This document shows positions 1 to 64,000 of a stretch of DNA of 64,000 bases, in pieces. This DNA comes from a virus. Under the pieces are notes generated by a model. That model was not told the origin of the DNA and searched no databases. It worked only from the letters and a program-made list of their open reading frames with translations. The DNA lies in UHGV virus genome UHGV-0277504; one strand, 5' to 3'. The translations under genes and the position numbers were made by a program. The stretch's first letter is position 1. Every line of letters starts with the position of its first letter.

Positions 1-402
1 ATCATAACTACTTTTTTGAACTTCGTAATCTTCAGTTAAATCATCAACATACCACTCTTCATATTTTTCACTATAGATTAATTTAACTACTATAAAATAT
101 TTTATTAAAGAATTATAATATTCCACATCTCTATGAACATAATGTGATACTAAGAAATTAGCTTTTACAGTCGCTTCATCCCCTATAATATCCTCTTCTC
201 CAACATTCACTTTAGAAACAACCATACCTGATATAACACCAGGATATGGTCGTGCTCTACCTCTATCTATAGCAAATTCATGTGTACAAAAATCAAATAG
301 TTTTTGATTCTTATAAGATATAATATCATTAGTTACTTGATAAAAATTATATACATTATCTATTAAATTTGTTACTTTAGTATTAATTTCTTGTATCATA
401 AC
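1..402 (-). CDS. hypothetical tail/baseplate-module protein (partial; 5' start at 402, continues past window start)
   Basis: Open minus-strand frame from ATG at 402 (MIQEINTKVTNLIDNVYNFYQ...) running off the window; follows the CHAP tail lysin in the late operon. Confidence 0.5.
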
Positions 403-413
403 TCATCTCTTTT

Positions 414-3020
414 CTAATATATAAAGTGATAATTTCCCTTAGGTAGACTACTTACTTTAAGCGTTCTCTCACCATAAGTATGGTAAGCTGAATAATTATA
501 TTCAGATATATGGATTGTTTTACCATCTTTAGAGACACCTTCTACAAAAGCAACATGACCTGTTCCGTGGTCTCCACTTTTGTAAGCTTCCCAGTTAAGA
601 ATAGCACCACGTTTAGGTGTTGTTCCTACACCTATACCCTGTGCTCTGGCGGCGTTGTCGTAATTATGAGCATCACCCCATGCTCCACAGGAAAGCCCAA
701 ACTGTTTACGTCTATTATATACATACCAAGTACATTCACCTACTAAACCACCTACTTGTGGATTTCCTGGGTAAGTTTTCTTATCCCACTTAGGTAAATC
801 ACCTTTGTACTTTTCTAATTTTTTAAGAGATTCTCCTCCACTAGCGTCTCCTCCTTCATCATCTCCGCCACCATCTTTACCTTTATTTTTTTCAGCTATG
901 GCTTCTGATTTCATGTCTGCTAGTGATTTCTCTCCTAATAAACCTCCGATAAAGTCTGATGATTGACCCCAAGGAGGTGCAAATCTAACAGGACTTCCGT
1001 CTGGTACTTCAGCTTCTTTAAGTCCTCTAGTTACTCCTATAGTTGTATAGTATCCTTGTTTGTAATCAAATTTATGTTCTACTGATTCAATATAGAATTC
1101 CCAAACATCATTACGTTGTTCATCTTTAACAAACAATCGTTTTCCTAAATCATATTTATGGTGTCCTAGAACAATTATATCTCCTGAATAGAAGTTAGGA
1201 TTATTGTAATACCAATTATAAAGCATTTTACTAAATATCAACATAGGACTGTCTGTAGCATCTGCTCCTACATCTGCACTAGCATTACTAATCTCCTCTA
1301 ATGCCTTAATATAGTCTTTATATATCTGGTCGTCAGGAGGTGTTCCTTTATATTCCATATATTTTTCTACAAGTTTTTCAGCATCTGCTTTACTACCAAA
1401 TCTAAAATTATTTGCTAAATCATCAATAGCTTTTTTCTTATTCTTTTTACCATCTTCTCCTTCAAAAGATTTATTATCAGGGAAGTGTTTTTTAAGTTTC
1501 TCTTTAATCTTAGGTACAGTAGCTATAGGTCTATTATCTATTTGTTGTTCTGTTCCTGGATTATGACCTGTAACTTCTTTATACTTACTTTCAGAGATAC
1601 TTCCATTTTTTGAAAATTCTGCTACTAACTTTTTAGCTTGGTCTTTAGTTAAATCATGGTATCTACTAGATAGTATCTTAGCCCAACCCTCTTGTTTTGC
1701 ATTTACTTCTTGTTGTCCTTGGTTTTTAAGGTCTTTTAATACCTTATCATAAGTACCTTTTTGAGCTCCAGCATCTCTTTTATCAATAATCTTTTTATAA
1801 TCTTCTTCACTTAGTTTACCATCTTTTGAGAATTTGTCAACTATTTCTTGAGCATTTTCTTTTGTTAATCCTTTATATTTACTGGATAATTTTTTAACCC
1901 ATTTATTTTTTGCTTTTGATACTTTATCTTTACCTTCTTTTTTAAGGTCTTTCATTACTTTATCGTAAGATTCTTGCTCATCTCCAGCATCATTGTTATC
2001 ATCTTCTGTAGATGAGTTCTCTTCAATAGGTATATACATATTTTCTACTTCTAATTTAGAATAACCATATCTATCAACAAGCTCTTTATGATATTGTGGT
2101 TTAGAAAATACATCAGCTTCCATTGTTTTAAGCATTTGTGGTGTTGTAACTGTAAAAATAGAATATGTCTCTACATCAGATTTACCTACATCTTCTTCTA
2201 CAAAGTCTTCAGAACTTACTGTCTCATAATCTAAAGCTTTCCACTGAGATTCATTAAAAGGTGTCTTACGCATAACTAATTGTGTTTTATCAGCGTTTTT
2301 ATCTTGTCCGTTTCTAAAGAATAATTCATTAAATGGTTTAGCTGTAATCATATCCATCATTTGCTTTAAGCTACCGTCAAAATTAGTTAATTGAGTGGTG
2401 TCTTTAAGATTCTCAAAAGCTGTCCAACTATCTAATCCATCCCAAGCAAAATGGTCGGATATAGTTTTATTATGATTACCTTTACCATCATCATATTTAT
2501 ATTTCATAAATGGAATAAAGTAATCTAATACTTCTTTCATTATTTGACTAGCATTAGAACCACTAAATTTTATTTTCTCACCATCTACTAACCATCCTGT
2601 TGCTGGTAATACAGCTTGAACCTCTTGGATTACACCTAATCCAAATTTAATAAAAGGTTTAGAGAAAGCTTGACCTGTTATTCTATATGTGGTTTGGTCG
2701 TTGCTGTAACTTCCTATTTTAGATACTTGAGAAATCATACCTACTAATACTAGTCCTTCTTTATCATCTGCTGGATTAGGATTAATATAAATCTTAACAA
2801 TATCATTAATCATTAAAGCTTTATCCCAATTTGTATCCCCTGCTAAAGTAATAACAAAAGTAGCACTATCATCTGACATAGCATTTTTAGTTTGGAAACC
2901 TAGGACTTTATTTCCTACTTGCTCTCCTGTAACTTCTACAGCATTACTATATCTTAAAGTAAATATATTTTCATCTGTAACGAATTCTAATCTTATATCA
3001 GGTCTTCTTATCCTTTTCAT
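414..3020 (-). CDS. tail-associated cell-wall hydrolase with C-terminal CHAP peptidase domain (tail lysin/TAME)
   Basis: 868-aa ORF; C-terminus has CHAP Cys/His motifs (GECTWYVYNRR...GDHGTGHVAFV); K/E-rich repeated central modules; located just downstream of TMP as in K/Twort-like phages. Confidence 0.8.
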   Translation of the reverse strand: MKRIRRPDIRLEFVTDENIFTLRYSNAVEVTGEQVGNKVLGFQTKNAMSDDSATFVITLAGDTNWDKALMINDIVKIYINPNPADDKEGLVLVGMISQVSKIGSYSNDQTTYRITGQAFSKPFIKFGLGVIQEVQAVLPATGWLVDGEKIKFSGSNASQIMKEVLDYFIPFMKYKYDDGKGNHNKTISDHFAWDGLDSWTAFENLKDTTQLTNFDGSLKQMMDMITAKPFNELFFRNGQDKNADKTQLVMRKTPFNESQWKALDYETVSSEDFVEEDVGKSDVETYSIFTVTTPQMLKTMEADVFSKPQYHKELVDRYGYSKLEVENMYIPIEENSSTEDDNNDAGDEQESYDKVMKDLKKEGKDKVSKAKNKWVKKLSSKYKGLTKENAQEIVDKFSKDGKLSEEDYKKIIDKRDAGAQKGTYDKVLKDLKNQGQQEVNAKQEGWAKILSSRYHDLTKDQAKKLVAEFSKNGSISESKYKEVTGHNPGTEQQIDNRPIATVPKIKEKLKKHFPDNKSFEGEDGKKNKKKAIDDLANNFRFGSKADAEKLVEKYMEYKGTPPDDQIYKDYIKALEEISNASADVGADATDSPMLIFSKMLYNWYYNNPNFYSGDIIVLGHHKYDLGKRLFVKDEQRNDVWEFYIESVEHKFDYKQGYYTTIGVTRGLKEAEVPDGSPVRFAPPWGQSSDFIGGLLGEKSLADMKSEAIAEKNKGKDGGGDDEGGDASGGESLKKLEKYKGDLPKWDKKTYPGNPQVGGLVGECTWYVYNRRKQFGLSCGAWGDAHNYDNAARAQGIGVGTTPKRGAILNWEAYKSGDHGTGHVAFVEGVSKDGKTIHISEYNYSAYHTYGERTLKVSSLPKGNYHFIY

Positions 3021-3076
3021 TTAAATCTGTCCTTTGTTAAAAAATATGTATAAAAGGTGGTTTATAAACCACCTTA

Positions 3077-3874
3077 TTAAACTCTTCTATATTGATTGGA
3101 GAAGATACTTAAATCTGTATTCATAACATTATTAAACTTACTTTCTACAGCTTCTCCTAATTCTTCAGAATTATTTTGATTACCTTGTACATTCACATTA
3201 ACTCTAACATTATTGTTATTATTCACGTTACTAGACATTGAATTACTATTAGAGCTTCTTGTAGGTAAAGGTGCTGTATTGTTAAGTAAAGCACTTGTCA
3301 CAGGACTTACAGGTTCTTGTGGTGCTGAGAATCTACCACCTTTACCTCCTTTAGCTCTTCCTCCTGTAGGAGACCAACCACCGTTAGGGTTATAGTCGCT
3401 CTTCCAGTTTTTATTATTAAAGAAAGCTAATAATTGGTCGTATCCATTATGAATGTTTCCATGTCCTTTTACTTTATAGTTGTTGAAAGTACTAGGAACA
3501 TATTGTAAAAGACCTTGTGCCTCATTACCGCCACTGTTTATATCTTTAATTTGTTGTTTTATTTTAGGGTCTCCACCAGATTCTTTTTGAATAAGACTTG
3601 CTATTCCGTCTACATCTTTATCTGATATTTTAACACCCATTGCTTTGGCGGCTTTTCTAATATCATCTTTCCATTTATCAGCTGATTTTTTCTTATCTCC
3701 ACCTGCTGAATCCCCTACGTCAGAGTCATCAGAACTACCTGAATCACTTCCTCCTCCGTCTAAAGATTTAGCATCATTTATTAATTGTTCAGCTCTATCT
3801 AATAAACTTTTATAAGTTTTAAGGTTTTTAGTCTCAGAAGCATTATTTTTCTCTCTGAGTTGTTCGGTAGTCAT
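3077..3874 (-). CDS. tail-associated lytic transglycosylase (SLT-domain) protein
   Basis: 265 aa; SLT-like motif (ESGGDP...GLLQYVPSTF); N-terminal LREKN + SDSG/D-rich linker; GGKGGRFS motif shared with the upstream paralog; strong RBS before ATG at 3874. Confidence 0.7.
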   Translation of the reverse strand: MTTEQLREKNNASETKNLKTYKSLLDRAEQLINDAKSLDGGGSDSGSSDDSDVGDSAGGDKKKSADKWKDDIRKAAKAMGVKISDKDVDGIASLIQKESGGDPKIKQQIKDINSGGNEAQGLLQYVPSTFNNYKVKGHGNIHNGYDQLLAFFNNKNWKSDYNPNGGWSPTGGRAKGGKGGRFSAPQEPVSPVTSALLNNTAPLPTRSSNSNSMSSNVNNNNNVRVNVNVQGNQNNSEELGEAVESKFNNVMNTDLSIFSNQYRRV

Positions 3875-3936
3875 TTTACCTTTTTTCTTTTTATCTCCTA
3901 GTATGCCATACGTTAAAGTATATAAGTTTTTAAATA

Positions 3937-4842
3937 TTAGTATTGTAAATTTTTATTCATGTAATTAACTACTTCATTTACAATCATATCACTTGCTTTA
4001 TCTACATCATAACCTTCTGGAATAGTTAAATTTAAGTCTAAATTCTTACTTCTTGTTGTTGATTCTACTGTTTCTGTCTGTGGAGGTGAAAACCTACCAC
4101 CTTTACCACCTTTTAAGAATTTATCTGAACTACCCATTATACTAGCAATCATTGTATCCCAGTTTCCTGCTGTTGCATATTCATGTTGTCCTCCATTATG
4201 ACGCATTTTGTGTAGTGTTTTTTGTCCTCTACTATAGAAATTTTTAGCTATCCACTTAGCTCCACCAACAATACCTAAACCATAATTAAATCCGTTATTA
4301 GGATTGTTATCAAACGCACCAATTCCGTACCAGTTACCTTTTTTAGGGTCTCCTCCATGTGATAGGTTGGAAGTACCCCAAGCTGTTTCTACAGCACTAT
4401 GTGCTACTAAGTAACGAGGGTCTAATCCAGATGCTTTACCTGCTTTCATGTATATTTCTCCTAAACCACGCATTTTAGAATTTTTAGGAGCCATAGCGTC
4501 AATCCATTTATTTAACATCTTAGCATTAACGCCCTTAGCTGTTTTACCTAAATCGTGTTTAGTTATATCTGAATTAGTAAAGTTTTTACCATTTAAGTAA
4601 TCTAGTTCACCTACAGAACCGCCTTCATCATCTCCTCCAGAGTCTGATGATTCTAGGTTAGCTATTACGTTATCAAAGAATTGGCTTAATACAGGTATGT
4701 TTTTATTTTGTTCTCGTGCATTTTTCTCTCTTAAAGTTTCAAGTCTAAATCTTTCTTTTAGATTATTTCTCTTCTTACCCTTCTTCTTACCATAGGTTAA
4801 AATATATAAAACATTTATAAATTTTATCCTTTTATATAGGTC
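3937..4842 (-). CDS. muramidase (glucosaminidase-like) domain reading frame with no start codon for 108 codons; probable 3' exon of the tape measure gene
   Basis: Frame open from 4842 to 3937 (302 codons). First ATG/GTG/TTG in frame is at 4518 only. Upstream codons are protein-like (…RLETLREKNAREQ…SSDSGGDDEG…) and parallel the N-terminus of paralog 3077..3874. Glucosaminidase-type motif LVAHSAVETAWGTS. A group I intron lies immediately upstream. Confidence 0.55.
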   Translation of the reverse strand, partial: DLYKRIKFINVLYILTYGKKKGKKRNNLKERFRLETLREKNAREQNKNIPVLSQFFDNVIANLESSDSGGDDEGGSVGELDYLNGKNFTNSDITKHDLGKTAKGVNAKMLNKWIDAMAPKNSKMRGLGEIYMKAGKASGLDPRYLVAHSAVETAWGTSNLSHGGDPKKGNWYGIGAFDNNPNNGFNYGLGIVGGAKWIAKNFYSRGQKTLHKMRHNGGQHEYATAGNWDTMIASIMGSSDKFLKGGKGGRFSPPQTETVESTTRSKNLDLNLTIPEGYDVDKASDMIVNEVVNYMNKNLQY

Positions 4843-5268
4843 TTAGAAGGATAGTTATTTTTTTAAAAATATAAAGTTGGAATAAAATTTAAAAACTTAT
4901 ATATTTTAACTTTATTTAGCTATAGAACGCTACTTCTAAGCCCTAGGTCTATTCCTAGTCACTAGCTTTCACTACGTGTGTAGACTATTTGACTTCCCTA
5001 TTATTATAGGGTGGGTATTTTTCTTCCACCAATAGCTTGTGGTTTTACTCTCCCGTCAGGAGATAGTCGTTGAGGGTCTTCCTTATCTTTTGACTTAGGA
5101 CTTTCCCTGCTAAAGACCGATTACGTATACCTTAGGGTTTAACCTTAGCACATCTAACTTATTTTTTCTACTTTCGTAACTTTTCCATTTATCCTTTCGG
5201 ATTCTGTTTTAGTTAAGTTAGCTTTACGGATTCTTAGCATTTAACACCCGATACTAGCAACTTACGCT
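4790..5268 (-). ncRNA. group I intron at the 3' end of the tape measure gene (3' boundary uncertain, 4790-4830)
   Basis: Minus-strand core homologous to the other introns in the window (…GUUACGAAAGUAGAAAAAAU…UAGAUGU…CAACGACUAUCUCCUGACGGGAG…AAUAGUCUAC…). Candidate P1 is exon GCUAGU paired with intron GCUAGU (U.G at the splice site), placing the 5' splice site after …CTA GT, 5 nt before the TMP stop. Confidence 0.6.
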
Positions 5269-8200
5269 ACTAGCAAGGCAATTTGTTTGTAACAATCGTT
5301 ACCTCTAAATCCTGAAATTCCTTTTTTATTTTCTTTATCTCCCTCTTTTTCAAATTCACTTAAACCTTGATGACTTAATTGTGGTGCCATACTAATAAGT
5401 GCTGGATTTCTTTTTACTTTATCATCTGAAGGTGAACCCATTCCACCTTTTCCAGCTCCTCCTAAAAATCCTATTTTGGTAGGGTCGTTTGTTGGTATGT
5501 TTTTATTTTTACCTTTTTTGCTTCCAAATAATCCATGCCATGCTTTTCCTACAAGACCAAAGTCTTTATAAGATTTAGGTTTAGTCCATCCGATACCTAA
5601 AGATTTTTTCAATCCTTTTTTACCGACTTCTGAGCCAGCTTTATCTCCAACTATTCCTCCTATTGTACTTCCAGCAATACCACCTATAGCTGTTCCTAAT
5701 CCTGGTATTACAGAACCTATAGTAGCACCAATAGCTCCACCTGCGGTAGCTCCTGTAGCTCCACCGATGCTTCCTCCTATAGCTTCTTTGTTACCGCTCT
5801 TAAGAGAACTACCTATATCTAATGCTGATATACCTAATCCTAATAATGGAATTCCTTTTCCTAATCCTTTAAGACCTCTAGCTCCTGCTGTTATACCACT
5901 TGTTCCGCCTTTGCCTTTAGGTATTTTAGATAAAAGACCTTTTCCTTTAGAGACTATACCTTTTCCTGTTGTCTTGGCATTACTTCCTATTCCTTTCCAG
6001 TCAATTCCTCGACCTTTAGAAACAACTCCTCTACCAATGTTTTTAGCATTGTTTCCGAGTCCTTTCCAATCAATTCCTTTAATGCCTTCTCCTGCTCTAG
6101 TTGTTCCACCTTTTATTTTCTTACCTAAATCTCCTAAACCTTTTATCTGTCCGCCTCGGCTTGTATCGGTAGGTTTATATTCTCCAACTTGAATAAGTCT
6201 TTTACCAAAATCACCAACTCTTCCAAGTCTTCCACCTTTTCTACCTGTTGAACCTTTGTGGAATGTTCCACCTCCATCACCATTAGGTTTTTTAGGGGAA
6301 CCTCCACCACCTATTGGAGTTCCAGAACCATTATCTGTTCTTCCTCTACGACCTCCTGCTCTTCCATTTCTACCTTTTCCTCTACCTCTTCTTCCTAATA
6401 AAGATTCTCCGTTAGCTCTTCTACCTAACATCTCAGAACCTTTCATCATTGCTATAGATTTCATTAAAGAAACAGCAAAAGCCATGGCACTAGCTCCTGC
6501 TAAGTAGAAAGGTGCTGGAAGACTCATTAATGCTGTATTAACATTTCTTATTTTTCCAGTCATATCGTAAAGGTTTTCTGCTAATCTATCAGCTTTAGCT
6601 TTTCCTTGGTCGTCTTTACCTTCTTGTGATTCTTTATAATCTTTAGAGTTTTTATCTCTTTCTTTAGAACCTTCTTTAGATGTTTTCTTTTTATAGTCTT
6701 CTAAAGCTTTCTTAGTTAGCTTACCTTCTTCAGCCATTTTAAATAACTCATCAGACTGTTCTAAGGTAGCATCTACACCCATTTGTTTTAGGCTTTCATT
6801 AAAGGCTATCTTTTGTCCTTTTTTAGAGCTTGATACTTGAGTAGCTTGTTGATAAAGGTCTGATACATTTTCAGGGTCGGCAATACCTTTATCCATACGT
6901 TTTTGTAAATCATACCTACCTTCTAAACCTTGGTATTGTGAGCCCCAACCCATTGCATTTCTAATATAAGGGTCTTGCATACCATTTCTAATTCCATCAT
7001 TAAGGCTTGACATGAATTCTGCACCTTGTTGTCCTTGTAATCCTTTAGAACCTGAAGATGCTAACATAGATTGCATAGATGATACATTACTTAAATCATT
7101 TTTTGTCATCGTTCTTCCTTGACCGACTGACTCAGCAATTGAAGATAAAGCTTTTAATTGCTCTTCATTTCTTCCAACCATTCCTGATTCTTTTAGTCCG
7201 CCTAAGAAAGCACTTTGTATATCTTTAATATCTGCTCCAGAATCAATAGCACCAGTGTGCATTAATGTATTCATAGAGTCTCTATAAGCTTGGTCGTCTG
7301 CGATACCCATCGCTTTTCCACCTGTAGCTAGCTCTTTAACTCCACTATTTACATTGTCTTGACCTTTATATCCTACACTTCCCATGTAGTCTGAAGCAAA
7401 TTTAAGCATATCAGTACTATTATAACCTAGATGATTATCTATTGACATCTCTTCAAAATTATGTCTTACTGATTTATAATCACTTGTACCCATTTGCTGA
7501 CCTAAGGCTATTTTTTGTGGTCGGTTTGTTTCACTTAAAGACTTACCTTTCATGTACATACCGCCACCAACAGCCATGCCTGCCATTACACCGTGTGAAG
7601 CAATGGAAGGTGCACGTTCTCTAAAGATACCTTTAAACGTTCCTCTAGCTGGGTCTATTCTTCGGTCATTCATCTGTTTACTAGCTACATTATCAAAGTA
7701 GTTAGATGTAGTATCCATTTGTCGTATTAATTTTTCAATGGAATCAATCTCTTTAGCTCTAGCTTTATTGTTAGCTTCTATTTGTGCTCTTTCTTGTTGA
7801 TAGGTAGATTTATCAATTTCTTTATTTGTAAATCTCCTATTAAGATTAGACATTGATGTATCGTTTTTATCTCTATTACGTAAATCAGCTAATTGTTTTT
7901 TTAAATCAGCTGAATCTCTACGCATAAATTGAGATTTACCGATTGCTGATTTAGTTTGAGTACCAGTATCATAAGACATTCTACCTGATATTTCTGATTT
8001 ATCTAAATTACGTCTTACTCTATACTCAGAAGCTCTTATCTGTTTCATCTTTTGCTGAGCTGTCATAGCATTATTTAAAGATTCATAATAATCATCTGTA
8101 GCTTCACCTAGACGCTTCATGTCTTGTATACGTGTATTAATACCACTATCGGTACCTACAGTTTTAGAAGAAAACTCATCTAGATTTTCAGTCATAGATT

Positions 8201-8579
8201 CTAAAGTATTATTTAATTTTTCATATGATTTTTGTAAATTTGTATTAGGTGCTTTACCCATTGCTATTTGTTCTTTTTGAGCATCGGATATAGCATCTTT
8301 AAAATCATTAATTTCTTTAGTAGCTTTTCTTGTAGAATCTACTACTGTATTCATATCTTTAGAAGATATAAAAGCACTACCATCAGTTTTATCAGCAATA
8401 TCTTTAATTCTTTTAAATTGAGATGCTATAATTTTTAGTTTATCAGCCATACCGTCAATCGGTTTGTCAAGCTCCATATTTTCTATAGCATCCATATAAG
8501 CTTGTATGATTTTTAAACTACTCTCTAACTGAGAGCTATCACCTGATATATTCAATCTATAATTATCATTCATTGCCAT
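5262..8579 (-). CDS. tail tape measure protein (exon 1 if spliced)
   Basis: 1105 aa; long coiled-coil region; Gly-rich GxxGxG/KGKG repeats; position between tail chaperones and muralytic tail proteins. Confidence 0.85.
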   Translation of the reverse strand: MAMNDNYRLNISGDSSQLESSLKIIQAYMDAIENMELDKPIDGMADKLKIIASQFKRIKDIADKTDGSAFISSKDMNTVVDSTRKATKEINDFKDAISDAQKEQIAMGKAPNTNLQKSYEKLNNTLESMTENLDEFSSKTVGTDSGINTRIQDMKRLGEATDDYYESLNNAMTAQQKMKQIRASEYRVRRNLDKSEISGRMSYDTGTQTKSAIGKSQFMRRDSADLKKQLADLRNRDKNDTSMSNLNRRFTNKEIDKSTYQQERAQIEANNKARAKEIDSIEKLIRQMDTTSNYFDNVASKQMNDRRIDPARGTFKGIFRERAPSIASHGVMAGMAVGGGMYMKGKSLSETNRPQKIALGQQMGTSDYKSVRHNFEEMSIDNHLGYNSTDMLKFASDYMGSVGYKGQDNVNSGVKELATGGKAMGIADDQAYRDSMNTLMHTGAIDSGADIKDIQSAFLGGLKESGMVGRNEEQLKALSSIAESVGQGRTMTKNDLSNVSSMQSMLASSGSKGLQGQQGAEFMSSLNDGIRNGMQDPYIRNAMGWGSQYQGLEGRYDLQKRMDKGIADPENVSDLYQQATQVSSSKKGQKIAFNESLKQMGVDATLEQSDELFKMAEEGKLTKKALEDYKKKTSKEGSKERDKNSKDYKESQEGKDDQGKAKADRLAENLYDMTGKIRNVNTALMSLPAPFYLAGASAMAFAVSLMKSIAMMKGSEMLGRRANGESLLGRRGRGKGRNGRAGGRRGRTDNGSGTPIGGGGSPKKPNGDGGGTFHKGSTGRKGGRLGRVGDFGKRLIQVGEYKPTDTSRGGQIKGLGDLGKKIKGGTTRAGEGIKGIDWKGLGNNAKNIGRGVVSKGRGIDWKGIGSNAKTTGKGIVSKGKGLLSKIPKGKGGTSGITAGARGLKGLGKGIPLLGLGISALDIGSSLKSGNKEAIGGSIGGATGATAGGAIGATIGSVIPGLGTAIGGIAGSTIGGIVGDKAGSEVGKKGLKKSLGIGWTKPKSYKDFGLVGKAWHGLFGSKKGKNKNIPTNDPTKIGFLGGAGKGGMGSPSDDKVKRNPALISMAPQLSHQGLSEFEKEGDKENKKGISGFRGNDCYKQIALLVA

Positions 8580-8633
8580 TAAGTAATCACCGCCCTATAC
8601 TTTAAAAAAAGGTGGTAGTAACATCCTACCACC

Positions 8634-9143
8634 CTACATATATAAATCATCATCGTCAAACTCATTAAGTGCGTCTTCAATACTTTGTTGTGAGTACTCT
8701 TCTTGATTATCACTAGTATTGTTAACTTGTTTGTCAAGCTCTTCAATATTCTTTTGAATTTGTGCCATTTTATTTTTATGAATTTCTCTTGCTTCCTCAT
8801 CATCTTCTTCAGCTTCTACACGTTCAGTCATCTTAATACGTTCTGATTCTGAAAGTCTGTCATAGGCTTGTTTTGCTAAGTCTTCAGCATCTAAGAAGTC
8901 TGGTACTGGCTCGAATTCTTCTTGTGATTCATCATACCATGAAGTATCATCATCTTCAACTGTACTATCGTAACCTTTATTTCGTCTTTCCATTTCTCTA
9001 TTATCTAAATTCATACTTTCAATAATAAAGTGTATTTGGTAGGCATCTAAATTTTTGAAATTAGGGTCTGTAGGCAATACTTTAAACTCTCTCATAATAG
9101 CCCACATATTCCTGGATAAAGGTCTCTTAACAAGTGCTTGCAT
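8634..9143 (-). CDS. tail assembly chaperone-like acidic protein
   Basis: 169 aa, highly acidic C-terminus; immediately upstream of TMP (canonical chaperone position). Confidence 0.45.
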   Translation of the reverse strand: MQALVKRPLSRNMWAIMREFKVLPTDPNFKNLDAYQIHFIIESMNLDNREMERRNKGYDSTVEDDDTSWYDESQEEFEPVPDFLDAEDLAKQAYDRLSESERIKMTERVEAEEDDEEAREIHKNKMAQIQKNIEELDKQVNNTSDNQEEYSQQSIEDALNEFDDDDLYM

Positions 9144-9174
9144 CCCGCCTGAATCAGAAATTTCTTTATCTCTG

Positions 9175-9585
9175 TTACCTACGAAAGGTTCCTAGGAAGT
9201 CAATCCAATCATCGTAAACTCGTACTAAAGGTATTAAGTTATATATTTTTTCTGGGTCACTTAACTCATCAGGTACTTCTACACCTACGACTTGAATTGT
9301 TGCTAACATTTGATACGCTTTATAAATCTCATCGCTTTGGTATAAATCCATACCTCCTAAGTAATTTGAACGCATAGCGTTAATTGTACCTTGCTCTAAT
9401 GCATTAGGTACTCTTAATTTAATATTGAAATCTAATTTAATTTCTTTAAAATTATAATATTTCTCAAAAACATCATTTACTCCACGAATAACTCTTGAAA
9501 CTGTATTGTCTTGTTCTTGTTCTTTCTTTCTCTTTAACTCCTGTAATTCATCAGTGTTATTATTTTGTGTATTATTTTCAGCCAT
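9175..9585 (-). CDS. tail assembly chaperone-like protein
   Basis: 136 aa; gene pair preceding TMP. Confidence 0.45.
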   Translation of the reverse strand: MAENNTQNNNTDELQELKRKKEQEQDNTVSRVIRGVNDVFEKYYNFKEIKLDFNIKLRVPNALEQGTINAMRSNYLGGMDLYQSDEIYKAYQMLATIQVVGVEVPDELSDPEKIYNLIPLVRVYDDWIDFLGTFRR

Positions 9586-9710
9586 AATAAATTTACCTTC
9601 CTTTTTAACGTAAAATAAACCTATACTATTTAATTATTCATAATTAATATAACAGATAGTATAGGTTTTGTATTAATTTTATTATATCACACTTTAATCA
9701 AATATCAAAA

Positions 9711-10004
9711 TTACTTTTCCAAGTTTTTTGTATACTCTACAATTTCTTCTAGTCCTTGTTTTATTCCTTCTTTATTATGTAGTAAATAATCATAATATTC
9801 TTGTAAAGAATCATAGTACTTATAATCAATAGTCAATACTTCTTGCCCCTTAATATATTTACGAGTTATCTTTTCAACCTTTTTAACAGATTCTTTAAAA
9901 ATATCTAAAATACTATTTACTTTAATTGCATCATATTTACTATTACCTTCTGGGAAATCTTTTAATTCTTTTTCCATTTCAAATCTTACTTGTGTTAATT
10001 TCAT
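9711..10004 (-). CDS. hypothetical protein
   Basis: 97-aa ORF, RBS present. Confidence 0.5.
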   Translation of the reverse strand: MKLTQVRFEMEKELKDFPEGNSKYDAIKVNSILDIFKESVKKVEKITRKYIKGQEVLTIDYKYYDSLQEYYDYLLHNKEGIKQGLEEIVEYTKNLEK

Positions 10005-10069
10005 TTAAATCAATCTCCTTTAATTATTTATAAGTTTATTATATCTTCTCTTTATTAGTTTGTCAACAT

Positions 10070-10267
10070 TTACATGTAAAAAATTACGATAATCCAATAT
10101 GGTATATTAGTAATAATCCATGCAATAATTAATCCAATAGAAATACCATAATACTTACTTACGTCTCCTCTATCTTTATTAATAATTGTAAACGATATTA
10201 ATACTATGTTAGATACAATAATAATAAGTACATTCAGAATAATAAAATAAATTTCTATTAACTCCAT
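10070..10267 (-). CDS. small membrane protein
   Basis: 65 aa, two hydrophobic segments. Confidence 0.45.
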   Translation of the reverse strand: MELIEIYFIILNVLIIIVSNIVLISFTIINKDRGDVSKYYGISIGLIIAWIITNIPYWIIVIFYM

Positions 10268-10271
10268 ATAA

Positions 10272-10733
10272 TCACCTCTTAATAATTTTTAAACTCTCAT
10301 CGTAATAACTTAAATCTAATGTTTTATGACTATCATGTGTTTTATTATAATACACTGTAATTATCTTACCTGTTTGAATTTCTATTACACAGTATTGATA
10401 ACATACTTGATTTTCCACTGTGACAATTTCTGGATGTCTAACTAATACTCTTTTATATGTATTTTCACCTAAGACTGTTTCATTATATTCTATAATATTA
10501 TCTAAATTAAAACTATCTGAATAAATCATACCTTTTAATTTTCCTAAGTTAAGGAATGTTTTAAGTTTATCTTTAGTGTGTTTTGTTAAAATGAACTTAT
10601 CATTAATCATCAAAGAATACTGTAATAAATTTTTACAATGAAGTAATTCTAATGTTGTCATTTGATTTATATGTTTCTTTTTTTGTCTACTTTTACAAGT
10701 TGTTCTTCTTTCTGAATAAAATGTTTTACCCAT
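10272..10733 (-). CDS. hypothetical protein
   Basis: 153-aa ORF. Confidence 0.5.
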   Translation of the reverse strand: MGKTFYSERRTTCKSRQKKKHINQMTTLELLHCKNLLQYSLMINDKFILTKHTKDKLKTFLNLGKLKGMIYSDSFNLDNIIEYNETVLGENTYKRVLVRHPEIVTVENQVCYQYCVIEIQTGKIITVYYNKTHDSHKTLDLSYYDESLKIIKR

Positions 10734-10840
10734 TAATAATCATCTCTTTTCTTATGTTTTCTTTTTCTAGTATATTTAGTCTTATCTTTTTTAACTTGAG
10801 TATATGGTTTTATATGCCATGTTGCTCTTGTCTTACTCAT
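10733..10840 (-). CDS. small basic peptide (35 aa, MSKTRATWHIKPYTQVKKDK...)
   Basis: ATG at 10840; stop overlaps the start of the next gene (TAATGG); not in the ORF track (below length cutoff). Confidence 0.3.
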   Translation of the reverse strand: MSKTRATWHIKPYTQVKKDKTKYTRKRKHKKRDDY

Positions 10841-10856
10841 CTTACCAATACTTTTT

Positions 10857-11015
10857 CTATTTGTCAATATATTTCTTCCTTTCTTTTTGTAAATCTTTTT
10901 TTAATTCTGTTCTTGATTTACGTTTCATTATTTTCTTAAATTTACCTTTAATTATAGGATAATCATAATAATGAAACATATTATAACCTTTAATTTTTGC
11001 TTGTCTATTATTCAT
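10857..11015 (-). CDS. small basic peptide (52 aa, MNNRQAKIKGYNMFHYYDYP...)
   Basis: Strong SD AAGGAGAG 6 nt before ATG at 11015; follows the hairpin terminator AACCCTTGACAATAATCAAGGGTT of the upstream endonuclease gene. Confidence 0.35.
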   Translation of the reverse strand: MNNRQAKIKGYNMFHYYDYPIIKGKFKKIMKRKSRTELKKDLQKERKKYIDK

Positions 11016-11076
11016 GTATTTCTCTCCTTAATTATAATTTAACCCTTGATTATTGTCAAGGGTTATTTGTTATTTG

Positions 11077-12027
11077 TTATTTGTTTTTAAACTTTCTTTT
11101 TAAATTTTTACCTATAGAACTTACTAAATTCTTAACATCATTTAAAGTTATATTAAAATAATTGCTAATTTCATATTTATCCATATATTGATATTTTTCA
11201 ATAAAATCATCAATATCTATCTCTAGTCCATTATAAAATGTAAACACACTAGGTCTTTTTGAAACTATCCCTAATCTATTTAATTTATTAAAAATCTCTA
11301 GTACAGTATCTTTATACGTAAATATAATAAGTTGTATACCATTTTCTTTACAGTAATCTTCTTTTTTAGTATCCCATTCCTTTTGTTTTTCTTTTGTAGT
11401 GTTTCTATAGTCTCTATAATGTTGCTGTCCGTTATATTCTATACAATACTCCATTCCTTTATGTTTAATATAAAAATCCATTCTCTGATTTGAATTTTTT
11501 AAGAGGTACTCTCTTTCATATACTGTACCATTGTAATCTAGTATATCTTTAATTATCTTCTCTCCTATAGATAATTTATATCCATTATTCTTTTTATTTC
11601 TAATAGTCTTTATATAGTCTATATAGCTAATAGCGTTTAATACAGTTAATTTCTCTTCTTCTGTAGCTTCTCTAACAGTATATCCTTTTGCAGTAGTTCT
11701 TGGAAACCCATCCCTATGCCCTCTTGACACGTTTATCAATTCTGACTTACTGATACCATATAAATTTTGTATCATTTCCATAGGTAACTTTATAACTTCA
11801 TTACCTTTAGTTAATACATATACCTTTATGCGTTTATCAGTAATTGTTTTTGCTTTTTCACTAAAATCAGAATCTTCGTACCTAAACAACCATCCTTTAG
11901 TAGATTTTATTTTACCTTCTAAACACCTATTAACCGTACCCGTATTACCTACTAAATTTTGTGCTTCTTTTACACTAATGAATTCTTTACTTTCTCCTGT
12001 TTTAGTGTTTAAACCTATAATTTTCAT
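11077..12027 (-). CDS. free-standing homing-endonuclease-like protein (N-terminal DNA-binding modules + C-terminal DUF559/Vsr-like nuclease motif)
   Basis: C-terminus has the DFY..IEYNGQQH motif shared with the three other paralogs in the window. Real start is probably MKIIGLN (12027), preceded by AAAGGAGG. Sits next to intron-containing tail tube region. Confidence 0.6.
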   Translation of the reverse strand: MKIIGLNTKTGESKEFISVKEAQNLVGNTGTVNRCLEGKIKSTKGWLFRYEDSDFSEKAKTITDKRIKVYVLTKGNEVIKLPMEMIQNLYGISKSELINVSRGHRDGFPRTTAKGYTVREATEEEKLTVLNAISYIDYIKTIRNKKNNGYKLSIGEKIIKDILDYNGTVYEREYLLKNSNQRMDFYIKHKGMEYCIEYNGQQHYRDYRNTTKEKQKEWDTKKEDYCKENGIQLIIFTYKDTVLEIFNKLNRLGIVSKRPSVFTFYNGLEIDIDDFIEKYQYMDKYEISNYFNITLNDVKNLVSSIGKNLKRKFKNK

Positions 12028-12097
12028 TATATATCCTCCTTTATTTTTATCTTTAAATAAATTATACCATGTCATTAGTGTTTTGTCAAATTAAAAA

Positions 12098-12125
12098 AGA
12101 CCTGAGATAACTCAGGTCTTATAAT
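12098..12125 (-). terminator. rho-independent terminator after tail tube/intron region
   Basis: Minus strand AAGACCUGAG-UUAUC-UCAGGUCUUUUUU. Confidence 0.6.
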
Positions 12126-12127
12126 CG

Positions 12128-12833
12128 AATTAAGCTTTGTCACTTGCTGTCCTTTGTACCCTATCTCTCGATATATTTTAAAGGGAGTAGACTATACCAT
12201 AATCTTTAATGTAATTTAAAGACTCACCTATTATAGTCGTTGAAGCTTCCCACTTTGTAGGCTTGCCTGCGTATCATCTATTGCTTTAAGTACTTAGGAT
12301 TTAACCTTATACCATACTAGATATTTTTTCTGATTTCTCAACCTTCAAGCTTATCTTTTAGGATTACTTTGTAGTTATCTAGTCTTTAAGACTTTCACGC
12401 AATTTAAGGTGTTTTCTATGCTTGTCACCAAACATAGCCTCTATAAATTAAAGGTAGCTAAATTCAATTTCTTCTGTTACGATTTCGTTTGTACGCCCTT
12501 TTATACCGTTGGTTTCCCAATACTTTAACACTTTTTTATTAGTCGGAATAGACTATACCATAATCTTTAATGTAATTTAAAGACTCACCTATTATAGTCG
12601 TTGAACCTTCTTCTTATCTTTAGACTTAGAAGCTTGGATGCTGATTACCTATTACTTAGTCACTTAGTACCTTCTGTTTAAGGCTTTTATCTCAACATAT
12701 GACATCTAATCAATTTTTTCTACTTTCGTAACCTTCACATTTACCTTTTCAAGTTTTGTTGTGGTTTGATTAGCTTTAAGGTTTTCCAGCAATTTAAGGT
12801 GTTATTCGATTATCTATTACTAGATAAAAGGAG
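12128..12833 (-). ncRNA. two tandem group I intron-like elements (plus candidate micro-exon) downstream of tail tube exon 1
   Basis: Two copies (approx 12815-12490 and 12425-12130) share UUCAACGACUAUAAUAGGUGAGUCUUUAAAUUACAUUAAAGAUUAUGGUAUAGUCUA (P7-P8-P7'). Both open with an ACACCUUAAAUUGC box. Copy A has P2-like UUAUCUAGUAAUAGAUAAUCGAAUAAC and a GUUACGAAAGUAGAAAAAAUUGAUUAGAUGU core. Confidence 0.6.
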
Positions 12834-13202
12834 CTATATTTTTTCTAACTCTTCATTGTAGTTATTAGCACTACAGCCATGGTAACTGATAATCACTTGT
12901 TTAGTTAAATTATCAATAACAAGAATGTCGATAATATCTTTCTTAAGAATTTCTTCACCTAGTGAAGCATATCCTAATTTTGCAAAGTTTTCTTTTTTCA
13001 TACGTAAACGTTCTACTGTTAACGTACCTTCATATTTTAAGTAAACGTGTTCTTGTGGCATGATTGAACCAATTTCATACACACCAGTAGTTCCGTATTC
13101 ACGTCTACCACTTGCTGATTGTGCTCTTCCTACTGGTTTACCTTTAATATACAACAATACGGTATTACCAGTATGGACTGTTTGTTTAGCTTGTGATGCC
13201 AT
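12834..13202 (-). CDS. tail tube protein (probably exon 1 of an intron-interrupted gene)
   Basis: 122 aa directly after the sheath gene; ORF stop lies at the beginning of the intron-like sequence. Confidence 0.7.
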   Translation of the reverse strand: MASQAKQTVHTGNTVLLYIKGKPVGRAQSASGRREYGTTGVYEIGSIMPQEHVYLKYEGTLTVERLRMKKENFAKLGYASLGEEILKKDIIDILVIDNLTKQVIISYHGCSANNYNEELEKI

Positions 13203-13261
13203 TTAATTCACTCTCCTATATTTTATATAGAGGAGCCATTAGGCTCCTCAATAGAGCCTAA

Positions 13262-15046
13262 TTAGGCTTGTAATGCTTGTTGTTTATAAACAAGACTTAC
13301 AGAAATTTTCTTAATGCTTCTGATAGGGTAAATAGTTAATGAGATTCTAGCTTCTTTACCTTCGATAATAACTTGTACATCTTCTGGTGGGAAGTCTTGA
13401 ATTTCATTGTCACGTTTCTTACGTTCTAGGTAAGAGATTACAAAGTCTTTCATAATTGAAGCACTTGTATTAATTGTTCGTGTACCAATGAACTCATCTT
13501 CTAATTCTCTCTTCAATTCAGAAACTAAGAAGTCATTAGCTTCCCCTACAGCCATTTCTGACTTAATAGGGTCAGACATGTCATTGTAAGTAGTTACGTC
13601 TTCTACAATACGGAAGTTTGTAACAGTTCTATTACGAACAAACTCGATACTAATAATACCATTTTCATTTAATTCATCAAGGTCAGTAGAATCATAAATG
13701 TTATCTAAACCATTGACATGCAAGTGTTTAAATGTAATTGATTCTCCGATACCTAAACCTGAAGCTAGACCTGCTACAGCACTTGCTACCATGTAAGCTG
13801 GTGCATGCAATTTACGACCATTTTCCATACCTAAAGTAGCACTGTTAGCGATTAGAGATACTCGAGGATTCATTAATGAAGAAGCTCTTCCATAAAGTTT
13901 TTCTTTATGTTCTGCTATTCCTCCACCTACTATAGCTCTCATAGGTTCCCCTGCATCTGAACGTTCTCTAACAAAGTGAGCTACTTCTGCATGTACAGAT
14001 TCACGAGAAGATAATGGTACGATATAGTATCCACCTAAGTGAGCAAATTTCTCGAATTTATCAGCCCAGCTTGTAGGCTCTTCTCCGTTAGTACCACCTT
14101 CAAGTTTAGTTAACTCGAAAGGTTCAATAGTTTTAAATTTTGCACCTTCTTCTGTTGTTGCTGTTACTGTGGCATTGTCTTCTCCAGCATCTACTGTTAC
14201 ATCACTTGAATTAGATACGTCTTCTGGTACTCGTTCAAAATGAATTAAACCATTATATTCAGTTTGTTTTTGTAAGTCACCAAAAATAGCTGTTACATAA
14301 GCACCTTTATCTGTAACATCTAAATCTTCTACTGGGTCAAGTAATGTACTTTCAATGTTTTTATCTCCAAAAGGTGATAACTTAGCTTCAAAGTCTGGTA
14401 GTTGATTAATATCTGTAATAACTTCGTTAGTGTATTTATATAAACCACCACTTAAGTCATACGATTTAACAACATTATCTCCAACTTTTAATACTAGACT
14501 TTCAGCTTTTTGTGTTTCATCATCATGGATTACAGAAACAGTAGCTTTAGGCTCTTCACCAGTATATTTAACTGTAAAGATATTACCAATGTTGTCATAA
14601 ACTTCATTAAATCTGTCGTTTTCAAAAATCAAACGCAAACGTAATGATTTACTTAAGTTGTTTTTCTCTAGAGCTACTTGAATATTATTAGACGCATTAC
14701 CGTAAATATCTGATACGATACGTAAACCGCCTTTTTCAACAGATGCTGGTTTAGCGTCTTCTACACGCATTGCAAAAATTTGACCTGCTGTGTAGTTAGG
14801 ATTAGAACCCCAAGCTAATTCAATAGCGTCTAAAAGCTCACCTGAACGGAAAGTACGTTTTGCTTGTGAATAGTTACGTAATTTATAAACTTGGTTAGGT
14901 TCCCCGCCTTCAGCTTTACCAATTAACATTAAAGTTTTTTCACTGGCACTTGCTGAACCGCCGATACCTGATGAATCTACTTCAATAGTAGCATGAGGTC
15001 TCGTAATAGGTCTACGTGGGAATACTTCTTTATAATCATTTGCCAT
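13262..15046 (-). CDS. tail sheath protein
   Basis: 594 aa; size and position (after head-tail connector genes, before tube) match myovirus sheath proteins. Confidence 0.85.
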   Translation of the reverse strand: MANDYKEVFPRRPITRPHATIEVDSSGIGGSASASEKTLMLIGKAEGGEPNQVYKLRNYSQAKRTFRSGELLDAIELAWGSNPNYTAGQIFAMRVEDAKPASVEKGGLRIVSDIYGNASNNIQVALEKNNLSKSLRLRLIFENDRFNEVYDNIGNIFTVKYTGEEPKATVSVIHDDETQKAESLVLKVGDNVVKSYDLSGGLYKYTNEVITDINQLPDFEAKLSPFGDKNIESTLLDPVEDLDVTDKGAYVTAIFGDLQKQTEYNGLIHFERVPEDVSNSSDVTVDAGEDNATVTATTEEGAKFKTIEPFELTKLEGGTNGEEPTSWADKFEKFAHLGGYYIVPLSSRESVHAEVAHFVRERSDAGEPMRAIVGGGIAEHKEKLYGRASSLMNPRVSLIANSATLGMENGRKLHAPAYMVASAVAGLASGLGIGESITFKHLHVNGLDNIYDSTDLDELNENGIISIEFVRNRTVTNFRIVEDVTTYNDMSDPIKSEMAVGEANDFLVSELKRELEDEFIGTRTINTSASIMKDFVISYLERKKRDNEIQDFPPEDVQVIIEGKEARISLTIYPIRSIKKISVSLVYKQQALQA

Positions 15047-15065
15047 ATTCTAAATTCTCCTATCT

Positions 15066-15287
15066 TTAAATATCAAATTTCTTACCTGTATACTCTTCCA
15101 GGTAAGGTAAAAAATCTTCATCTTTATACTGGTAATGTTTACCATTCATATATGCTTTAAATCCTTCAGCTTGTCCTGGTGTTAAACCGAACATAACTTT
15201 AGCAATATCAATAAAAGTATCAATATGAATATAACCATTAAAAGATGATTTGTTATTTTTTTTAGTTGTTTTCCTTGCTTGTGCCAT
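15066..15287 (-). CDS. hypothetical structural-module protein
   Basis: 73 aa. Confidence 0.45.
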   Translation of the reverse strand: MAQARKTTKKNNKSSFNGYIHIDTFIDIAKVMFGLTPGQAEGFKAYMNGKHYQYKDEDFLPYLEEYTGKKFDI

Positions 15288-16119
15288 TACTTACAGCCCT
15301 CTCTTTAAAGGTTATCTTATTTATTTCTTGTGTTATTGTATAATCTAAATCAGAAGATGAAGTATAACTAATAATTGTAGGTCTTCCAAAAATATAATCA
15401 CTACCGTTATCAATAATTGGTGCTAAATCACCAAAACTTAACTTCTGTAGTTGAAATGTTTGTTGCTCTTCAATACTATCACGCATAGATATTAATATCA
15501 TTCTTAATACAGCATCCATACATCTAGCAACATCAACATTATATGATAATCCTACTACTGTAATACTTTCTTCTACATTCATACCTTTTACAATACCTTT
15601 AGTATCATCTGTTTTTTCAACGTAAGTAATTATAGCATTATACCCTTCATAATCTTCATTAAAGTTGTAATTAAAGTAGATTTTATTATCTTTAACTTTC
15701 ATATCATCATCTTTAGCAAATACTACATCATCTACATTAATTACTGAATGAATTGGATTACTTACTGTAAATACTAGCTTATCTCCTTCTCTTTGTGCTA
15801 CTGAATTCTCAACATAAGTATTATTACTATTTTCAAAATAACTACCTTGAACTCCACCAAGAGCTGTTCCTACTTCTTGTCCTTGCCCTAATTGGATAAG
15901 GTAGTGAGCTTCGTGATTAGTTTTAAATTCTGGAAAGTTATATCCTATAGTAATTTCATGTTGTGCATTTTTACCACAAAAAGATTCTATAAAGTTATTT
16001 CTAGCTTGCTCATCAAAGTCTTTTAAAACTTCATTTATAATATAACAATTGTCTAGCACTGTACGTAATCTAGGCTTAATTTCTTTTAATAAATATGAAT
16101 CTACTGATGATATAGCCAT
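15262..16119 (-). CDS. structural-module protein (tail terminator/neck-like position)
   Basis: 285 aa, between connector genes and sheath. Confidence 0.5.
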   Translation of the reverse strand: MAISSVDSYLLKEIKPRLRTVLDNCYIINEVLKDFDEQARNNFIESFCGKNAQHEITIGYNFPEFKTNHEAHYLIQLGQGQEVGTALGGVQGSYFENSNNTYVENSVAQREGDKLVFTVSNPIHSVINVDDVVFAKDDDMKVKDNKIYFNYNFNEDYEGYNAIITYVEKTDDTKGIVKGMNVEESITVVGLSYNVDVARCMDAVLRMILISMRDSIEEQQTFQLQKLSFGDLAPIIDNGSDYIFGRPTIISYTSSSDLDYTITQEINKITFKERAVSNGTSKENN

Positions 16120-16134
16120 TAATATACCTCCTTA

Positions 16135-16770
16135 CTATCTTATATTTCTCATTTTCCAGTTCATTAAGTTTTTAACGTTATTTAAAGTAGTTTTAGAAAA
16201 ATTATCACTATTTACTTTATCTCTGTTTAATACCCAAGCACTAGAAGGTGATTTACTTGATACTGTTCTGAATATAAAGTATGAAGCTTTCTTCTTAGGT
16301 TTACGTCTTACCTTAGTCATGTTATTACTAGGTGATTTAGGTTTCATTGACGGGTGAGTTATATTTCTACCTTTACTCACTGCTTGTAAATATGATGTTA
16401 AAGAACTAGCTGAACTTTTACCTGAAGGTATTTGTAACTTACGCATATCTTGATAAGTATCCCTGTTCATTCGACTGGTTTTTATACGTATTGGTACAAT
16501 CAAGTACCAGCCACCATTTTTAGTTCTTCTTTTTTTAGAAGATTTAGCAAAGGCTTTTTTTAAGTCTATTACTCCTTTTTCTTCTAATTTCTTTTCTGTC
16601 ACTTCTAAATAAGTAGGCATACGTTTGATATAAACATCATCTACTTGCTGTGCGGTTGCTTGTAGTTTATCGAGTATATCAGAACGCATTGAATCTATAG
16701 TCTTCCTACTTACCTGCTTACCATTCTTAAATATAGTAGGTTTTTTAGTAGCTTTTACTTTTTTAGCCAT
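16135..16770 (-). CDS. structural-module protein (head-tail joining region)
   Basis: 211 aa, basic. Confidence 0.5.
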   Translation of the reverse strand: MAKKVKATKKPTIFKNGKQVSRKTIDSMRSDILDKLQATAQQVDDVYIKRMPTYLEVTEKKLEEKGVIDLKKAFAKSSKKRRTKNGGWYLIVPIRIKTSRMNRDTYQDMRKLQIPSGKSSASSLTSYLQAVSKGRNITHPSMKPKSPSNNMTKVRRKPKKKASYFIFRTVSSKSPSSAWVLNRDKVNSDNFSKTTLNNVKNLMNWKMRNIR

Positions 16771-17645
16771 TATTTAAATGCTCCATTAAAGAATCCACCT
16801 AATGAACTTTGTCCTGATTTTGCTTTAGGGTCTTCAACTTGTAATTCAATATCTTCTTCTAAAGCATCATTAACTACATACGGGTCTGGTAGTACAATAA
16901 CGTCTTCACGTTTAAGAAGTAATTTTTGAGGTAAGTTTTCAAATCTCGGTTTTGATTCATTAAATGTTGTATATTGGTATCTACTTTCTTTTAAAATATC
17001 GGATACAACATATCTTAAAGTCATTAAAATATTTAATGAAACAGTTGAATTTTTAAATTGTTCATTTAAAAATAATCTACCATTCTCTATCTTATAATCA
17101 TTTTCATTTAATACTTTTTCTTGTGTAGTTATAAATGTTACTTCCTTAACGTCATAGTATAAAGGTATACCTTTTTTAATACGTTCACCATTTACAAAAT
17201 AAACTAATGATTGAGGCATTAACACTTCAGGTACTGTAAACCTATCTCTATAAGAAACTCTAGTTTCTAATTTTGTTGTTCCTATAGCTGTACCTGTATC
17301 TACTAAACCGATGTCTATATTTTGTGTTCCTTTCTCTTGTGATTGTATCATCATATGAGTTTCTTCTGCTGGTAAATATGCAATACCTTTGCCATGACAT
17401 CTAGGACAATCTAGTCTAGGAGAACCTGTCTCTGGGTTTAGACAAGTACAAAAATATGCACGCTCCCACAAGACTTTAATACCTCTATCTTTTGTAAATC
17501 TTCTCATATCTTTGGTATCAAATTCTAATCTTGCTGTTTTATTTTCTTTCTCTACTTGGTCTACTTCACCTGAGTAAGCATAAGAAGTAGACTTATTGAA
17601 TACATTTCCGTTAAATCCTTGGCTAATCATATATGGTTTTTCCAA
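16770..17645 (-). CDS. structural-module protein (head-tail connector region)
   Basis: 291 aa; contains CxxC…CxxC. Confidence 0.5.
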   Translation of the reverse strand: MEKPYMISQGFNGNVFNKSTSYAYSGEVDQVEKENKTARLEFDTKDMRRFTKDRGIKVLWERAYFCTCLNPETGSPRLDCPRCHGKGIAYLPAEETHMMIQSQEKGTQNIDIGLVDTGTAIGTTKLETRVSYRDRFTVPEVLMPQSLVYFVNGERIKKGIPLYYDVKEVTFITTQEKVLNENDYKIENGRLFLNEQFKNSTVSLNILMTLRYVVSDILKESRYQYTTFNESKPRFENLPQKLLLKREDVIVLPDPYVVNDALEEDIELQVEDPKAKSGQSSLGGFFNGAFK

Positions 17646-17658
17646 TTAAATCCACTCC

Positions 17659-18567
17659 TTAAACACCTATCATATTAGTTCCAAAATAAGAACGTAAAGC
17701 GTCTAATAACTCTTTTATATCTGAATCTATTTGAATTATCTGAGCACTAGCTCCACCATACATAGCTGATTGTGTAGTACCTATAGTCTCAGAAATTCCG
17801 TCTATTTCTAATGATTTATTTGCTATTCCTGCACCAATAATTAAGTTACCCCATACTTGGTAAATCTCTTTTAATGCATACTTAACAACTAATTGCTCTA
17901 GCTCTGGTGGTATCTCCCAAGGTTTAGTTCTACCTGCTCGTTTACGAGGTAGCATACCTGATATATAATCAAGTTTTATCATTTGTGGAGCAAAAGTAGC
18001 ACCACTAGGAGGATATACACCTGCCAATTGAGGATACCCACTAAATACAGCATCATAACTCATAGATTGTCCTGTCTGCATTAAAGCTGTAGGAAATAAT
18101 TGAACATGTCCTGCTAAGTGTTCTACTTTCCACCAGTTAGCTGGGTATTGATATATTGGTCTACCATTAAATTGTAATTGTAAATTCTCTACTTGTAATA
18201 TTGGTTTCTTATAAGCATGTACAAACATATAACTATTAAATTCTGTCTCATAGTAATCTCTAGACTCATTTTGAATATCTGGTAATATAGATATATCTAA
18301 TATATGCTCTGCTTTACTTATTGCTCTTTCTAAAATATGATAATAAAATTCATCACCCATAGGTTGTCCTGTATCAGGATTCTGTACAGTTATACCAAAC
18401 ATATAAGCTTTAACAGCATCAGGAGTCCATCCATAATCTGCTATAGTTATATTATCAATCTCACTTACATCAATATGTTTAGGATTACCTGCTGGGTGGT
18501 AAGGGTACTCATAATTCATAGAGCCTTCATAAGGGTCTAAACCCCCTCCAAACATTGAGTTTACCAT
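17659..18567 (-). CDS. structural-module protein (capsid/connector-associated)
   Basis: 302 aa, downstream of the major capsid gene. Confidence 0.5.
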   Translation of the reverse strand: MVNSMFGGGLDPYEGSMNYEYPYHPAGNPKHIDVSEIDNITIADYGWTPDAVKAYMFGITVQNPDTGQPMGDEFYYHILERAISKAEHILDISILPDIQNESRDYYETEFNSYMFVHAYKKPILQVENLQLQFNGRPIYQYPANWWKVEHLAGHVQLFPTALMQTGQSMSYDAVFSGYPQLAGVYPPSGATFAPQMIKLDYISGMLPRKRAGRTKPWEIPPELEQLVVKYALKEIYQVWGNLIIGAGIANKSLEIDGISETIGTTQSAMYGGASAQIIQIDSDIKELLDALRSYFGTNMIGV

Positions 18568-18576
18568 ATTATCACC

Positions 18577-18843
18577 TTACTTATTTTCTGATTTTTTAGT
18601 TGTTGTTTTACGTGTGCTTGTTTTTCTTGTAGTTGTTTTAGGTTTAGTATCTTCTTTTTTAGATTCTTCTTTAGTTTCTTTCTTAGGTTGTGATTTTTTA
18701 TCTTCAGTATAAGTGAAACCATTTAAATTAGCAAATTCTTTTTCTTGTTCTTTAGTTAAACCATTTACTTTACCTTTATCATCAATTGTAACTTTTCCAT
18801 ATGGAGTTGCCATTTCAATATTAGTTTTTGTATAATTAAGCAT
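18577..18843 (-). CDS. hypothetical protein with K/T-rich basic tail
   Basis: 88 aa. Confidence 0.45.
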   Translation of the reverse strand: MLNYTKTNIEMATPYGKVTIDDKGKVNGLTKEQEKEFANLNGFTYTEDKKSQPKKETKEESKKEDTKPKTTTRKTSTRKTTTKKSENK

Positions 18844-18942
18844 AGATTTTAATTTCCTTTCATGTTATAATAAAAAAAGAGGATAAACAAAGTTTACCCT
18901 CTATAAAATTTTATTAAATTTTTCTTATTTTACTAAGCTATC

Positions 18943-20334
18943 TTAGTATGCAATATATTTAACGTTTTTGATACGAGCCCATTTTTTAGGAGCACGTAAT
19001 GCCAATGCACCATACCATAATACAGCAAATGTAATTGAAGCATTAATTTGTGCTAATGGTAATTTCATCATTGGTAGTAATTCGAATAAGTGAATTACTT
19101 GTGGAGACATTTCACCAACAAATACGTCTGCTGTTTCTGGTAATGTTTCGTTAAGGTCTAAGAATTCTAATTTGCCTTCTTCATTAACGTCTTTCAATGG
19201 AATACGTTTGATTAAGTAGAATTGACCTGTTACTTTACCTTGACGGTATACAGAAACGAATTGTGGTTGTTGTTGATACATAGAGTTTACAGAGATTGTT
19301 AATTTAACAGCGTCTGTAGCATCTGTTACAGTAGCTTCTACTGCTTCTGAAGGAGCTGATTGAGCTTCATCAGAGTTAACTACAACTTTGTAAACTAAAC
19401 CAGAACGGTCTTCCTCTTTAATAAATTTACCTTTTTTACCTTTTTCTACTGTAGCTTCTACTTTAGCTGGTTGTGGAGCGTTTGGTAATGGTTGTAAACC
19501 TTCATCTAAGATTAATTCATTTTCCATTACTGTAGAACCGTGTAAACGGATAAATCCACGAGCTGAATAGAAACCTTGCACACTGTATCCAGTGTTAACG
19601 TTACCGTTATTATCTTGCATTAATTGTACTTGGCGACCTAAAATATTATTAACAAAGTCAGCGTGTACACCAATAGGCATGTAAGCATCTGTAGCTGTAC
19701 CAAAGCCTTTACCGATACGTACTGAAGCTTCGTTTAATGTTTTCTCATCTAATGATTCACCATGAGCGTCAATTACGTTATCTTTATCAATTAATTTAGC
19801 TAATCCGTCAAATTCAAGACCTTCTCCACCTGGTTCTGAAGTTAATGAAGCATCACCATAGAATGAAGCCCACTCAATTGTTTTAGCAACAACTGCGATA
19901 GCATCTTCTGTTAAGATTTGTGCTGGGTCTTGAATGTTGTTAACTAAACCACTAGCAATTGACATGTTTTTAGTATCAGAAACGTATTTCATTGATACTG
20001 TTCTTTGACGAATGTTAGGGTCACTTACTGGTGCTACCCCTACTTCACGAACAAAACGTGAATGTCCTACATTACCGTGACGTAAATAAACATCGTATTT
20101 AACTACTGTTGATTCAGCTGGTCTACGTGCAATATCACGATAGAAAATCAAATCATCATTAGTCCATGTTAACATAGAGATTTGGTCGTCTAAAATTTCT
20201 CGTCTTAAAGCTCCTGCATCAATTTGTGTTTCAGGAGTAATACCGTGTCCTGTTTGGAACGATTTAACTACTTCTTCTTGGAACGCATCAGCATATTGGT
20301 TTTGCTGAGCATTTAATTTTTTTCCGTTAGCCAT
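18943..20334 (-). CDS. major capsid protein (HK97-fold)
   Basis: 463 aa; size and position identical to Twort-like major capsid protein; N-terminal region shares a 20-aa motif with the prohead protease. Confidence 0.85.
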   Translation of the reverse strand: MANGKKLNAQQNQYADAFQEEVVKSFQTGHGITPETQIDAGALRREILDDQISMLTWTNDDLIFYRDIARRPAESTVVKYDVYLRHGNVGHSRFVREVGVAPVSDPNIRQRTVSMKYVSDTKNMSIASGLVNNIQDPAQILTEDAIAVVAKTIEWASFYGDASLTSEPGGEGLEFDGLAKLIDKDNVIDAHGESLDEKTLNEASVRIGKGFGTATDAYMPIGVHADFVNNILGRQVQLMQDNNGNVNTGYSVQGFYSARGFIRLHGSTVMENELILDEGLQPLPNAPQPAKVEATVEKGKKGKFIKEEDRSGLVYKVVVNSDEAQSAPSEAVEATVTDATDAVKLTISVNSMYQQQPQFVSVYRQGKVTGQFYLIKRIPLKDVNEEGKLEFLDLNETLPETADVFVGEMSPQVIHLFELLPMMKLPLAQINASITFAVLWYGALALRAPKKWARIKNVKYIAY

Positions 20335-20460
20335 AAAAGTTAATCACCTTTCATCTTTTATTATATAAGGTAGGAAGTAGGGTGATTAACCCCTAAATCC
20401 TTTTAGTTTTTTTATTTATTAATTACATTGTATAATATAACACAATTTTGTATACTTTTA

Positions 20461-21483
20461 TTATTTAATAAAATCTTTGATTAATTCTACGTCATTTTCT
20501 GTAGCTCTTTCAGGACTAGCTGTTACGTTAGTGTAAGCTTGACGTAATTTATTTAAATGAGCATAGTTCTTATCTTTACGTGAAGCTTGCTCTTTAAATT
20601 TATCCATAAACACTTTTCGTTCTTCTTGAGTTAATCCTTCTTCTGAAGTTTCTGCTTCTTCTTGTGAGCTTTCTGTTGATTGTTCTGATTTACCTTCGGA
20701 TACTTCGTCAGCTTCTGATGTTTCAGTATCAATAGACTTATTAACAAAGCCTTCAGCTTTACCTTCGTTTTCTTGTGTAGTTGAAGTTACAGATTTTTGA
20801 GTTGTTTCTTCTTCTTGGTTTCCATCTTCTTTAGTTTCTTCAACATTTGTTGCTTCTGTTTCTTTTTTATCTAATACAGCATCTAACTTATCATTTAATT
20901 CTTTAAACTCAGATTTAGTAACAAATTGTTCTTTTTCTTGTGAAAGAGCTTCTAAAGATTTTAAAACTGTAGAGAAACCTGTAAGAATATCTTCATCAGA
21001 AATTGATTTAGAAGTTTTTTCTTTTCCTTCTTTTTTATCTTCTTTAGAGTCCTTAGAGTCTTTATCTTCTTTCTTATCTTCTTTATCCTCTTTGGAATCT
21101 TCTTTTTCTTCTGAATCTTTATCTTCTTTTTTGTTTTTACGTTTCTCGTTATCTTTATCTTCTGTCTTAGTATCTTTATGGTCTACAGGGTCTTTTGATT
21201 CTTTAGTAGACTTTTCTACTGTATCGTCTTTCTCTGGACTTACATCTTCAGTACCTTCTGATTCTAATTTCTCTCCTTCTTCTTGAGCTTCTTTAGAATC
21301 TTCTTCAGTTACCTTTTCAGGTTCTTTATTTTCTGTAGCTTGAGTTTCAGCTGTTTGTGTTTCTGTTTCTTCTACCACATTATCTTTTGTTTCTGTATCT
21401 TCTGTTTTGTCTTCTTGAGACTTAGTGATAGATTCATTAAGTTTATCATATTCTTCTAAGATATTTGATAATCCTTTAGCCAT
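20461..21483 (-). CDS. acidic low-complexity protein, putative scaffold-like protein
   Basis: 340 aa, E/D/K/T-rich disordered, between prohead protease and major capsid gene. Confidence 0.4.
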   Translation of the reverse strand: MAKGLSNILEEYDKLNESITKSQEDKTEDTETKDNVVEETETQTAETQATENKEPEKVTEEDSKEAQEEGEKLESEGTEDVSPEKDDTVEKSTKESKDPVDHKDTKTEDKDNEKRKNKKEDKDSEEKEDSKEDKEDKKEDKDSKDSKEDKKEGKEKTSKSISDEDILTGFSTVLKSLEALSQEKEQFVTKSEFKELNDKLDAVLDKKETEATNVEETKEDGNQEEETTQKSVTSTTQENEGKAEGFVNKSIDTETSEADEVSEGKSEQSTESSQEEAETSEEGLTQEERKVFMDKFKEQASRKDKNYAHLNKLRQAYTNVTASPERATENDVELIKDFIK

Positions 21484-21485
21484 TA

Positions 21486-22256
21486 TTATAAATGCTCCTT
21501 CCTAATTTGCATTACCGCTAACTCAGCGTCTTTTCTTGAAAGACCTTTAGCAAGCTGTAATGTTATAATGGATTCTTCATAACCCATTTGATTAGATTTA
21601 TTCAAATCTTCTACAATATTATTCCAAGTATCATTAAATTTTTTCAAATCTTTAATCTTAGTTACATATGTTAAGTTTGTAATACTAGATGCTAAAGATT
21701 CTCTACGTAATGCTCCTGCGTCTGTTTGCGTTTCAGGTGTAGTTCCATGTCCTGTTAAGAATGATTTAACAAAACTTTCCCATGTTGCCTCAGGGTTTGC
21801 TGGATTTTTAACTAAAGCGACACCTGTAATTGTTACTTCATCAATAACTCTGTTATCATTTACATTACGTTTTTTTACTGCACCTTCAATACTAAAACCT
21901 AACTTACGACCACTTCCAGATTTTTCTAATTTCTCTGCTAAGTCTAACATCTTAATAACATTTTCGTTATCTTTAAATAAGTTAGCTTCGATATATAATC
22001 CTTTTTCAACATCAACATAGCAATTATCTGTAGGGAAACCTACTACTTCATCTTGATTATGCTCATAGTTAACATAACCGTGCTCTTTAAAATAACTTAT
22101 GTCAATTCCTTTAGGGTTTATAATATCTGATTGTAAATCTAATGCTGGTGTACTAGCCCAGCCTGAAACTTTAGAAAATTGTTCTGTATCCTCTTTTGTG
22201 CTTACAGATTTTGATAAGTCCATAGGAACAAAAGCATTAAACTTCATTTCTTCCAA
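21486..22256 (-). CDS. prohead protease (HK97/S78 family)
   Basis: 256 aa, GWASTP…D motif; immediately after portal. Confidence 0.75.
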   Translation of the reverse strand: MEEMKFNAFVPMDLSKSVSTKEDTEQFSKVSGWASTPALDLQSDIINPKGIDISYFKEHGYVNYEHNQDEVVGFPTDNCYVDVEKGLYIEANLFKDNENVIKMLDLAEKLEKSGSGRKLGFSIEGAVKKRNVNDNRVIDEVTITGVALVKNPANPEATWESFVKSFLTGHGTTPETQTDAGALRRESLASSITNLTYVTKIKDLKKFNDTWNNIVEDLNKSNQMGYEESIITLQLAKGLSRKDAELAVMQIRKEHL

Positions 22257-22397
22257 AGGTTTTTACACCTCACTTGTCTAGTTAATTTTATTATTTTCTA
22301 TGTATAATATAACACTTTAAGTTTAATATAATAAAAATAACTAACTAATATGTATATTATACCACATATTAGTTAGTTTACAAAATTAATTTAATAA

Positions 22398-24128
22398 TTA
22401 TTTTTTAAAATCTTCAGGTTTTTCGTTATTAGGATTTTTACTTGTTGTCATACCTTGTTGATTTGTATTTGTTTGATTTTTAACTTGTCCGTCTTTACCT
22501 ACTTCATTACTTTCTTGTTCTGTATCTTGCTCATTTGTTGTTTCTGTATTTTGGTCTTCTCCTTCTGAGCTTAATACATTTTGCATCATTTCTAATTTTT
22601 CTTTTCTTTGTGCATCTTCATATTGATTTTGTTGGTATATTTGTCCTACTCTTTGTACATATACACCGTTAAGTATAGTGTCTCCGCCTTCGATTGGTGG
22701 TTCACCTAATTCTTTTCTTACTTCATTAACAGTTAAAGCTACTTCTGCTTTAGCTTTAAGTATTTCTATTTTATCTTTTTCAGATTTAGAATCTCCACCA
22801 ACAAATTGGAATGTATATTTATCTCCATACTCAGATACAATATGTCTATTTATTAAGTCTTCTATAAATCTTAATAAAGGTTGTAATCCTTTATTTTGAG
22901 AAGCTTGGTGTTTTTTAGACGGGTCTGCTTCGTTTAATGTATTTCCACCTTTAGAACTTGTAGCTCCTCCTCTGTTAGGGAAGTTAATTTCAGCGGGGTC
23001 AATTCCATACAGACTTGAAATAATATTAATAAGATAGTTTAACCATTTCTCAAATTGCATATCATTTGCTGTAGGTGTCATATTTACAAAGTTAACGTCA
23101 TCAGCCATCATTACAGGCACTTGCCAACTTCCATTAATACCAGAGAAACTAGATTTCCATTCTCTTTTAAAATTTTCTAATGCATGTTGAGATTGTTGTT
23201 GGTCTGCTTTTATTTGTAATATACCTCTAGTTGTTCCTCCATGACTAAAGAATCTGTCATTAAAGTTTTCAGTATTATTATAAGCTATAAATTCTTTCAT
23301 AGCTATCTCTACTTCAGAAAGTCCATATCCAGAAGCATTAATATCTGTTCTAGGGTTTCTTATACCCATAGCAAGTTCTCTAGAAGTAAAATAAGCTACA
23401 ACTTTTTTATCTATAACTTGTACAAATCTTTTACCACCTTTTATAATTTTACCCTTCTTATCAGTAGCATAGAATATTGTACTAGGGTCAACAGCTATGA
23501 ACTTATCTAACTTAGTACCATTCTTTTTATTAAATACTTTTTCAAAATTAACTTGGTCGTATAAATAAGTATCTCTAACTATTTTCCTACAGAAAGTTTG
23601 AAAAGAATCTCTATCTACATCCTTATCTCTTCCTGTATTTAATATAAATTCTTCAATTCTTTTAATTTCTTCTTTTTCTTTTTTACCAGGTTCTGCTTCT
23701 AAATCACGCATACGTACTTCAAAACCTAATCCTCTTTCAGAATATCTAGAAGGTTGACAATACATAGCTACCTGATTTGCTCTAGTAAGTATAATTGCAT
23801 TTAGTATAGGATTATTACCAAACTTTTTAAGAACATCATGTAAATTATGCTCATTCTTTGTATAACTTCTTTTATCTCTAAACTCTGGATTAGTATCCAT
23901 TAAAGACAAAAAAGGTTCTGCATATGCCTGCTGATTACCATATAGAGATTTTGATATGCTCTTATTTAAATTAACATTATCTTGTTCTATTTTTTTTATA
24001 TTAGCTTGTAAATCATTATCTATAGGTACCGCTCCATAACTATCGGTATAGTCTTTACCTAGTCTTAAACTCTTAAATAAATCTGCCAAGTTATTTGTCA
24101 CCACCATTTCTAACCACTGATAATACAA
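22398..24128 (-). CDS. portal protein
   Basis: 576 aa, acidic C-terminal tail; position between terminase and protease. Confidence 0.8.
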   Translation of the reverse strand: MYYQWLEMVVTNNLADLFKSLRLGKDYTDSYGAVPIDNDLQANIKKIEQDNVNLNKSISKSLYGNQQAYAEPFLSLMDTNPEFRDKRSYTKNEHNLHDVLKKFGNNPILNAIILTRANQVAMYCQPSRYSERGLGFEVRMRDLEAEPGKKEKEEIKRIEEFILNTGRDKDVDRDSFQTFCRKIVRDTYLYDQVNFEKVFNKKNGTKLDKFIAVDPSTIFYATDKKGKIIKGGKRFVQVIDKKVVAYFTSRELAMGIRNPRTDINASGYGLSEVEIAMKEFIAYNNTENFNDRFFSHGGTTRGILQIKADQQQSQHALENFKREWKSSFSGINGSWQVPVMMADDVNFVNMTPTANDMQFEKWLNYLINIISSLYGIDPAEINFPNRGGATSSKGGNTLNEADPSKKHQASQNKGLQPLLRFIEDLINRHIVSEYGDKYTFQFVGGDSKSEKDKIEILKAKAEVALTVNEVRKELGEPPIEGGDTILNGVYVQRVGQIYQQNQYEDAQRKEKLEMMQNVLSSEGEDQNTETTNEQDTEQESNEVGKDGQVKNQTNTNQQGMTTSKNPNNEKPEDFKK

Positions 24129-24462
24129 TTGTATTATTAAATGTTAATTCACTTATATTTTTAGGTAAATTAATTTTATATTCAAATGGTTCTTCTATAT
24201 AATAAAACATTTTTTTACTTTCTGTTACTAAATCATAATCCTCTAATAATATGTTGTTGTCTTTGTCTAATAAAATAACTCTATTATCTTTTGTAGCTTC
24301 TAATATCATATACTTTTGTTTATCTATAGCAATAAATACAGCAACATGTCTTCCACCAATTTGTCTGTAATAATCAACTATTTCTATCCAATTATCTTGC
24401 ATACCTTGTTGTTTAATAAATTCTTTAGCTTCATCCCATTTACTATCTTTTGAATATATCAC
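24091..24462 (-). CDS. hypothetical protein
   Basis: 123 aa. Confidence 0.45.
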   Translation of the reverse strand: MIYSKDSKWDEAKEFIKQQGMQDNWIEIVDYYRQIGGRHVAVFIAIDKQKYMILEATKDNRVILLDKDNNILLEDYDLVTESKKMFYYIEEPFEYKINLPKNISELTFNNTIVLSVVRNGGDK

Positions 24463-24829
24463 TATTATCTTCTTCCTTTTTCGTTGCTTTTATATTTCTC
24501 TCTTTAACGTACTTTTCCATTTTATACCATACAAAACCAATAATAGTACCTATCGTTCCTGTTCCTACGATAACAAATGGATTATAAAAGCCATTATATT
24601 TTTCTGTATTTTCTATAGTATTTATAACGTCTATTTTAATAATATCAGATGTTTTTTGAAACATTGAAACTAAAAAATAAAATGATACTAATAGTATAAC
24701 ATAATTAATTAATTTTACAAAAAAGGATTTATTTTTTTTAGCACAAGAATATATAAGTATATATAATACACTCAAACTAAGGACAATAACTGATAGAGAA
24801 GTTATTAAATTAAAATCTATACTGAGCAT
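24443..24829 (-). CDS. membrane protein
   Basis: 128 aa, 3 hydrophobic segments. Confidence 0.45.
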   Translation of the reverse strand: MLSIDFNLITSLSVIVLSLSVLYILIYSCAKKNKSFFVKLINYVILLVSFYFLVSMFQKTSDIIKIDVINTIENTEKYNGFYNPFVIVGTGTIGTIIGFVWYKMEKYVKERNIKATKKEEDNSDIFKR

Positions 24830-24905
24830 ATACCCACCTCAAATATGTTATTATACTATATATAATATAACATGCAAAAAAAGGGTAGTATATCTACCCT
24901 TTAAA

Positions 24906-25397
24906 TTACTTATTATCTTCCATTAATTTCTCTTTTTCTTTTTTTAATTTTAACTCTTCTTCCTCTTTAATTCGTTGCTTTTCTTCGTAATTTTCTCTTA
25001 ACATAAAGTTTAATCCTAATTGAACTTCATTTCCAGATAGTACATTACTCATATAAAAGTCTTCAATTACAATGTCACCTAAAGGAAGTGCTTTACCTTT
25101 TTTAACATCTTCTTTAATTTTCTCTGTATACTCATCTAAATTAAGACGTTTATTAAATGCAATCTCAAACATTTTATTATGATACTCACCTGTAAGCTCA
25201 TCATTTAATCTTGTTTGGAATAATAACATATGTGAATCAAGTTTATTTGGTGGGTCTTGTCTAAACAAGTTTAAAGTCTCATACAGGGTAGCCATAAGTT
25301 TACAAGCTAAATCACTAAACTCCTGTAATGCTTTTTCTTTTTCTTCACCCCTAATAGGTGTAATAGATTCTTCTAATGTTAATGTATTTTTTTCCAT
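24906..25397 (-). CDS. hypothetical protein
   Basis: 163 aa. Confidence 0.5.
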   Translation of the reverse strand: MEKNTLTLEESITPIRGEEKEKALQEFSDLACKLMATLYETLNLFRQDPPNKLDSHMLLFQTRLNDELTGEYHNKMFEIAFNKRLNLDEYTEKIKEDVKKGKALPLGDIVIEDFYMSNVLSGNEVQLGLNFMLRENYEEKQRIKEEEELKLKKEKEKLMEDNK

Positions 25398-25558
25398 AAT
25401 AAATCTCCTTTTAATTTAATAAATCTTTTATATCTTTTTCTATTGATTTTAGTTCTCTTGCAATATTAATTTCATAAATTTTACTTTTTTCTCTTTTATA
25501 ATAAAACCTAATATCAATTAAAATAAATAGTATAAGTAAAACAGTATAGACAATAAAA

Positions 25559-26362
25559 TTAAACAAAAACATCATTATCACCTACAAAATTTTGAACTTC
25601 TTTTTTAGTCATTAAATATCTATCTTTAACTTTTTTAAAACCTAGATAATCTATATAATTAATAGCTTCTTTTAATTGTATATCATATATAGATATTGCC
25701 ATTTCATTATCTATACCTAGTTTTATAAGTTCAAATATAGAACGTAATCCTACTCCGCTAGATTCTGGTGAACTAATATATGATTCTAATTTTATTTCTT
25801 TGTCATATAAATTATATTCTGCTATACCTATAACATCCTCACCGTTATTGAATACTTTATAAATAGAAGATGTTTCTTTTAAATGAGATGTATTTACACC
25901 TTTATTTTTAAGTATAGACAAAGATGTAGCTAATCTTTCTGGATTTACTTTTTCATTTATACCACCATTATCTTCAACTGAAGAACCTATAGCTGAGTTA
26001 TTATTAGTTTCAGGTTGTTTATCTTGTTGCTCTTTATCTTTTGAATTTCCGTCTTCGTAAATAGTCATTTCTACTTCTTTGCCGTTTCTAATTACTTTAC
26101 GTTTAACTTTATTCAAATTAGATAAATCTTTATCTCCGCCTTTGGTTATTTTTTCAGTATTTGATTTACAAAACAATACCATATCATAAAAGCTATTAAA
26201 ACCATTTGGTTTGTATAAATGTTTATATTTTTTGTTTAATGTTTCTTCGTTATTAATAACTTCATCAAAACTAAAATATTTACCTGTAAGAAAGTATAGA
26301 TTATTTTCATCCATACTTTCATTATCTTTTTTCATTATATCATAAATAAACTCATTTGTCAA
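25559..26362 (-). CDS. hypothetical protein
   Basis: 267 aa. Confidence 0.5.
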   Translation of the reverse strand: MTNEFIYDIMKKDNESMDENNLYFLTGKYFSFDEVINNEETLNKKYKHLYKPNGFNSFYDMVLFCKSNTEKITKGGDKDLSNLNKVKRKVIRNGKEVEMTIYEDGNSKDKEQQDKQPETNNNSAIGSSVEDNGGINEKVNPERLATSLSILKNKGVNTSHLKETSSIYKVFNNGEDVIGIAEYNLYDKEIKLESYISSPESSGVGLRSIFELIKLGIDNEMAISIYDIQLKEAINYIDYLGFKKVKDRYLMTKKEVQNFVGDNDVFV

Positions 26363-26375
26363 ATTAAATCACTAC

Positions 26376-27146
26376 CTAATCTATATAATAGTTTGTATTA
26401 CTATTTCCTGAATTATAATTAGTAGTAACAAAAGTAGAATTAAACGCTGTACCATTTCCTTGTTGTATTAACTGTTGTATTCGTGTTAATCCGATATTTG
26501 CATATACACTTGCCTGTGCCCAGTGGTCGTCACCTTTACGTTTAATTACTTGATACATTTCTTCTTTTTTCTCGTCTTCCTCATCCATAATTAAAACATT
26601 TTGCCAATGTTTTAAATATGTTCTAAGGTCATCATCTACTTCTTGATACATACGTATATTTTTTGTTTTTAGTCCTTGGATATAAATCTTATTTTGCATA
26701 AGCTTATCAACAGTTACCGTATTATCTTTTTCATTAAATTTAGGTCGTAACTGTCCTGTAGAACGTGGACTGGAATTGTAAGTACATCCAAAAACTTTAT
26801 CTTCTCCAAAATGGTTTATAAGTTTTAGGACATTATTACCACTATCCCCATTATCTGCTATGATAATGTCTGGTTCATATTTAGAAATTTCCCATATAAT
26901 TGTTTCTAAATCAGCTTCAACCATATTAGGTCTTGTATTTTTCTTAACAGAAAATAATCTTATTAAGTCTTTTTTACCATCAGGCAATACACCATGGACT
27001 GTAACCCAGTGGTGATTTCCCCAATCAATTCCTACAGAAATATAAGAATAATTACCTCTGTTAAACATTTGTTTTTTAGCAACAGGTGATTTATTTTCAA
27101 ATACATCTTCTTCAAGAACACGCATTTTAACATCTTCATATGGCAT
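26376..27146 (-). CDS. terL: terminase large subunit, exon 4 (C-terminal nuclease domain)
   Basis: …ISVGIDWGNHHW…IIADNGDSGNN… RNase-H-like terminase nuclease motifs. Begins at ATG 27146 directly after omega-G 27147 of the upstream intron, in frame with exon 3. Confidence 0.8.
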   Translation of the reverse strand: MPYEDVKMRVLEEDVFENKSPVAKKQMFNRGNYSYISVGIDWGNHHWVTVHGVLPDGKKDLIRLFSVKKNTRPNMVEADLETIIWEISKYEPDIIIADNGDSGNNVLKLINHFGEDKVFGCTYNSSPRSTGQLRPKFNEKDNTVTVDKLMQNKIYIQGLKTKNIRMYQEVDDDLRTYLKHWQNVLIMDEEDEKKEEMYQVIKRKGDDHWAQASVYANIGLTRIQQLIQQGNGTAFNSTFVTTNYNSGNSNTNYYID

Positions 27147-28444
27147 CAATTACTACCGTTACTTTCGTAATACTTTAACATTCATTTAAGAATCGGTTTA
27201 GACTATATCATAACCCTTATTTTTGGTTAAGGGTTCCTTGCTTTACACTAATAACTTTTCATTTAAATAATCTTCAATATCTTTATATTTTCTTTTACTA
27301 TAATCTACTTCAAGAAGTAAGTAACCGTTATATTCTGCATAACTTTTCTTTAGCTCATCTCTTAATTTTTGGTTTTTAAATGCCTTCTCTCCACCAAAAG
27401 ATTTTACTGGTTGATAATGTTGTATTCCTTGATACTCTATTAATATATCATACTCAGGTAAATAAAAGTCATAAGATAGTGGCTTATTGTAGATTAAATC
27501 ATCAAACTTTTTCTGTGTTTCATATTTAATATTATTATTAATTAAATATTCTTCTACAAACTTTTCTCCAATAGGCATTTTACATTTAGGACACATATCT
27601 CTCTCCATAAGATGAGAAGCTCTTATTTCCCATGTTAAACCACATTTATGTCTAACTAAAACTTTAGATTTAGAATTAGTATACTCTGATAACACTTCAT
27701 AATCATTACCGTATTTTTTCTTAACTTCATCTAAAAACTGTTGATGAGTTCTTCTTTGTTTTAAGTTATGGTTTTTTATTCTACAATGAAAACATCTACT
27801 GTTCTTTGATAGAAACTCATTAGGTTTAACTTCCCATTCTTTTCCACATACATTATGAATTAATTTTACTTTATTAGTGGCTCCTGTATAATCACCAATT
27901 AAAGTATATTCATCACCTACTAAATCATGGAGTTCTTTTTTAAATTGTTTTGTAGTTTTAGATTTCCTACCTTTTCTTTTATCATTACAAGCAGGACATC
28001 TGTTACCATCTAAAAAAGATTTAGGCTTTATTAAGTATTCATGATTTCCACAAGTCTCAGAATTATGTCTCATAAGTATTTTTGTTTTATTATTTACATA
28101 TTCTCCTAAAACTTCATATTCATTTGATACCTTATCATATACTCTTTTCTTAAATTCTTCTGTAGTTATCTTCCTTGTCATTTTTAACCCCCCTTCTTTA
28201 TACATTTTTTTATTAAAAGTTATTAGTTTTTATCTAGTTCTCACTATATCCATTTATATAGTTACCTAGAAATTTAGTCGTTCGGCATTTACTATAATCT
28301 AATTATACCATACATTGTTATTCTGTCAATAATTAAATTATAGATTTAGCACAGGATTGCTTTATGCTTTTTCTAGCACTTAAGGTTTCCCTGTTTAACA
28401 AGGTTATTCGATATATATTACTATATAAAGGGGCTATGCCATTA
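27147..28444 (-). ncRNA. group I intron 3 in terL (contains endonuclease ORF)
   Basis: P1 GGGU|UAAUGGCAUAGCCC (U.G at splice site; exon ends …YSLG, stop UAA is the first 3 nt of the intron). P2-like UUAUAUAGUAAUAUAUAUCGAAUAAC. P7 5' AACGACUAAA before the ORF. S-element AUGAUAUAGUCUAAACC plus 3' module after the ORF. Confidence 0.75.
27243..28181 (-). CDS. intron-encoded homing endonuclease-like protein (Cys4 zinc-ribbon repeats + DUF559/Vsr-like nuclease motif)
   Basis: Start MTRKITTEEF after AAGGGGGG SD; three CxxC…CxxC ribbons; C-terminal YDFYLPEYDILIEYQGIQH; paralog of 29214..30155. Confidence 0.7.
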   Translation of the reverse strand: MTRKITTEEFKKRVYDKVSNEYEVLGEYVNNKTKILMRHNSETCGNHEYLIKPKSFLDGNRCPACNDKRKGRKSKTTKQFKKELHDLVGDEYTLIGDYTGATNKVKLIHNVCGKEWEVKPNEFLSKNSRCFHCRIKNHNLKQRRTHQQFLDEVKKKYGNDYEVLSEYTNSKSKVLVRHKCGLTWEIRASHLMERDMCPKCKMPIGEKFVEEYLINNNIKYETQKKFDDLIYNKPLSYDFYLPEYDILIEYQGIQHYQPVKSFGGEKAFKNQKLRDELKKSYAEYNGYLLLEVDYSKRKYKDIEDYLNEKLLV

Positions 28445-29170
28445 ACCCAACGAATAGTTATAAAATGCTTGCTTAGAATCTGTGTTCATTTCTTTTTCTA
28501 CTAATTGGTCTGCTGAAATCCATACAGCGTTCATTTGAGATATATAATATCCTCTAATACCTGAATTATTTTTTGTTCGTTCAGGATAACGACATTCCCA
28601 CACACCATTATACCATCTATCTAAAGGTTTACCACATTTTTGACATACATATTGGTATGTTCCATCTTGTACCGTTTTTGCTTGTTCATCAATACCTTCA
28701 GGATTAACCAATAATAAATTACCGCTTTGTTCTAAATTATTCTCATCATAGGGAGCATATTTCATCTCGTTATGGTAATCACAATGTTGGCAAACATGTG
28801 CATAGTACCATTGGTCTGATTGTTGATATAATTTATGAATACCTACACCTGGAGCTGAAGGTGTTGAGAATCTTCTAACAATGTGTAATGGTGAACTTGA
28901 CATAGATTCAAGTGCTGATGATTCAGCAAGTGAGTTAACACGTTCATATTCATCCATAGCTAAAAAGTCAATATCCACACCCTCAACTGAACCTGGTTTA
29001 CTACTCGTTCTAAAGAATAGACTAGAGTTTCTTATTTGTTTATACCCTAAAGAATCTTTATCCCAATTTACTATATCTTTAAAATATGATTTTTCTAAAA
29101 CAGGATTAAGCCTTGACTGAACAAATTTCTTAAGTTGCTCTTGTGTCGATTCTACCGCTATTTTCATAGT
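28445..29170 (-). CDS. terL: terminase large subunit, exon 3 (ATPase Walker B/motif III region)
   Basis: VDIDFLAMDEYE (Walker B-like), RRFSTPS; 5' end lies 0-15 nt upstream of ATG 29167 (in-frame stop 6 codons upstream sits inside the intron S-element/P9). Confidence 0.7.
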
Positions 29171-30428
29171 ATTTAAAACGGACTAGACTATATCTTAACT
29201 CAACATTTAGGTGTTAAGTTCTCTGCTTTACTTCTAAAACTAACTTTAATATATCTTTCTCTATACTCATTTCATTTTGTGTATAAGGTATTCTAATAAG
29301 TCTGATATTGTTATCTTGTGCATACTTATTTTTTATGCCATCCCTTATTTGTATTTCTCTTAGATAATCTTCTCCTCCAAAAAAATCCACTACTTTAGTA
29401 TGTTGTAATCCATCAAATTCAATAAGAGTATTTATAGAAGGAATATAAAAATCAAAAGGTAATTCTCTTTTATATCTACATTCTTTAAATCTTTTTTCTC
29501 TTTCAAATTCTACATTGTGTTTATTAAGTAAATCTTGTATTAACAACTCTCCTTTTGATGATTTACAATAAGGACACCCTGATAAGCGTATCACTTGATT
29601 AGGTTCAGATTTAAACGTATTTGAACATTCTGTACATCTAAAAGTAGTTTTTGTATGTGTATTTACATACTCTCCTTCTAATAAGATACGAGTTCCATGC
29701 TTATCTTTTAAATCTTTAAGTAACTTATTAATATCTTTTTTCTGTTTATCATGATTATACTCATTTACACATTTAGGACATAAAAACTTTTTATGTTGTC
29801 TTAATGCATTTGTAGGACTTACTAAAAAAGTATGGTTATGTTTTAAACATCTATGTTTAATTTTTACATCATGGGTTTTATAAATACCTTCTATTACTAT
29901 ATTTCCTTTATATTTGTTTTCTAATTCTTTACTATATTTTTCATAACTCTTAACCCTTTTTAGTTCTCTACAATGTTTACATCTGTTACCGTTCATAAAA
30001 TTGTTTGCTTTTACTTCCCATTCTTTACCACACTTATTATGTCTAAGTAAAACTTTATTTTTACTTAAAGTATACGTACCTATGACAGTATACTCATCTC
30101 CTACTAAATTATAAACATCTTTAACAAATTCTTCATGCGTTTTTTTCTTAGTCATTATATACTACCCTCCTTATACCTTATAATTTAATCTAGTTTTATT
30201 AAAGTTAGTTAGTTTTCTTATCTAGTTCTCACCTACACCTTTTTGTAAGTTACCTAGAAATTTAGTCGTTAGGCATTTACCTTAATTTAATTATATCATA
30301 CATTATTATTTTGTCAATAATTAAATTAAAGATTTAGCACGGTATCGGCTCTATCCGTTAGGACTTAGCTTCTCTTACCAGGTTATTCATTATTCCCCTG
30401 TGACCGTTTAACAGAGTTTTAATTCCCC
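29171..30428 (-). ncRNA. group I intron 2 in terL (contains endonuclease ORF)
   Basis: 5' core 30420-30180 homologous to introns 1 and 3 (CUCUGUUAAACGG…GUGCUAAAUCU…AACGACUAAAUUUC). S-element AAGAUAUAGUCUAG at ~29190 overlaps the ORF 3' end. Upstream exon ends U|UAA. Confidence 0.65.
29214..30155 (-). CDS. intron-encoded homing endonuclease-like protein (Cys4 zinc-ribbon repeats + DUF559/Vsr-like nuclease motif)
   Basis: 313 aa; MTKKKTHEEFVKDVYNLVGDEY parallels 27243 paralog; C-terminal FDFYIPSINTLIEFDGLQH; AAGGAGGG SD. Confidence 0.7.
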   Translation of the reverse strand: MTKKKTHEEFVKDVYNLVGDEYTVIGTYTLSKNKVLLRHNKCGKEWEVKANNFMNGNRCKHCRELKRVKSYEKYSKELENKYKGNIVIEGIYKTHDVKIKHRCLKHNHTFLVSPTNALRQHKKFLCPKCVNEYNHDKQKKDINKLLKDLKDKHGTRILLEGEYVNTHTKTTFRCTECSNTFKSEPNQVIRLSGCPYCKSSKGELLIQDLLNKHNVEFEREKRFKECRYKRELPFDFYIPSINTLIEFDGLQHTKVVDFFGGEDYLREIQIRDGIKNKYAQDNNIRLIRIPYTQNEMSIEKDILKLVLEVKQRT

Positions 30429-30569
30429 AAAGATTTAGGGAATGTGTAAAGACATTTTACATTTTTAAAACTATACATATCTGCAAAATGTACCATTTCC
30501 ATTACAGACATTTCACTTAATCCTAGCTGACGTGACTTAATTACTGCTTTATTAGGATGAGTATCATTT
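30429..30569 (-). CDS. terL: terminase large subunit, exon 2 (mini-exon with deviant Walker A KSRQLGLS)
   Basis: ~47 codons NDTHPNKAVIKSRQLGLSEMSVMEMVHFADMY… with stops flanking. Joins exon 1 (ending …AAA AUC GU) in frame via the first A after omega-G 30570. KSRQxGxS matches the deviant terminase Walker A of the lambda gpA KSARVGYS type. 3' boundary is ±10 nt. Confidence 0.6.
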
Positions 30570-30917
30570 CAATTACTACCGTTACTTTCGTAATACTTTA
30601 ACATTCATTTAAGAATCGGTTTAGACTATATCACAACCCTTATTTTTGGTTAAGGGTTCTCTGCTTTACGGAATATTATTCCTCTTATCTATTAAAATAG
30701 AAATTTAGTCGTTAGGCTTTTACTATAATCAAATTATATCATATATTATTATTTTGTCAATAATTAAATTATAGATTTAGCACGGTTGGTTCCCACTGTC
30801 TGTGTATAGTCAGATTTAGGGTTTCTTACCAGTATATTGGTTTTCTATACATTATTTTACTATGCCCGTTTAACAGAGTTATTCAATACATATTACTACA
30901 TAAGGTCGCAAATAATT
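30570..30917 (-). ncRNA. group I intron 1 in terL (no ORF)
   Basis: ~345 nt; P1 UCGU/GCGA with U.G; P2-like UUAUGUAGUAAUAUGUAUUGAAUAAC; core and 100-nt 3' module near-identical to intron 3. Confidence 0.7.
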
Positions 30918-31131
30918 ATACGATTTTAACTTGCCAAGGTCTATGTGCTTGTGCTTTACTTCTATCTCTATTAGGTATACTGAATGTAATAGGATGTCCT
31001 CTTAGTGTATGATACTTTAACATATACGTACTCGGATTAAGCATATTCAATATATGGTCTAACTGTTCTCTAGTAACATTTTTTGTTTTAAAAGTTTCCT
31101 GTGTCATTTTTATTAATTCTTTACCATCCAT
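30916..31131 (-). CDS. terL: terminase large subunit, exon 1 (N-terminus)
   Basis: AGGAGG SD + ATG 31131; ORF stops 2 codons into intron 1. Confidence 0.6.
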   Translation of the reverse strand: MDGKELIKMTQETFKTKNVTREQLDHILNMLNPSTYMLKYHTLRGHPITFSIPNRDRSKAQAHRPWQVKIV

Positions 31132-31141
31132 AAATATCCTC

Positions 31142-31561
31142 CTAAAATGTTTCTGAGTTTTCTTGGTTCATTACTTGCTCTTTTTCTGAAATCATATTAG
31201 CTATATCGTCTGCTGATAACTCAGATAATTTTTGTAAATCTAGTTGATTACTTTCTTCACTATCACTATCTTGGTCTATAACATTTTCAAAGAGTTCTTG
31301 CTGTTTAACTGATATTTCAGGTATTGCTCCTCCACCTTCTGTAGTAGCTCCTGATAGTTCTTGCATTTGTGAGAATATAACAAAAAGCTTATACAAATCA
31401 TTAGGGTCTTTAACCTCTATTTGATTAGACTCTACTTTATTATTAAAGTCTATCATTAATTTTTGTATGCTAGACATAAAACCGTCTGCTATCATTTTTC
31501 TAGCGTCTTCTTGTTCTGATTTTTTCTTATTTACATTTGTTCTTATATCTTTAACTCCCAT
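31142..31561 (-). CDS. acidic hypothetical protein (possible small terminase-associated position)
   Basis: 139 aa, immediately upstream of terL; identity as terS not demonstrable from sequence. Confidence 0.4.
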   Translation of the reverse strand: MGVKDIRTNVNKKKSEQEDARKMIADGFMSSIQKLMIDFNNKVESNQIEVKDPNDLYKLFVIFSQMQELSGATTEGGGAIPEISVKQQELFENVIDQDSDSEESNQLDLQKLSELSADDIANMISEKEQVMNQENSETF

Positions 31562-31565
31562 AATA

Positions 31566-31829
31566 TCACACCAATCCTAAATTTTTATAACACGTGTTAA
31601 TGTCTTGACAAATATCTATATACAGAAGATTGGAGTATCTTATGTGATAGTGATTCTTTTTTGCAAATACTTGACCGTTACTATACTTCATTCCAGACAA
31701 AGGTTCTCCACAAATACCACATACTCTAGTAGGACTAGATATTCTCTTATCACCTTTTCTAATAAGTGTTTTTTTAGGTGCGTCTTTAAAAATACTTCGT
31801 CTCTTCTCTTTAATATCTATCTTCTTCAC
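31566..31829 (-). CDS. zinc-ribbon-containing small protein
   Basis: 87 aa with CGICGEP…. Confidence 0.4.
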   Translation of the reverse strand: MKKIDIKEKRRSIFKDAPKKTLIRKGDKRISSPTRVCGICGEPLSGMKYSNGQVFAKKNHYHIRYSNLLYIDICQDINTCYKNLGLV

Positions 31830-32181
31830 GTTTTAATCTTTCCTTTACTTTAGCTCTTACTTTTACTTCTTCATAAGATACACCTAATTGCTCTTCTATT
31901 ACTTCTTTCATTATCTCTACTTCTTCTCTAGTAACATTTGTTTCTTTTAAAATGTATTCTGGTAGAGGGTCTTCTTTCTTTAAGTATATCTTATCTATAA
32001 AGTTTGAGCTAGTATATGATAATGCTATACCTGTTATAGCATATATAAGTACTGCTTGAGGTCTTAAACTAAATAATATTGAAAGTACATTTGCTATAGA
32101 TAGTAGTAAAATCAACAAATCTAATACTATTAAAAACTTAAATATAAAATATTTCATGTTATTAGTCAAAATATTTGTCAC
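31810..32181 (-). CDS. membrane protein
   Basis: 123 aa, 2 TM segments; first gene of minus-strand late block after divergent region. Confidence 0.45.
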   Translation of the reverse strand: MTNILTNNMKYFIFKFLIVLDLLILLLSIANVLSILFSLRPQAVLIYAITGIALSYTSSNFIDKIYLKKEDPLPEYILKETNVTREEVEIMKEVIEEQLGVSYEEVKVRAKVKERLKREEDRY

Positions 32182-32287
32182 TTCCTAATGTTAAAAAATG
32201 TAATACATATACTAATCTAACAAAAAGGTCTTACTATGTTATATTATTGTTGTAATAAAAAATATAACTAATAGGGGTTGCTATATA

Positions 32288-32551
32288 ATGTCAATATTAT
32301 TATTAATAGTATCACTACCCCTTGTCTTTTTTTATTTTACATCAATATCAAGATTAAACTATAGGATAGCTAAAGATATAGTATATAAAAATAATATAAA
32401 TTTACTAAAAAATATTATTTTTATTTTTTTTATATACTTACTATCTATATGTAATCTATATTTTATATTTACACATAAATTATTACCTATTGTATGTATG
32501 AATTTAGTTATTTTATTATCTGTTGTTATTGTCTTCTTAACCCAGGATTAA
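32288..32551 (+). CDS. membrane protein
   Basis: 87 aa, hydrophobic. Confidence 0.4.
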   Translation: MSILLLIVSLPLVFFYFTSISRLNYRIAKDIVYKNNINLLKNIIFIFFIYLLSICNLYFIFTHKLLPIVCMNLVILLSVVIVFLTQD

Positions 32552-32579
32552 ATAAAAAATTAAGGAGGGTTGTTTTGAA

Positions 32580-32903
32580 GTGACAAAATACAAAGATATT
32601 TTAAAAGTAGAATTTGTGGATGCGTTAGCTCACTTTGATACTAATAGAGAGTACTTCCATATTTATCGAATCACTAGGTTACTATCTAATGGCTCTATTA
32701 TTTCATTCGATTATTATTACCTTCCTTCCGATGACCCTAATATAGTTAATATAGAGATAGATTTAAAAGAGTTCGGTAAATTAAGATTTGCTATTGATGT
32801 TAAAACTTCTTATGGTAAAATAGTATCTGAAAAGCATAATAAAGTCATCCAGAATTTTATAGAAAATTATGATGTTCACTCTGTAGCCCCGTTGAAAGTT
32901 TAG
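32580..32903 (+). CDS. hypothetical protein
   Basis: 107 aa; AAGGAGGG SD upstream, GTG/TTG start. Confidence 0.5.
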   Translation: MTKYKDILKVEFVDALAHFDTNREYFHIYRITRLLSNGSIISFDYYYLPSDDPNIVNIEIDLKEFGKLRFAIDVKTSYGKIVSEKHNKVIQNFIENYDVHSVAPLKV

Positions 32904-32913
32904 GTGAAAGAAA

Positions 32914-33246
32914 TTGGAAAACGACATTGATACACTATTAAATCAAATAGATAAAATAAGAAATCAAATACAAGAAAAAGGCTACATTGATAAAGATACT
33001 TATTCAAACCTAGAAAAAGAAGTTTCAGAATTACGTAGTATGATTCTTAACCTAGATAAAGATTTAGCTGTTACTAGTGAGAAGCAATCAACAATCTATA
33101 TACAATTAGAAAGATTAGATGAAAAAATAAAAGAATTATCTGAAAGTACAAAGGTAAAAGACGATAAGAAACGTGATACTACAGAAAAAGTATTACTTTT
33201 GATACTAGGTGCAATATTATCGTTTATATTCAATAAATTTAGTTAG
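32914..33246 (+). CDS. coiled-coil protein with C-terminal TM anchor
   Basis: 110 aa. Confidence 0.5.
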   Translation: MENDIDTLLNQIDKIRNQIQEKGYIDKDTYSNLEKEVSELRSMILNLDKDLAVTSEKQSTIYIQLERLDEKIKELSESTKVKDDKKRDTTEKVLLLILGAILSFIFNKFS

Positions 33247-33256
33247 GAGAGTTTTT

Positions 33257-33466
33257 ATGGTAAAATCAATTGAATTAACAATGAATAGTGGTAAAACATT
33301 CTTTTTAATAAGTACTGAAGATGAAAAATACACTCATTCTTCTGTGAACGCAATGTTAAGAGGAAATAGTAATCCTTCTGTAAAAGTCCATACTAGTAAT
33401 GATATTAATTCTGATGTGGTTTATATTAACCCTTTCTTTATTGAATCATTTAAGATGAATTATTAA
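33257..33466 (+). CDS. hypothetical protein
   Basis: MVKSIELTM… after GGAGAG SD (track ORF 33209 extended). Confidence 0.45.
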   Translation: MVKSIELTMNSGKTFFLISTEDEKYTHSSVNAMLRGNSNPSVKVHTSNDINSDVVYINPFFIESFKMNY

Positions 33467-33569
33467 AGGCTAACTTATGTTAGTCTTTTTTTATATATCT
33501 ATTATACCATAAACATCTTGAATATTAAAATTAAACTATCTCAATTTCCAACACTACTAAATATTAATT

Positions 33570-33770
33570 ATTTATTGTTAATATATTGATTATTAATAAT
33601 TAATATATATAAATATATATATTAGAGTAATCCTTATTTTCCAAATATACAAATTACCTAAATATTCAGAATTCTTTTTCCTTATATATAAATATTGTTA
33701 ATATATTTGTTATTAATAATTAGTATTAGTATATATAAATAATAGTTATTAGAACTGGTCTTATTTGCCA
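33570..33770. repeat. two ~34-bp direct repeats, each containing the palindrome TTATTAATAA, in an AT-rich intergenic region
   Basis: TATTGTTAATATATTGATTATTAATAATTAATAT (33575) vs TATTGTTAATATATTTGTTATTAATAATTAGTAT (33694), each followed by CTTATTT(T/G)CCAAATA. Confidence 0.6.
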
Positions 33771-33846
33771 AATAGTTAAAAAAACCTCTAAAACACTTGA
33801 TATTAAAGGATTTTAATCAAAAATTTAAAAAAGTTTATAAAAAGTG

Positions 33847-33875
33847 TTGACATTTATCAAAAATAAGATTATAAT
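33847..33875 (+). promoter_or_regulatory. sigma-70-type promoter (TTGACA-17-TATAAT) with upstream AAAAGTG
   Basis: Exact consensus hexamers, 17-nt spacer. Confidence 0.65.
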
Positions 33876-33914
33876 AAACTTAACAATAAAAAATTAAGAA
33901 AAGGATTGATATAA

Positions 33915-34796
33915 ATGGAATTAATCAAAAAATTTAATTATGAAGATAATAAAGTAAGAGTTGTTGAAAAGAATGGAGAAATTTACTTTGTTGGTAAAGA
34001 TATAGCAAATATCTTAGGGTATACAAATTCAAGAAAAGCATTATTAGACCATGTCGATGAAGAAGATAAGCTGGTGTCACGAATCGTTACGGCAGGTCAA
34101 AATAGAAATATGATAATTATTAATGAATCAGGATTATATAGTTTAATATTTTCTTCAAAATTAGATAAAGCTAAAGAATTTAAACGATGGGTAACTAAAG
34201 AAGTATTACCTGATATTAGAAAATATGGAATGTATATTGATGATTCTTTTATCAAAACAATTATAGATAATCCTCAAAGTGCAAGAGAAGAAATGCTTAA
34301 GTATTTTAATGAATCTCAAAGATTACAAAAAGTAGTAAAAGACTTAGAACAAGAAAATGATATGTTAAGAGAACTAGAAAACGAAGTAGGTGTTTTAGAG
34401 AGTAAAGTAGAATTACTTTCAAATAAACCAAATAACTCAGATTGGAAAAAAGAAGCAAATAAAAGAGTTAGACAATTAACACCAAAATTAACAAGTATTA
34501 TATATCCTAATTTTGGTAAAGCATGGAATGAAGTATACAGAGAAATGTTATATTCAGAAAACATTAATATTAAATCTAAACATACAAGAAGATTAAAAAG
34601 AATGGAAAACAATAATGTATCTCAAAGTGAGATTAATAACACAACAATTTTGGATACAATTGGAACTGATGTAGAATATATTGACAAAATGTTCAATGCA
34701 ATATCTAACTTAGAACAGAGAAATATTAACTCAGAAAATAATTTTAATGAAAAACCTTTTTATGATTCAGGTAATTTTAGTGGTTTACTTATTTAA
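33915..34796 (+). CDS. Bro-N domain protein (anti-repressor-like)
   Basis: N-terminus VRVVEKNGEIYFVGKDIANILGY matches Bro-N/KilA-N fold motif. Confidence 0.65.
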   Translation: MELIKKFNYEDNKVRVVEKNGEIYFVGKDIANILGYTNSRKALLDHVDEEDKLVSRIVTAGQNRNMIIINESGLYSLIFSSKLDKAKEFKRWVTKEVLPDIRKYGMYIDDSFIKTIIDNPQSAREEMLKYFNESQRLQKVVKDLEQENDMLRELENEVGVLESKVELLSNKPNNSDWKKEANKRVRQLTPKLTSIIYPNFGKAWNEVYREMLYSENINIKSKHTRRLKRMENNNVSQSEINNTTILDTIGTDVEYIDKMFNAISNLEQRNINSENNFNEKPFYDSGNFSGLLI

Positions 34797-34809
34797 TTTA
34801 AAAAAAGTA

Positions 34810-34838
34810 TTGACATTAACAATTAAACATGTTATGAT
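34810..34838 (+). promoter_or_regulatory. sigma-70-type promoter (AAAAAGTATTGACA-17-TATGAT)
   Basis: Consensus -35, 17-nt spacer. Confidence 0.6.
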
Positions 34839-34875
34839 AAATATATCAAAAATTAAGAAAAGGATTTGATTAAGT

Positions 34876-35097
34876 ATGAGAAAACAAGTAATGGTATATT
34901 CAAAACTAAATTGTAAAGAATGTGGGAACCACTTTATGGTTCCTAGAAAAAGAGCAAAAAGAAGAGAAGAAGGTCATATCAAAGACTTATATTGTGTAAA
35001 ATGTAAAAAAACAACAAAACATATTGAGGATAACAGAAGTGAAACAGAAAAATTCTGGGATGAATTCCATTCAAATAGAAAATATCAAAAAAATTAA
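34876..35097 (+). CDS. zinc-ribbon protein
   Basis: 73 aa, CKECGN…CVKCKK. Confidence 0.5.
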   Translation: MRKQVMVYSKLNCKECGNHFMVPRKRAKRREEGHIKDLYCVKCKKTTKHIEDNRSETEKFWDEFHSNRKYQKN

Positions 35098-35127
35098 TAA
35101 AAAATTTAAAAAAGTTTTAAAATAAAC

Positions 35128-35156
35128 TTGACACAGGGTTATTTTTATGTTATGAT
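35128..35156 (+). promoter_or_regulatory. sigma-70-type promoter (TTGACA-17-TATGAT) driving the 35160-35990 non-coding region
   Basis: Consensus -35, 17-nt spacer. Confidence 0.6.
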
Positions 35157-35159
35157 ATA

Positions 35160-35990
35160 TGTATCAAATAAAACAAATCCCTTACACAACTGTTTTTTCA
35201 TTACGTTGTTTTCCAGTTCAAACAATAACAGCGTTTGCCTATAACTAATGATTAGACTATAAACAAATCAAGAGGAAATTAGTCTATTCCTCTAATATAA
35301 TTTTAATACAACTAAACATCTGAACATAGTGACTGAATAAGTGAGTGATGTCACTAAGGTGTAAGAATGTCTTAGGAAGCCTACTAAAGTGTGAGAACCT
35401 TTAGAGGTATCCTCAGAGGGATATTTATTCCGAAAGGATTGCTTAGCACTTGGATATAAGGATTATACGGTAGAGAGACTATCAGTGATGAATCACTAGT
35501 CAAGGTCTTAGCGGAATCTTGACTAGTTACGCTACTAAAATCATTTACGTGGTTGGAGCCTAGAAATAGGTTTGATAATGATTGTCTTTCGTACAAGTAG
35601 CACAAACCCACGATAAAGCTAAAGAAAACAAAAAATATATGTTATTTTAATTCTTCACATCGTGTGAAAGTTGGTAAGTAACTGTCCTTACCCCTATACT
35701 GTGGAAACACTCATAAAAGTGGACTATGGCTAGCTACCATATAGAACTTTCTATGACTAGGTTACCTAATAATAATTCTTGTATTTCAGGTTCCCCGTGA
35801 AAAGGGATATGTTTGGATGTTTAGTTGTATTATACAACTAACTTCTCTTTCATTTTAATATTCATATCAATGGTTTTTGACTCCTTTACCATTGATAGAG
35901 AGAAACCCCTTATAAGAACATATTCATTTGTACAAACAAACACCTCCTTATAAAAAACAAAAAAACTTATAAGGGGTTTTTACATACACA
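35160..35990 (+). ncRNA. candidate large structured non-coding RNA / intron-derived element
   Basis: ~830 nt without credible ORF, locally GC-richer with many hairpins; contains group-I-like GACUAUAA…UAGUCUAUUCC pair; ends with long-range stem CCCCTTATAAG…CTTATAAGGGG + TTTTT. Confidence 0.4.
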
Positions 35991-36085
35991 TAACCCTAAT
36001 AACCTGAATATAATTTGCTTGATATTTATATTCAAAAAAAATAAGGTAAGTACTTTTTAAAGGTTTTTGTCTCACCTATACATAA

Positions 36086-36451
36086 ATGAAAAAAGGAATT
36101 GTTATTGTGGCAAAGAAAAAAACATTAGCTCAAAAAACATATGAAGATACAGTAAAAGCTAGAAGATGGTTTGCAGGTACTCGAAATGAATTTAATACAG
36201 CAAGAGCAAAAAAGAAAAATACTGAATCTTTTTTAAAACAATCAAAAGAAGATATTAAAACAGCTAGTGAAAAAGGTAGATTTAGTTGTATATTGTATTA
36301 TAAAGTATTTAAGTTTAAAGAACCTGTAGAAGGGTATAATAAACAAGAAATATTATCAGCACTTAAAGAGTTGGATAAAGAAGGATTTAAAACAACATAT
36401 GAGGATACTCAAGATGGTGTATTAGTGAGTGCTAGATGGGATAACGAATAA
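36086..36451 (+). CDS. hypothetical protein
   Basis: 121 aa. Confidence 0.5.
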   Translation: MKKGIVIVAKKKTLAQKTYEDTVKARRWFAGTRNEFNTARAKKKNTESFLKQSKEDIKTASEKGRFSCILYYKVFKFKEPVEGYNKQEILSALKELDKEGFKTTYEDTQDGVLVSARWDNE

Positions 36452-36665
36452 ACAAAAAGGAGTTTTTAATATCGCTACTCAAAAACAACTTTACTTTGTA
36501 AATGGACTAATAGGTAAAGCTATTGTTAATGACAAAGTATTAAATAAAAGAGATTTATGGAATCAGTTAGACTTATTAAATGATACTAAATTAGAAGACT
36601 TAGATAATAAACAAATGTCAAATGTTATTAGTAAATTAAATGAAATTAATAATGATATAGAATAA
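36429..36665 (+). CDS. hypothetical protein
   Basis: 78 aa, start overlaps upstream stop. Confidence 0.45.
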   Translation: MLDGITNKQKGVFNIATQKQLYFVNGLIGKAIVNDKVLNKRDLWNQLDLLNDTKLEDLDNKQMSNVISKLNEINNDIE

Positions 36666-36763
36666 CCACCTATTTATGTAGGTGGTTTTCTTATATTAAA
36701 ATAATTAACGCTTTTTTTGTTATATTAGTTAGTACAAAAATATAATAGAAAGGGCGTTTTTTA

Positions 36764-37324
36764 ATGTCTAATAAAGATATGAAAAAACCTACTGTTGTAG
36801 GTGGTGTAAACTTATCCACACGTGTACGCAGTAAGACTTTTTGGGTATCACTTGTAGGTATACTAGTTGGTGTAGTTACTCAAGTAGGTACACTTTTTGG
36901 TCTTGATTTAGAAGACCAAGTAGGACAATACTCTGAATTAGCTACAGGTATTATTACAGCTTTAGGTATTTTAGGTGTTTTACAAGACCCTAATACTAAA
37001 GGAATTAAAGATAGTGGTATTGCACAAACATACACTTCTCGTAGAGATAGTAAAGACCCTGAACAAGCAATAGATTGGCAAAATAATACAGAATTTGATT
37101 TAGGTGTAAAGAAACCTCAAGAGTTTGATACTTCTGAATCTTTCTCTGATGATAGTGATGAAGAAGAAGTAGATTTAGAAGAAGAAGTAGCTAAAGATGA
37201 TTCTGTACAAGAAGACACAAATAAACCCCTTGGAGCTGGAAAAGGAGAGTCTGTAGACTCTATGAAAAACACACCTCTAAATGTAGGTAGTCAATCAGCT
37301 AAATCAAAAGGCGGTGAAAAATAA
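36764..37324 (+). CDS. holin
   Basis: 186 aa; N-terminal TM helices (FWVSLVGILVGVVTQVGTLFGL; ITALGILGVL), acidic C-terminus; immediately precedes the endolysin. Confidence 0.7.
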   Translation: MSNKDMKKPTVVGGVNLSTRVRSKTFWVSLVGILVGVVTQVGTLFGLDLEDQVGQYSELATGIITALGILGVLQDPNTKGIKDSGIAQTYTSRRDSKDPEQAIDWQNNTEFDLGVKKPQEFDTSESFSDDSDEEEVDLEEEVAKDDSVQEDTNKPLGAGKGESVDSMKNTPLNVGSQSAKSKGGEK

Positions 37325-37326
37325 TA

Positions 37327-38058
37327 ATGAAAACTAAAAAACAAGCTTTAAAATGGATTTTAAATACTATAGGTCAAGGTATAGATTGGGATAAAATGTA
37401 TGGGTTTCAATGTATGGATTTAGTTGTTGCTTATTTATATTACGTTACTGATGGGAAAATAGCAATGTGGGGAAATGCTATTGATGCTCCTAAAAATAAT
37501 TTTAAAGGTACTGCTAAAGTAATTAAAAATTACCCTGCTTTTAGACCTGAAGCAGGAGATATAGTAGTTTGGTCTTATGGTAATTTTAGTACTTACGGAC
37601 ATATTGCTGTAGTTATAGATGGAGACCCTTACGGTGACTTGCAGTATATCACAGTAGCTGAGCAAAATTGGAATGGTTTAGGACTATACAAACAAGAAGT
37701 TACTACAAAACGTATTCATAATTACGATGGTGTATCTCATTTCATAAGACCTAAGTTCAAAAAAACAGTTAAAAAAGAAGATAACACTCTTACAAAAGAA
37801 AAAAACAACAAAAAAACAAAAGGAAAAAAATTAAAAGTATCAACACAAAGAATAAACTACACTATGGATAAAAGAGGTTATAAACCTAAATTTGTTGTAA
37901 TACACAATGATGCTGGTAGTTCTTCTGCACAACAGTATGAACAAGGATTAAAAAATGCAGGATACAGTAGATATGCTCAAGGAGTAGCACATGCATACGC
38001 TTCTGATGGTTATGTGTGGGAAGCAATATCAGAAGATAGAATAGCTTGGCATACGGGT
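37327..38058 (+). CDS. endolysin exon 1 (CHAP domain + start of amidase_2 domain)
   Basis: CHAP motifs (FQCMDLV…GHIAVV); amidase start VVIHNDAG…AWHTG; exon ends at GGGU of P1. Confidence 0.8.
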
Positions 38059-38410
38059 AAATAGTTGCCCTGTTATATAGTAATGTATAATTAAAATTCT
38101 TTTAATTGACTGGGAGGCTAAGGCTATCAAGCTATGCTAATCAGCATCCAAGAATATTGTTTAAAAAAACTACTTGACAACATAATAACTTTTGGAAACA
38201 ATATTAAGGTTCAACGACTATCCTTATAGACGAGTGCCAATAAAAAATAAATCGTCAACAGGAGTAGGGCTCAAGTTAATGGAGTAGGTGAGAATCCTTT
38301 AAATCGAAATGGAGAACCCCTAAAATAATTAGGGTGAAGATATAGTCTAGACTTATAGGAAACTATGAGAAGTTCATAAGAGAACTGGTAGAGTGTTACG
38401 AACTCTATTG
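38059..38410 (+). ncRNA. group I intron in endolysin gene (352 nt, no ORF)
   Basis: P1 GGGU|AAAUAGUUGCCC; P2-like GUUAUAUAGUAAUGUAUAAUUAAAA; P7 GGUUCAACGACUAUCC; S-element GAAGAUAUAGUCUAGAC; P9 AGAGUGUUACGAACUCU; omega-G 38410. Confidence 0.8.
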
Positions 38411-39142
38411 AATATATCGGATGGAACAAATCCAGGAACAGGTAACTTTGAAGGATATGGAATTGAAGTTTGTCAATCTTTAGGAGATAGAAATACTTTC
38501 TTAAAAAATGAGCAAACTGTATTCCAATTTATTGCAGAAAAATTGCAAAAATGGAACTTACCTGCAAATAGAAATACCATCAGACTTCATAATGAATTTA
38601 TACAAACAGAATGTCCCCATGCTTCAGCATATTATCATGCAGGTATGAATACTAAAGTAGATGCTTATACAAAAGAAAGACAATTAAAAATAAAAGATTA
38701 TTTCATAAAACAAATTAGAGCATACATGAAAGGAAGTACACCTAAATCTACAGTAGTAAAATCTAGTAAAAGTAGTGGTTCTTTACCTAAGAAACAAGGT
38801 AAAAAACAAAAATTTAAATCAAATATTGGTAAAACATTCGACTTTAATGGATTAAATACCAATACTTGGGGTACTAAATGGTATTATGAAAATAATACAT
38901 TTACATGTAATGCTCGACAAGGTATCATAACAAGAGTAGGTAGTCCGTTTACAAACGCACCTCAAGCAGGTGTTTTATTCTACGGACAAACTGTAACATA
39001 TAATCAAGTAGCTGTTAATCCAAAAGAGCCATTTGTATGGATTTCATGGATTACAAATAATGGTACTGAAGTATGGATGCCTATTGAAGTCTTAGACAGT
39101 AATAATAAAATTATTGAGCAGTGGGGTACTTTTGGTTGGTAA
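38411..39142 (+). CDS. endolysin exon 2 (rest of amidase_2 + SH3b cell-wall binding domain)
   Basis: Spliced junction …AWHTG|NISDGTNPGTGNFEGYGIEVCQS restores a contiguous N-acetylmuramoyl-L-alanine amidase domain; C-terminal SH3b-like WYYENNTFTC…. Confidence 0.8.
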   Translation, partial: NISDGTNPGTGNFEGYGIEVCQSLGDRNTFLKNEQTVFQFIAEKLQKWNLPANRNTIRLHNEFIQTECPHASAYYHAGMNTKVDAYTKERQLKIKDYFIKQIRAYMKGSTPKSTVVKSSKSSGSLPKKQGKKQKFKSNIGKTFDFNGLNTNTWGTKWYYENNTFTCNARQGIITRVGSPFTNAPQAGVLFYGQTVTYNQVAVNPKEPFVWISWITNNGTEVWMPIEVLDSNNKIIEQWGTFGW

Positions 39143-39162
39143 AAATAATATTTATTTTTAGA

Positions 39163-39192
39163 CTAGGATTAAATTCCTAGTCTTTTTTTATT
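39163..39192 (+). terminator. rho-independent terminator after endolysin
   Basis: AGACTAGGATTAAATTCCTAGTCT + TTTTTTT. Confidence 0.7.
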
Positions 39193-39251
39193 GATTTATT
39201 TAAAACATTATGATAAAGTAATTATATAGACAAGAAAAGTTAAATATTTAG

Positions 39252-39280
39252 TTGACTTTTAAGTTTATATGTGTTATAAT
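39252..39280 (+). promoter_or_regulatory. sigma-70-type promoter (TTGACT-17-TATAAT)
   Basis: hexamers and spacing. Confidence 0.55.
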
Positions 39281-39312
39281 GTAATTAATAAATAAAAAAG
39301 GAGTGTAAAAAT

Positions 39313-39534
39313 ATGAATAGACTTAAACACTGGTTTAATAAAAGTGTTCTTAAAAAAGAAAAAGATAAGTATAAAGTATATTTTATTCATAAGAAGTTTG
39401 ATAGTAGAGTACCTGTAGTTATAGATGTTGAAGCTACAAGTAAAGTAGACGCAAAAAAGAAGACTTTAAAATTTATTAAAAAGTATGCTTCAGATTCTGG
39501 AAATTATAAATTTTTGAAAGTAGAATATAAATAG
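39313..39534 (+). CDS. hypothetical basic protein
   Basis: 73 aa, AAGGAG SD. Confidence 0.5.
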   Translation: MNRLKHWFNKSVLKKEKDKYKVYFIHKKFDSRVPVVIDVEATSKVDAKKKTLKFIKKYASDSGNYKFLKVEYK

Positions 39535-39765
39535 GTGATGTTTATGGAAAAAGAGAATAAACCATTAGTATTAAAAAAAGTAAGAGAAGAAAAAGGATAC
39601 ACATTAAGAGAATTAGCTTCAGAATTAGGTGTTAATTATTCTGTAATATCATACTGGGAATATGGAAAGAAAAAACCTAGAACAAATAACCAATTAAAAT
39701 TAGAAAAAACATTAGGTGTTCCTTTCGAAGAATTATCAAAGGAGTGGGAAGAGCAAGATGAGTAA
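39535..39765 (+). CDS. XRE-family helix-turn-helix transcriptional regulator
   Basis: GYTLRELASELGVNYSVISYWEYGKKKP HTH motif. Confidence 0.65.
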   Translation: MMFMEKENKPLVLKKVREEKGYTLRELASELGVNYSVISYWEYGKKKPRTNNQLKLEKTLGVPFEELSKEWEEQDE

Positions 39766-40354
39766 ATTATCGAAATCAATATTAACAAACAAAAAAATAG
39801 AAGATTTAATAGATATGGTAGATTCTTTTGAATTACAACAAGTAAGAAAAGTAATCGGTGATGATAATTTTTCTAATATTATTACAATTGTAAATTCTTT
39901 AGATAATGATTACTCAAAAGTATTACTTGTCGGTGTATTAGATAAATTATTACATTCTACACCTTTAGTAGAGTATGATGACGTGTATACTACGTTACGT
40001 AAATACGATGAAGCAGAGCTAAAAGAAGAGACAGCTAATTTAATAGTTCAAAATACATTATATGATAATTGTACTATTATACCTGAAAAAGAATTACCTA
40101 ATATAGGTGATTTAGAATCAGTGCAGAATTTAATTAAAGTTATTAATGTACTATCAATTATAGAAACTCCTAGTACAAAAGATTTATTTTCTGTAAGTGA
40201 AGAATTTTTAAGTATAAAAGAATTAATGAATAACTATGACTTAAATGTAGAAGGTATTATAGATAAATTATATAATTTAGATAAAAATATTGAAGATAAA
40301 GATAGTTTACCTAAAGATTTAGAAGAATTAATAAAGTATGTAATTGAATATTAA
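39716..40354 (+). CDS. hypothetical protein (probable true start at MSKLSKSIL ~39758)
   Basis: 212-aa ORF; internal ATG overlaps upstream stop. Confidence 0.5.
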   Translation: MFLSKNYQRSGKSKMSKLSKSILTNKKIEDLIDMVDSFELQQVRKVIGDDNFSNIITIVNSLDNDYSKVLLVGVLDKLLHSTPLVEYDDVYTTLRKYDEAELKEETANLIVQNTLYDNCTIIPEKELPNIGDLESVQNLIKVINVLSIIETPSTKDLFSVSEEFLSIKELMNNYDLNVEGIIDKLYNLDKNIEDKDSLPKDLEELIKYVIEY

Positions 40355-40361
40355 AATATAG

Positions 40362-40565
40362 GTGGTTATGTGTATTATGAAAAATTTATTTAAAGTGTTT
40401 TTAGATAATTATGAAGTATTTGTGGTTGCTAATAATGATAAAGAAGCAGAAAACCATTGTTTTAAATTTTTAGATTTTAATAAAATTAGTATAAGTAAAG
40501 TAAAGCAAGTTAAAAGTGATGATATTTATCCTTATTTTGTTAGGGGTAAAAGTTATGCAAGCTAA
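40362..40565 (+). CDS. hypothetical protein
   Basis: 67 aa. Confidence 0.4.
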   Translation: MVMCIMKNLFKVFLDNYEVFVVANNDKEAENHCFKFLDFNKISISKVKQVKSDDIYPYFVRGKSYAS

Positions 40566-40971
40566 ATTATACACAGACGGTAGTTCTAACTATAAATTAG
40601 GTAAAGTTGGAACAGGTGCAGTAATTGTAGATAATAGTAATAACATTTTATCAGAAATAAGTAAGGAAGTTGACAAACCAGAACTCTTAAAGTATAATAA
40701 TGTTGCAGGTGAAATACTAGCTTGTTGTTACGGTATAGAAAAGTGTATAGAACTAGGTGTCAAACAAGTAGAAATACATGTAGATTATATCGGATTAATT
40801 AAGTGGTATGATGGAACATGGCGTACAAAAAATAATTTTACTAAATTATACGTTAATATGTTAAGAGAATATGGTAAATTTATTGATTTTAATTTTATTA
40901 AAGTTAAAGCACACTCAAACGATAAGTGGAATGAGTACGCTGATAAACTTGCAAAAAAATCTATAAAATAA
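40552..40971 (+). CDS. rnhA: ribonuclease H
   Basis: YTDGSS…GAG…E…KVKAHSNDKWNEYADKLA: classical RNase H1 DEDD motifs; start MQAKLYTDGS. Confidence 0.7.
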   Translation, partial: VMQAKLYTDGSSNYKLGKVGTGAVIVDNSNNILSEISKEVDKPELLKYNNVAGEILACCYGIEKCIELGVKQVEIHVDYIGLIKWYDGTWRTKNNFTKLYVNMLREYGKFIDFNFIKVKAHSNDKWNEYADKLAKKSIK

Positions 40972-40985
40972 AAGGAGAAAAAGTT

Positions 40986-41498
40986 ATGAGAAAAATTAAT
41001 CCAGTTGTTAAATTTGAAAAATTAATAAGAACGAGTGATGTAGAAAAGGTTAGTAATTACATTCAAAATAATAATTTACCATTAAATGTAGAAGATAATA
41101 ATGATATTAATGCTATTAATAGATATTTAGTTAGTGATGATGGTAAGTTTATTGCTAAATACAATAAAGATAAAAACGCAGTAGGTTTTTATAAAGAAGT
41201 AGGAGATACTGTTAAACATTTAACACATGTTACAAGAGAAGAGCTAGGTAATACTACTTTCACTATTAAAGAAAAAGAATATATTAATTTAGTAACAGAA
41301 GTATTACCTCAAGGAGATATTTTATTAAAAACAAGTTATGAAATAGTAACTATTGATAACGATTCTGTATTAGGTTTTATTTCAGATGTAATGTATGATG
41401 TAGATGATGTTGAAGAGATTATTTACACAGGATTGTCTAGAGGTAGAACTGAAAATGTTATTTTAGATTTTCAATTAGATAAATATTTAAGTAACTAA
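40986..41498 (+). CDS. hypothetical protein
   Basis: 170 aa. Confidence 0.5.
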   Translation: MRKINPVVKFEKLIRTSDVEKVSNYIQNNNLPLNVEDNNDINAINRYLVSDDGKFIAKYNKDKNAVGFYKEVGDTVKHLTHVTREELGNTTFTIKEKEYINLVTEVLPQGDILLKTSYEIVTIDNDSVLGFISDVMYDVDDVEEIIYTGLSRGRTENVILDFQLDKYLSN

Positions 41499-41525
41499 AA
41501 AAATAATTTTTAAGGTGGAACTTCG

Positions 41526-42263
41526 ATGTCAAAAGAATTAGAATATAAATTAAGAGAGTATCCTAATGTTAGATATAATATGTTAGAACATACAGTATTT
41601 AATGAATTTTTAAATAAAGCTACACAAGAACAATTACAGTTTTGTGAGGACTTCTTTAATGATGAAGTAGAGATTTTATTTAACGAAAGTCCAGCGGGAA
41701 CAGGTAAAACTATGTGTAGTGTTGCATGTGCTTATGCAGATTGGTTAAATAAAGGAAAGAAATTAGTATTTATTATTGCTCCAGTTTCAGAAGATTTAGG
41801 TAGTAGACCAGGAAATCAAACAGAAAAAGAAATGGCATATTTTATGGGATTACACGATGCTATTACAGAACTAAATATGGTACCAGAACAAGTTATAACA
41901 GAAATGTTACTCATGGATGAAAACCATAAAGAAAACGACTTAGTAGAATGTTGGGTATCTCAAATCTCTCATTTATTCTTACGTGGTGGTAATTTGAAAA
42001 ATGTAACAGTAGTTATAAATGAAGCTCAAAACTTTAAACGTTCTGAATTAAAAAAAGTATTGACAAGACTACATTCTAATTCTAAATGTATTGTTGAAGG
42101 TAACTATAGACAAATTGATTTAAGACAAAATAATAAATCTGGATTTGAACCTTATGTAGATTACTTTAAATCAGAGAATTATCAAGGTGCAGTATATCAT
42201 CACTTTACAACTAATTTTAGAAGTAAAATAGCACAGTTTGCAGACAATTTTAATTGGAAATAA
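41526..42263 (+). CDS. phoH: PhoH-like ATPase
   Basis: Walker A SPAGTGKT; PhoH-type VVINEAQN box. Confidence 0.7.
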   Translation: MSKELEYKLREYPNVRYNMLEHTVFNEFLNKATQEQLQFCEDFFNDEVEILFNESPAGTGKTMCSVACAYADWLNKGKKLVFIIAPVSEDLGSRPGNQTEKEMAYFMGLHDAITELNMVPEQVITEMLLMDENHKENDLVECWVSQISHLFLRGGNLKNVTVVINEAQNFKRSELKKVLTRLHSNSKCIVEGNYRQIDLRQNNKSGFEPYVDYFKSENYQGAVYHHFTTNFRSKIAQFADNFNWK

Positions 42264-42283
42264 AAAATATTAAAAAAAGTATA

Positions 42284-42312
42284 TTGACATTTATATCTCC
42301 CTGTTATACAAT
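42284..42312 (+). promoter_or_regulatory. sigma-70-type promoter (AAAAGTATATTGACA-17-TACAAT)
   Basis: hexamers and spacing. Confidence 0.55.
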
Positions 42313-42334
42313 ATATCATACAGGGAGGCTTTTT

Positions 42335-42433
42335 ATGAATAAACTAACAAAGGAAGAAGTCAAACAAATATATACAAGCACTAAGACACAAGATGACAAA
42401 TATAAAAAGAGTAGAAAGATTAAAAGAATATAA
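42335..42433 (+). CDS. small basic peptide (32 aa, MNKLTKEEVKQIYTSTKTQDDKYKKSRKIKRI)
   Basis: GGGAGG SD 6 nt upstream; lies between promoter and first methyltransferase gene; below ORF-track cutoff. Confidence 0.35.
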   Translation: MNKLTKEEVKQIYTSTKTQDDKYKKSRKIKRI

Positions 42434-42447
42434 AGGAGAGTAAACTT

Positions 42448-43029
42448 ATGAGTGAAAAATATTTAACAGGAACATCTTTATCAGGAACATCAACTACAAG
42501 AGATAGGGTAGAGAATGATTATTATGCTACTCCACCAGAGAGCACTTTAAAATTATTAGAAGTAGAGGAATTTAAGGGGAATGTATTAGAACCCTGTTGT
42601 GGAGAAGGACATATATCAGAAGTATTAAAGAAAAAAGGGTTTGAAGTACACTCCAATGATTTAATAAACAGAGGTTATGGGGAAGATAACAAAGACTTTT
42701 TAAAAGAAGGTTTTAGAACTTATGACAATATTATTACAAATCCACCTTATAAGTATGCTAAGGAATTTATTGAAAAGGCATTAAAAATAACAACAGGAAA
42801 AGTAGCTATGTTTTGTAAGATTCAATTATTAGAAGGTGTATCTAGATATGATATGTTTCAAAATTCTCCTTTAAAAACAGTCTATGTATTTACTAAAAGA
42901 CAGAACCCTTGGCGTAATGGTAGTCCAGTAGATGAGAATGGTAAAAAATGGGCTAGTACAATGTGCTTTGCATGGTTTGTTTTTGAACATGGTTATGATG
43001 GAAAACCAACGATAGAATGGTTATTATAA
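42448..43029 (+). CDS. DNA N6-adenine methyltransferase (NPPY motif)
   Basis: TNPPYKY catalytic motif, EPCCGEGH AdoMet-binding-like motif. Confidence 0.65.
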   Translation: MSEKYLTGTSLSGTSTTRDRVENDYYATPPESTLKLLEVEEFKGNVLEPCCGEGHISEVLKKKGFEVHSNDLINRGYGEDNKDFLKEGFRTYDNIITNPPYKYAKEFIEKALKITTGKVAMFCKIQLLEGVSRYDMFQNSPLKTVYVFTKRQNPWRNGSPVDENGKKWASTMCFAWFVFEHGYDGKPTIEWLL

Positions 43030-43037
43030 AAAAAGTA

Positions 43038-43066
43038 TTGACATTGATATAAAAATGATGTAAAAT
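43038..43066 (+). promoter_or_regulatory. sigma-70-type promoter (AAAAAGTATTGACA-17-TAAAAT)
   Basis: hexamers and spacing. Confidence 0.5.
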
Positions 43067-43099
43067 AAAGATATAATAAAAATAAAGGAGATTTAAACT

Positions 43100-43789
43100 A
43101 TGATTAATTTATTACAAGGAGATTGTATAAAACTTATTGAAAAATTAGAGGACAACAGTGTTAATGCTATTATTACAGACCCACCGTATAACATTGCAAA
43201 AAAGAATAATTTTACTACTATGGGTAGAGCAGGTATTGATTTTGGAGATTGGGATAAAGAATTTGATGAAATTGCATGGATTGAAAAAGCAATTCCTAAA
43301 ATAAAAAAAGGTGGTAATATTGTAGTATTCTGTGATATGAGACAATTTACACCTATTATAGAAAAAATGGAAAGTTTAGGTTGTGAATTTAAAGATGTTA
43401 TCCGTATGGTTAAGTCAAATCCTATGCCTAGAAATAGGGATAGACGTTTTATTTTTGATACAGAATTTGCATTATATTTTATTAAAAAAGGCGCTAAATG
43501 GACTTTTAATAGATTAGATGAGAAATATGAAAGACCTTTAATTGAGACAACTGTTACACCTAAATCGCAAAAGGTCGATAAAGGACACCCAACACAGAAA
43601 CCTCTATATGCTATGGAATGGTTATTAGAGAGACTTACAAATGAAGGCGATACTATTCTTGACCCGTTTATGGGTAGTGGTACTACTGGAGTAGCTTGCC
43701 AAAAATTAAATCGTGATTTTATTGGTTGTGAATTATCCGATGAATATTTTAAAATGGCACAAAAGAGATTACAATATGGACTTAAATAG
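43100..43789 (+). CDS. DNA methyltransferase, beta-class (DPPY…SGTT)
   Basis: ITDPPYN motif IV followed by C-terminal FMGSGTTGVAC motif I (circularly permuted N6A/N4C class). Confidence 0.7.
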   Translation: MINLLQGDCIKLIEKLEDNSVNAIITDPPYNIAKKNNFTTMGRAGIDFGDWDKEFDEIAWIEKAIPKIKKGGNIVVFCDMRQFTPIIEKMESLGCEFKDVIRMVKSNPMPRNRDRRFIFDTEFALYFIKKGAKWTFNRLDEKYERPLIETTVTPKSQKVDKGHPTQKPLYAMEWLLERLTNEGDTILDPFMGSGTTGVACQKLNRDFIGCELSDEYFKMAQKRLQYGLK

Positions 43790-43802
43790 GAGGATAATTT
43801 AA

Positions 43803-44618
43803 ATGGAATTAAATAAAATTTATAATGAAGATTGTTTAGAGGGTATGAATAAAATACCTGATAAATCAGTAGATATGATACTTTGTGATTTACCCTATGA
43901 AGTTACTGCTTTAAAATGGGATAAGATTATACCTTTAGATAAATTATGGGAACAATATGAAAGAATTATTAAAGATAATGGTGCTATTGTTTTAACAGCT
44001 ACTCAACCCTTTACAAGTAAACTTGTAATGAGTAATTCTAAATTATTTAAACATGAATGGATTTGGGAAAAACAAAAAGCAAACAACTTCATGGGTGCTA
44101 AGTATCAACCATTAAAATATCATGAGAATATATTGGTTTTTGGTAAGGGTAAAGTAAATTATTATCCTCAGAAATATAAAGTGTTAGAAGTAGAAGAAAT
44201 AATTGAAATGAATAAAAAAGAATTAACAAACTTAATGAAAACTAGAGATTATGATAGATTTGGAAAAGTAGACAGACGTAAGACAATTAATAACTCTAAA
44301 AGTAATAAAGATTATTTAGGAACAAAAGTAACTAGAAATAGAACAAAAGATACAGGTTATAGAAATCCTAAAAGTGTTTTGAAAATTAATAAAGAGATTA
44401 ATGGTTTATTACACCCTACACAAAAACCAGTAGCTTTATTTGAATACTTAATTAAAACATACTCTAACGAGGGAGATACTGTTTTAGATAACTGTATGGG
44501 AAGTGGTACTACTGCTATTGCTTGTTTAAATACTAATAGAAATTATATAGGATTTGAATTAGATGAAGAATATTATAATAAATCTTTAGATAGAATAGAA
44601 GAACACAAAGGAGAATAA
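43803..44618 (+). CDS. DNA methyltransferase, beta-class (DLPY…SGTT), paralog of 43100
   Basis: CDLPYE motif IV, CMGSGTTAIAC motif I. Confidence 0.65.
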   Translation: MELNKIYNEDCLEGMNKIPDKSVDMILCDLPYEVTALKWDKIIPLDKLWEQYERIIKDNGAIVLTATQPFTSKLVMSNSKLFKHEWIWEKQKANNFMGAKYQPLKYHENILVFGKGKVNYYPQKYKVLEVEEIIEMNKKELTNLMKTRDYDRFGKVDRRKTINNSKSNKDYLGTKVTRNRTKDTGYRNPKSVLKINKEINGLLHPTQKPVALFEYLIKTYSNEGDTVLDNCMGSGTTAIACLNTNRNYIGFELDEEYYNKSLDRIEEHKGE

Positions 44619-44622
44619 AATT

Positions 44623-44883
44623 ATGAAAAAACTATCATACAGTTTTCAAAAAGGTAATTTTTGGAGTAAGTTGTTATGGATTGTTGGATTAACATTATCT
44701 CTAATTGTTGGTTGGTGCGTAATTGAGAGTATAGGTTTCTTCTTACAGACAACTGTAGGTACAATAGGATTGTTGTGTATTAGTCCTATTGTAGCTTTAG
44801 GTATTATTGCTTTCAGTATTGTAAAATATCCTAGAGTACGTGACCGAGATAGCTACTCTGACTATGTTAAAAAATACTTATAA
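44623..44883 (+). CDS. membrane protein
   Basis: 86 aa, 2 TM. Confidence 0.45.
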   Translation: MKKLSYSFQKGNFWSKLLWIVGLTLSLIVGWCVIESIGFFLQTTVGTIGLLCISPIVALGIIAFSIVKYPRVRDRDSYSDYVKKYL

Positions 44884-44895
44884 AGGAGGCATACG

Positions 44896-45951
44896 ATGGA
44901 ATTACAAGAAGTAACTTTATTAACTCCTTTAGATAATTTTGTAGTGTATAAAAACGGAAGAAGGAGAGTTTATGTAAATTGTTTATGTATATGTGGTAAT
45001 AAAATATGTGTCAGAGAAGATTCTTTTAAAACAAAAACAATAAAGTCTTGTGGTTGCTATAAAAAATATATTTATAATAAAGTGAAAAACCAACCTTTTC
45101 CTATAAATATAAAACGTATAAAAAATAATATTTACTATCCTATATATGGTTTTATAGGTTATTATATATCTATGAATGGTAAAATATATAGTGAATTTAC
45201 AGACAGATTTATAAAAAGAAGAAAAAACAAGAAAAATTATGTTATAGTTTCTATAATGGAAAGTGATAAAACAAAGTCTGAGCCTGTATTGTTGCATAGG
45301 TTATTAGCAAAGACGTTTATACTTAATAAAGATAATAAAGAAACAGTAAATCATAAAGATTTTAACACGTTAAACTACTCTCTATCTAACTTAGAGTGGG
45401 CAACACAACAGGAAAATAACAGTCATAGGAATAACGCAAATTATAGTGGAGAAAGAAATAATAAATCCTTTAAATTAAAACCAGAAGATGTTAAAGAAAT
45501 TTACGAATCCACCCTACCATATGAGGAGTTAGAATCATATTACGGTGTTAAAAAACAAATGTTATACAAAATAAAAAATGGCAAGTGTTGGTATGAAGTA
45601 ACAAAAGATTTAAAAAAAGGAAATTCAGATAAAAACTACTTAGACAATGAAACAATTAAAAGAATTTATAAAGAAGAAGGAAAAATAAAAGATATTGCTA
45701 AAAAATACAACGTATCAAGAGAAACTGTATCAAAAATTAAGCAACGTAAAATACATTCCAATGTTACAAAAGACTTAGTAAAAGGAGAATCTACTCACAA
45801 TCATTTCACTAAAGAATTAGTTAAGAGTATATATCTGTGTGAAGGAACGCAAAAGTATATTGCAAATAAATTTAATATCAGTCAGTCAGCTGTATCAAAT
45901 ATAAAAAGTGGAAAAACATATAGTAATATTACAAAATATATTAAGAAATGA
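44896..45951 (+). CDS. free-standing HNH homing endonuclease with C-terminal NUMOD-like HTH repeats
   Basis: HNH_3-type motif VNHKDFNTLNYSLSNLEWATQQEN; three repeated ~35-aa modules ending …KIKxGKxxxNVTK. Confidence 0.65.
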   Translation: MELQEVTLLTPLDNFVVYKNGRRRVYVNCLCICGNKICVREDSFKTKTIKSCGCYKKYIYNKVKNQPFPINIKRIKNNIYYPIYGFIGYYISMNGKIYSEFTDRFIKRRKNKKNYVIVSIMESDKTKSEPVLLHRLLAKTFILNKDNKETVNHKDFNTLNYSLSNLEWATQQENNSHRNNANYSGERNNKSFKLKPEDVKEIYESTLPYEELESYYGVKKQMLYKIKNGKCWYEVTKDLKKGNSDKNYLDNETIKRIYKEEGKIKDIAKKYNVSRETVSKIKQRKIHSNVTKDLVKGESTHNHFTKELVKSIYLCEGTQKYIANKFNISQSAVSNIKSGKTYSNITKYIKK

Positions 45952-45995
45952 GTATTCAGAGTATACAAGAAAATATTTATAAAGGAGAATAAATT

Positions 45996-46589
45996 ATGGT
46001 AAATGAAATTAAAGACAAGAAAGTATATTTAGGAGGGCATCTACTTAACCAAGCAATGGTAGAATATAGACAAAAACAACATGATGAAGTGGAAGGTATT
46101 ATAGGTATAACACCTTATTCTCCTATTAATGATAAATCAATTAATGATAAGGAAAATGCTGTACAAGAAGGTCTTGCAGAAAGGATTCTTAACAATGATT
46201 TTAGAGCTATGCAAGAATCTGATATTTTTGTATTTGATGTATTAAATGAAGGTATTGGTACCATTGCTGAATTAAGTATTGTTCTAGGTATGAAACATCA
46301 AGCAGATAGAACCTTAGCATTAATTGAATCTCAATTACACTATGACCACCCAGAATATTATAATGTACATCAAATTGCATCTGAATCTAAAAAAATATTA
46401 GAGAAACCTGTTCTAATTTACTGTTCAGATATTCGTCAAGGACATGGTAAACCATATAGTGACCCAGACAGAGCTGAATTTAGTACGAACCAATTCGTTT
46501 ATGGCATGATTTTATCATTAACCAATGGCAAAGGATTTATGTCTTGGGAAGAGGTTAAAGAAGAATTAGAATATTTAGGAGGAAATTAA
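45996..46589 (+). CDS. nucleoside 2-deoxyribosyltransferase-like protein
   Basis: N-terminal VYLGGHL… and FVFDVLNEGIGTIAELS motifs resemble NDT family. Confidence 0.45.
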   Translation: MVNEIKDKKVYLGGHLLNQAMVEYRQKQHDEVEGIIGITPYSPINDKSINDKENAVQEGLAERILNNDFRAMQESDIFVFDVLNEGIGTIAELSIVLGMKHQADRTLALIESQLHYDHPEYYNVHQIASESKKILEKPVLIYCSDIRQGHGKPYSDPDRAEFSTNQFVYGMILSLTNGKGFMSWEEVKEELEYLGGN

Positions 46590-46590
46590 T

Positions 46591-46893
46591 ATGGATAATG
46601 TATCTAATAATGTAATTGAAAAAGTATCCAATGCATTAGGGTATAGTTGGAGTACTTTAGTACATCAGCAAATATGGAATGGTATTCTATTTTTACTAGT
46701 GGGCTTAGTTGTAGCTTTTGTAATTTATTTACTATGGTATAAATTTAATTTGAAATTAACAACTTCAAATGTAATTATAACATACTTACTGTTAGGGGTA
46801 TTATGTGTATCTTTATCTATATATGGTTTAGCTCATATTGTAAATCCTAGTTACTTTGCACTACAAGAAGCTAAAACCATAATTGCAAAATAA
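46591..46893 (+). CDS. membrane protein
   Basis: 100 aa, 2 TM. Confidence 0.45.
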   Translation: MDNVSNNVIEKVSNALGYSWSTLVHQQIWNGILFLLVGLVVAFVIYLLWYKFNLKLTTSNVIITYLLLGVLCVSLSIYGLAHIVNPSYFALQEAKTIIAK

Positions 46894-46962
46894 GTCAAAA
46901 GAGTAATCATTTTGATTACTCTTTTATTATATTAAGAAATAAAAAAGAATAGAGGAGACGTT

Positions 46963-47598
46963 ATGATAGCTCAAATAATATACAAGGATATACCTATATT
47001 ACTTGCTATGCTATATGGTATTTTAGTAATTATAGGATATATACCAGCTTTAATATCGTTAGTAAAAGATAAAAATCTAAATGGAGTTAGTAGTAGTTTT
47101 TGGTACTTAATAAGTGTAACTGTAGGTATTAGTTTTTATAATATAATATTAACTGGAGGAACACGATTTCAAGTAGTATCAATATTCTTAAACTTTCTTT
47201 TAGGTGTTGTTTGCTTACTAGTACTTAATTATCGTAAATTTAAATTTCATGGTATAGTTTATACAGTTATATTCTTATTAGCATTATATTTATTTTTAGG
47301 ATTATTAACTAGTATAGAAATTACACAAACAGTAGCTAGTGTATCTATTGTACTAGCTTATGTAGGACAAATATATAAATTTGTTAAATCTAAATCTTCT
47401 AGTGGTACTAATAAATGGTTATACTTACTTATAGGTGTAGGTTTATTAAGTTTAGTTACAAGTATGGTTTTAACTGATGTGTCTAATCATATTATTATAA
47501 CAGAATTAATTAATTTTATTTTAATATTAATTTGTTATTTTATGTCTAATTATTACTATAAAAGTGGGGTAGATATAAGTGAAAGACGAAGTAAGTAA
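46963..47598 (+). CDS. polytopic membrane protein (possibly PnuC-like transporter)
   Basis: 211 aa, ~6 TM segments; family assignment tentative. Confidence 0.4.
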   Translation: MIAQIIYKDIPILLAMLYGILVIIGYIPALISLVKDKNLNGVSSSFWYLISVTVGISFYNIILTGGTRFQVVSIFLNFLLGVVCLLVLNYRKFKFHGIVYTVIFLLALYLFLGLLTSIEITQTVASVSIVLAYVGQIYKFVKSKSSSGTNKWLYLLIGVGLLSLVTSMVLTDVSNHIIITELINFILILICYFMSNYYYKSGVDISERRSK

Positions 47599-47845
47599 AA
47601 CGGAAGTAATTTCAAATAATGAAATTATATTTTTAAGTACAATTAATAATATGTACATTAAAAGTGTAGATGAAGATAACATACCTATAGAATACACTAA
47701 AGATATTAAATATGCTCTATCTATGCCTAATACAATTAATTTTAAAAATTCAACTAAATATTTAACTTTAATAACAAATAAATCAGTAATACCTATAAAT
47801 AAAGTTACAGCTAAAACAACTACTATTACTACAGAAGAACTTTAA
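47579..47845 (+). CDS. hypothetical protein
   Basis: 88 aa. Confidence 0.4.
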   Translation: MKDEVSKTEVISNNEIIFLSTINNMYIKSVDEDNIPIEYTKDIKYALSMPNTINFKNSTKYLTLITNKSVIPINKVTAKTTTITTEEL

Positions 47846-47923
47846 AAAGTTCTTCTTTTTTTGTTGACAACTTTATAAGTAAATGTTATAGTAGATATAA
47901 GATAAATAAAGGAGGAATTTAAA

Positions 47924-48097
47924 TTGAAACCACTTATCACATTAACACAAGAAGAAACTAAGTTATTATTAGACTACTTAGAAACATTACAAGATGATAT
48001 GAGAAATTATGAAGGTATGAGAGAGTTGTATAACCATATACAATCAAAATACAAAATTTCTAAAGGTATTATAGTTGACAAAAATGAATATCTATGA
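47924..48097 (+). CDS. small protein with TTG start (57 aa, MKPLITLTQEETKLLLDYLETLQDDMRNYEGMRELYNHIQSKYKISKGIIVDKNEYL)
   Basis: Perfect SD AAGGAGG 8 nt before TTG at 47924; not in the ORF track. Confidence 0.45.
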   Translation: MKPLITLTQEETKLLLDYLETLQDDMRNYEGMRELYNHIQSKYKISKGIIVDKNEYL

Positions 48098-48136
48098 TAT
48101 ACTTAAAAAGTAATAAATAAAAAAGGAGATATAAAT

Positions 48137-48439
48137 ATGGATAAATTAGTTAAACTAGTAGAAGAATGGTCTAAAAATAAAGGATTAGATAAGTCTGATA
48201 GTTTTAGACAGTTAGCTAAAGTGCTCGAGGAAGTAGGAGAGGTAGCTTCAGCTTTAGCTAGAGCAGATAAGGAATTACTTGAAGATGGTATCGGAGATAC
48301 TATCGTAACCTTAATTATCTTAGCTCAACAGCAAGGACTAAAAATAGAAGATTGCTTAGCAACCGCTTATGGGGAGATTAAAGGCAGAACAGGTGAAATG
48401 AAAGACGGAATATTTGTTAAAAGTGAAGACCTTAAATAA
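48137..48439 (+). CDS. MazG-like nucleotide pyrophosphohydrolase
   Basis: EEVGEVASA…EDGIGDTIV MazG EExxE/D motifs, 100 aa. Confidence 0.65.
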   Translation: MDKLVKLVEEWSKNKGLDKSDSFRQLAKVLEEVGEVASALARADKELLEDGIGDTIVTLIILAQQQGLKIEDCLATAYGEIKGRTGEMKDGIFVKSEDLK

Positions 48440-48562
48440 GGTTAGATAAGGTAAATATTGTTATATTATGGGTGTATAAATTATTTATACATTCCATAAT
48501 ATCTTTCCTTTTCCCTTATTACTTATGTAGTAAGGGTTTTATTTTTATATTGGAGGTATATT

Positions 48563-48979
48563 ATGGATATTAAAGAATTTCTAGAAGGTCAACCTAAATC
48601 AGAGTATAAGGATAAACAGAAGTTAAAAGAAAGTATTATTAATACAAGTATTGAGATTACAAAAGTAAACCTAGATGATTTCAGAGAATTAGAAAAGTTA
48701 TTTGATGACTTAAAAGAATACATCCATATTTTAGAAATTAATTATGGTAAAGAAACAAATATAGAAATTCCTAGCCACTATTCAGGAACAAAAGATGTTA
48801 TATCATTTTTAGAAGAGCAATTTACAGCTGAAGCTTTTGTTAGTTCTATGGTGTTTAATATTGTTAAGTATACTACAAGATTAGGTAGAAAAGATGAAGA
48901 GGCAAAAGAAATCAGTAAAATTAAAAACTACTACTTAAGAATGCATAACTTTTTCTTAACAGGTGACTCACTTGGATAG
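48563..48979 (+). CDS. hypothetical protein
   Basis: 138 aa. Confidence 0.5.
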   Translation: MDIKEFLEGQPKSEYKDKQKLKESIINTSIEITKVNLDDFRELEKLFDDLKEYIHILEINYGKETNIEIPSHYSGTKDVISFLEEQFTAEAFVSSMVFNIVKYTTRLGRKDEEAKEISKIKNYYLRMHNFFLTGDSLG

Positions 48980-49289
48980 CCAAACATTCAATAATTTAAT
49001 CTATCTATGTAAGTCTACCTTTAACAGTTTAAGTAGTTACGATGTAGTAGACCATAATGTTACAACACACGCCACTGACGAAGGAGTTAAAAACTTCTAT
49101 ATAGCTTATATAAGATTAGAAGGTCACTTTATTTCAGTTCAAATTGACTTAGAAAAGTTATTAAATAATGATTCTATAGAAAATATGTATAAATATATAA
49201 TTAAATGTATAAAAATAGAAATACAAAAACACTATTTTAAAACATTTAATCAAAAAATAGATATTGATAGAATGTTAGATGAGGTATAG
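48963..49289 (+). CDS. hypothetical protein
   Basis: 108 aa. Confidence 0.45.
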   Translation: MTHLDSQTFNNLIYLCKSTFNSLSSYDVVDHNVTTHATDEGVKNFYIAYIRLEGHFISVQIDLEKLLNNDSIENMYKYIIKCIKIEIQKHYFKTFNQKIDIDRMLDEV

Positions 49290-49302
49290 TATATGAAAAA
49301 AA

Positions 49303-49455
49303 TTATTATTTTATTGAGTGTGATTGTTTTAGGTTCTTTAGTATATAGACATTACTATAAATCTGTATTAGAACAAGATGATATAGATACTTATTCAGAT
49401 ATTGATTTTAATAAAAACGACCATATACATTTAAATAATTTATAAAAGGACTATT
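49303..49455 (+). CDS. small membrane/secreted peptide (50 aa, MKKIIILLSVIVLGSLVY…)
   Basis: GAGGTA SD, hydrophobic N-terminus; below ORF-track cutoff. Confidence 0.35.
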
Positions 49456-49568
49456 AATTTAGTCCTTTAGTATTTAATAGACGCTTAATGTTTTTGTTAC
49501 TTCTTTGTAATAGTTTTATGTTATATTGGTACAGTAGAAAATTTGAAGAACGAAAGGATTTTTATTTT

Positions 49569-50231
49569 ATGTTTAAAAAATTAGTAGCTCCAATTGTAGT
49601 AGCAGGAGCATTATTTACAGTAGGACACTCAGCAGATGCTAGTGAAGTTAATTTTGAAGATTTAGCTAATAAAGCTCAACATAATAGCCCTGAATTAGTA
49701 CAACATCCAGTACATGCAGGAGCATACGATTATAATTTTACACGAGAAGGTATTAATTATCATTTTTATAGTGATGGTACTTACTTTGGATATGAATGGC
49801 ATAATACTTTAGTAGAAAATCCAACACAAGACCATTTAACACCTAATCCTAAAGCTACTAGTTCTAATACAGTAGCTAAACAAGAACAAGCACCTACAAA
49901 AGAAGTAGTTAAACGAGACGAAGTTGTTAAATCTTATAATACACCAGCTCAATCAACTTCATCAGTTAAATTAGCAAATGGTAACACACCAGGTGCTACT
50001 GGTTCAAGAGTAGCTCAAGAAATGGCTAAACGCACAGGCGTGTCAGCTTCAACTTGGGAGCACATCATTGCTAGAGAATCTAATGGAGACCCTAACGCAC
50101 ATAACCCTTCAGGAGCACATGGCGTGCTACAGACGATGCCAGGTTGGGGAGATACTTCAACAGTACAAGGACAAATTAACTCAGCAGTTAAAGCTTTCAA
50201 TGCTCAAGGTTTATCAGCTTGGGGTATGTAA
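49569..50231 (+). CDS. secreted transglycosylase-like domain protein (IsaA/SceD-like)
   Basis: Signal peptide MFKKLVAPIVVAGALFTVGHSADA; C-terminal WEHIIARESNGDPNAHNPSGAHGVLQTMPGW transglycosylase-like motif. Confidence 0.6.
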   Translation: MFKKLVAPIVVAGALFTVGHSADASEVNFEDLANKAQHNSPELVQHPVHAGAYDYNFTREGINYHFYSDGTYFGYEWHNTLVENPTQDHLTPNPKATSSNTVAKQEQAPTKEVVKRDEVVKSYNTPAQSTSSVKLANGNTPGATGSRVAQEMAKRTGVSASTWEHIIARESNGDPNAHNPSGAHGVLQTMPGWGDTSTVQGQINSAVKAFNAQGLSAWGM

Positions 50232-50317
50232 TATAAGTATTTAGACTTATGTAATAACTAATTACATAGGTCTTTTTTTTTGTTATATTAACCTTAGATA
50301 AACAATAGATTGGAGAC

Positions 50318-50665
50318 ATGATAATGGCAAAAGTTTTACGATTGTATGATAGTACAGATAAACTACTTGCAACGTCTGAAGAAGTCATTTCTAATTCAGC
50401 ATCTGTTCGTATTGATGACCTTAAACCTAATACATCTTATGAAGAAGGAAGTTTTAAAATTTCTTGGGTTATTAATGGTTCAGAATCAAGTAAAATAGAT
50501 GTTCCAGAATTCAAAACATTACCTACTACAAATGATAATTCAGATGATTCAGTAAGTCATACTTTAACATTTAACATGTTAAATTTTGATGATAATAACA
50601 TAACTATTAGTGAAGAAGAACCAGAAGATAAATCTAAAATTTGGTTTAAACCAGTAGAACAATAA
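50318..50665 (+). CDS. Ig/FN3-like domain protein (paralog of 51732..52010)
   Basis: Shared motif MAKxL…LATxExV…L.P.T.Y..G……G.E..K.DVPEF.T. Confidence 0.5.
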   Translation: MIMAKVLRLYDSTDKLLATSEEVISNSASVRIDDLKPNTSYEEGSFKISWVINGSESSKIDVPEFKTLPTTNDNSDDSVSHTLTFNMLNFDDNNITISEEEPEDKSKIWFKPVEQ

Positions 50666-50684
50666 GTAAAGGGGATATAATTTA

Positions 50685-51263
50685 ATGGCAAATTTATTAC
50701 CAAGTGTGTTTAATAAAGAAACAGGTAAATGGGAAACAATCATTGCTCGACCTGTAGCACAAGAAGTATTTAAAATTATGAAAGAAGATTATTTAAGAAG
50801 TAAAGGTGAAATTGGATATATTTTTGTTTCACATGATGAAGGAGATATGCCTGTAAACCTAGTATTATTCTATGATACTTCTAAAACAGGAACTGAAATA
50901 GTAGATAACCCTGAACGTGTTAAAGAAAATATTAAGTTTAATCTAGACCAATACCTATTAACTAAAAATAATAATGCTAAGCAATTCCGTATATCAGAAT
51001 TCAGACAAAGAATTGAAGATTTACATTTAGTTGATATTGATTCTGAATTCTATGTAGAAGTTATAGATACTGAAGGAGAGAAACACGTTATACCTTCAAC
51101 AAAAGCATTAACAAATAACTTTGAAATCACAAACGCTCTCTTAGAGGCAGGGAATGAAATTAAAGTTAAATATTTCTACAATGGTAATCCTATAGATGAC
51201 TTCATGTTAGATAAGAAAGTAACAGAAGAAAATAGAGATAGATACCCTAGTGAATCACAATAA
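50685..51263 (+). CDS. hypothetical protein
   Basis: 192 aa. Confidence 0.5.
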   Translation: MANLLPSVFNKETGKWETIIARPVAQEVFKIMKEDYLRSKGEIGYIFVSHDEGDMPVNLVLFYDTSKTGTEIVDNPERVKENIKFNLDQYLLTKNNNAKQFRISEFRQRIEDLHLVDIDSEFYVEVIDTEGEKHVIPSTKALTNNFEITNALLEAGNEIKVKYFYNGNPIDDFMLDKKVTEENRDRYPSESQ

Positions 51264-51286
51264 TAAATTATTTTTTTAAAATAAAC

Positions 51287-51315
51287 TTGTAAAAATAACA
51301 AATGTATGTTATAAT
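51287..51315 (+). promoter_or_regulatory. sigma-70-type promoter (TTGTAA-17-TATAAT)
   Basis: hexamers and spacing. Confidence 0.5.
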
Positions 51316-51319
51316 GTGA

Positions 51320-51670
51320 TTATCAGTATCCTAACACCTCTTAATAATGTGAAACACAGGGTGCAGTTTTTACTTAAAACCTTTTAAGGTTTGACTTACT
51401 AGAGAGTACAGTAAGTTGCTTGCATATTGGCTTTGTAAATATGTGTTGGTTCCGACATGAAACTTCTTCATTGTCCGTACTCTATTGACCTATCTACCAT
51501 GTTGTAGAAAAGGACTACATTAACGTTAATAGAAAATGACCTTAAACCTGCAATTACTTATCATAGGAAAACTATGATAAGTCCCTGCTATATAGGTATA
51601 CTTTAATCAATGTAACCTAGGGACATACGATTGAGTATACTATTATATAGTATACATTGCAGGTTTTTTA
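51320..51670 (+). ncRNA. candidate long structured leader/ncRNA
   Basis: ~350 nt non-coding, GC-richer, multiple hairpins; closing long-range stem CCTGCAAT…ATTGCAGG + TTTTTTA (51540-51668). Confidence 0.35.
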
Positions 51671-51731
51671 TATAATTAATGTTATATTATCTAGTGTAAG
51701 AAAAAATATACGATAAGGGATGAATAACAAC

Positions 51732-52010
51732 ATGGCAAAAAAACTAATAGCTTACAACAAACAAGGTGAGAAATTAGCAACAGGAGAACCAGTAGAATCA
51801 GGTAAAGCAACAGTACAATTAACAGGATTAACACCAGAAACTACTTATGCTAAAGGTGATTACCAAGTAGCAATTGATGTAGATGGTCGTGAAGGTAACA
51901 AAGTAGACGTACCTGAGTTTACAACACAAGCTACACCAGTAGCGGAGCCTGAAAATGTAGAAGCTGGAGAAACAACAGATACTACAGCTGACATTTCAGC
52001 AGATGTATAA
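51732..52010 (+). CDS. Ig/FN3-like domain protein (paralog of 50318..50665)
   Basis: start MAKKLIAYNKQ after TAAGGGA SD. Confidence 0.5.
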   Translation: MAKKLIAYNKQGEKLATGEPVESGKATVQLTGLTPETTYAKGDYQVAIDVDGREGNKVDVPEFTTQATPVAEPENVEAGETTDTTADISADV

Positions 52011-52040
52011 CTTAGAAAAAGTCGTTTAATGACAAGTAAT

Positions 52041-52077
52041 TACTAGGACTGGGATTTATTCCTAGTCCTTATTTTTT
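52041..52077 (+). terminator. rho-independent terminator
   Basis: ACTAGGACTGGGATTTATTCCTAGTCC + TTATTTTTTT. Confidence 0.6.
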
Positions 52078-52109
52078 TAAAAAGTTGAATATAATGTAAG
52101 AAAAATTAA

Positions 52110-52137
52110 AGACTAGTTTGTAACTAGTCTTTTTTTA
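52110..52137 (+). terminator. rho-independent terminator
   Basis: AAGACTAGTT-TGTA-AACTAGTCTT + TTTTT. Confidence 0.65.
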
Positions 52138-52144
52138 TTTGTAG

Positions 52145-52173
52145 TTGACAGATAAAGTTATCTATGGTATACT
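52145..52173 (+). promoter_or_regulatory. sigma-70-type promoter (TTGACA-17-TATACT)
   Basis: hexamers and spacing. Confidence 0.55.
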
Positions 52174-52204
52174 CTATTTAGTAACTAATAAGAGAGGTGT
52201 AGTA

Positions 52205-52513
52205 ATGAGTAATTTAGGTTATAAACTTAACCAAGTAACAAAAGAGAAGATAAGCAATCAATGTTTATCAGAATACAAAGATAAAATTTTAAAATTTATA
52301 ACTAACAAATTATATGAAGAAGCAAATGAAGGGAAATATAGTACAAATATAAGCTTATATCATGTTTATTCACATTTTGATATTCATCCTTCTAGTCAAT
52401 TTACATTTGATATTTTAAATTATTTTAGACGTAATGGTGTTAATGTTATTATGAAGTGTACAGATTCTGAATACCCTTACCCTATATATTATGAATTTAG
52501 TTGGGAAAAGTAA
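52205..52513 (+). CDS. hypothetical protein
   Basis: start MSNLGYKLNQ after AGAGGTG SD (track ORF start 52145 lies inside the promoter). Confidence 0.5.
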   Translation: MSNLGYKLNQVTKEKISNQCLSEYKDKILKFITNKLYEEANEGKYSTNISLYHVYSHFDIHPSSQFTFDILNYFRRNGVNVIMKCTDSEYPYPIYYEFSWEK

Positions 52514-52552
52514 CTTTAAATTAGTAAAAAATAATAGAAAGTAGGTATAGTA

Positions 52553-53137
52553 ATGTATATTATTGTAGGACAAGATTTTGATGTATTTGATTACCAAGAG
52601 GTTTATACTGATTATAATGTATGTTTAGCAAACACAGAAAATGAAGCAAAAAAAATTGTAGATTATTTAAATAAAAATAATTATGAAGAAGGTTTATTTA
52701 AGTATATTAAAATATCTAGTTATTCTTTAGAGGAATTAAAAAATAAACATAGATATTACCATGTTTATGGTTATGTTACTTTAGAACGTCAAAACCATGT
52801 ATTTAAAGTTAAAGATAGTTCAATTAATAATTTAGACTATTACCCTTGCTTAGAGTATTTAAATGAAGATGAAATTCTAGAAAATAATGAATACTATATG
52901 TATGAGTCTGGTGATGATAGGGTGCCATATAAAATACATTGTTACAGTGTAAGTAAAAATAAAATTGATGTTAATATTGAACTACCTTTATCTCAAGATA
53001 AAGAAAAAACAAATAAACAATTTAAATTACTAGAAAATAAAATAAAATCAATTGTAGATAATATAGCTAAAGAAGATATACGTTCATCAAACAAATATAA
53101 ACAAGATATTGAAAATTTAAGTAAGGGAGAATTATAA
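52553..53137 (+). CDS. hypothetical protein
   Basis: 194 aa. Confidence 0.5.
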   Translation: MYIIVGQDFDVFDYQEVYTDYNVCLANTENEAKKIVDYLNKNNYEEGLFKYIKISSYSLEELKNKHRYYHVYGYVTLERQNHVFKVKDSSINNLDYYPCLEYLNEDEILENNEYYMYESGDDRVPYKIHCYSVSKNKIDVNIELPLSQDKEKTNKQFKLLENKIKSIVDNIAKEDIRSSNKYKQDIENLSKGEL

Positions 53138-53139
53138 TT

Positions 53140-53394
53140 ATGCGTTTATATCAAGCAGAACACGATAATTGTGAGCAATATGAAGACAATTATTCTTATA
53201 GAGAAAATAAAGCTTATACAAATAAGGATAACTTAATTAAACGTATTAAAGAAGAAGGGTACGAAGAAAAAAGAAGCGGTTACCTTCAAGATGGGTACAT
53301 TTATTACCATAAAGATAATATAGAAGATGTACCTCTTTTTAAGGAAGATATGATTATAATCCATGAATTAGAAATTGTTAAAGAAAATACTTAA
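53140..53394 (+). CDS. hypothetical protein
   Basis: 84 aa. Confidence 0.45.
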   Translation: MRLYQAEHDNCEQYEDNYSYRENKAYTNKDNLIKRIKEEGYEEKRSGYLQDGYIYYHKDNIEDVPLFKEDMIIIHELEIVKENT

Positions 53395-53452
53395 CATAAA
53401 GATATTTTTTATAGTATAATAAAGGAAAAGATACTAGAAGGAGAGAATTATA

Positions 53453-53926
53453 ATGAGTAAATATGAAAAAGAAATAGAACAATTTTTAGAATCAGAAAGT
53501 GTAAAAATAGATTATGGTACTTTTGAATTAGAATTTGAAAAAGGTAAATCTCCATTTATTCATTTACTATATAAAGGATTACCAATTGATACACTAGAAA
53601 ATTATCTTATTATTACAGAAGAGTATTTACAACAACTATTTGAAAAATATGAATATTATCCTAAGGAATACTTTGAAGATAAGTTAACTAAAACAGATAA
53701 AAGAATTAAAAAAAGAAAAATAGGAAATGAAATACTAAATAAAACTAAAGACCTACATGAATTATCTTCAGAAATAGAAAAAATTATTAAGCTTTATGAA
53801 GAAGCATTTAATACAAAAGAAGAATATTTATTTAAAGAATATGAAATAGGTTTATATATTACACACTTAGATGAAGTTATCCAAAAGTTAAATAAGTATA
53901 CAGAATATAATAATAATGACTTTTAA
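53453..53926 (+). CDS. hypothetical protein
   Basis: 157 aa. Confidence 0.5.
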   Translation: MSKYEKEIEQFLESESVKIDYGTFELEFEKGKSPFIHLLYKGLPIDTLENYLIITEEYLQQLFEKYEYYPKEYFEDKLTKTDKRIKKRKIGNEILNKTKDLHELSSEIEKIIKLYEEAFNTKEEYLFKEYEIGLYITHLDEVIQKLNKYTEYNNNDF

Positions 53927-53947
53927 TACTTATATTTTATAAATAAA

Positions 53948-53976
53948 AGCAAGAGTTTTTATCTCTTGCTTTTTAA
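53948..53976. terminator. bidirectional terminator between convergent genes
   Basis: AAAAGCAAGAG-TTTTTATC-TCTTGCTTTTT. Confidence 0.6.
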
Positions 53977-55437
53977 ATTATCTATTTTATTTTTCAATAT
54001 ATCTATTTCTTTTTGATAATCTCTTATTTCAAATTCATAAGCTTCATATTCTATCTGATTTAATTTTTTTAATTTATTTACATATTCTCTTACAATTTTT
54101 TTATTTAATTTAGATTCTATAGATATTTCTTTTAAAGTTAAATTTTTTTCATATAATTTTTTAACTAATAAAATATTATCTATATCATAAAAAGAATTTT
54201 TAAAAACGTTAAACCAATTAACATTAGGATTATATAAAGAGGAATTCTTAATACTAGTTTTAATGTATTCAAAGTCAGAAAGCTCAGCATTTATTTCTAT
54301 ATAGTTAATACCATTATTAATAACCGCTTCTTTTTTCTCTTTATCTACTCTTTGTTGTTCTTCTAAAGTTAGTTTAAATCTAGCACCTTCTCTTAACTCT
54401 TTATAATGTTGAGCACCATGAACTTCTATCACACAATTTAAATTTGGTAAATAGAAATCATACCTTCTTCTTTTTAAGAAATCAAAAGTTTTTTCTTGTA
54501 TATAAAAAATACCTAATTCATCTAAGTAAGCTTTAACGACTTTTTCTGGATAACTTCTTTTTATATTAAATTTACTTTTGTTTTCTTTATTTTTACTTTT
54601 TAATTCCGCACAATAACCACAATTTTTTTGTACTCCATTTAAAAAATGGTCTACTCTAACCTTCTTAACTGTACCGCAAGTTAAACACTTAACTTTAAAC
54701 ATATTTCTTGTATTTATAGTACCATCCTTATTTATAAACTCTTCATTAAAATAATCAACTATCTCATAGTTATTATTTACTTCACCTATTAAATTTTTAT
54801 TAGCATCAGAATCTTTATTAGCTAAATAAGATATATTACAAGTAAAGAAATTATACTCATTATATAATCTATTTTTATTATCATGTTCTAATCTTATATA
54901 ACCAATTTCTTTACCTTTATTATTGTACTTAGTAAAATAGTCTAAGATAGTGACGTAACCCTTATAGTTATTAAATTCAAAGTAAACATCACAACCAATA
55001 CTATTTTTTAAATCTACTTTACCATTATTTTTTAGCGGTAAACTTTCATAATACATCTTTCTTTTAGTTGATTCTTTACTGTGTTTTAATTTATCACCTA
55101 CTATACTTTTAAGTGATACATTTAAAAAACTTTCTTTATTTATAACATAATAGTTATTATCATACTTTAATTTTAAACGAGCTTTTTTATTATCTTTAGT
55201 ACTAGGTAAATATTCTTCTATTACTATATAACCTTTAACACTTATATACTCAAAAGGAACTTCTGTATTATTACATTTTTTAAAATCATATACTTCTTTT
55301 CCTGATGGCTGTGTTTTAGTAGGTACATTAGTTAAGTCTATGTAACAAGGTTTATTATTTTTATATACTTTAATTATTTTATCCATTAAATATTTCTCCT
55401 TACTATTTTTTATCCTAGGTACACTATAATATAACAA
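53959..55437 (-). CDS. free-standing homing-endonuclease-like protein (zinc ribbons + DUF559/Vsr-like nuclease motif), largest paralog
   Basis: 492 aa; C-terminal RYDFYLPNLNCVIEVHGAQHY…; CLTCG…CGYC zinc ribbon. Confidence 0.6.
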   Translation of the reverse strand: MLYYSVPRIKNSKEKYLMDKIIKVYKNNKPCYIDLTNVPTKTQPSGKEVYDFKKCNNTEVPFEYISVKGYIVIEEYLPSTKDNKKARLKLKYDNNYYVINKESFLNVSLKSIVGDKLKHSKESTKRKMYYESLPLKNNGKVDLKNSIGCDVYFEFNNYKGYVTILDYFTKYNNKGKEIGYIRLEHDNKNRLYNEYNFFTCNISYLANKDSDANKNLIGEVNNNYEIVDYFNEEFINKDGTINTRNMFKVKCLTCGTVKKVRVDHFLNGVQKNCGYCAELKSKNKENKSKFNIKRSYPEKVVKAYLDELGIFYIQEKTFDFLKRRRYDFYLPNLNCVIEVHGAQHYKELREGARFKLTLEEQQRVDKEKKEAVINNGINYIEINAELSDFEYIKTSIKNSSLYNPNVNWFNVFKNSFYDIDNILLVKKLYEKNLTLKEISIESKLNKKIVREYVNKLKKLNQIEYEAYEFEIRDYQKEIDILKNKIDNLKSKR

Positions 55438-55727
55438 AAATTAACGGGGCGGGGTATGAGTACATAAGAAAGTTATTTATTATTATTTTGTTGACTTTTG
55501 TAGATTATAGTTTATTTTTAAGGTGGTTTATAGGGAACCTGAGGTAGGTATACTAGGGTATTATTACACCCCCTGTTTATGGCAATTTATAACGGGGCGT
55601 ATATATAAAAAAATTATACAATATAATAATAACATTATATCATTGTTTATTTATTTCTTTTTATTTATTTTCTTAATTTTTTTATTTATTTTTTTATATT
55701 TTTAAAAACAAAAAAATACAAAGGGAA

Positions 55728-56006
55728 TTATTCCACTTTGTACTCTCTTACTAATATCTCTAGTTCTTCATCTTCTATTGTTTCTAAGTCTTCTAGTTGT
55801 TCATCTATTGAAGCATTTTCAATGCTTAACGCTTCTGTTAGCTCTTCATATGTTAAGCTCTCATTGATAGCTTCTAATCGTTCTGTAGCAAGTTCTTTTA
55901 GTTCTTCTAATAGTTCTTGTTGTCTTCTTTCTTCCTCTCTGTCCTGTTCCTCCTGTTCTCTCTCAGATTGTAAATATTCGATTTCGTATTGGTTTAATGT
56001 TTTCAT
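55728..56006 (-). CDS. acidic small protein
   Basis: 92 aa, E-rich. Confidence 0.45.
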   Translation of the reverse strand: MKTLNQYEIEYLQSEREQEEQDREEERRQQELLEELKELATERLEAINESLTYEELTEALSIENASIDEQLEDLETIEDEELEILVREYKVE

Positions 56007-56273
56007 AATTAAGCAACTCCTTTGATTTGTTAATTATATTATAGCATTATAACATAGAAACTGTCAACAGGTTTTTTAATCTTTTTTAATAACATATTTA
56101 ACAATGTTATCATCGAGTTTGTTCTCAATATCTACCATTGAACAGTTAGGAGTTACCTCTTCACGTGTGACTCTCACAGCCTCGACAAGAGCTTTTTTTG
56201 TTTCCTCGTTCATTTATATGTTTTCCTTCCTTCTTTCTTTAATATGAAGCTATAAGGTGCCTTATAACTAATA

Positions 56274-56621
56274 CTAGAATTCTTCTACCTCTTCAACCAT
56301 TTCAAAATATTGTTCTTGCTCTGCTGTTGGTTCTTGTCCTTGTTTTACTAAAATCCAACCACTCTCTGGCACATGTTGAATCATTCCTGTTCTTTCATGT
56401 GCTTGTTTCCAAAAGTCTTCTGTGTATCTGTCTATATCGTCAAACAATACCTCAATTATACGATGGTCTTCTGTACGACAACCGTCATAAAACATGCCAC
56501 TGATTAAAGTACCATCATCTAAGATGTAAATTGCTTCATCTAAATTCTCTGTAGTTTCTACGCCTTCCGCTTCAAATAGTTCAATAATTTCTTCATTTGT
56601 TAATGTTCTCATTACTAACAA
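56274..56621 (-). CDS. hypothetical small early protein
   Basis: 115 aa; own TTGACA-17-TATTAT promoter at 56643-56671 (minus). Confidence 0.5.
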   Translation of the reverse strand: MLVMRTLTNEEIIELFEAEGVETTENLDEAIYILDDGTLISGMFYDGCRTEDHRIIEVLFDDIDRYTEDFWKQAHERTGMIQHVPESGWILVKQGQEPTAEQEQYFEMVEEVEEF

Positions 56622-56642
56622 CTCCCTTTTCTTTATATATCT

Positions 56643-56671
56643 ATAATAACATGATATATAAATGTTGTCAA
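56643..56671 (-). promoter_or_regulatory. sigma-70-type promoter (AAAAAGTGTTGACA-17-TATTAT)
   Basis: same family as plus-strand early promoters. Confidence 0.55.
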
Positions 56672-56701
56672 CACTTTTTTATTTAAAATATGAAACGGAA
56701 A

Positions 56702-56986
56702 TTATTCCGCTTCTTCTTGCATAGCAATAAAATCATTATATTTTTCTTCATTATCTGTATAAGTAATTATCAAATCTGAAGACCATTCATTTAAATAAAC
56801 CTCTTCAATAATTGCATATTTACGAACGATACGACCAAATTTTATTTTTTCTTGGCTATTGTCTATTGTGAATTCATCCGCAAGTGAGCCGATGAATCTA
56901 TTAACCTCTAACCCCCAATCTGAACATTGTTCAACTAAATTTTCCGCAATTTCTAGTGTAATTTGTTTCTTAATATCTTTTTTCAT
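56702..56986 (-). CDS. hypothetical small early protein
   Basis: 94 aa. Confidence 0.5.
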   Translation of the reverse strand: MKKDIKKQITLEIAENLVEQCSDWGLEVNRFIGSLADEFTIDNSQEKIKFGRIVRKYAIIEEVYLNEWSSDLIITYTDNEEKYNDFIAMQEEAE

Positions 56987-57057
56987 TTGTAATAATTCCT
57001 TTCTTAACTTTCTATAATTATAATATCATGTTATAGTTACGTTGTCAATAGTTTTTT

Positions 57058-57387
57058 TTAAATTTCTAAATATCTTTTTTTGTCTGTATCTGGGTTGTGA
57101 ATTTCAATTTTTAAAGTTGTATCATTATTAAATACTGAGCAAATTGTTTCATTATCTAAATTCATTAATTTGTTGTTAATTACATAATCAAAAATTTCAT
57201 CCATTAGTTTATCTTCTTTTTCAGTGTTTGGCTTATCTTCATATAAATCCTTACCATCGTTAAAGTTTTCAATATCCATAAAGTTATAGTTTGATAAAAA
57301 TTTATTTTTGAAATTTGTCATAGTAATCAATTCCTCTCTTGTTTTAATTTCTATATTTATATTAACATGTATTATGTAAGGTGTCAA
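57058..57387 (-). CDS. hypothetical small early protein
   Basis: 109 aa. Confidence 0.45.
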   Translation of the reverse strand: MTPYIIHVNINIEIKTREELITMTNFKNKFLSNYNFMDIENFNDGKDLYEDKPNTEKEDKLMDEIFDYVINNKLMNLDNETICSVFNNDTTLKIEIHNPDTDKKRYLEI

Positions 57388-57495
57388 TACCTTTTTTTAT
57401 TTTTTTCTGTAAGGTGTGGGAGTTTTCCGCTCCCTTAACCTTACATCTTTATATTATCATAGTTTCAAATTATTGTCAATAGTTTTTTTTAAAAT

Positions 57496-57825
57496 TTATT
57501 CTACAAATTCTATAGGCTCAATTTCCCCGTCTTCTAGTAGTTCATTGTAGCGTTCTACAATTTCATTGTAATTGTCTTTCAATAGTTCTTTATAGTCTAG
57601 GTTGTCTAAGCTGTCTAAGTTACCGTAAACGTTAATCGTGAAATAATCATCATTCCAATCAAACTCTCCAAAGTGTGCCATTCTTAAAATTTCTGTAACT
57701 GATATGCCTACTAAAATCTCGTCTAGTTCATCCATTGGATTATAGTCAAATTCTTCTAAACTGTCATCCCATGCGTTAACCTCTCTTACGATTTCTTTTA
57801 ATTGTTCTACTGTGTATTTTTTCAT
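57496..57825 (-). CDS. hypothetical small early protein
   Basis: start MKKYTVEQ after AAAAGGAATTGATTAGA leader. Confidence 0.5.
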   Translation of the reverse strand: MKKYTVEQLKEIVREVNAWDDSLEEFDYNPMDELDEILVGISVTEILRMAHFGEFDWNDDYFTINVYGNLDSLDNLDYKELLKDNYNEIVERYNELLEDGEIEPIEFVE

Positions 57826-58141
57826 TCTAATCAATTCCTTTTCTTTGTTTTGTTTTTCTTTCTATAATTATAATACCATGTGCTTTAGTTTCTGTCAATA
57901 CTTTTTTTAAAGTTTTTTTTTATTTTTTTCTGTAAGGTGTTTCCTTAACCTTACAACTATATAATATCAAATAGTGAAGAGATTGTCAACACTATTTGAT
58001 AAAAATATTTATACTATCTTGAATACTAATCAAGTAATCAAGAACAGTAATAACTGTTGTACCACCTACTAAGGTAGCCAAAGCGTCAGTTAATTCTGTG
58101 CTTTTATATGATTTGTTTTTATATTTAAATTTAATCATTTT

Positions 58142-58381
58142 TTAAGCTCCTTTTTTTATATATTTTGTTTTATTATCATTAAGAATAAGTTTAACACATT
58201 TAGGAGTAGTTGAGATTTCTTTTGCTCCTGTGCCATATAGATTTAAACATGATAAATTTATTTTATAGAACAAGTCATCACATTCTTCAATGTTAGACCA
58301 TTGAGAAACATCAGGTGTTATAGTTCCCTGCTCTTTAATTCTTTCGTATGTGTCGGCTATATAGTTTTTATATTCTTTCAT
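58142..58381 (-). CDS. hypothetical small early protein
   Basis: start MKEYKNY after AAAGGAATTGTTACAA leader. Confidence 0.45.
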   Translation of the reverse strand: MKEYKNYIADTYERIKEQGTITPDVSQWSNIEECDDLFYKINLSCLNLYGTGAKEISTTPKCVKLILNDNKTKYIKKGA

Positions 58382-58460
58382 TTGTAACAATTCCTTTCTT
58401 TATTTGTTAAGTTAATAATAACATGTGTAGGGGTTGATTGTCAACCCCTTTATTTAATTT

Positions 58461-58601
58461 TTATTTTTGTAACTCTTCTAGTTCTTTTTTAGCTTTCTTA
58501 ATCTCTCTTCTTGCTTCCGCTTCTTCTTTCTTAGTAAGGTCTTGGAATTCCAATTCCATTTCTAAGTTCTCGATAATGCTTTCTAGTTCTAATTCTCTCA
58601 T
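58461..58601 (-). CDS. small coiled-coil peptide (46 aa, MRELELESIIENLEMELEFQDL…)
   Basis: Identical leader AAAGGAATTGTTACAAATG as the gene at 58381; below the ORF-track cutoff; plus-strand ORF 58438..58638 is probably its shadow. Confidence 0.4.
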   Translation of the reverse strand: MRELELESIIENLEMELEFQDLTKKEEAEARREIKKAKKELEELQK

Positions 58602-59487
58602 TTGTAACAATTCCTTTCCTTATTTGTTAACTCTATAATAACATGTTGTGTTTAAGTTGTCAATAGTTATTTTGAATATTTTACAATTTTATTTGCTTTC
58701 AAAAATGTAACATCTTGACGGTAGCTTTTTAATTCTTCTGCAAAATTTTCATTATTTTTCATACCGATTAATTTTAAAGTTGTTGTAATTTTTTTCATTT
58801 AAATCAATTCCCTTCAAATTCTATAATTTTTTTATTTAATTTCTTTAGGTTAGAAGCGGTTGACCGCTTCCTTAACCTTACAATTATATAATATCATAGT
58901 TTCAAGTGACTGTCAACACTTTTTAAAAAATTAATTCTTTTTCTTTTTTACTATCCATATACATTTTTATTTCACAACATAACCAAAGTGTTATCATTTG
59001 TAACAACCCCTAATTAATAATTTTTTTATATAATTCTTGTAAGGTTTGTTATTGCTTTCCCTTACAACTATTATATTACTACACATTAAAAACAATTGCA
59101 ACCCCTAAATGCAAATTTTTTTAAGAAAAAAAAATAAAAAAAATTTGTAAAACCCCTTTACAAATACCGTAGAATTTGTTATTCTATATATATAGAAAGA
59201 AAGCGGTGACCTGCATCCATGTCCGCTATATAAATGAAGTTGTAGGGGGAAAGACTAGCCCTAAACCTTTTAATATAAAAAAGTTATTTAATTTTATTTT
59301 TATATTAAAAAAAGATTCCCACTCTATTATAGCATTTTTAATATAATATTGTCAAGTACCAATTTTACACCCTTTTATTTATTATATAATTTTTTTATAT
59401 AAATATAAAACAAATAAAAAACCTAGGAATTTAATCCTAGGTAAATTATTATTTAATATAATTTTTTTATTTAATTCAGAAGCGGTT

Positions 59488-59769
59488 TTATTTAACCGCT
59501 TCTTTTTCTTTAACTGTTTCTAGTGCCCATTTGATAGTTTCTTCAATGTTGTAGCTTTGGAATACTACACCGCCACCGAACCATTTAGCAGTGTACTTTT
59601 TAAAACCATATAGCTTATTAATCTCATCATAATCCCAAAGGCTAATACCTAGGTCGCTAAAGTGTACTACATATCTAGGGTTTCCGTTATTATCATTTTC
59701 AATTCTGAAAGCTGTAATCTCGTTTCCATTTACTGTCACTGTTTCTTCATATTTAAAATTCTTTTTCAT
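59488..59769 (-). CDS. hypothetical small protein
   Basis: 93 aa; followed by minus-strand terminator at 59440-59465. Confidence 0.5.
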   Translation of the reverse strand: MKKNFKYEETVTVNGNEITAFRIENDNNGNPRYVVHFSDLGISLWDYDEINKLYGFKKYTAKWFGGGVVFQSYNIEETIKWALETVKEKEAVK

Positions 59770-59979
59770 TTAAATCAAATCCTTTTCTATATATTTTTTA
59801 TTAAATTTCCTTATTTGCTTTAAGTTATTTCCTTAACCTTACATCTTTATATTAACATGTTTCTTATAAGCTGTCAACACCTTTTTAAAACTTTTTTTTT
59901 AATTTTTTTCTTGCTGTTGTTTCCTTTCCCTTACAAGTATTATTATAGCAAAAAGGGGCTATGATTACAACCCCTATTT

Positions 59980-60297
59980 TTAAATAATTTCATCTAAAAC
60001 AATTTCCCCGTTATCAATAACGATAACACCACCTTGAATAATAAAGAAAATCAATCCTTTATATTCCCGTGCTATTCCGTAATCATAAGGCGTTTTACCA
60101 AATAGTTTGTTACGTTTATAGAATGTAATATCTTCACTGTGTAAACCACCAGGTACGTGTACAGTTAGTTCAGGATGCCAACCTGTGCCCCCTAAATCAT
60201 TTCTGTATAAGTTTTTGGACTTATACCCATCATAACCAAATGTTTCCATTATATTATTTGCAATTAATTCTATATTATTTTTATACAATATTATCAA
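59980..60297 (-). CDS. hypothetical small protein
   Basis: 105 aa. Confidence 0.45.
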   Translation of the reverse strand: MIILYKNNIELIANNIMETFGYDGYKSKNLYRNDLGGTGWHPELTVHVPGGLHSEDITFYKRNKLFGKTPYDYGIAREYKGLIFFIIQGGVIVIDNGEIVLDEII

Positions 60298-60858
60298 TTC
60301 CCTTCTGTGAATTACTGTAATTATATATTATCATTTATCTTATGATTAATCAATAGATTTACATAAATTTATTTAACTTTTTTCGTTGGTCTATTTTCTA
60401 CTATTATATGAAGAAACTGGAAAATAGGTTAAAATAAAATTAGATTGTGTACAACAAGATCTCACCATAAAAAAATTATTATATAAAAAAATTATAGTTA
60501 TGCTAAATAATAAAATAAATAAGCAGGTGTAAAATTGACTATTGATTTTGAACATGGTTTATTATATAATGGAAGTGATGACTATCTTTAAGTTAATAAA
60601 TATATTATATAAAAAAATTATATAATACCCTTTTTTTATAACCCACCCACCACTCCAATTATTATGTTAAGGCATTTTTGCCAATTTGTCAAGAGGTAAA
60701 TTTTACACTTTTTTCTTTTGTAAATAGTGTAAAATTGCCCTAAAAACTTTTAAAATTATATTTACAAATACGGTAATATGCTGTAATATATTAAGTGTAG
60801 TAAGCAAGGGAAACAAATTCCCACTACAAATATTATATAAAAAAGGAATTGATTAAAA

Positions 60859-61080
60859 ATGAAAAACGTTAAAAATTTAAAAAATTGGTTAAAAAGAAAC
60901 AATTATGATTTTGAAGAATACAACACGCCAGACGGTTGTGGGAGCACATTGAAAGGGATTATTATTCATAACATTGAATTTGCTACTGAGAATGATGAAC
61001 TAGTTGCTCTATTCCCTGATGGTGATTATGAACACATGACAAACAGACAAGCTTATAACTTTATTAGAAAAAACATTTAA
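60859..61080 (+). CDS. hypothetical small protein
   Basis: AAAAGGAATTGATTAAAAATG leader. Confidence 0.5.
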   Translation: MKNVKNLKNWLKRNNYDFEEYNTPDGCGSTLKGIIIHNIEFATENDELVALFPDGDYEHMTNRQAYNFIRKNI

Positions 61081-61112
61081 TAAAAAAATTAATTAAAAAG
61101 GAATGAATTAGA

Positions 61113-61313
61113 ATGACACATATTAAAGTAGATAAAAGAAAATCATTAAATAAAAATATAAAAGAAAATGGATTAAAAAAAGAATTAAATAAAAATAGTG
61201 GAAAAATAAAAATAAAAGAAAGTTTATTAAGAAAAGCAAAAAGAAATAATGATATAGAAAAAATTAATAAACTAGAAAATGAATTAAAAAAATTATATAA
61301 TCAATTAGACTAG
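61113..61313 (+). CDS. lysine-rich small protein
   Basis: AAAAGGAATGAATTAGAATG leader. Confidence 0.45.
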   Translation: MTHIKVDKRKSLNKNIKENGLKKELNKNSGKIKIKESLLRKAKRNNDIEKINKLENELKKLYNQLD

Positions 61314-61335
61314 GGAAAACCCTAGTCTTTTTATG
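61305..61335 (+). terminator. rho-independent terminator
   Basis: AGACTAGGG-AAAA-CCCTAGTCT + TTTTAT. Confidence 0.65.
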
Positions 61336-61359
61336 TTCTATATCTTATATCTTTTTTAG

Positions 61360-61545
61360 GGGAAATCCGTACGATACTACTTGCTATTTTTAGGGGAAAA
61401 TCGACACCAGACTACTTGAAACAACTAGCCTTTTTCATACAATACTACTTACTAATTATGTATATTTATAAGAATATTTGAATAAAATTCATACAATACT
61501 ACTTACATTATATAGGTAAAATATAGACAATACTACTTGAATATA
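61360..61545. repeat. iteron-like array: five copies of (A)ATACTACTT(G) spaced 35-50 bp
   Basis: GATACTACTTGCT (61371), AGACTACTTGAAA (61408), AATACTACTTACT (61441), AATACTACTTACA (61491), AATACTACTTGAA (61526). Confidence 0.55.
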
Positions 61546-62162
61546 TAATAGTATTCAGGAAGGTAGTGGGTAGATTAACCCCCTAGTATTAAAAAAGATA
61601 TTAATACTAGAGCTAAATCATATTTCAGTTTAGGCTAGGTCTAGTTTCATTTTTGTTAATATTTTTACACGCACTCTTATCCACGCAACCTAAATTAATA
61701 GGTTAATACTACCCCGTTCATATTGAACCTAAGAGTCCTCCCTGTCCTTTATTGCTTGGTAGACATCACCAACTATGGTAGAAGGTATAGTGTATCTATA
61801 CCTACAAAGTATAAGCATTGCATATCTTATACCCGCCCTGTGAGTTTTATGCAGGTGCTCGTGGCTCACTACCACCACATCGTTGTCGCTATTCCTATAG
61901 GTTCCTATGCATGACCTATACTCATCAGCTCTTTATCTTATTGTACTTATACTATACCATACTTTTAATATCAGGTCAAGTAAAAAATGATAACTTTTAC
62001 TTATTATTTGATATAAGTTTATCTTATTATAAATAAAACTTTTTTGAAATTTTTAAGCAACCTATCGTAAAAATTTTTAAGGGGGTATCATCCTAAATTT
62101 TTTAAGGTCTTCATCCTAAAATAACAAACCGCTTCGAGAATTTAATCTGAAGCGGTTTGTTA

Positions 62163-62363
62163 TTATAAAGTATTGTTAACTTCTTTAAGTAATTTTAATA
62201 ATTCATCATATTTTTCATCTGTCAATCTACTATTTTCTTTTAAAGTTTTATCTAAGAAGTTAGGTAATTCTTCATCAGAATAAGATGTTCCTTTACCTAA
62301 TTCTTCTAAATAACGTTTTACTATATACTCTACTGTTTCTAATTCTTTTAGTGATTCTCTCAT
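62163..62363 (-). CDS. hypothetical small protein
   Basis: 66 aa; hairpin CCGCTTC…GAAGCGG downstream. Confidence 0.45.
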   Translation of the reverse strand: MRESLKELETVEYIVKRYLEELGKGTSYSDEELPNFLDKTLKENSRLTDEKYDELLKLLKEVNNTL

Positions 62364-62387
62364 ATAAACACTCCTTAATTATAAACA

Positions 62388-62723
62388 TTACTTCATACCT
62401 TTAAAAAATTTATTTAATTTAATCTTTTCTTTTTCTTCTTTTTCAAGTCTTTCTTTATTTTTTTCATCATAGAAATCAATTAATTCGTAAATAGTATCAA
62501 ACTTAGTTAATTTCTTTTTAAAATTTCTACCTTTAAGTGTGTTTAATTCAAACATTTCAACATAGTTACCCTTTGATATAGTAACAATACCTCCTTCTTT
62601 ATCAAAAACACACTCTACACCATACTCATCATTAGTTATAGTATAATAAGTATTATACCCTACATAACTTTTTCTTCCATGTTCTTTAATATAATTTTTA
62701 AATCCAAGAATATCAATATCCAT
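62388..62723 (-). CDS. small protein, distant member of the 62864/63207 paralog family
   Basis: MDIDILGFKNYIKEHGRKSY…. Confidence 0.5.
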   Translation of the reverse strand: MDIDILGFKNYIKEHGRKSYVGYNTYYTITNDEYGVECVFDKEGGIVTISKGNYVEMFELNTLKGRNFKKKLTKFDTIYELIDFYDEKNKERLEKEEKEKIKLNKFFKGMK

Positions 62724-62863
62724 TTGTATAATCTCCTTTATATTTAATACCCTTAGCTTAAGGACTTTAAAAGTCTATATGAAGCGGTAATATTTTTCTA
62801 GTACTATTTATCCTAGAAACAATACCGCTTCTATATAAGGCTCTAAATAGCTTTAGAATTAAT

Positions 62864-63205
62864 CTAGCTTAAAAAGTCTTTAACACTTGATTCAATTCTT
62901 CTTTGTTTTCTCTTTTTTTCATTTTCTTTTCTAGTAAGGTCTTCATGTAATTCATCAATTAAATCAAATACACTAGAGTGTAATTCAATATCTTTGTTAA
63001 GTTGTTCTAATTTATTTAAATCACTAAGTTCTACCTCTAATACAGTTTTTCCATTTTTACAAAATAGTAAATAATTAGAAAAAACATTTGGTTTTTTATA
63101 TTGTATCTCATAACCTTTACCTAAGTCAATATTTTTAATTCCTTTATCATTCATTCTACCATACTTATCAATGTAATTTTTTAAGTCTATACTATCAAAT
63201 CTCAT
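62864..63205 (-). CDS. small protein, tandem paralog
   Basis: MRFDSIDLKNYIDKYGRMNDKGIKNIDLGKGYEIQY…. Confidence 0.55.
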   Translation of the reverse strand: MRFDSIDLKNYIDKYGRMNDKGIKNIDLGKGYEIQYKKPNVFSNYLLFCKNGKTVLEVELSDLNKLEQLNKDIELHSSVFDLIDELHEDLTRKENEKKRKQRRIESSVKDFLS

Positions 63206-63206
63206 C

Positions 63207-63554
63207 TTATAAACCTCCTAAAAAGTCTTTAACTTTTGATTCAACTTTTCTTTGTCTTCTCTCTTCTTCACTTTCTTTTTTAGTACATTCTTCATATAAA
63301 TCATCAATTAAATTAAATACATTAGGGTATATTAAAATATTTTTATCAAGACATGTTACTTCAACCATATTATCAAGGTCTACCTTTAATACTTCTTTTC
63401 CATTTTTACAGAATAATAAATGGTTGGAAAAAATAATTGGTTCAAGATATTGTATTTCATACCCTTTTCCTAAATCAATAGTTTTAATTCCTTCATCATT
63501 TACTCTACCATACTTATCAATATAATTCTTTAAGTCTATACTATCAAATTCCAT
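63207..63554 (-). CDS. small protein, tandem paralog
   Basis: MEFDSIDLKNYIDKYGRVNDEGIKTIDLGKGYEIQY…. Confidence 0.55.
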   Translation of the reverse strand: MEFDSIDLKNYIDKYGRVNDEGIKTIDLGKGYEIQYLEPIIFSNHLLFCKNGKEVLKVDLDNMVEVTCLDKNILIYPNVFNLIDDLYEECTKKESEEERRQRKVESKVKDFLGGL

Positions 63555-63787
63555 AATATAATCTCTCCTTTAAACTTTATACTTAAATTGTACTATAATA
63601 CTTATATTTTGTCAACACTTTTATTTAAACCGCTTCTATAAAAACACTAATTTAAGTAATTTTTACACAATGTTCGTGTTTAATGCAAAATTAAGTACTT
63701 TTTCTCTAGAGAAAAGTTACATTAATTACCTATAAAAGTGAACGATACATACTACAATTATGTATAAATATTCGTATAAAAATATAC

Positions 63788-63816
63788 TTGACAACTAATA
63801 TTACTTATGCTATAAT
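63788..63816 (+). promoter_or_regulatory. sigma-70-type promoter (TTGACA-17-TATAAT)
   Basis: exact consensus. Confidence 0.6.
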
Positions 63817-63846
63817 AGTAGTATAATCAATAAGGAGGAATAATAA

Positions 63847-64000
63847 ATGGAATTTACATTAGATGATTTTGTACAATACATTCAACTTAAAGGAAATGAA
63901 GGAACTAAAGAAAAAAATGGAGTTACGTCAATAACATACCTAGTAAGTGAACACTATAGTGTAACTTATAATAGTTTTAATAAAGGTATATTGCTATTAT
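63847..64000 (+). CDS. hypothetical protein (partial, runs off window)
   Basis: AAGGAGG SD at 63832, ATG 63847, MEFTLDDFVQYIQLKGNEGTKEK…. Confidence 0.5.
   Translation, partial: MEFTLDDFVQYIQLKGNEGTKEKNGVTSITYLVSEHYSVTYNSFNKGILLL

Follow-up and report, generated by a model that had tools for sequence, protein, structure and literature searches.

A predicted structured RNA gene and a conserved repeat array lie side by side in the putative host-takeover region of a staphylococcal phage

Between two convergent genes of a Staphylococcus epidermidis phage there lie, according to the reading that we prefer, two adjacent and separable elements of the host-takeover region: a structured RNA gene on the minus strand and an array of CTACTTR repeats. 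We give this reading a probability of about 70%. The structured phage RNA is previously undescribed. The array, judging by its sequence, is homologous to an array between the treH and treI genes of phage K, and is both older than the RNA gene and separable from it. Staphylococcal Twortvirinae (phage K, ISP, SEP1, phiIPLA-C1C) are under study as candidates for phage therapy, and the host-takeover region of these phages is almost wholly “hypothetical”.

Genomic setting

Positions refer to the window, by which we mean the whole stretch of DNA that was analysed, 64,000 nt of the virus genome UHGV-0277504. The source phage is a Sepunavirus (Herelleviridae, Twortvirinae), and positions 61300-62160 are 99% identical to phiIPLA-C1C and phage 110. 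The reversed phage K segment 30.8-3.8 kb is collinear with window 39.7-60.3 kb, and homologues of Tre genes are found at window 57995-60327. We take the locus to be the probable host-takeover region of Sepunavirus, the counterpart of the long terminal repeat (LTR) of phage K. The convergent genes that a preliminary description had placed around a non-coding island are indeed present, and the flanks of the island are as follows:

61113-61313 (plus strand) and 62163-62363 (minus strand): convergent flanking genes
61307-61328 (both strands): bidirectional intrinsic-terminator hairpin, found by terminator scan
62117-62167: 19-bp hairpin, an inverted repeat at the right edge of an exchangeable slot

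The hairpin at 61307-61328 closes the plus-strand gene, and the Twillingate record has terminators annotated on both strands at its position. The hairpin at 62117-62167 overlaps the stop of the minus-strand gene and therefore likely ends the transcript of that gene; in SEP1, the same hairpin flanks the replacement cassette. The neighbouring proteins have no Pfam match, and the PHROG families into which they fall are of unknown function. The RNA gene lies about 2.5 kb from the place that the anti-CRISPR gene acrIIIA1 occupies in Twillingate, where gene content differs among relatives.

A predicted RNA gene on the minus strand

A minus-strand non-coding RNA locus had been listed as one of several candidate readings for the GC-rich block of the island and the inverted repeat beside it. 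It is this candidate that has held up: block and hairpin are predicted to form a structured non-coding RNA gene on the minus strand, a prediction strongly supported by a conserved promoter, compensatory changes and an asymmetry of G-U pairing between the strands. The block is GC-rich and C-rich on the plus strand, as described (GC of 0.345-0.425 at 61600-61999, against 0.285 for the whole window), and the RNA-sense strand has 85 G and 61 C. It is 74-79% identical across four otherwise divergent lineages, and most annotated records place no CDS there. The elements of the predicted gene are:

61979-61951 (minus strand): predicted sigma-70 promoter, with -35 element TTGACC at 61979-61974, a 17-nt spacer and extended -10 element TGgTATAGT at 61959-61951
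61944-61946 (minus strand): predicted transcription start, placed 5-7 nt downstream of the -10 hexamer
61726-61938 (minus strand): conserved 5' domain of the RNA, 213 nt, multi-branched, with 9 helices and 46 base pairs (alignment and covariance model)
61560-61725 (minus strand): variable 3' domain of the RNA, poorly aligned, with helices 10-13 of the consensus fold
61583-61610 (minus strand): 10-bp hairpin within the 3' domain, CUAGUAUUAA-N8-UUAAUACUAG on the minus strand, that is, CTAGTATTAA-N8-TTAATACTAG on the plus strand

All four marks of an RNA gene that we looked for, namely a promoter, compensatory helices, G-U asymmetry and lack of coding potential, were found. The promoter scan gave 10/12 matches plus the TG element at 61979-61951, and the -35 element, the 17-nt spacing and the TGn-10 element are retained in CF5, PG-2021_10, phiSA_BS1 and Golestan101-M. 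The predicted length of the conserved RNA is about 385 nt, with an end near 61560. No intrinsic terminator follows the conserved RNA, and the sole terminator-like site downstream of both RNA and array is the hairpin at 61307-61328, whose minus-strand T-tail is weak.

Within the 5' domain, 96.0% of cells are paired and 14 pairs show compensatory changes, compared with 0-1 in slid controls. The observed values were reached by 0/500 shuffles, a result to be read with the proviso that the fold rests on six sequences from four lineages and that relatedness alone can exceed a shuffle control. For the whole RNA, RNAalifold gives 68 pairs, and compensatory changes occur in 22 of these. The proportion of paired cells is 94.6%; shuffles reach 84.5%, and slid controls about 42%. 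Because 70 cells hold G-U pairs, pairing drops from 94.6% on the minus strand to 77.9% on the plus strand; the minimum free energies are -98.4 kcal/mol and -87.2 kcal/mol, respectively.

The 3' domain has a long-range closing helix, formed by GGGGUAG (61709-61715) and CUACCC (61568-61573), which also appears in the single-sequence fold. As this helix 10 is invariant, covariation lends it no support. When the 3' domain was aligned by itself, the alignment collapsed, owing to a 46-nt insertion that distinguishes two groups of lineages. The inverted repeat within this domain had been reported as 9 bp with N7 at 61585-61610; it is real, only its length (10 bp, with N8) and its coordinates (off by 1-2 nt) had to be corrected. 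CF5, PG-2021_10 and Baoshanvirus also have a hairpin there, with other arm sequences, according to alignments that are poor in the 3' region.

The substitutions in the block track base pairing and not codons. No reading frame is open in all aligned lineages, and the conserved 213 nt contain indels of 1, 2 and 5 nt, which shift the frame and exclude coding. These findings, together with the absence of Pfam matches for the three local ORFs, bear out the earlier impression that the block has no convincing ORF, and they speak against a small or decayed protein gene such as Twillingate gp11, for which a membrane protein of 41 aa is annotated; we consider this reading highly improbable. In its favour, short hypothetical proteins are annotated here in some records, and none of six candidate genes, gp11 among them, could be cloned into plasmids (PMC11662646); however, the gp11 ORF, mapped from its annotated coordinates, overlaps the promoter and no more than roughly 35 nt at the start of the RNA.

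The predicted RNA matches no family in Rfam 15, which gave 0 matches for the whole window at gathering thresholds, in a search that took in group I introns, hammerhead, GOLLD, ROOL, tmRNA, RNase P and staphylococcal sRNAs. At E<=10, the range 61200-62200 gave chance-level matches, mainly to the hairpin at 62117-62167 and none on the conserved 5' domain. A tRNA/tmRNA scan found none. A reading of CUGAUGAG...GGAAU as a hammerhead ribozyme was rejected, as the bases of the CUG pair within conserved helix 2, 6/6 sequences have U at position 15.1, no stem III could be drawn and there is no Rfam match.

Distribution of the RNA gene

In public collections scanned by pattern and profile, the RNA gene is limited to four staphylococcal phage lineages. 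The pattern scan returned known relatives only; a looser pattern with 16 specified bases gave chance matches in metagenomes and genomes, none of which fit the profile, and a plasmid collection gave no match. The covariance model has no match in phage K at 1-45 kb and 100-140 kb, nor at the SEP1 and Quidividi loci. SEP1 and Quidividi have HNH homing-endonuclease cassettes in the slot of the RNA gene, so the gene is accessory. In SEP1, the occupant of the slot, gp141, belongs to the very early class (PMC11265418). The only Sepunavirus transcriptome that we found in the literature is that of SEP1, a phage without the RNA gene. SEP1, Quidividi and the searched parts of phage K amount to natural “knock-out” relatives and, together with the variable stretch near acrIIIA1, they open the function of the RNA to a direct test in phage pairs that are already available.

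The octamer array

The five spaced repeats of the preliminary description are present, all on the same strand, in a unit that is longer than the motif noted there:

61371-61539 (plus strand): five direct copies of RCTACTTR within ACnATACTACTTR; arrays of the same core occur in SEP1, Quidividi, PG-2021_10 and phage K
61371-61383, 61406-61418, 61439-61451, 61493-61505 and 61527-61539 (same strand): the single copies
61352-61366 and 61387-61401 (plus strand): two G-rich “box A” elements of a repeat family, TTTTTTAGGGGAAAT and TTTTTAGGGGAAAAT, each preceding an octamer; the range 61352-61401 of the pair also takes in octamer copy 1 (61371-61383)

Four of the five copies are exactly ATACTACTT, a sequence with only two occurrences elsewhere in the 64-kb window, and the second copy is AGACTACTT. 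CTACTTR occurs 5 times in 160 nt, compared with an expectation of about 0.05 that derives from its 20 occurrences on the plus strand of the whole window. The full repeat unit consists of a G-rich box, TTTTT(T)AGGGGAAA(A)T, with the octamer 5-10 nt later. Outside the boxes, the copies are just 66-79% alike, and they are not contiguous. A search of the rest of the window for long matches to the array, direct or inverted, gave one 13-nt inverted match at 47168-47180, which lies inside a conserved membrane-protein gene and was judged to be due to chance. A full-text literature search for the octamer found nothing relevant.

The preliminary description would have counted an absence of the repeats from related genomes against itself; they are found there, in SEP1, Quidividi, PG-2021_10 and phage K. 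SEP1 (4+1 copies) and Quidividi retain the array in the company of their HNH cassettes. PG-2021_10 has 5 copies spaced 36-49 nt apart, headed by the same box, CTAGGGGAAAAT. The homologous array of phage K, 4x GAGCTACTTAG at K 2959-3037, is located between treH and treI; its copies are spaced 23-25 nt apart, and TAGGGAGAG-type boxes alternate with the octamers. The core is thus kept while the spacers are unrelated, and the array flanks of K and PG-2021_10 can be aligned. A 191-nt query from the K array was matched in 201 phage records, with at least 80% of the query covered in 170/201. Conservation extends to about 200 relatives of phage K. We found no annotation or description of the treH-treI array in Kayvirus (about 200 records), and the richly annotated MSA6 record has no annotation on the region; some 200 sequenced phages carry the array in their terminal repeat as a conserved but unannotated element.

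The label “iteron-like” suits the form of the array, which consists of direct repeats, but the role in an origin that came with it finds no support. Iterons are several same-strand short repeats in AT-rich non-coding DNA at plasmid and phage origins, and the array shares with them the common strand, the short repeats and the AT-rich non-coding setting (GC 0.254). It differs from them in its irregular spacing (35, 33, 54 and 34 nt from start to start), which is out of helical phase, in a conserved core of just 8 bp and in the lack of an adjoining initiator-like gene. Moreover, a candidate origin lies elsewhere: a homologue of the proposed K origin, including two long direct repeats, is found at window 33537-33910. 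We consider it very improbable that the octamers are origin iterons and that the adjacent RNA primes or activates replication, even though a strong predicted promoter is directed toward the array and the Baoshanvirus RNA gene, in the gap between gp191 and gp190, adjoins the AT-rich region proposed as the K origin. That Baoshanvirus copy has no clear octamer array, and relatives without the RNA gene are viable.

Does the array mark a genome end?

An LTR boundary had been proposed as well, and here homology speaks against the proposal. In its fuller form, it would have the array mark the Sepunavirus LTR border, or lie within a few hundred bases of it, with the octamers as recognition sites for end cutting or packaging, which we regard as quite unlikely. 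The LTR border of Kayvirus has 12-bp inverted repeats, TAAGTACCTGGG / CCCAGGTACTTA, plus a 35-bp tandem repeat (PMC6022877, PMC6445280), and 35-bp tandem repeats with partial copies of the 12-mer abut the K left border (PMC6445280). The array and this border have in common a TACTTA core, followed at the K right border by a TTTTTTGGGGAAAAT box, and repeated partial copies near the LTR end; the K right border CAGGTACTTA-TTTTTTGGGGAAAAT resembles ATACTACTTG-CTA-TTTTTAGGGGAAAAT of the window. However, TAAGTACCTGGG is absent from the window, in which the K border 12-mers with <=2 mismatches gave a single chance-level match at 12287, and the true counterpart of the array in K lies about 3 kb inside the 8.5-kb LTR (K 1-8486), as it does in about 200 relatives. 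An assignment of the array to the left end of the K LTR, based on synteny, was dropped for that reason. PG-2021_10, in addition, has homologues of K gp001-gp007 beyond the array and the RNA gene.

Several record ends and gene blocks would fit a border. vB_SepM_BE25 starts and ends exactly at octamers, with a 77-nt terminal overlap that equals window 61374-61450; since an overlap of 77 nt is typical of a circularised SPAdes contig, this break could stem from the assembly. One IMG/VR contig terminates at window 61965, the very early block gp141-gp154 of SEP1 stops at the slot, and K gp022 (BofL), with which the genes outside the K LTR begin, has a homologue at 53140-53394, which would give a block of about 7.5 kb. 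Against these stand the Sepunavirus records that we examined, none of which has duplicated ends, and other BE-series records, which break at an (ATT)n microsatellite. The ends of the BE05 and BE06 records near window 53.9 kb were rejected as genome ends because they are breaks at this microsatellite. From BLAST coordinates alone, the BE24 record probably also ends near window 53.9 kb. Our literature search found no mapping of Sepunavirus genome ends.

A model for the two elements

We suggest that the host RNA polymerase transcribes the RNA soon after DNA entry, with a start near 61945, and that the primary transcript may cross the array to reach the hairpin at 61328-61307, for a length of about 640 nt. 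As there is no gene downstream on its strand, the RNA is presumably not a leader. It would most likely act in trans, as a scaffold or decoy that binds a host or phage protein in takeover or counter-defence. For the octamers and TAGGGG boxes, we would favour a multi-site DNA platform for a sequence-specific protein. The spacing of 33-54 nt, unlike that of cooperative DNA-binding arrays, argues against such a platform, and no candidate for the binding protein was found among the adjacent genes, which belong to the PHROG families mentioned above.

Since the array lies in the untranslated tail of a leftward transcript in every lineage, a role at the RNA level is nearly as likely as a DNA platform. 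The repeated motif YAAGUAG, with CCCCUA boxes, in the 3' tail of whichever early transcript fills the slot could serve as a protein sponge, as a stability or processing element or as a mimic of a type III antitoxin, a possible reading that we nevertheless hold to be doubtful. In K, PG-2021_10, the window and SEP1 alike, the array keeps one orientation, with the end of the leftward gene or RNA on one side of it and the bidirectional terminator on the other. The spacing varies by lineage from 23 to 54 nt, which RNA-binding platforms tolerate, and the 33-35-nt unit is within the size range of ToxI-type repeats. A ToxI-like type III antitoxin would, however, have near-identical tandem repeats of about 34-45 nt with a toxin gene after them, whereas those of the array diverge and are interrupted, as described above; there is no same-strand gene before the terminator and no toxin gene near the array. 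The AAGTA-rich repeats at this site in CF5-like phages look inverted relative to the RNA, a weak observation that also counts against the RNA level. In phage K, a plus-strand transcript is reported to run from 3114, a position just beyond the array, antisense to gp009 (snc001, PMC9241854); we note that it would fit read-through from treH.

A more far-reaching version of our model, which we think unlikely, is that the RNA founds a new class among the large structured RNAs of phages (as a ribozyme, an assembly scaffold or a decoy against a host defence or takeover target) and that the array is a protein-bound, so far unrecognised signal of the terminal-repeat region. Structured RNAs of about 400 nt with strong covariation are rare in bacteria and phages, and such RNAs have often proved to be ribozymes or protein-binding machines. 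If this version is true, staphylococcal phages of a group studied for therapy make the RNA within the first minutes of infection, and the array, which is conserved in Sepunavirus as well as in about 200 Kayvirus genomes, binds a dedicated protein by which early transcription, the entry of DNA or the formation of ends is controlled.

Comparison with known systems

GOLLD and ROOL are large structured non-coding RNAs of Firmicutes phages and prophages; they are Rfam families defined by covariation, and we know of no established function for either. The window RNA is likewise large, highly structured, phage-borne, non-coding and defined by covariation. It differs from them in having no Rfam match, in being shorter (about 385-465 nt) and in its restriction to four staphylococcal phage lineages.

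The intergenic long non-coding RNAs lnc001 and lnc002 of phage K (Finstrlova et al. 2022, PMC9241854), one of which was reported to be the most abundant transcript and to have its own early promoter (PMC9241854), resemble the window RNA as intergenic non-coding RNAs of a staphylococcal Twortvirinae phage, the promoter of the window RNA being a predicted one. Unlike the window RNA, they adjoin tRNA genes, and they (K 13595-14229 and 37679-38832) have no sequence or covariance-model similarity to it; an nhmmer comparison of the window RNA with phage K gave a promoter match only (E = 0.05). The K RNA at 37679-38832 has its homologue elsewhere, at window ~35105-35834.

For the array, the nearest known counterpart is that between treH and treI of phage K. 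The two differ in copy number and spacing (4 copies at regular distances of 23-25 nt in K, 5 copies at 33-54 nt in the window), no RNA gene adjoins the array in K, and the flanking proteins have no detectable homology. They are linked through PG-2021_10 and its alignable flanks, and they have the same core, CTACTTAG in K and CTACTTR in the window, alternating with TAGGG-type boxes. In both phages, the array lies past the terminator of an opposite-strand gene, at a convergent junction of the Tre region, and in the same orientation relative to the transcript.

Occurrence of the GC-rich block

Segment 61300-62160 is 99% identical to its counterparts in Staphylococcus phages phiIPLA-C1C and 110, and 96-98% identical to those in Twillingate, Terranova, 80A/80B and most of the BE series (BE05-09, BE24, BE25), all members of Sepunavirus (Herelleviridae, Twortvirinae). 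The convergent genes and the odd base composition noted in the preliminary description were confirmed: the block between these genes has a GC content of up to 42.5% (28.5% for the window) and a C-rich plus strand. It carries no CDS in most annotated records and short hypothetical ORFs in the remainder. A sensitive DNA search found it in 36 phage records from four lineages, with 74-79% identity between lineages.

Lineages with the GC-rich block
Sepunavirus: 16 records
S. warneri phage CF5
PG-2021 phage group, from S. xylosus and relatives
Baoshanvirus: phiSA_BS1, phiSA_BS2, Golestan101-M

A convincing ORF is indeed absent: no frame is conserved between lineages, the local ORFs have no Pfam match, and the best-conserved 213 nt show inter-lineage indels of 1, 2 and 5 nt.

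A predicted structured RNA on the minus strand

The interpretation of the block as a predicted minus-strand structured RNA gene is strongly supported. The parts of the locus are as follows.

Features of the locus
61979-61951, minus strand: predicted promoter
61726-61938, minus strand: 5' domain of the RNA
61560-61725, minus strand: 3' domain of the RNA
61371-61539, plus strand: octamer array
61307-61328, both strands: terminator hairpin

The promoter (TTGACC, 17-nt spacer, TGgTATAGT) is conserved across lineages in the alignment, the others having TTGACA, TTGACT or TTTACA at the same 17-nt spacing from a TGn-extended -10 box; a start near 61945 and leftward transcription are therefore predicted. 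Since inter-lineage conservation ends at about 61565, the conserved RNA measures about 385 nt in the window; in Baoshanvirus it reaches up to 465 nt. A terminator scan found none directly after the conserved RNA, the next being the bidirectional hairpin at 61307-61328, so that a primary transcript of about 640 nt, running through the repeat array, is possible.

RNAalifold predicts for six sequences a consensus of 68 pairs in 13 helices, with 22 pairs kept via two-sided changes. In the full fold 94.6% of cells are paired, against 84.5% for shuffled partners (none of 500 shuffles attained the observed figure) and about 42%, with only 2-5 compensatory pairs, for partners slid by 1-3 columns. G-U pairs fill 70 cells, the same structure on the plus strand is only 77.9% paired, and the minus-strand fold is 11 kcal/mol more stable. 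Together with the conserved promoter, the compensatory pairs and this strand asymmetry bear out the earlier guess of a minus-strand ncRNA for most of the locus.

The 5' domain, with 46 pairs, 96% paired, and 14 compensatory pairs in its own alignment (0-1 in slid controls), is the solid part of the predicted fold. The 3' domain holds the previously noted inverted repeat, which is a real hairpin, although its arms measure 10 bp at 61583-61610 and not 9 bp at 61585-61610. The helix closing this domain pairs GGGGUAG (61709-61715) with CUACCC (61568-61573) and does not vary among the sequences; a 46-nt insertion separates the lineages, and the domain is not alignable on its own. A conserved string in the 5' domain, CUGAUGAG-(helix)-GGAAUAG (61904-61931, minus strand), resembles a hammerhead core but does not pass the hammerhead test. 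In the model it is an internal loop with a co-varying helix on either side, possibly a structured loop for binding protein or making tertiary contacts.

An accessory RNA family

Our main result is a predicted new structured RNA family in staphylococcal Twortvirinae. Against Rfam 15 the whole window had zero matches at gathering thresholds, and relaxing the cut-off to E up to 10 for 61200-62200 brought up nothing relevant; a profile search of all fetched loci returned known relatives only, and a plasmid collection held no match. A covariance model of the 5' domain, run on phage K 1-45 kb and 100-140 kb and on the loci from SEP1 and Quidividi, had no hit.

Besides being undescribed, the RNA is accessory. 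Its gene is missing from SEP1 and Quidividi, and the slot is filled in SEP1 by the HNH-endonuclease-like SEP1_141 and a small membrane protein, and in Quidividi by two membrane proteins together with an HNH homing endonuclease. SEP1_141 (phiIBB-SEP1, locus L011, 12408-13110) is annotated as hypothetical and matches HNH endonuclease families. The same slot difference, between Twillingate and the SEP1-type "PhilBB" (presumably phiIBB-SEP1), is 'gap 1' of the AcrIIIA1 discovery study, in which anti-CRISPR activity was mapped to gp17 and not to gap 1 (PMC11662646). The whole window has no homologue of Twillingate gp17 (AcrIIIA1; tblastn, E up to 1e-3); despite this absence, the neighboring Tre genes of the 57000-61000 stretch and the RNA gene are common to both phages. 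The gene occupying the RNA slot in SEP1, gp141, belongs to the very early class of transcripts (PMC11265418), consistent with an early promoter there.

The RNA gene sits among Tre genes in Sepunavirus, CF5-like phages and PG-2021_10. Its Baoshanvirus position is the gap between gp191 and gp190, next to the AT-rich stretch that has been proposed as the origin in K. The gene has the character of a self-contained cassette under its own predicted promoter. As no gene follows 3' of the RNA on its strand, it cannot be a leader or riboswitch, and action in trans is the reasonable inference. Upstream of the RNA gene, 62388-63554 (minus strand) encodes three tandem paralogues of 111-115 aa, all PHROG 9163 (unknown function); CF5 has relatives of this family on the opposite side of the RNA gene.

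The octamer array

The five copies first described are real; they read ACnATACTACTTR and lie on one strand, four with exact ATACTACTT and one with AGACTACTT. With 20 plus-strand occurrences of the CTACTTR core in the whole window, about 0.05 would be expected per 160 nt; the 160-nt array has five. Units are made up of a leading box, TTTTTAGGGGAAAAT, and the octamer, with 5-10 variable bases between them. A 13-nt inverted copy of the motif, TTCAAGTAGTATC, lies 14.2 kb leftward (47168-47180) inside a membrane-protein gene homologous to K gp210, probably by chance.

The repeats recur in related genomes. SEP1 keeps copies 1-3 unchanged, a differing fourth, and one extra (AAGTAGTAT) past the HNH gene SEP1_141, which is inserted within the array; the extra copy falls in the spacer of a predicted SEP1_141 promoter (TTGACA-17-TATATT, read from the sequence). 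Quidividi has two good and two decayed copies. In PG-2021_10, CTAGGGGAAAAT and then five CTACTTR or TTACTTA copies stand between the RNA gene and a K-like treI gene (87% amino-acid identity). Phage K has GAGCTACTTAG four times at 2959-3037, spaced 23-25 nt apart, with TAGGG-type boxes between copies, in the stretch that runs from the treH stop codon to the treI terminator; its flanks and those of PG-2021_10 align nearly base for base until the first unit. The K array region, within the annotated left LTR (long terminal repeat) and without a feature of its own, is matched in 201 phage records, 170 of them covering at least 80% of the query. Convergent junctions of the treH/treI type thus carry the array as a conserved feature, in which the 8-bp core is kept and the spacers are free; it is an element separate from, and older than, the RNA gene. 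What adjoins the RNA is an unannotated, widely conserved octamer element of the terminal-repeat region.

The array may serve at the DNA level, as a platform on which proteins bind independent sites. We favor this over a repeated RNA motif in the 3' tail of an early leftward transcript, with which constant position and orientation relative to that transcript, and free spacing, would agree, because the core resembles the motif at the K border, which acts as DNA, and because whatever transcript crosses the array, it is kept.

Replication origin and terminal-repeat border

For the array as a candidate origin, as first suggested, we found no positive evidence: its spacing is irregular, no initiator-like gene is adjacent, and the homologue of the proposed K origin lies at 33.5-33.9 kb. 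There, an AT-rich gap (33458-34869, especially 33537-33910; GC 0.217) between the gp190 and gp191 homologues is 73-77% identical to the proposed K origin region, both long direct repeats included. The gap spans about 1.4 kb in the window but 478 nt in K, and holds a 293-aa ORF at 33915-34796.

An LTR boundary was suggested as well. The window is collinear at 39.7-53.4 kb with reversed K 30.8-8.7 kb. This stretch ends at the homologue of BofL (gp022), in K the first gene beyond the LTR, and Tre homologues at 58.0-60.3 kb extend the collinearity. This synteny was initially read as placing the array at the K LTR left end, an argument removed by the internal position of the K array, 3 kb inside the LTR, and by gp001-gp007 homologues beyond the PG-2021_10 array. 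The K border 12-mer was not found in the window either. That the array marks the Sepunavirus LTR border is therefore improbable, even though octamer plus box resembles the right LTR border of K and two records end nearby. BE25 (OQ355703.1) starts with AAGTAGTAT at copy 3 and ends with AAGTAGTAT at copy 1, with an exact 77-nt overlap (window 61374-61450), which may reflect either an artefact of assembly or a real break in the DNA. An IMG/VR contig (IMGVR_UViG_3300006456_000001; 226,865 nt, far larger than a Sepunavirus genome) ends at the equivalent of 61965, which falls in the -35/-10 spacer of the RNA promoter. No mapping of Sepunavirus physical ends was found in the accessible literature.

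Other records break elsewhere. A short (ATT)n run at about 53905-53926, at the 3' end of gene 53453-53926, has grown to dozens of copies in vB_SepM_BE06. It is the breakpoint of the BE05 and BE06 records and, judged by BLAST coordinates, probably of BE24. Lying one gene downstream of the BofL homologue, this site corresponds to the right LTR border of K.

Comparison with the long non-coding RNAs of phage K

The predicted RNA and the published long non-coding RNAs of phage K (PMC9241854) are different molecules. A homologue of the K RNA at 37679-38832 lies at window 35105-35834 (plus strand), in patches of 79-95% identity, within the 1.4-kb gap that separates the gp191 and gp192 homologues. tRNA genes are absent from the window, whereas K has them beside this RNA, which, from its location between gp191 and the tRNA cluster, is probably the abundant one of the two reported for K.
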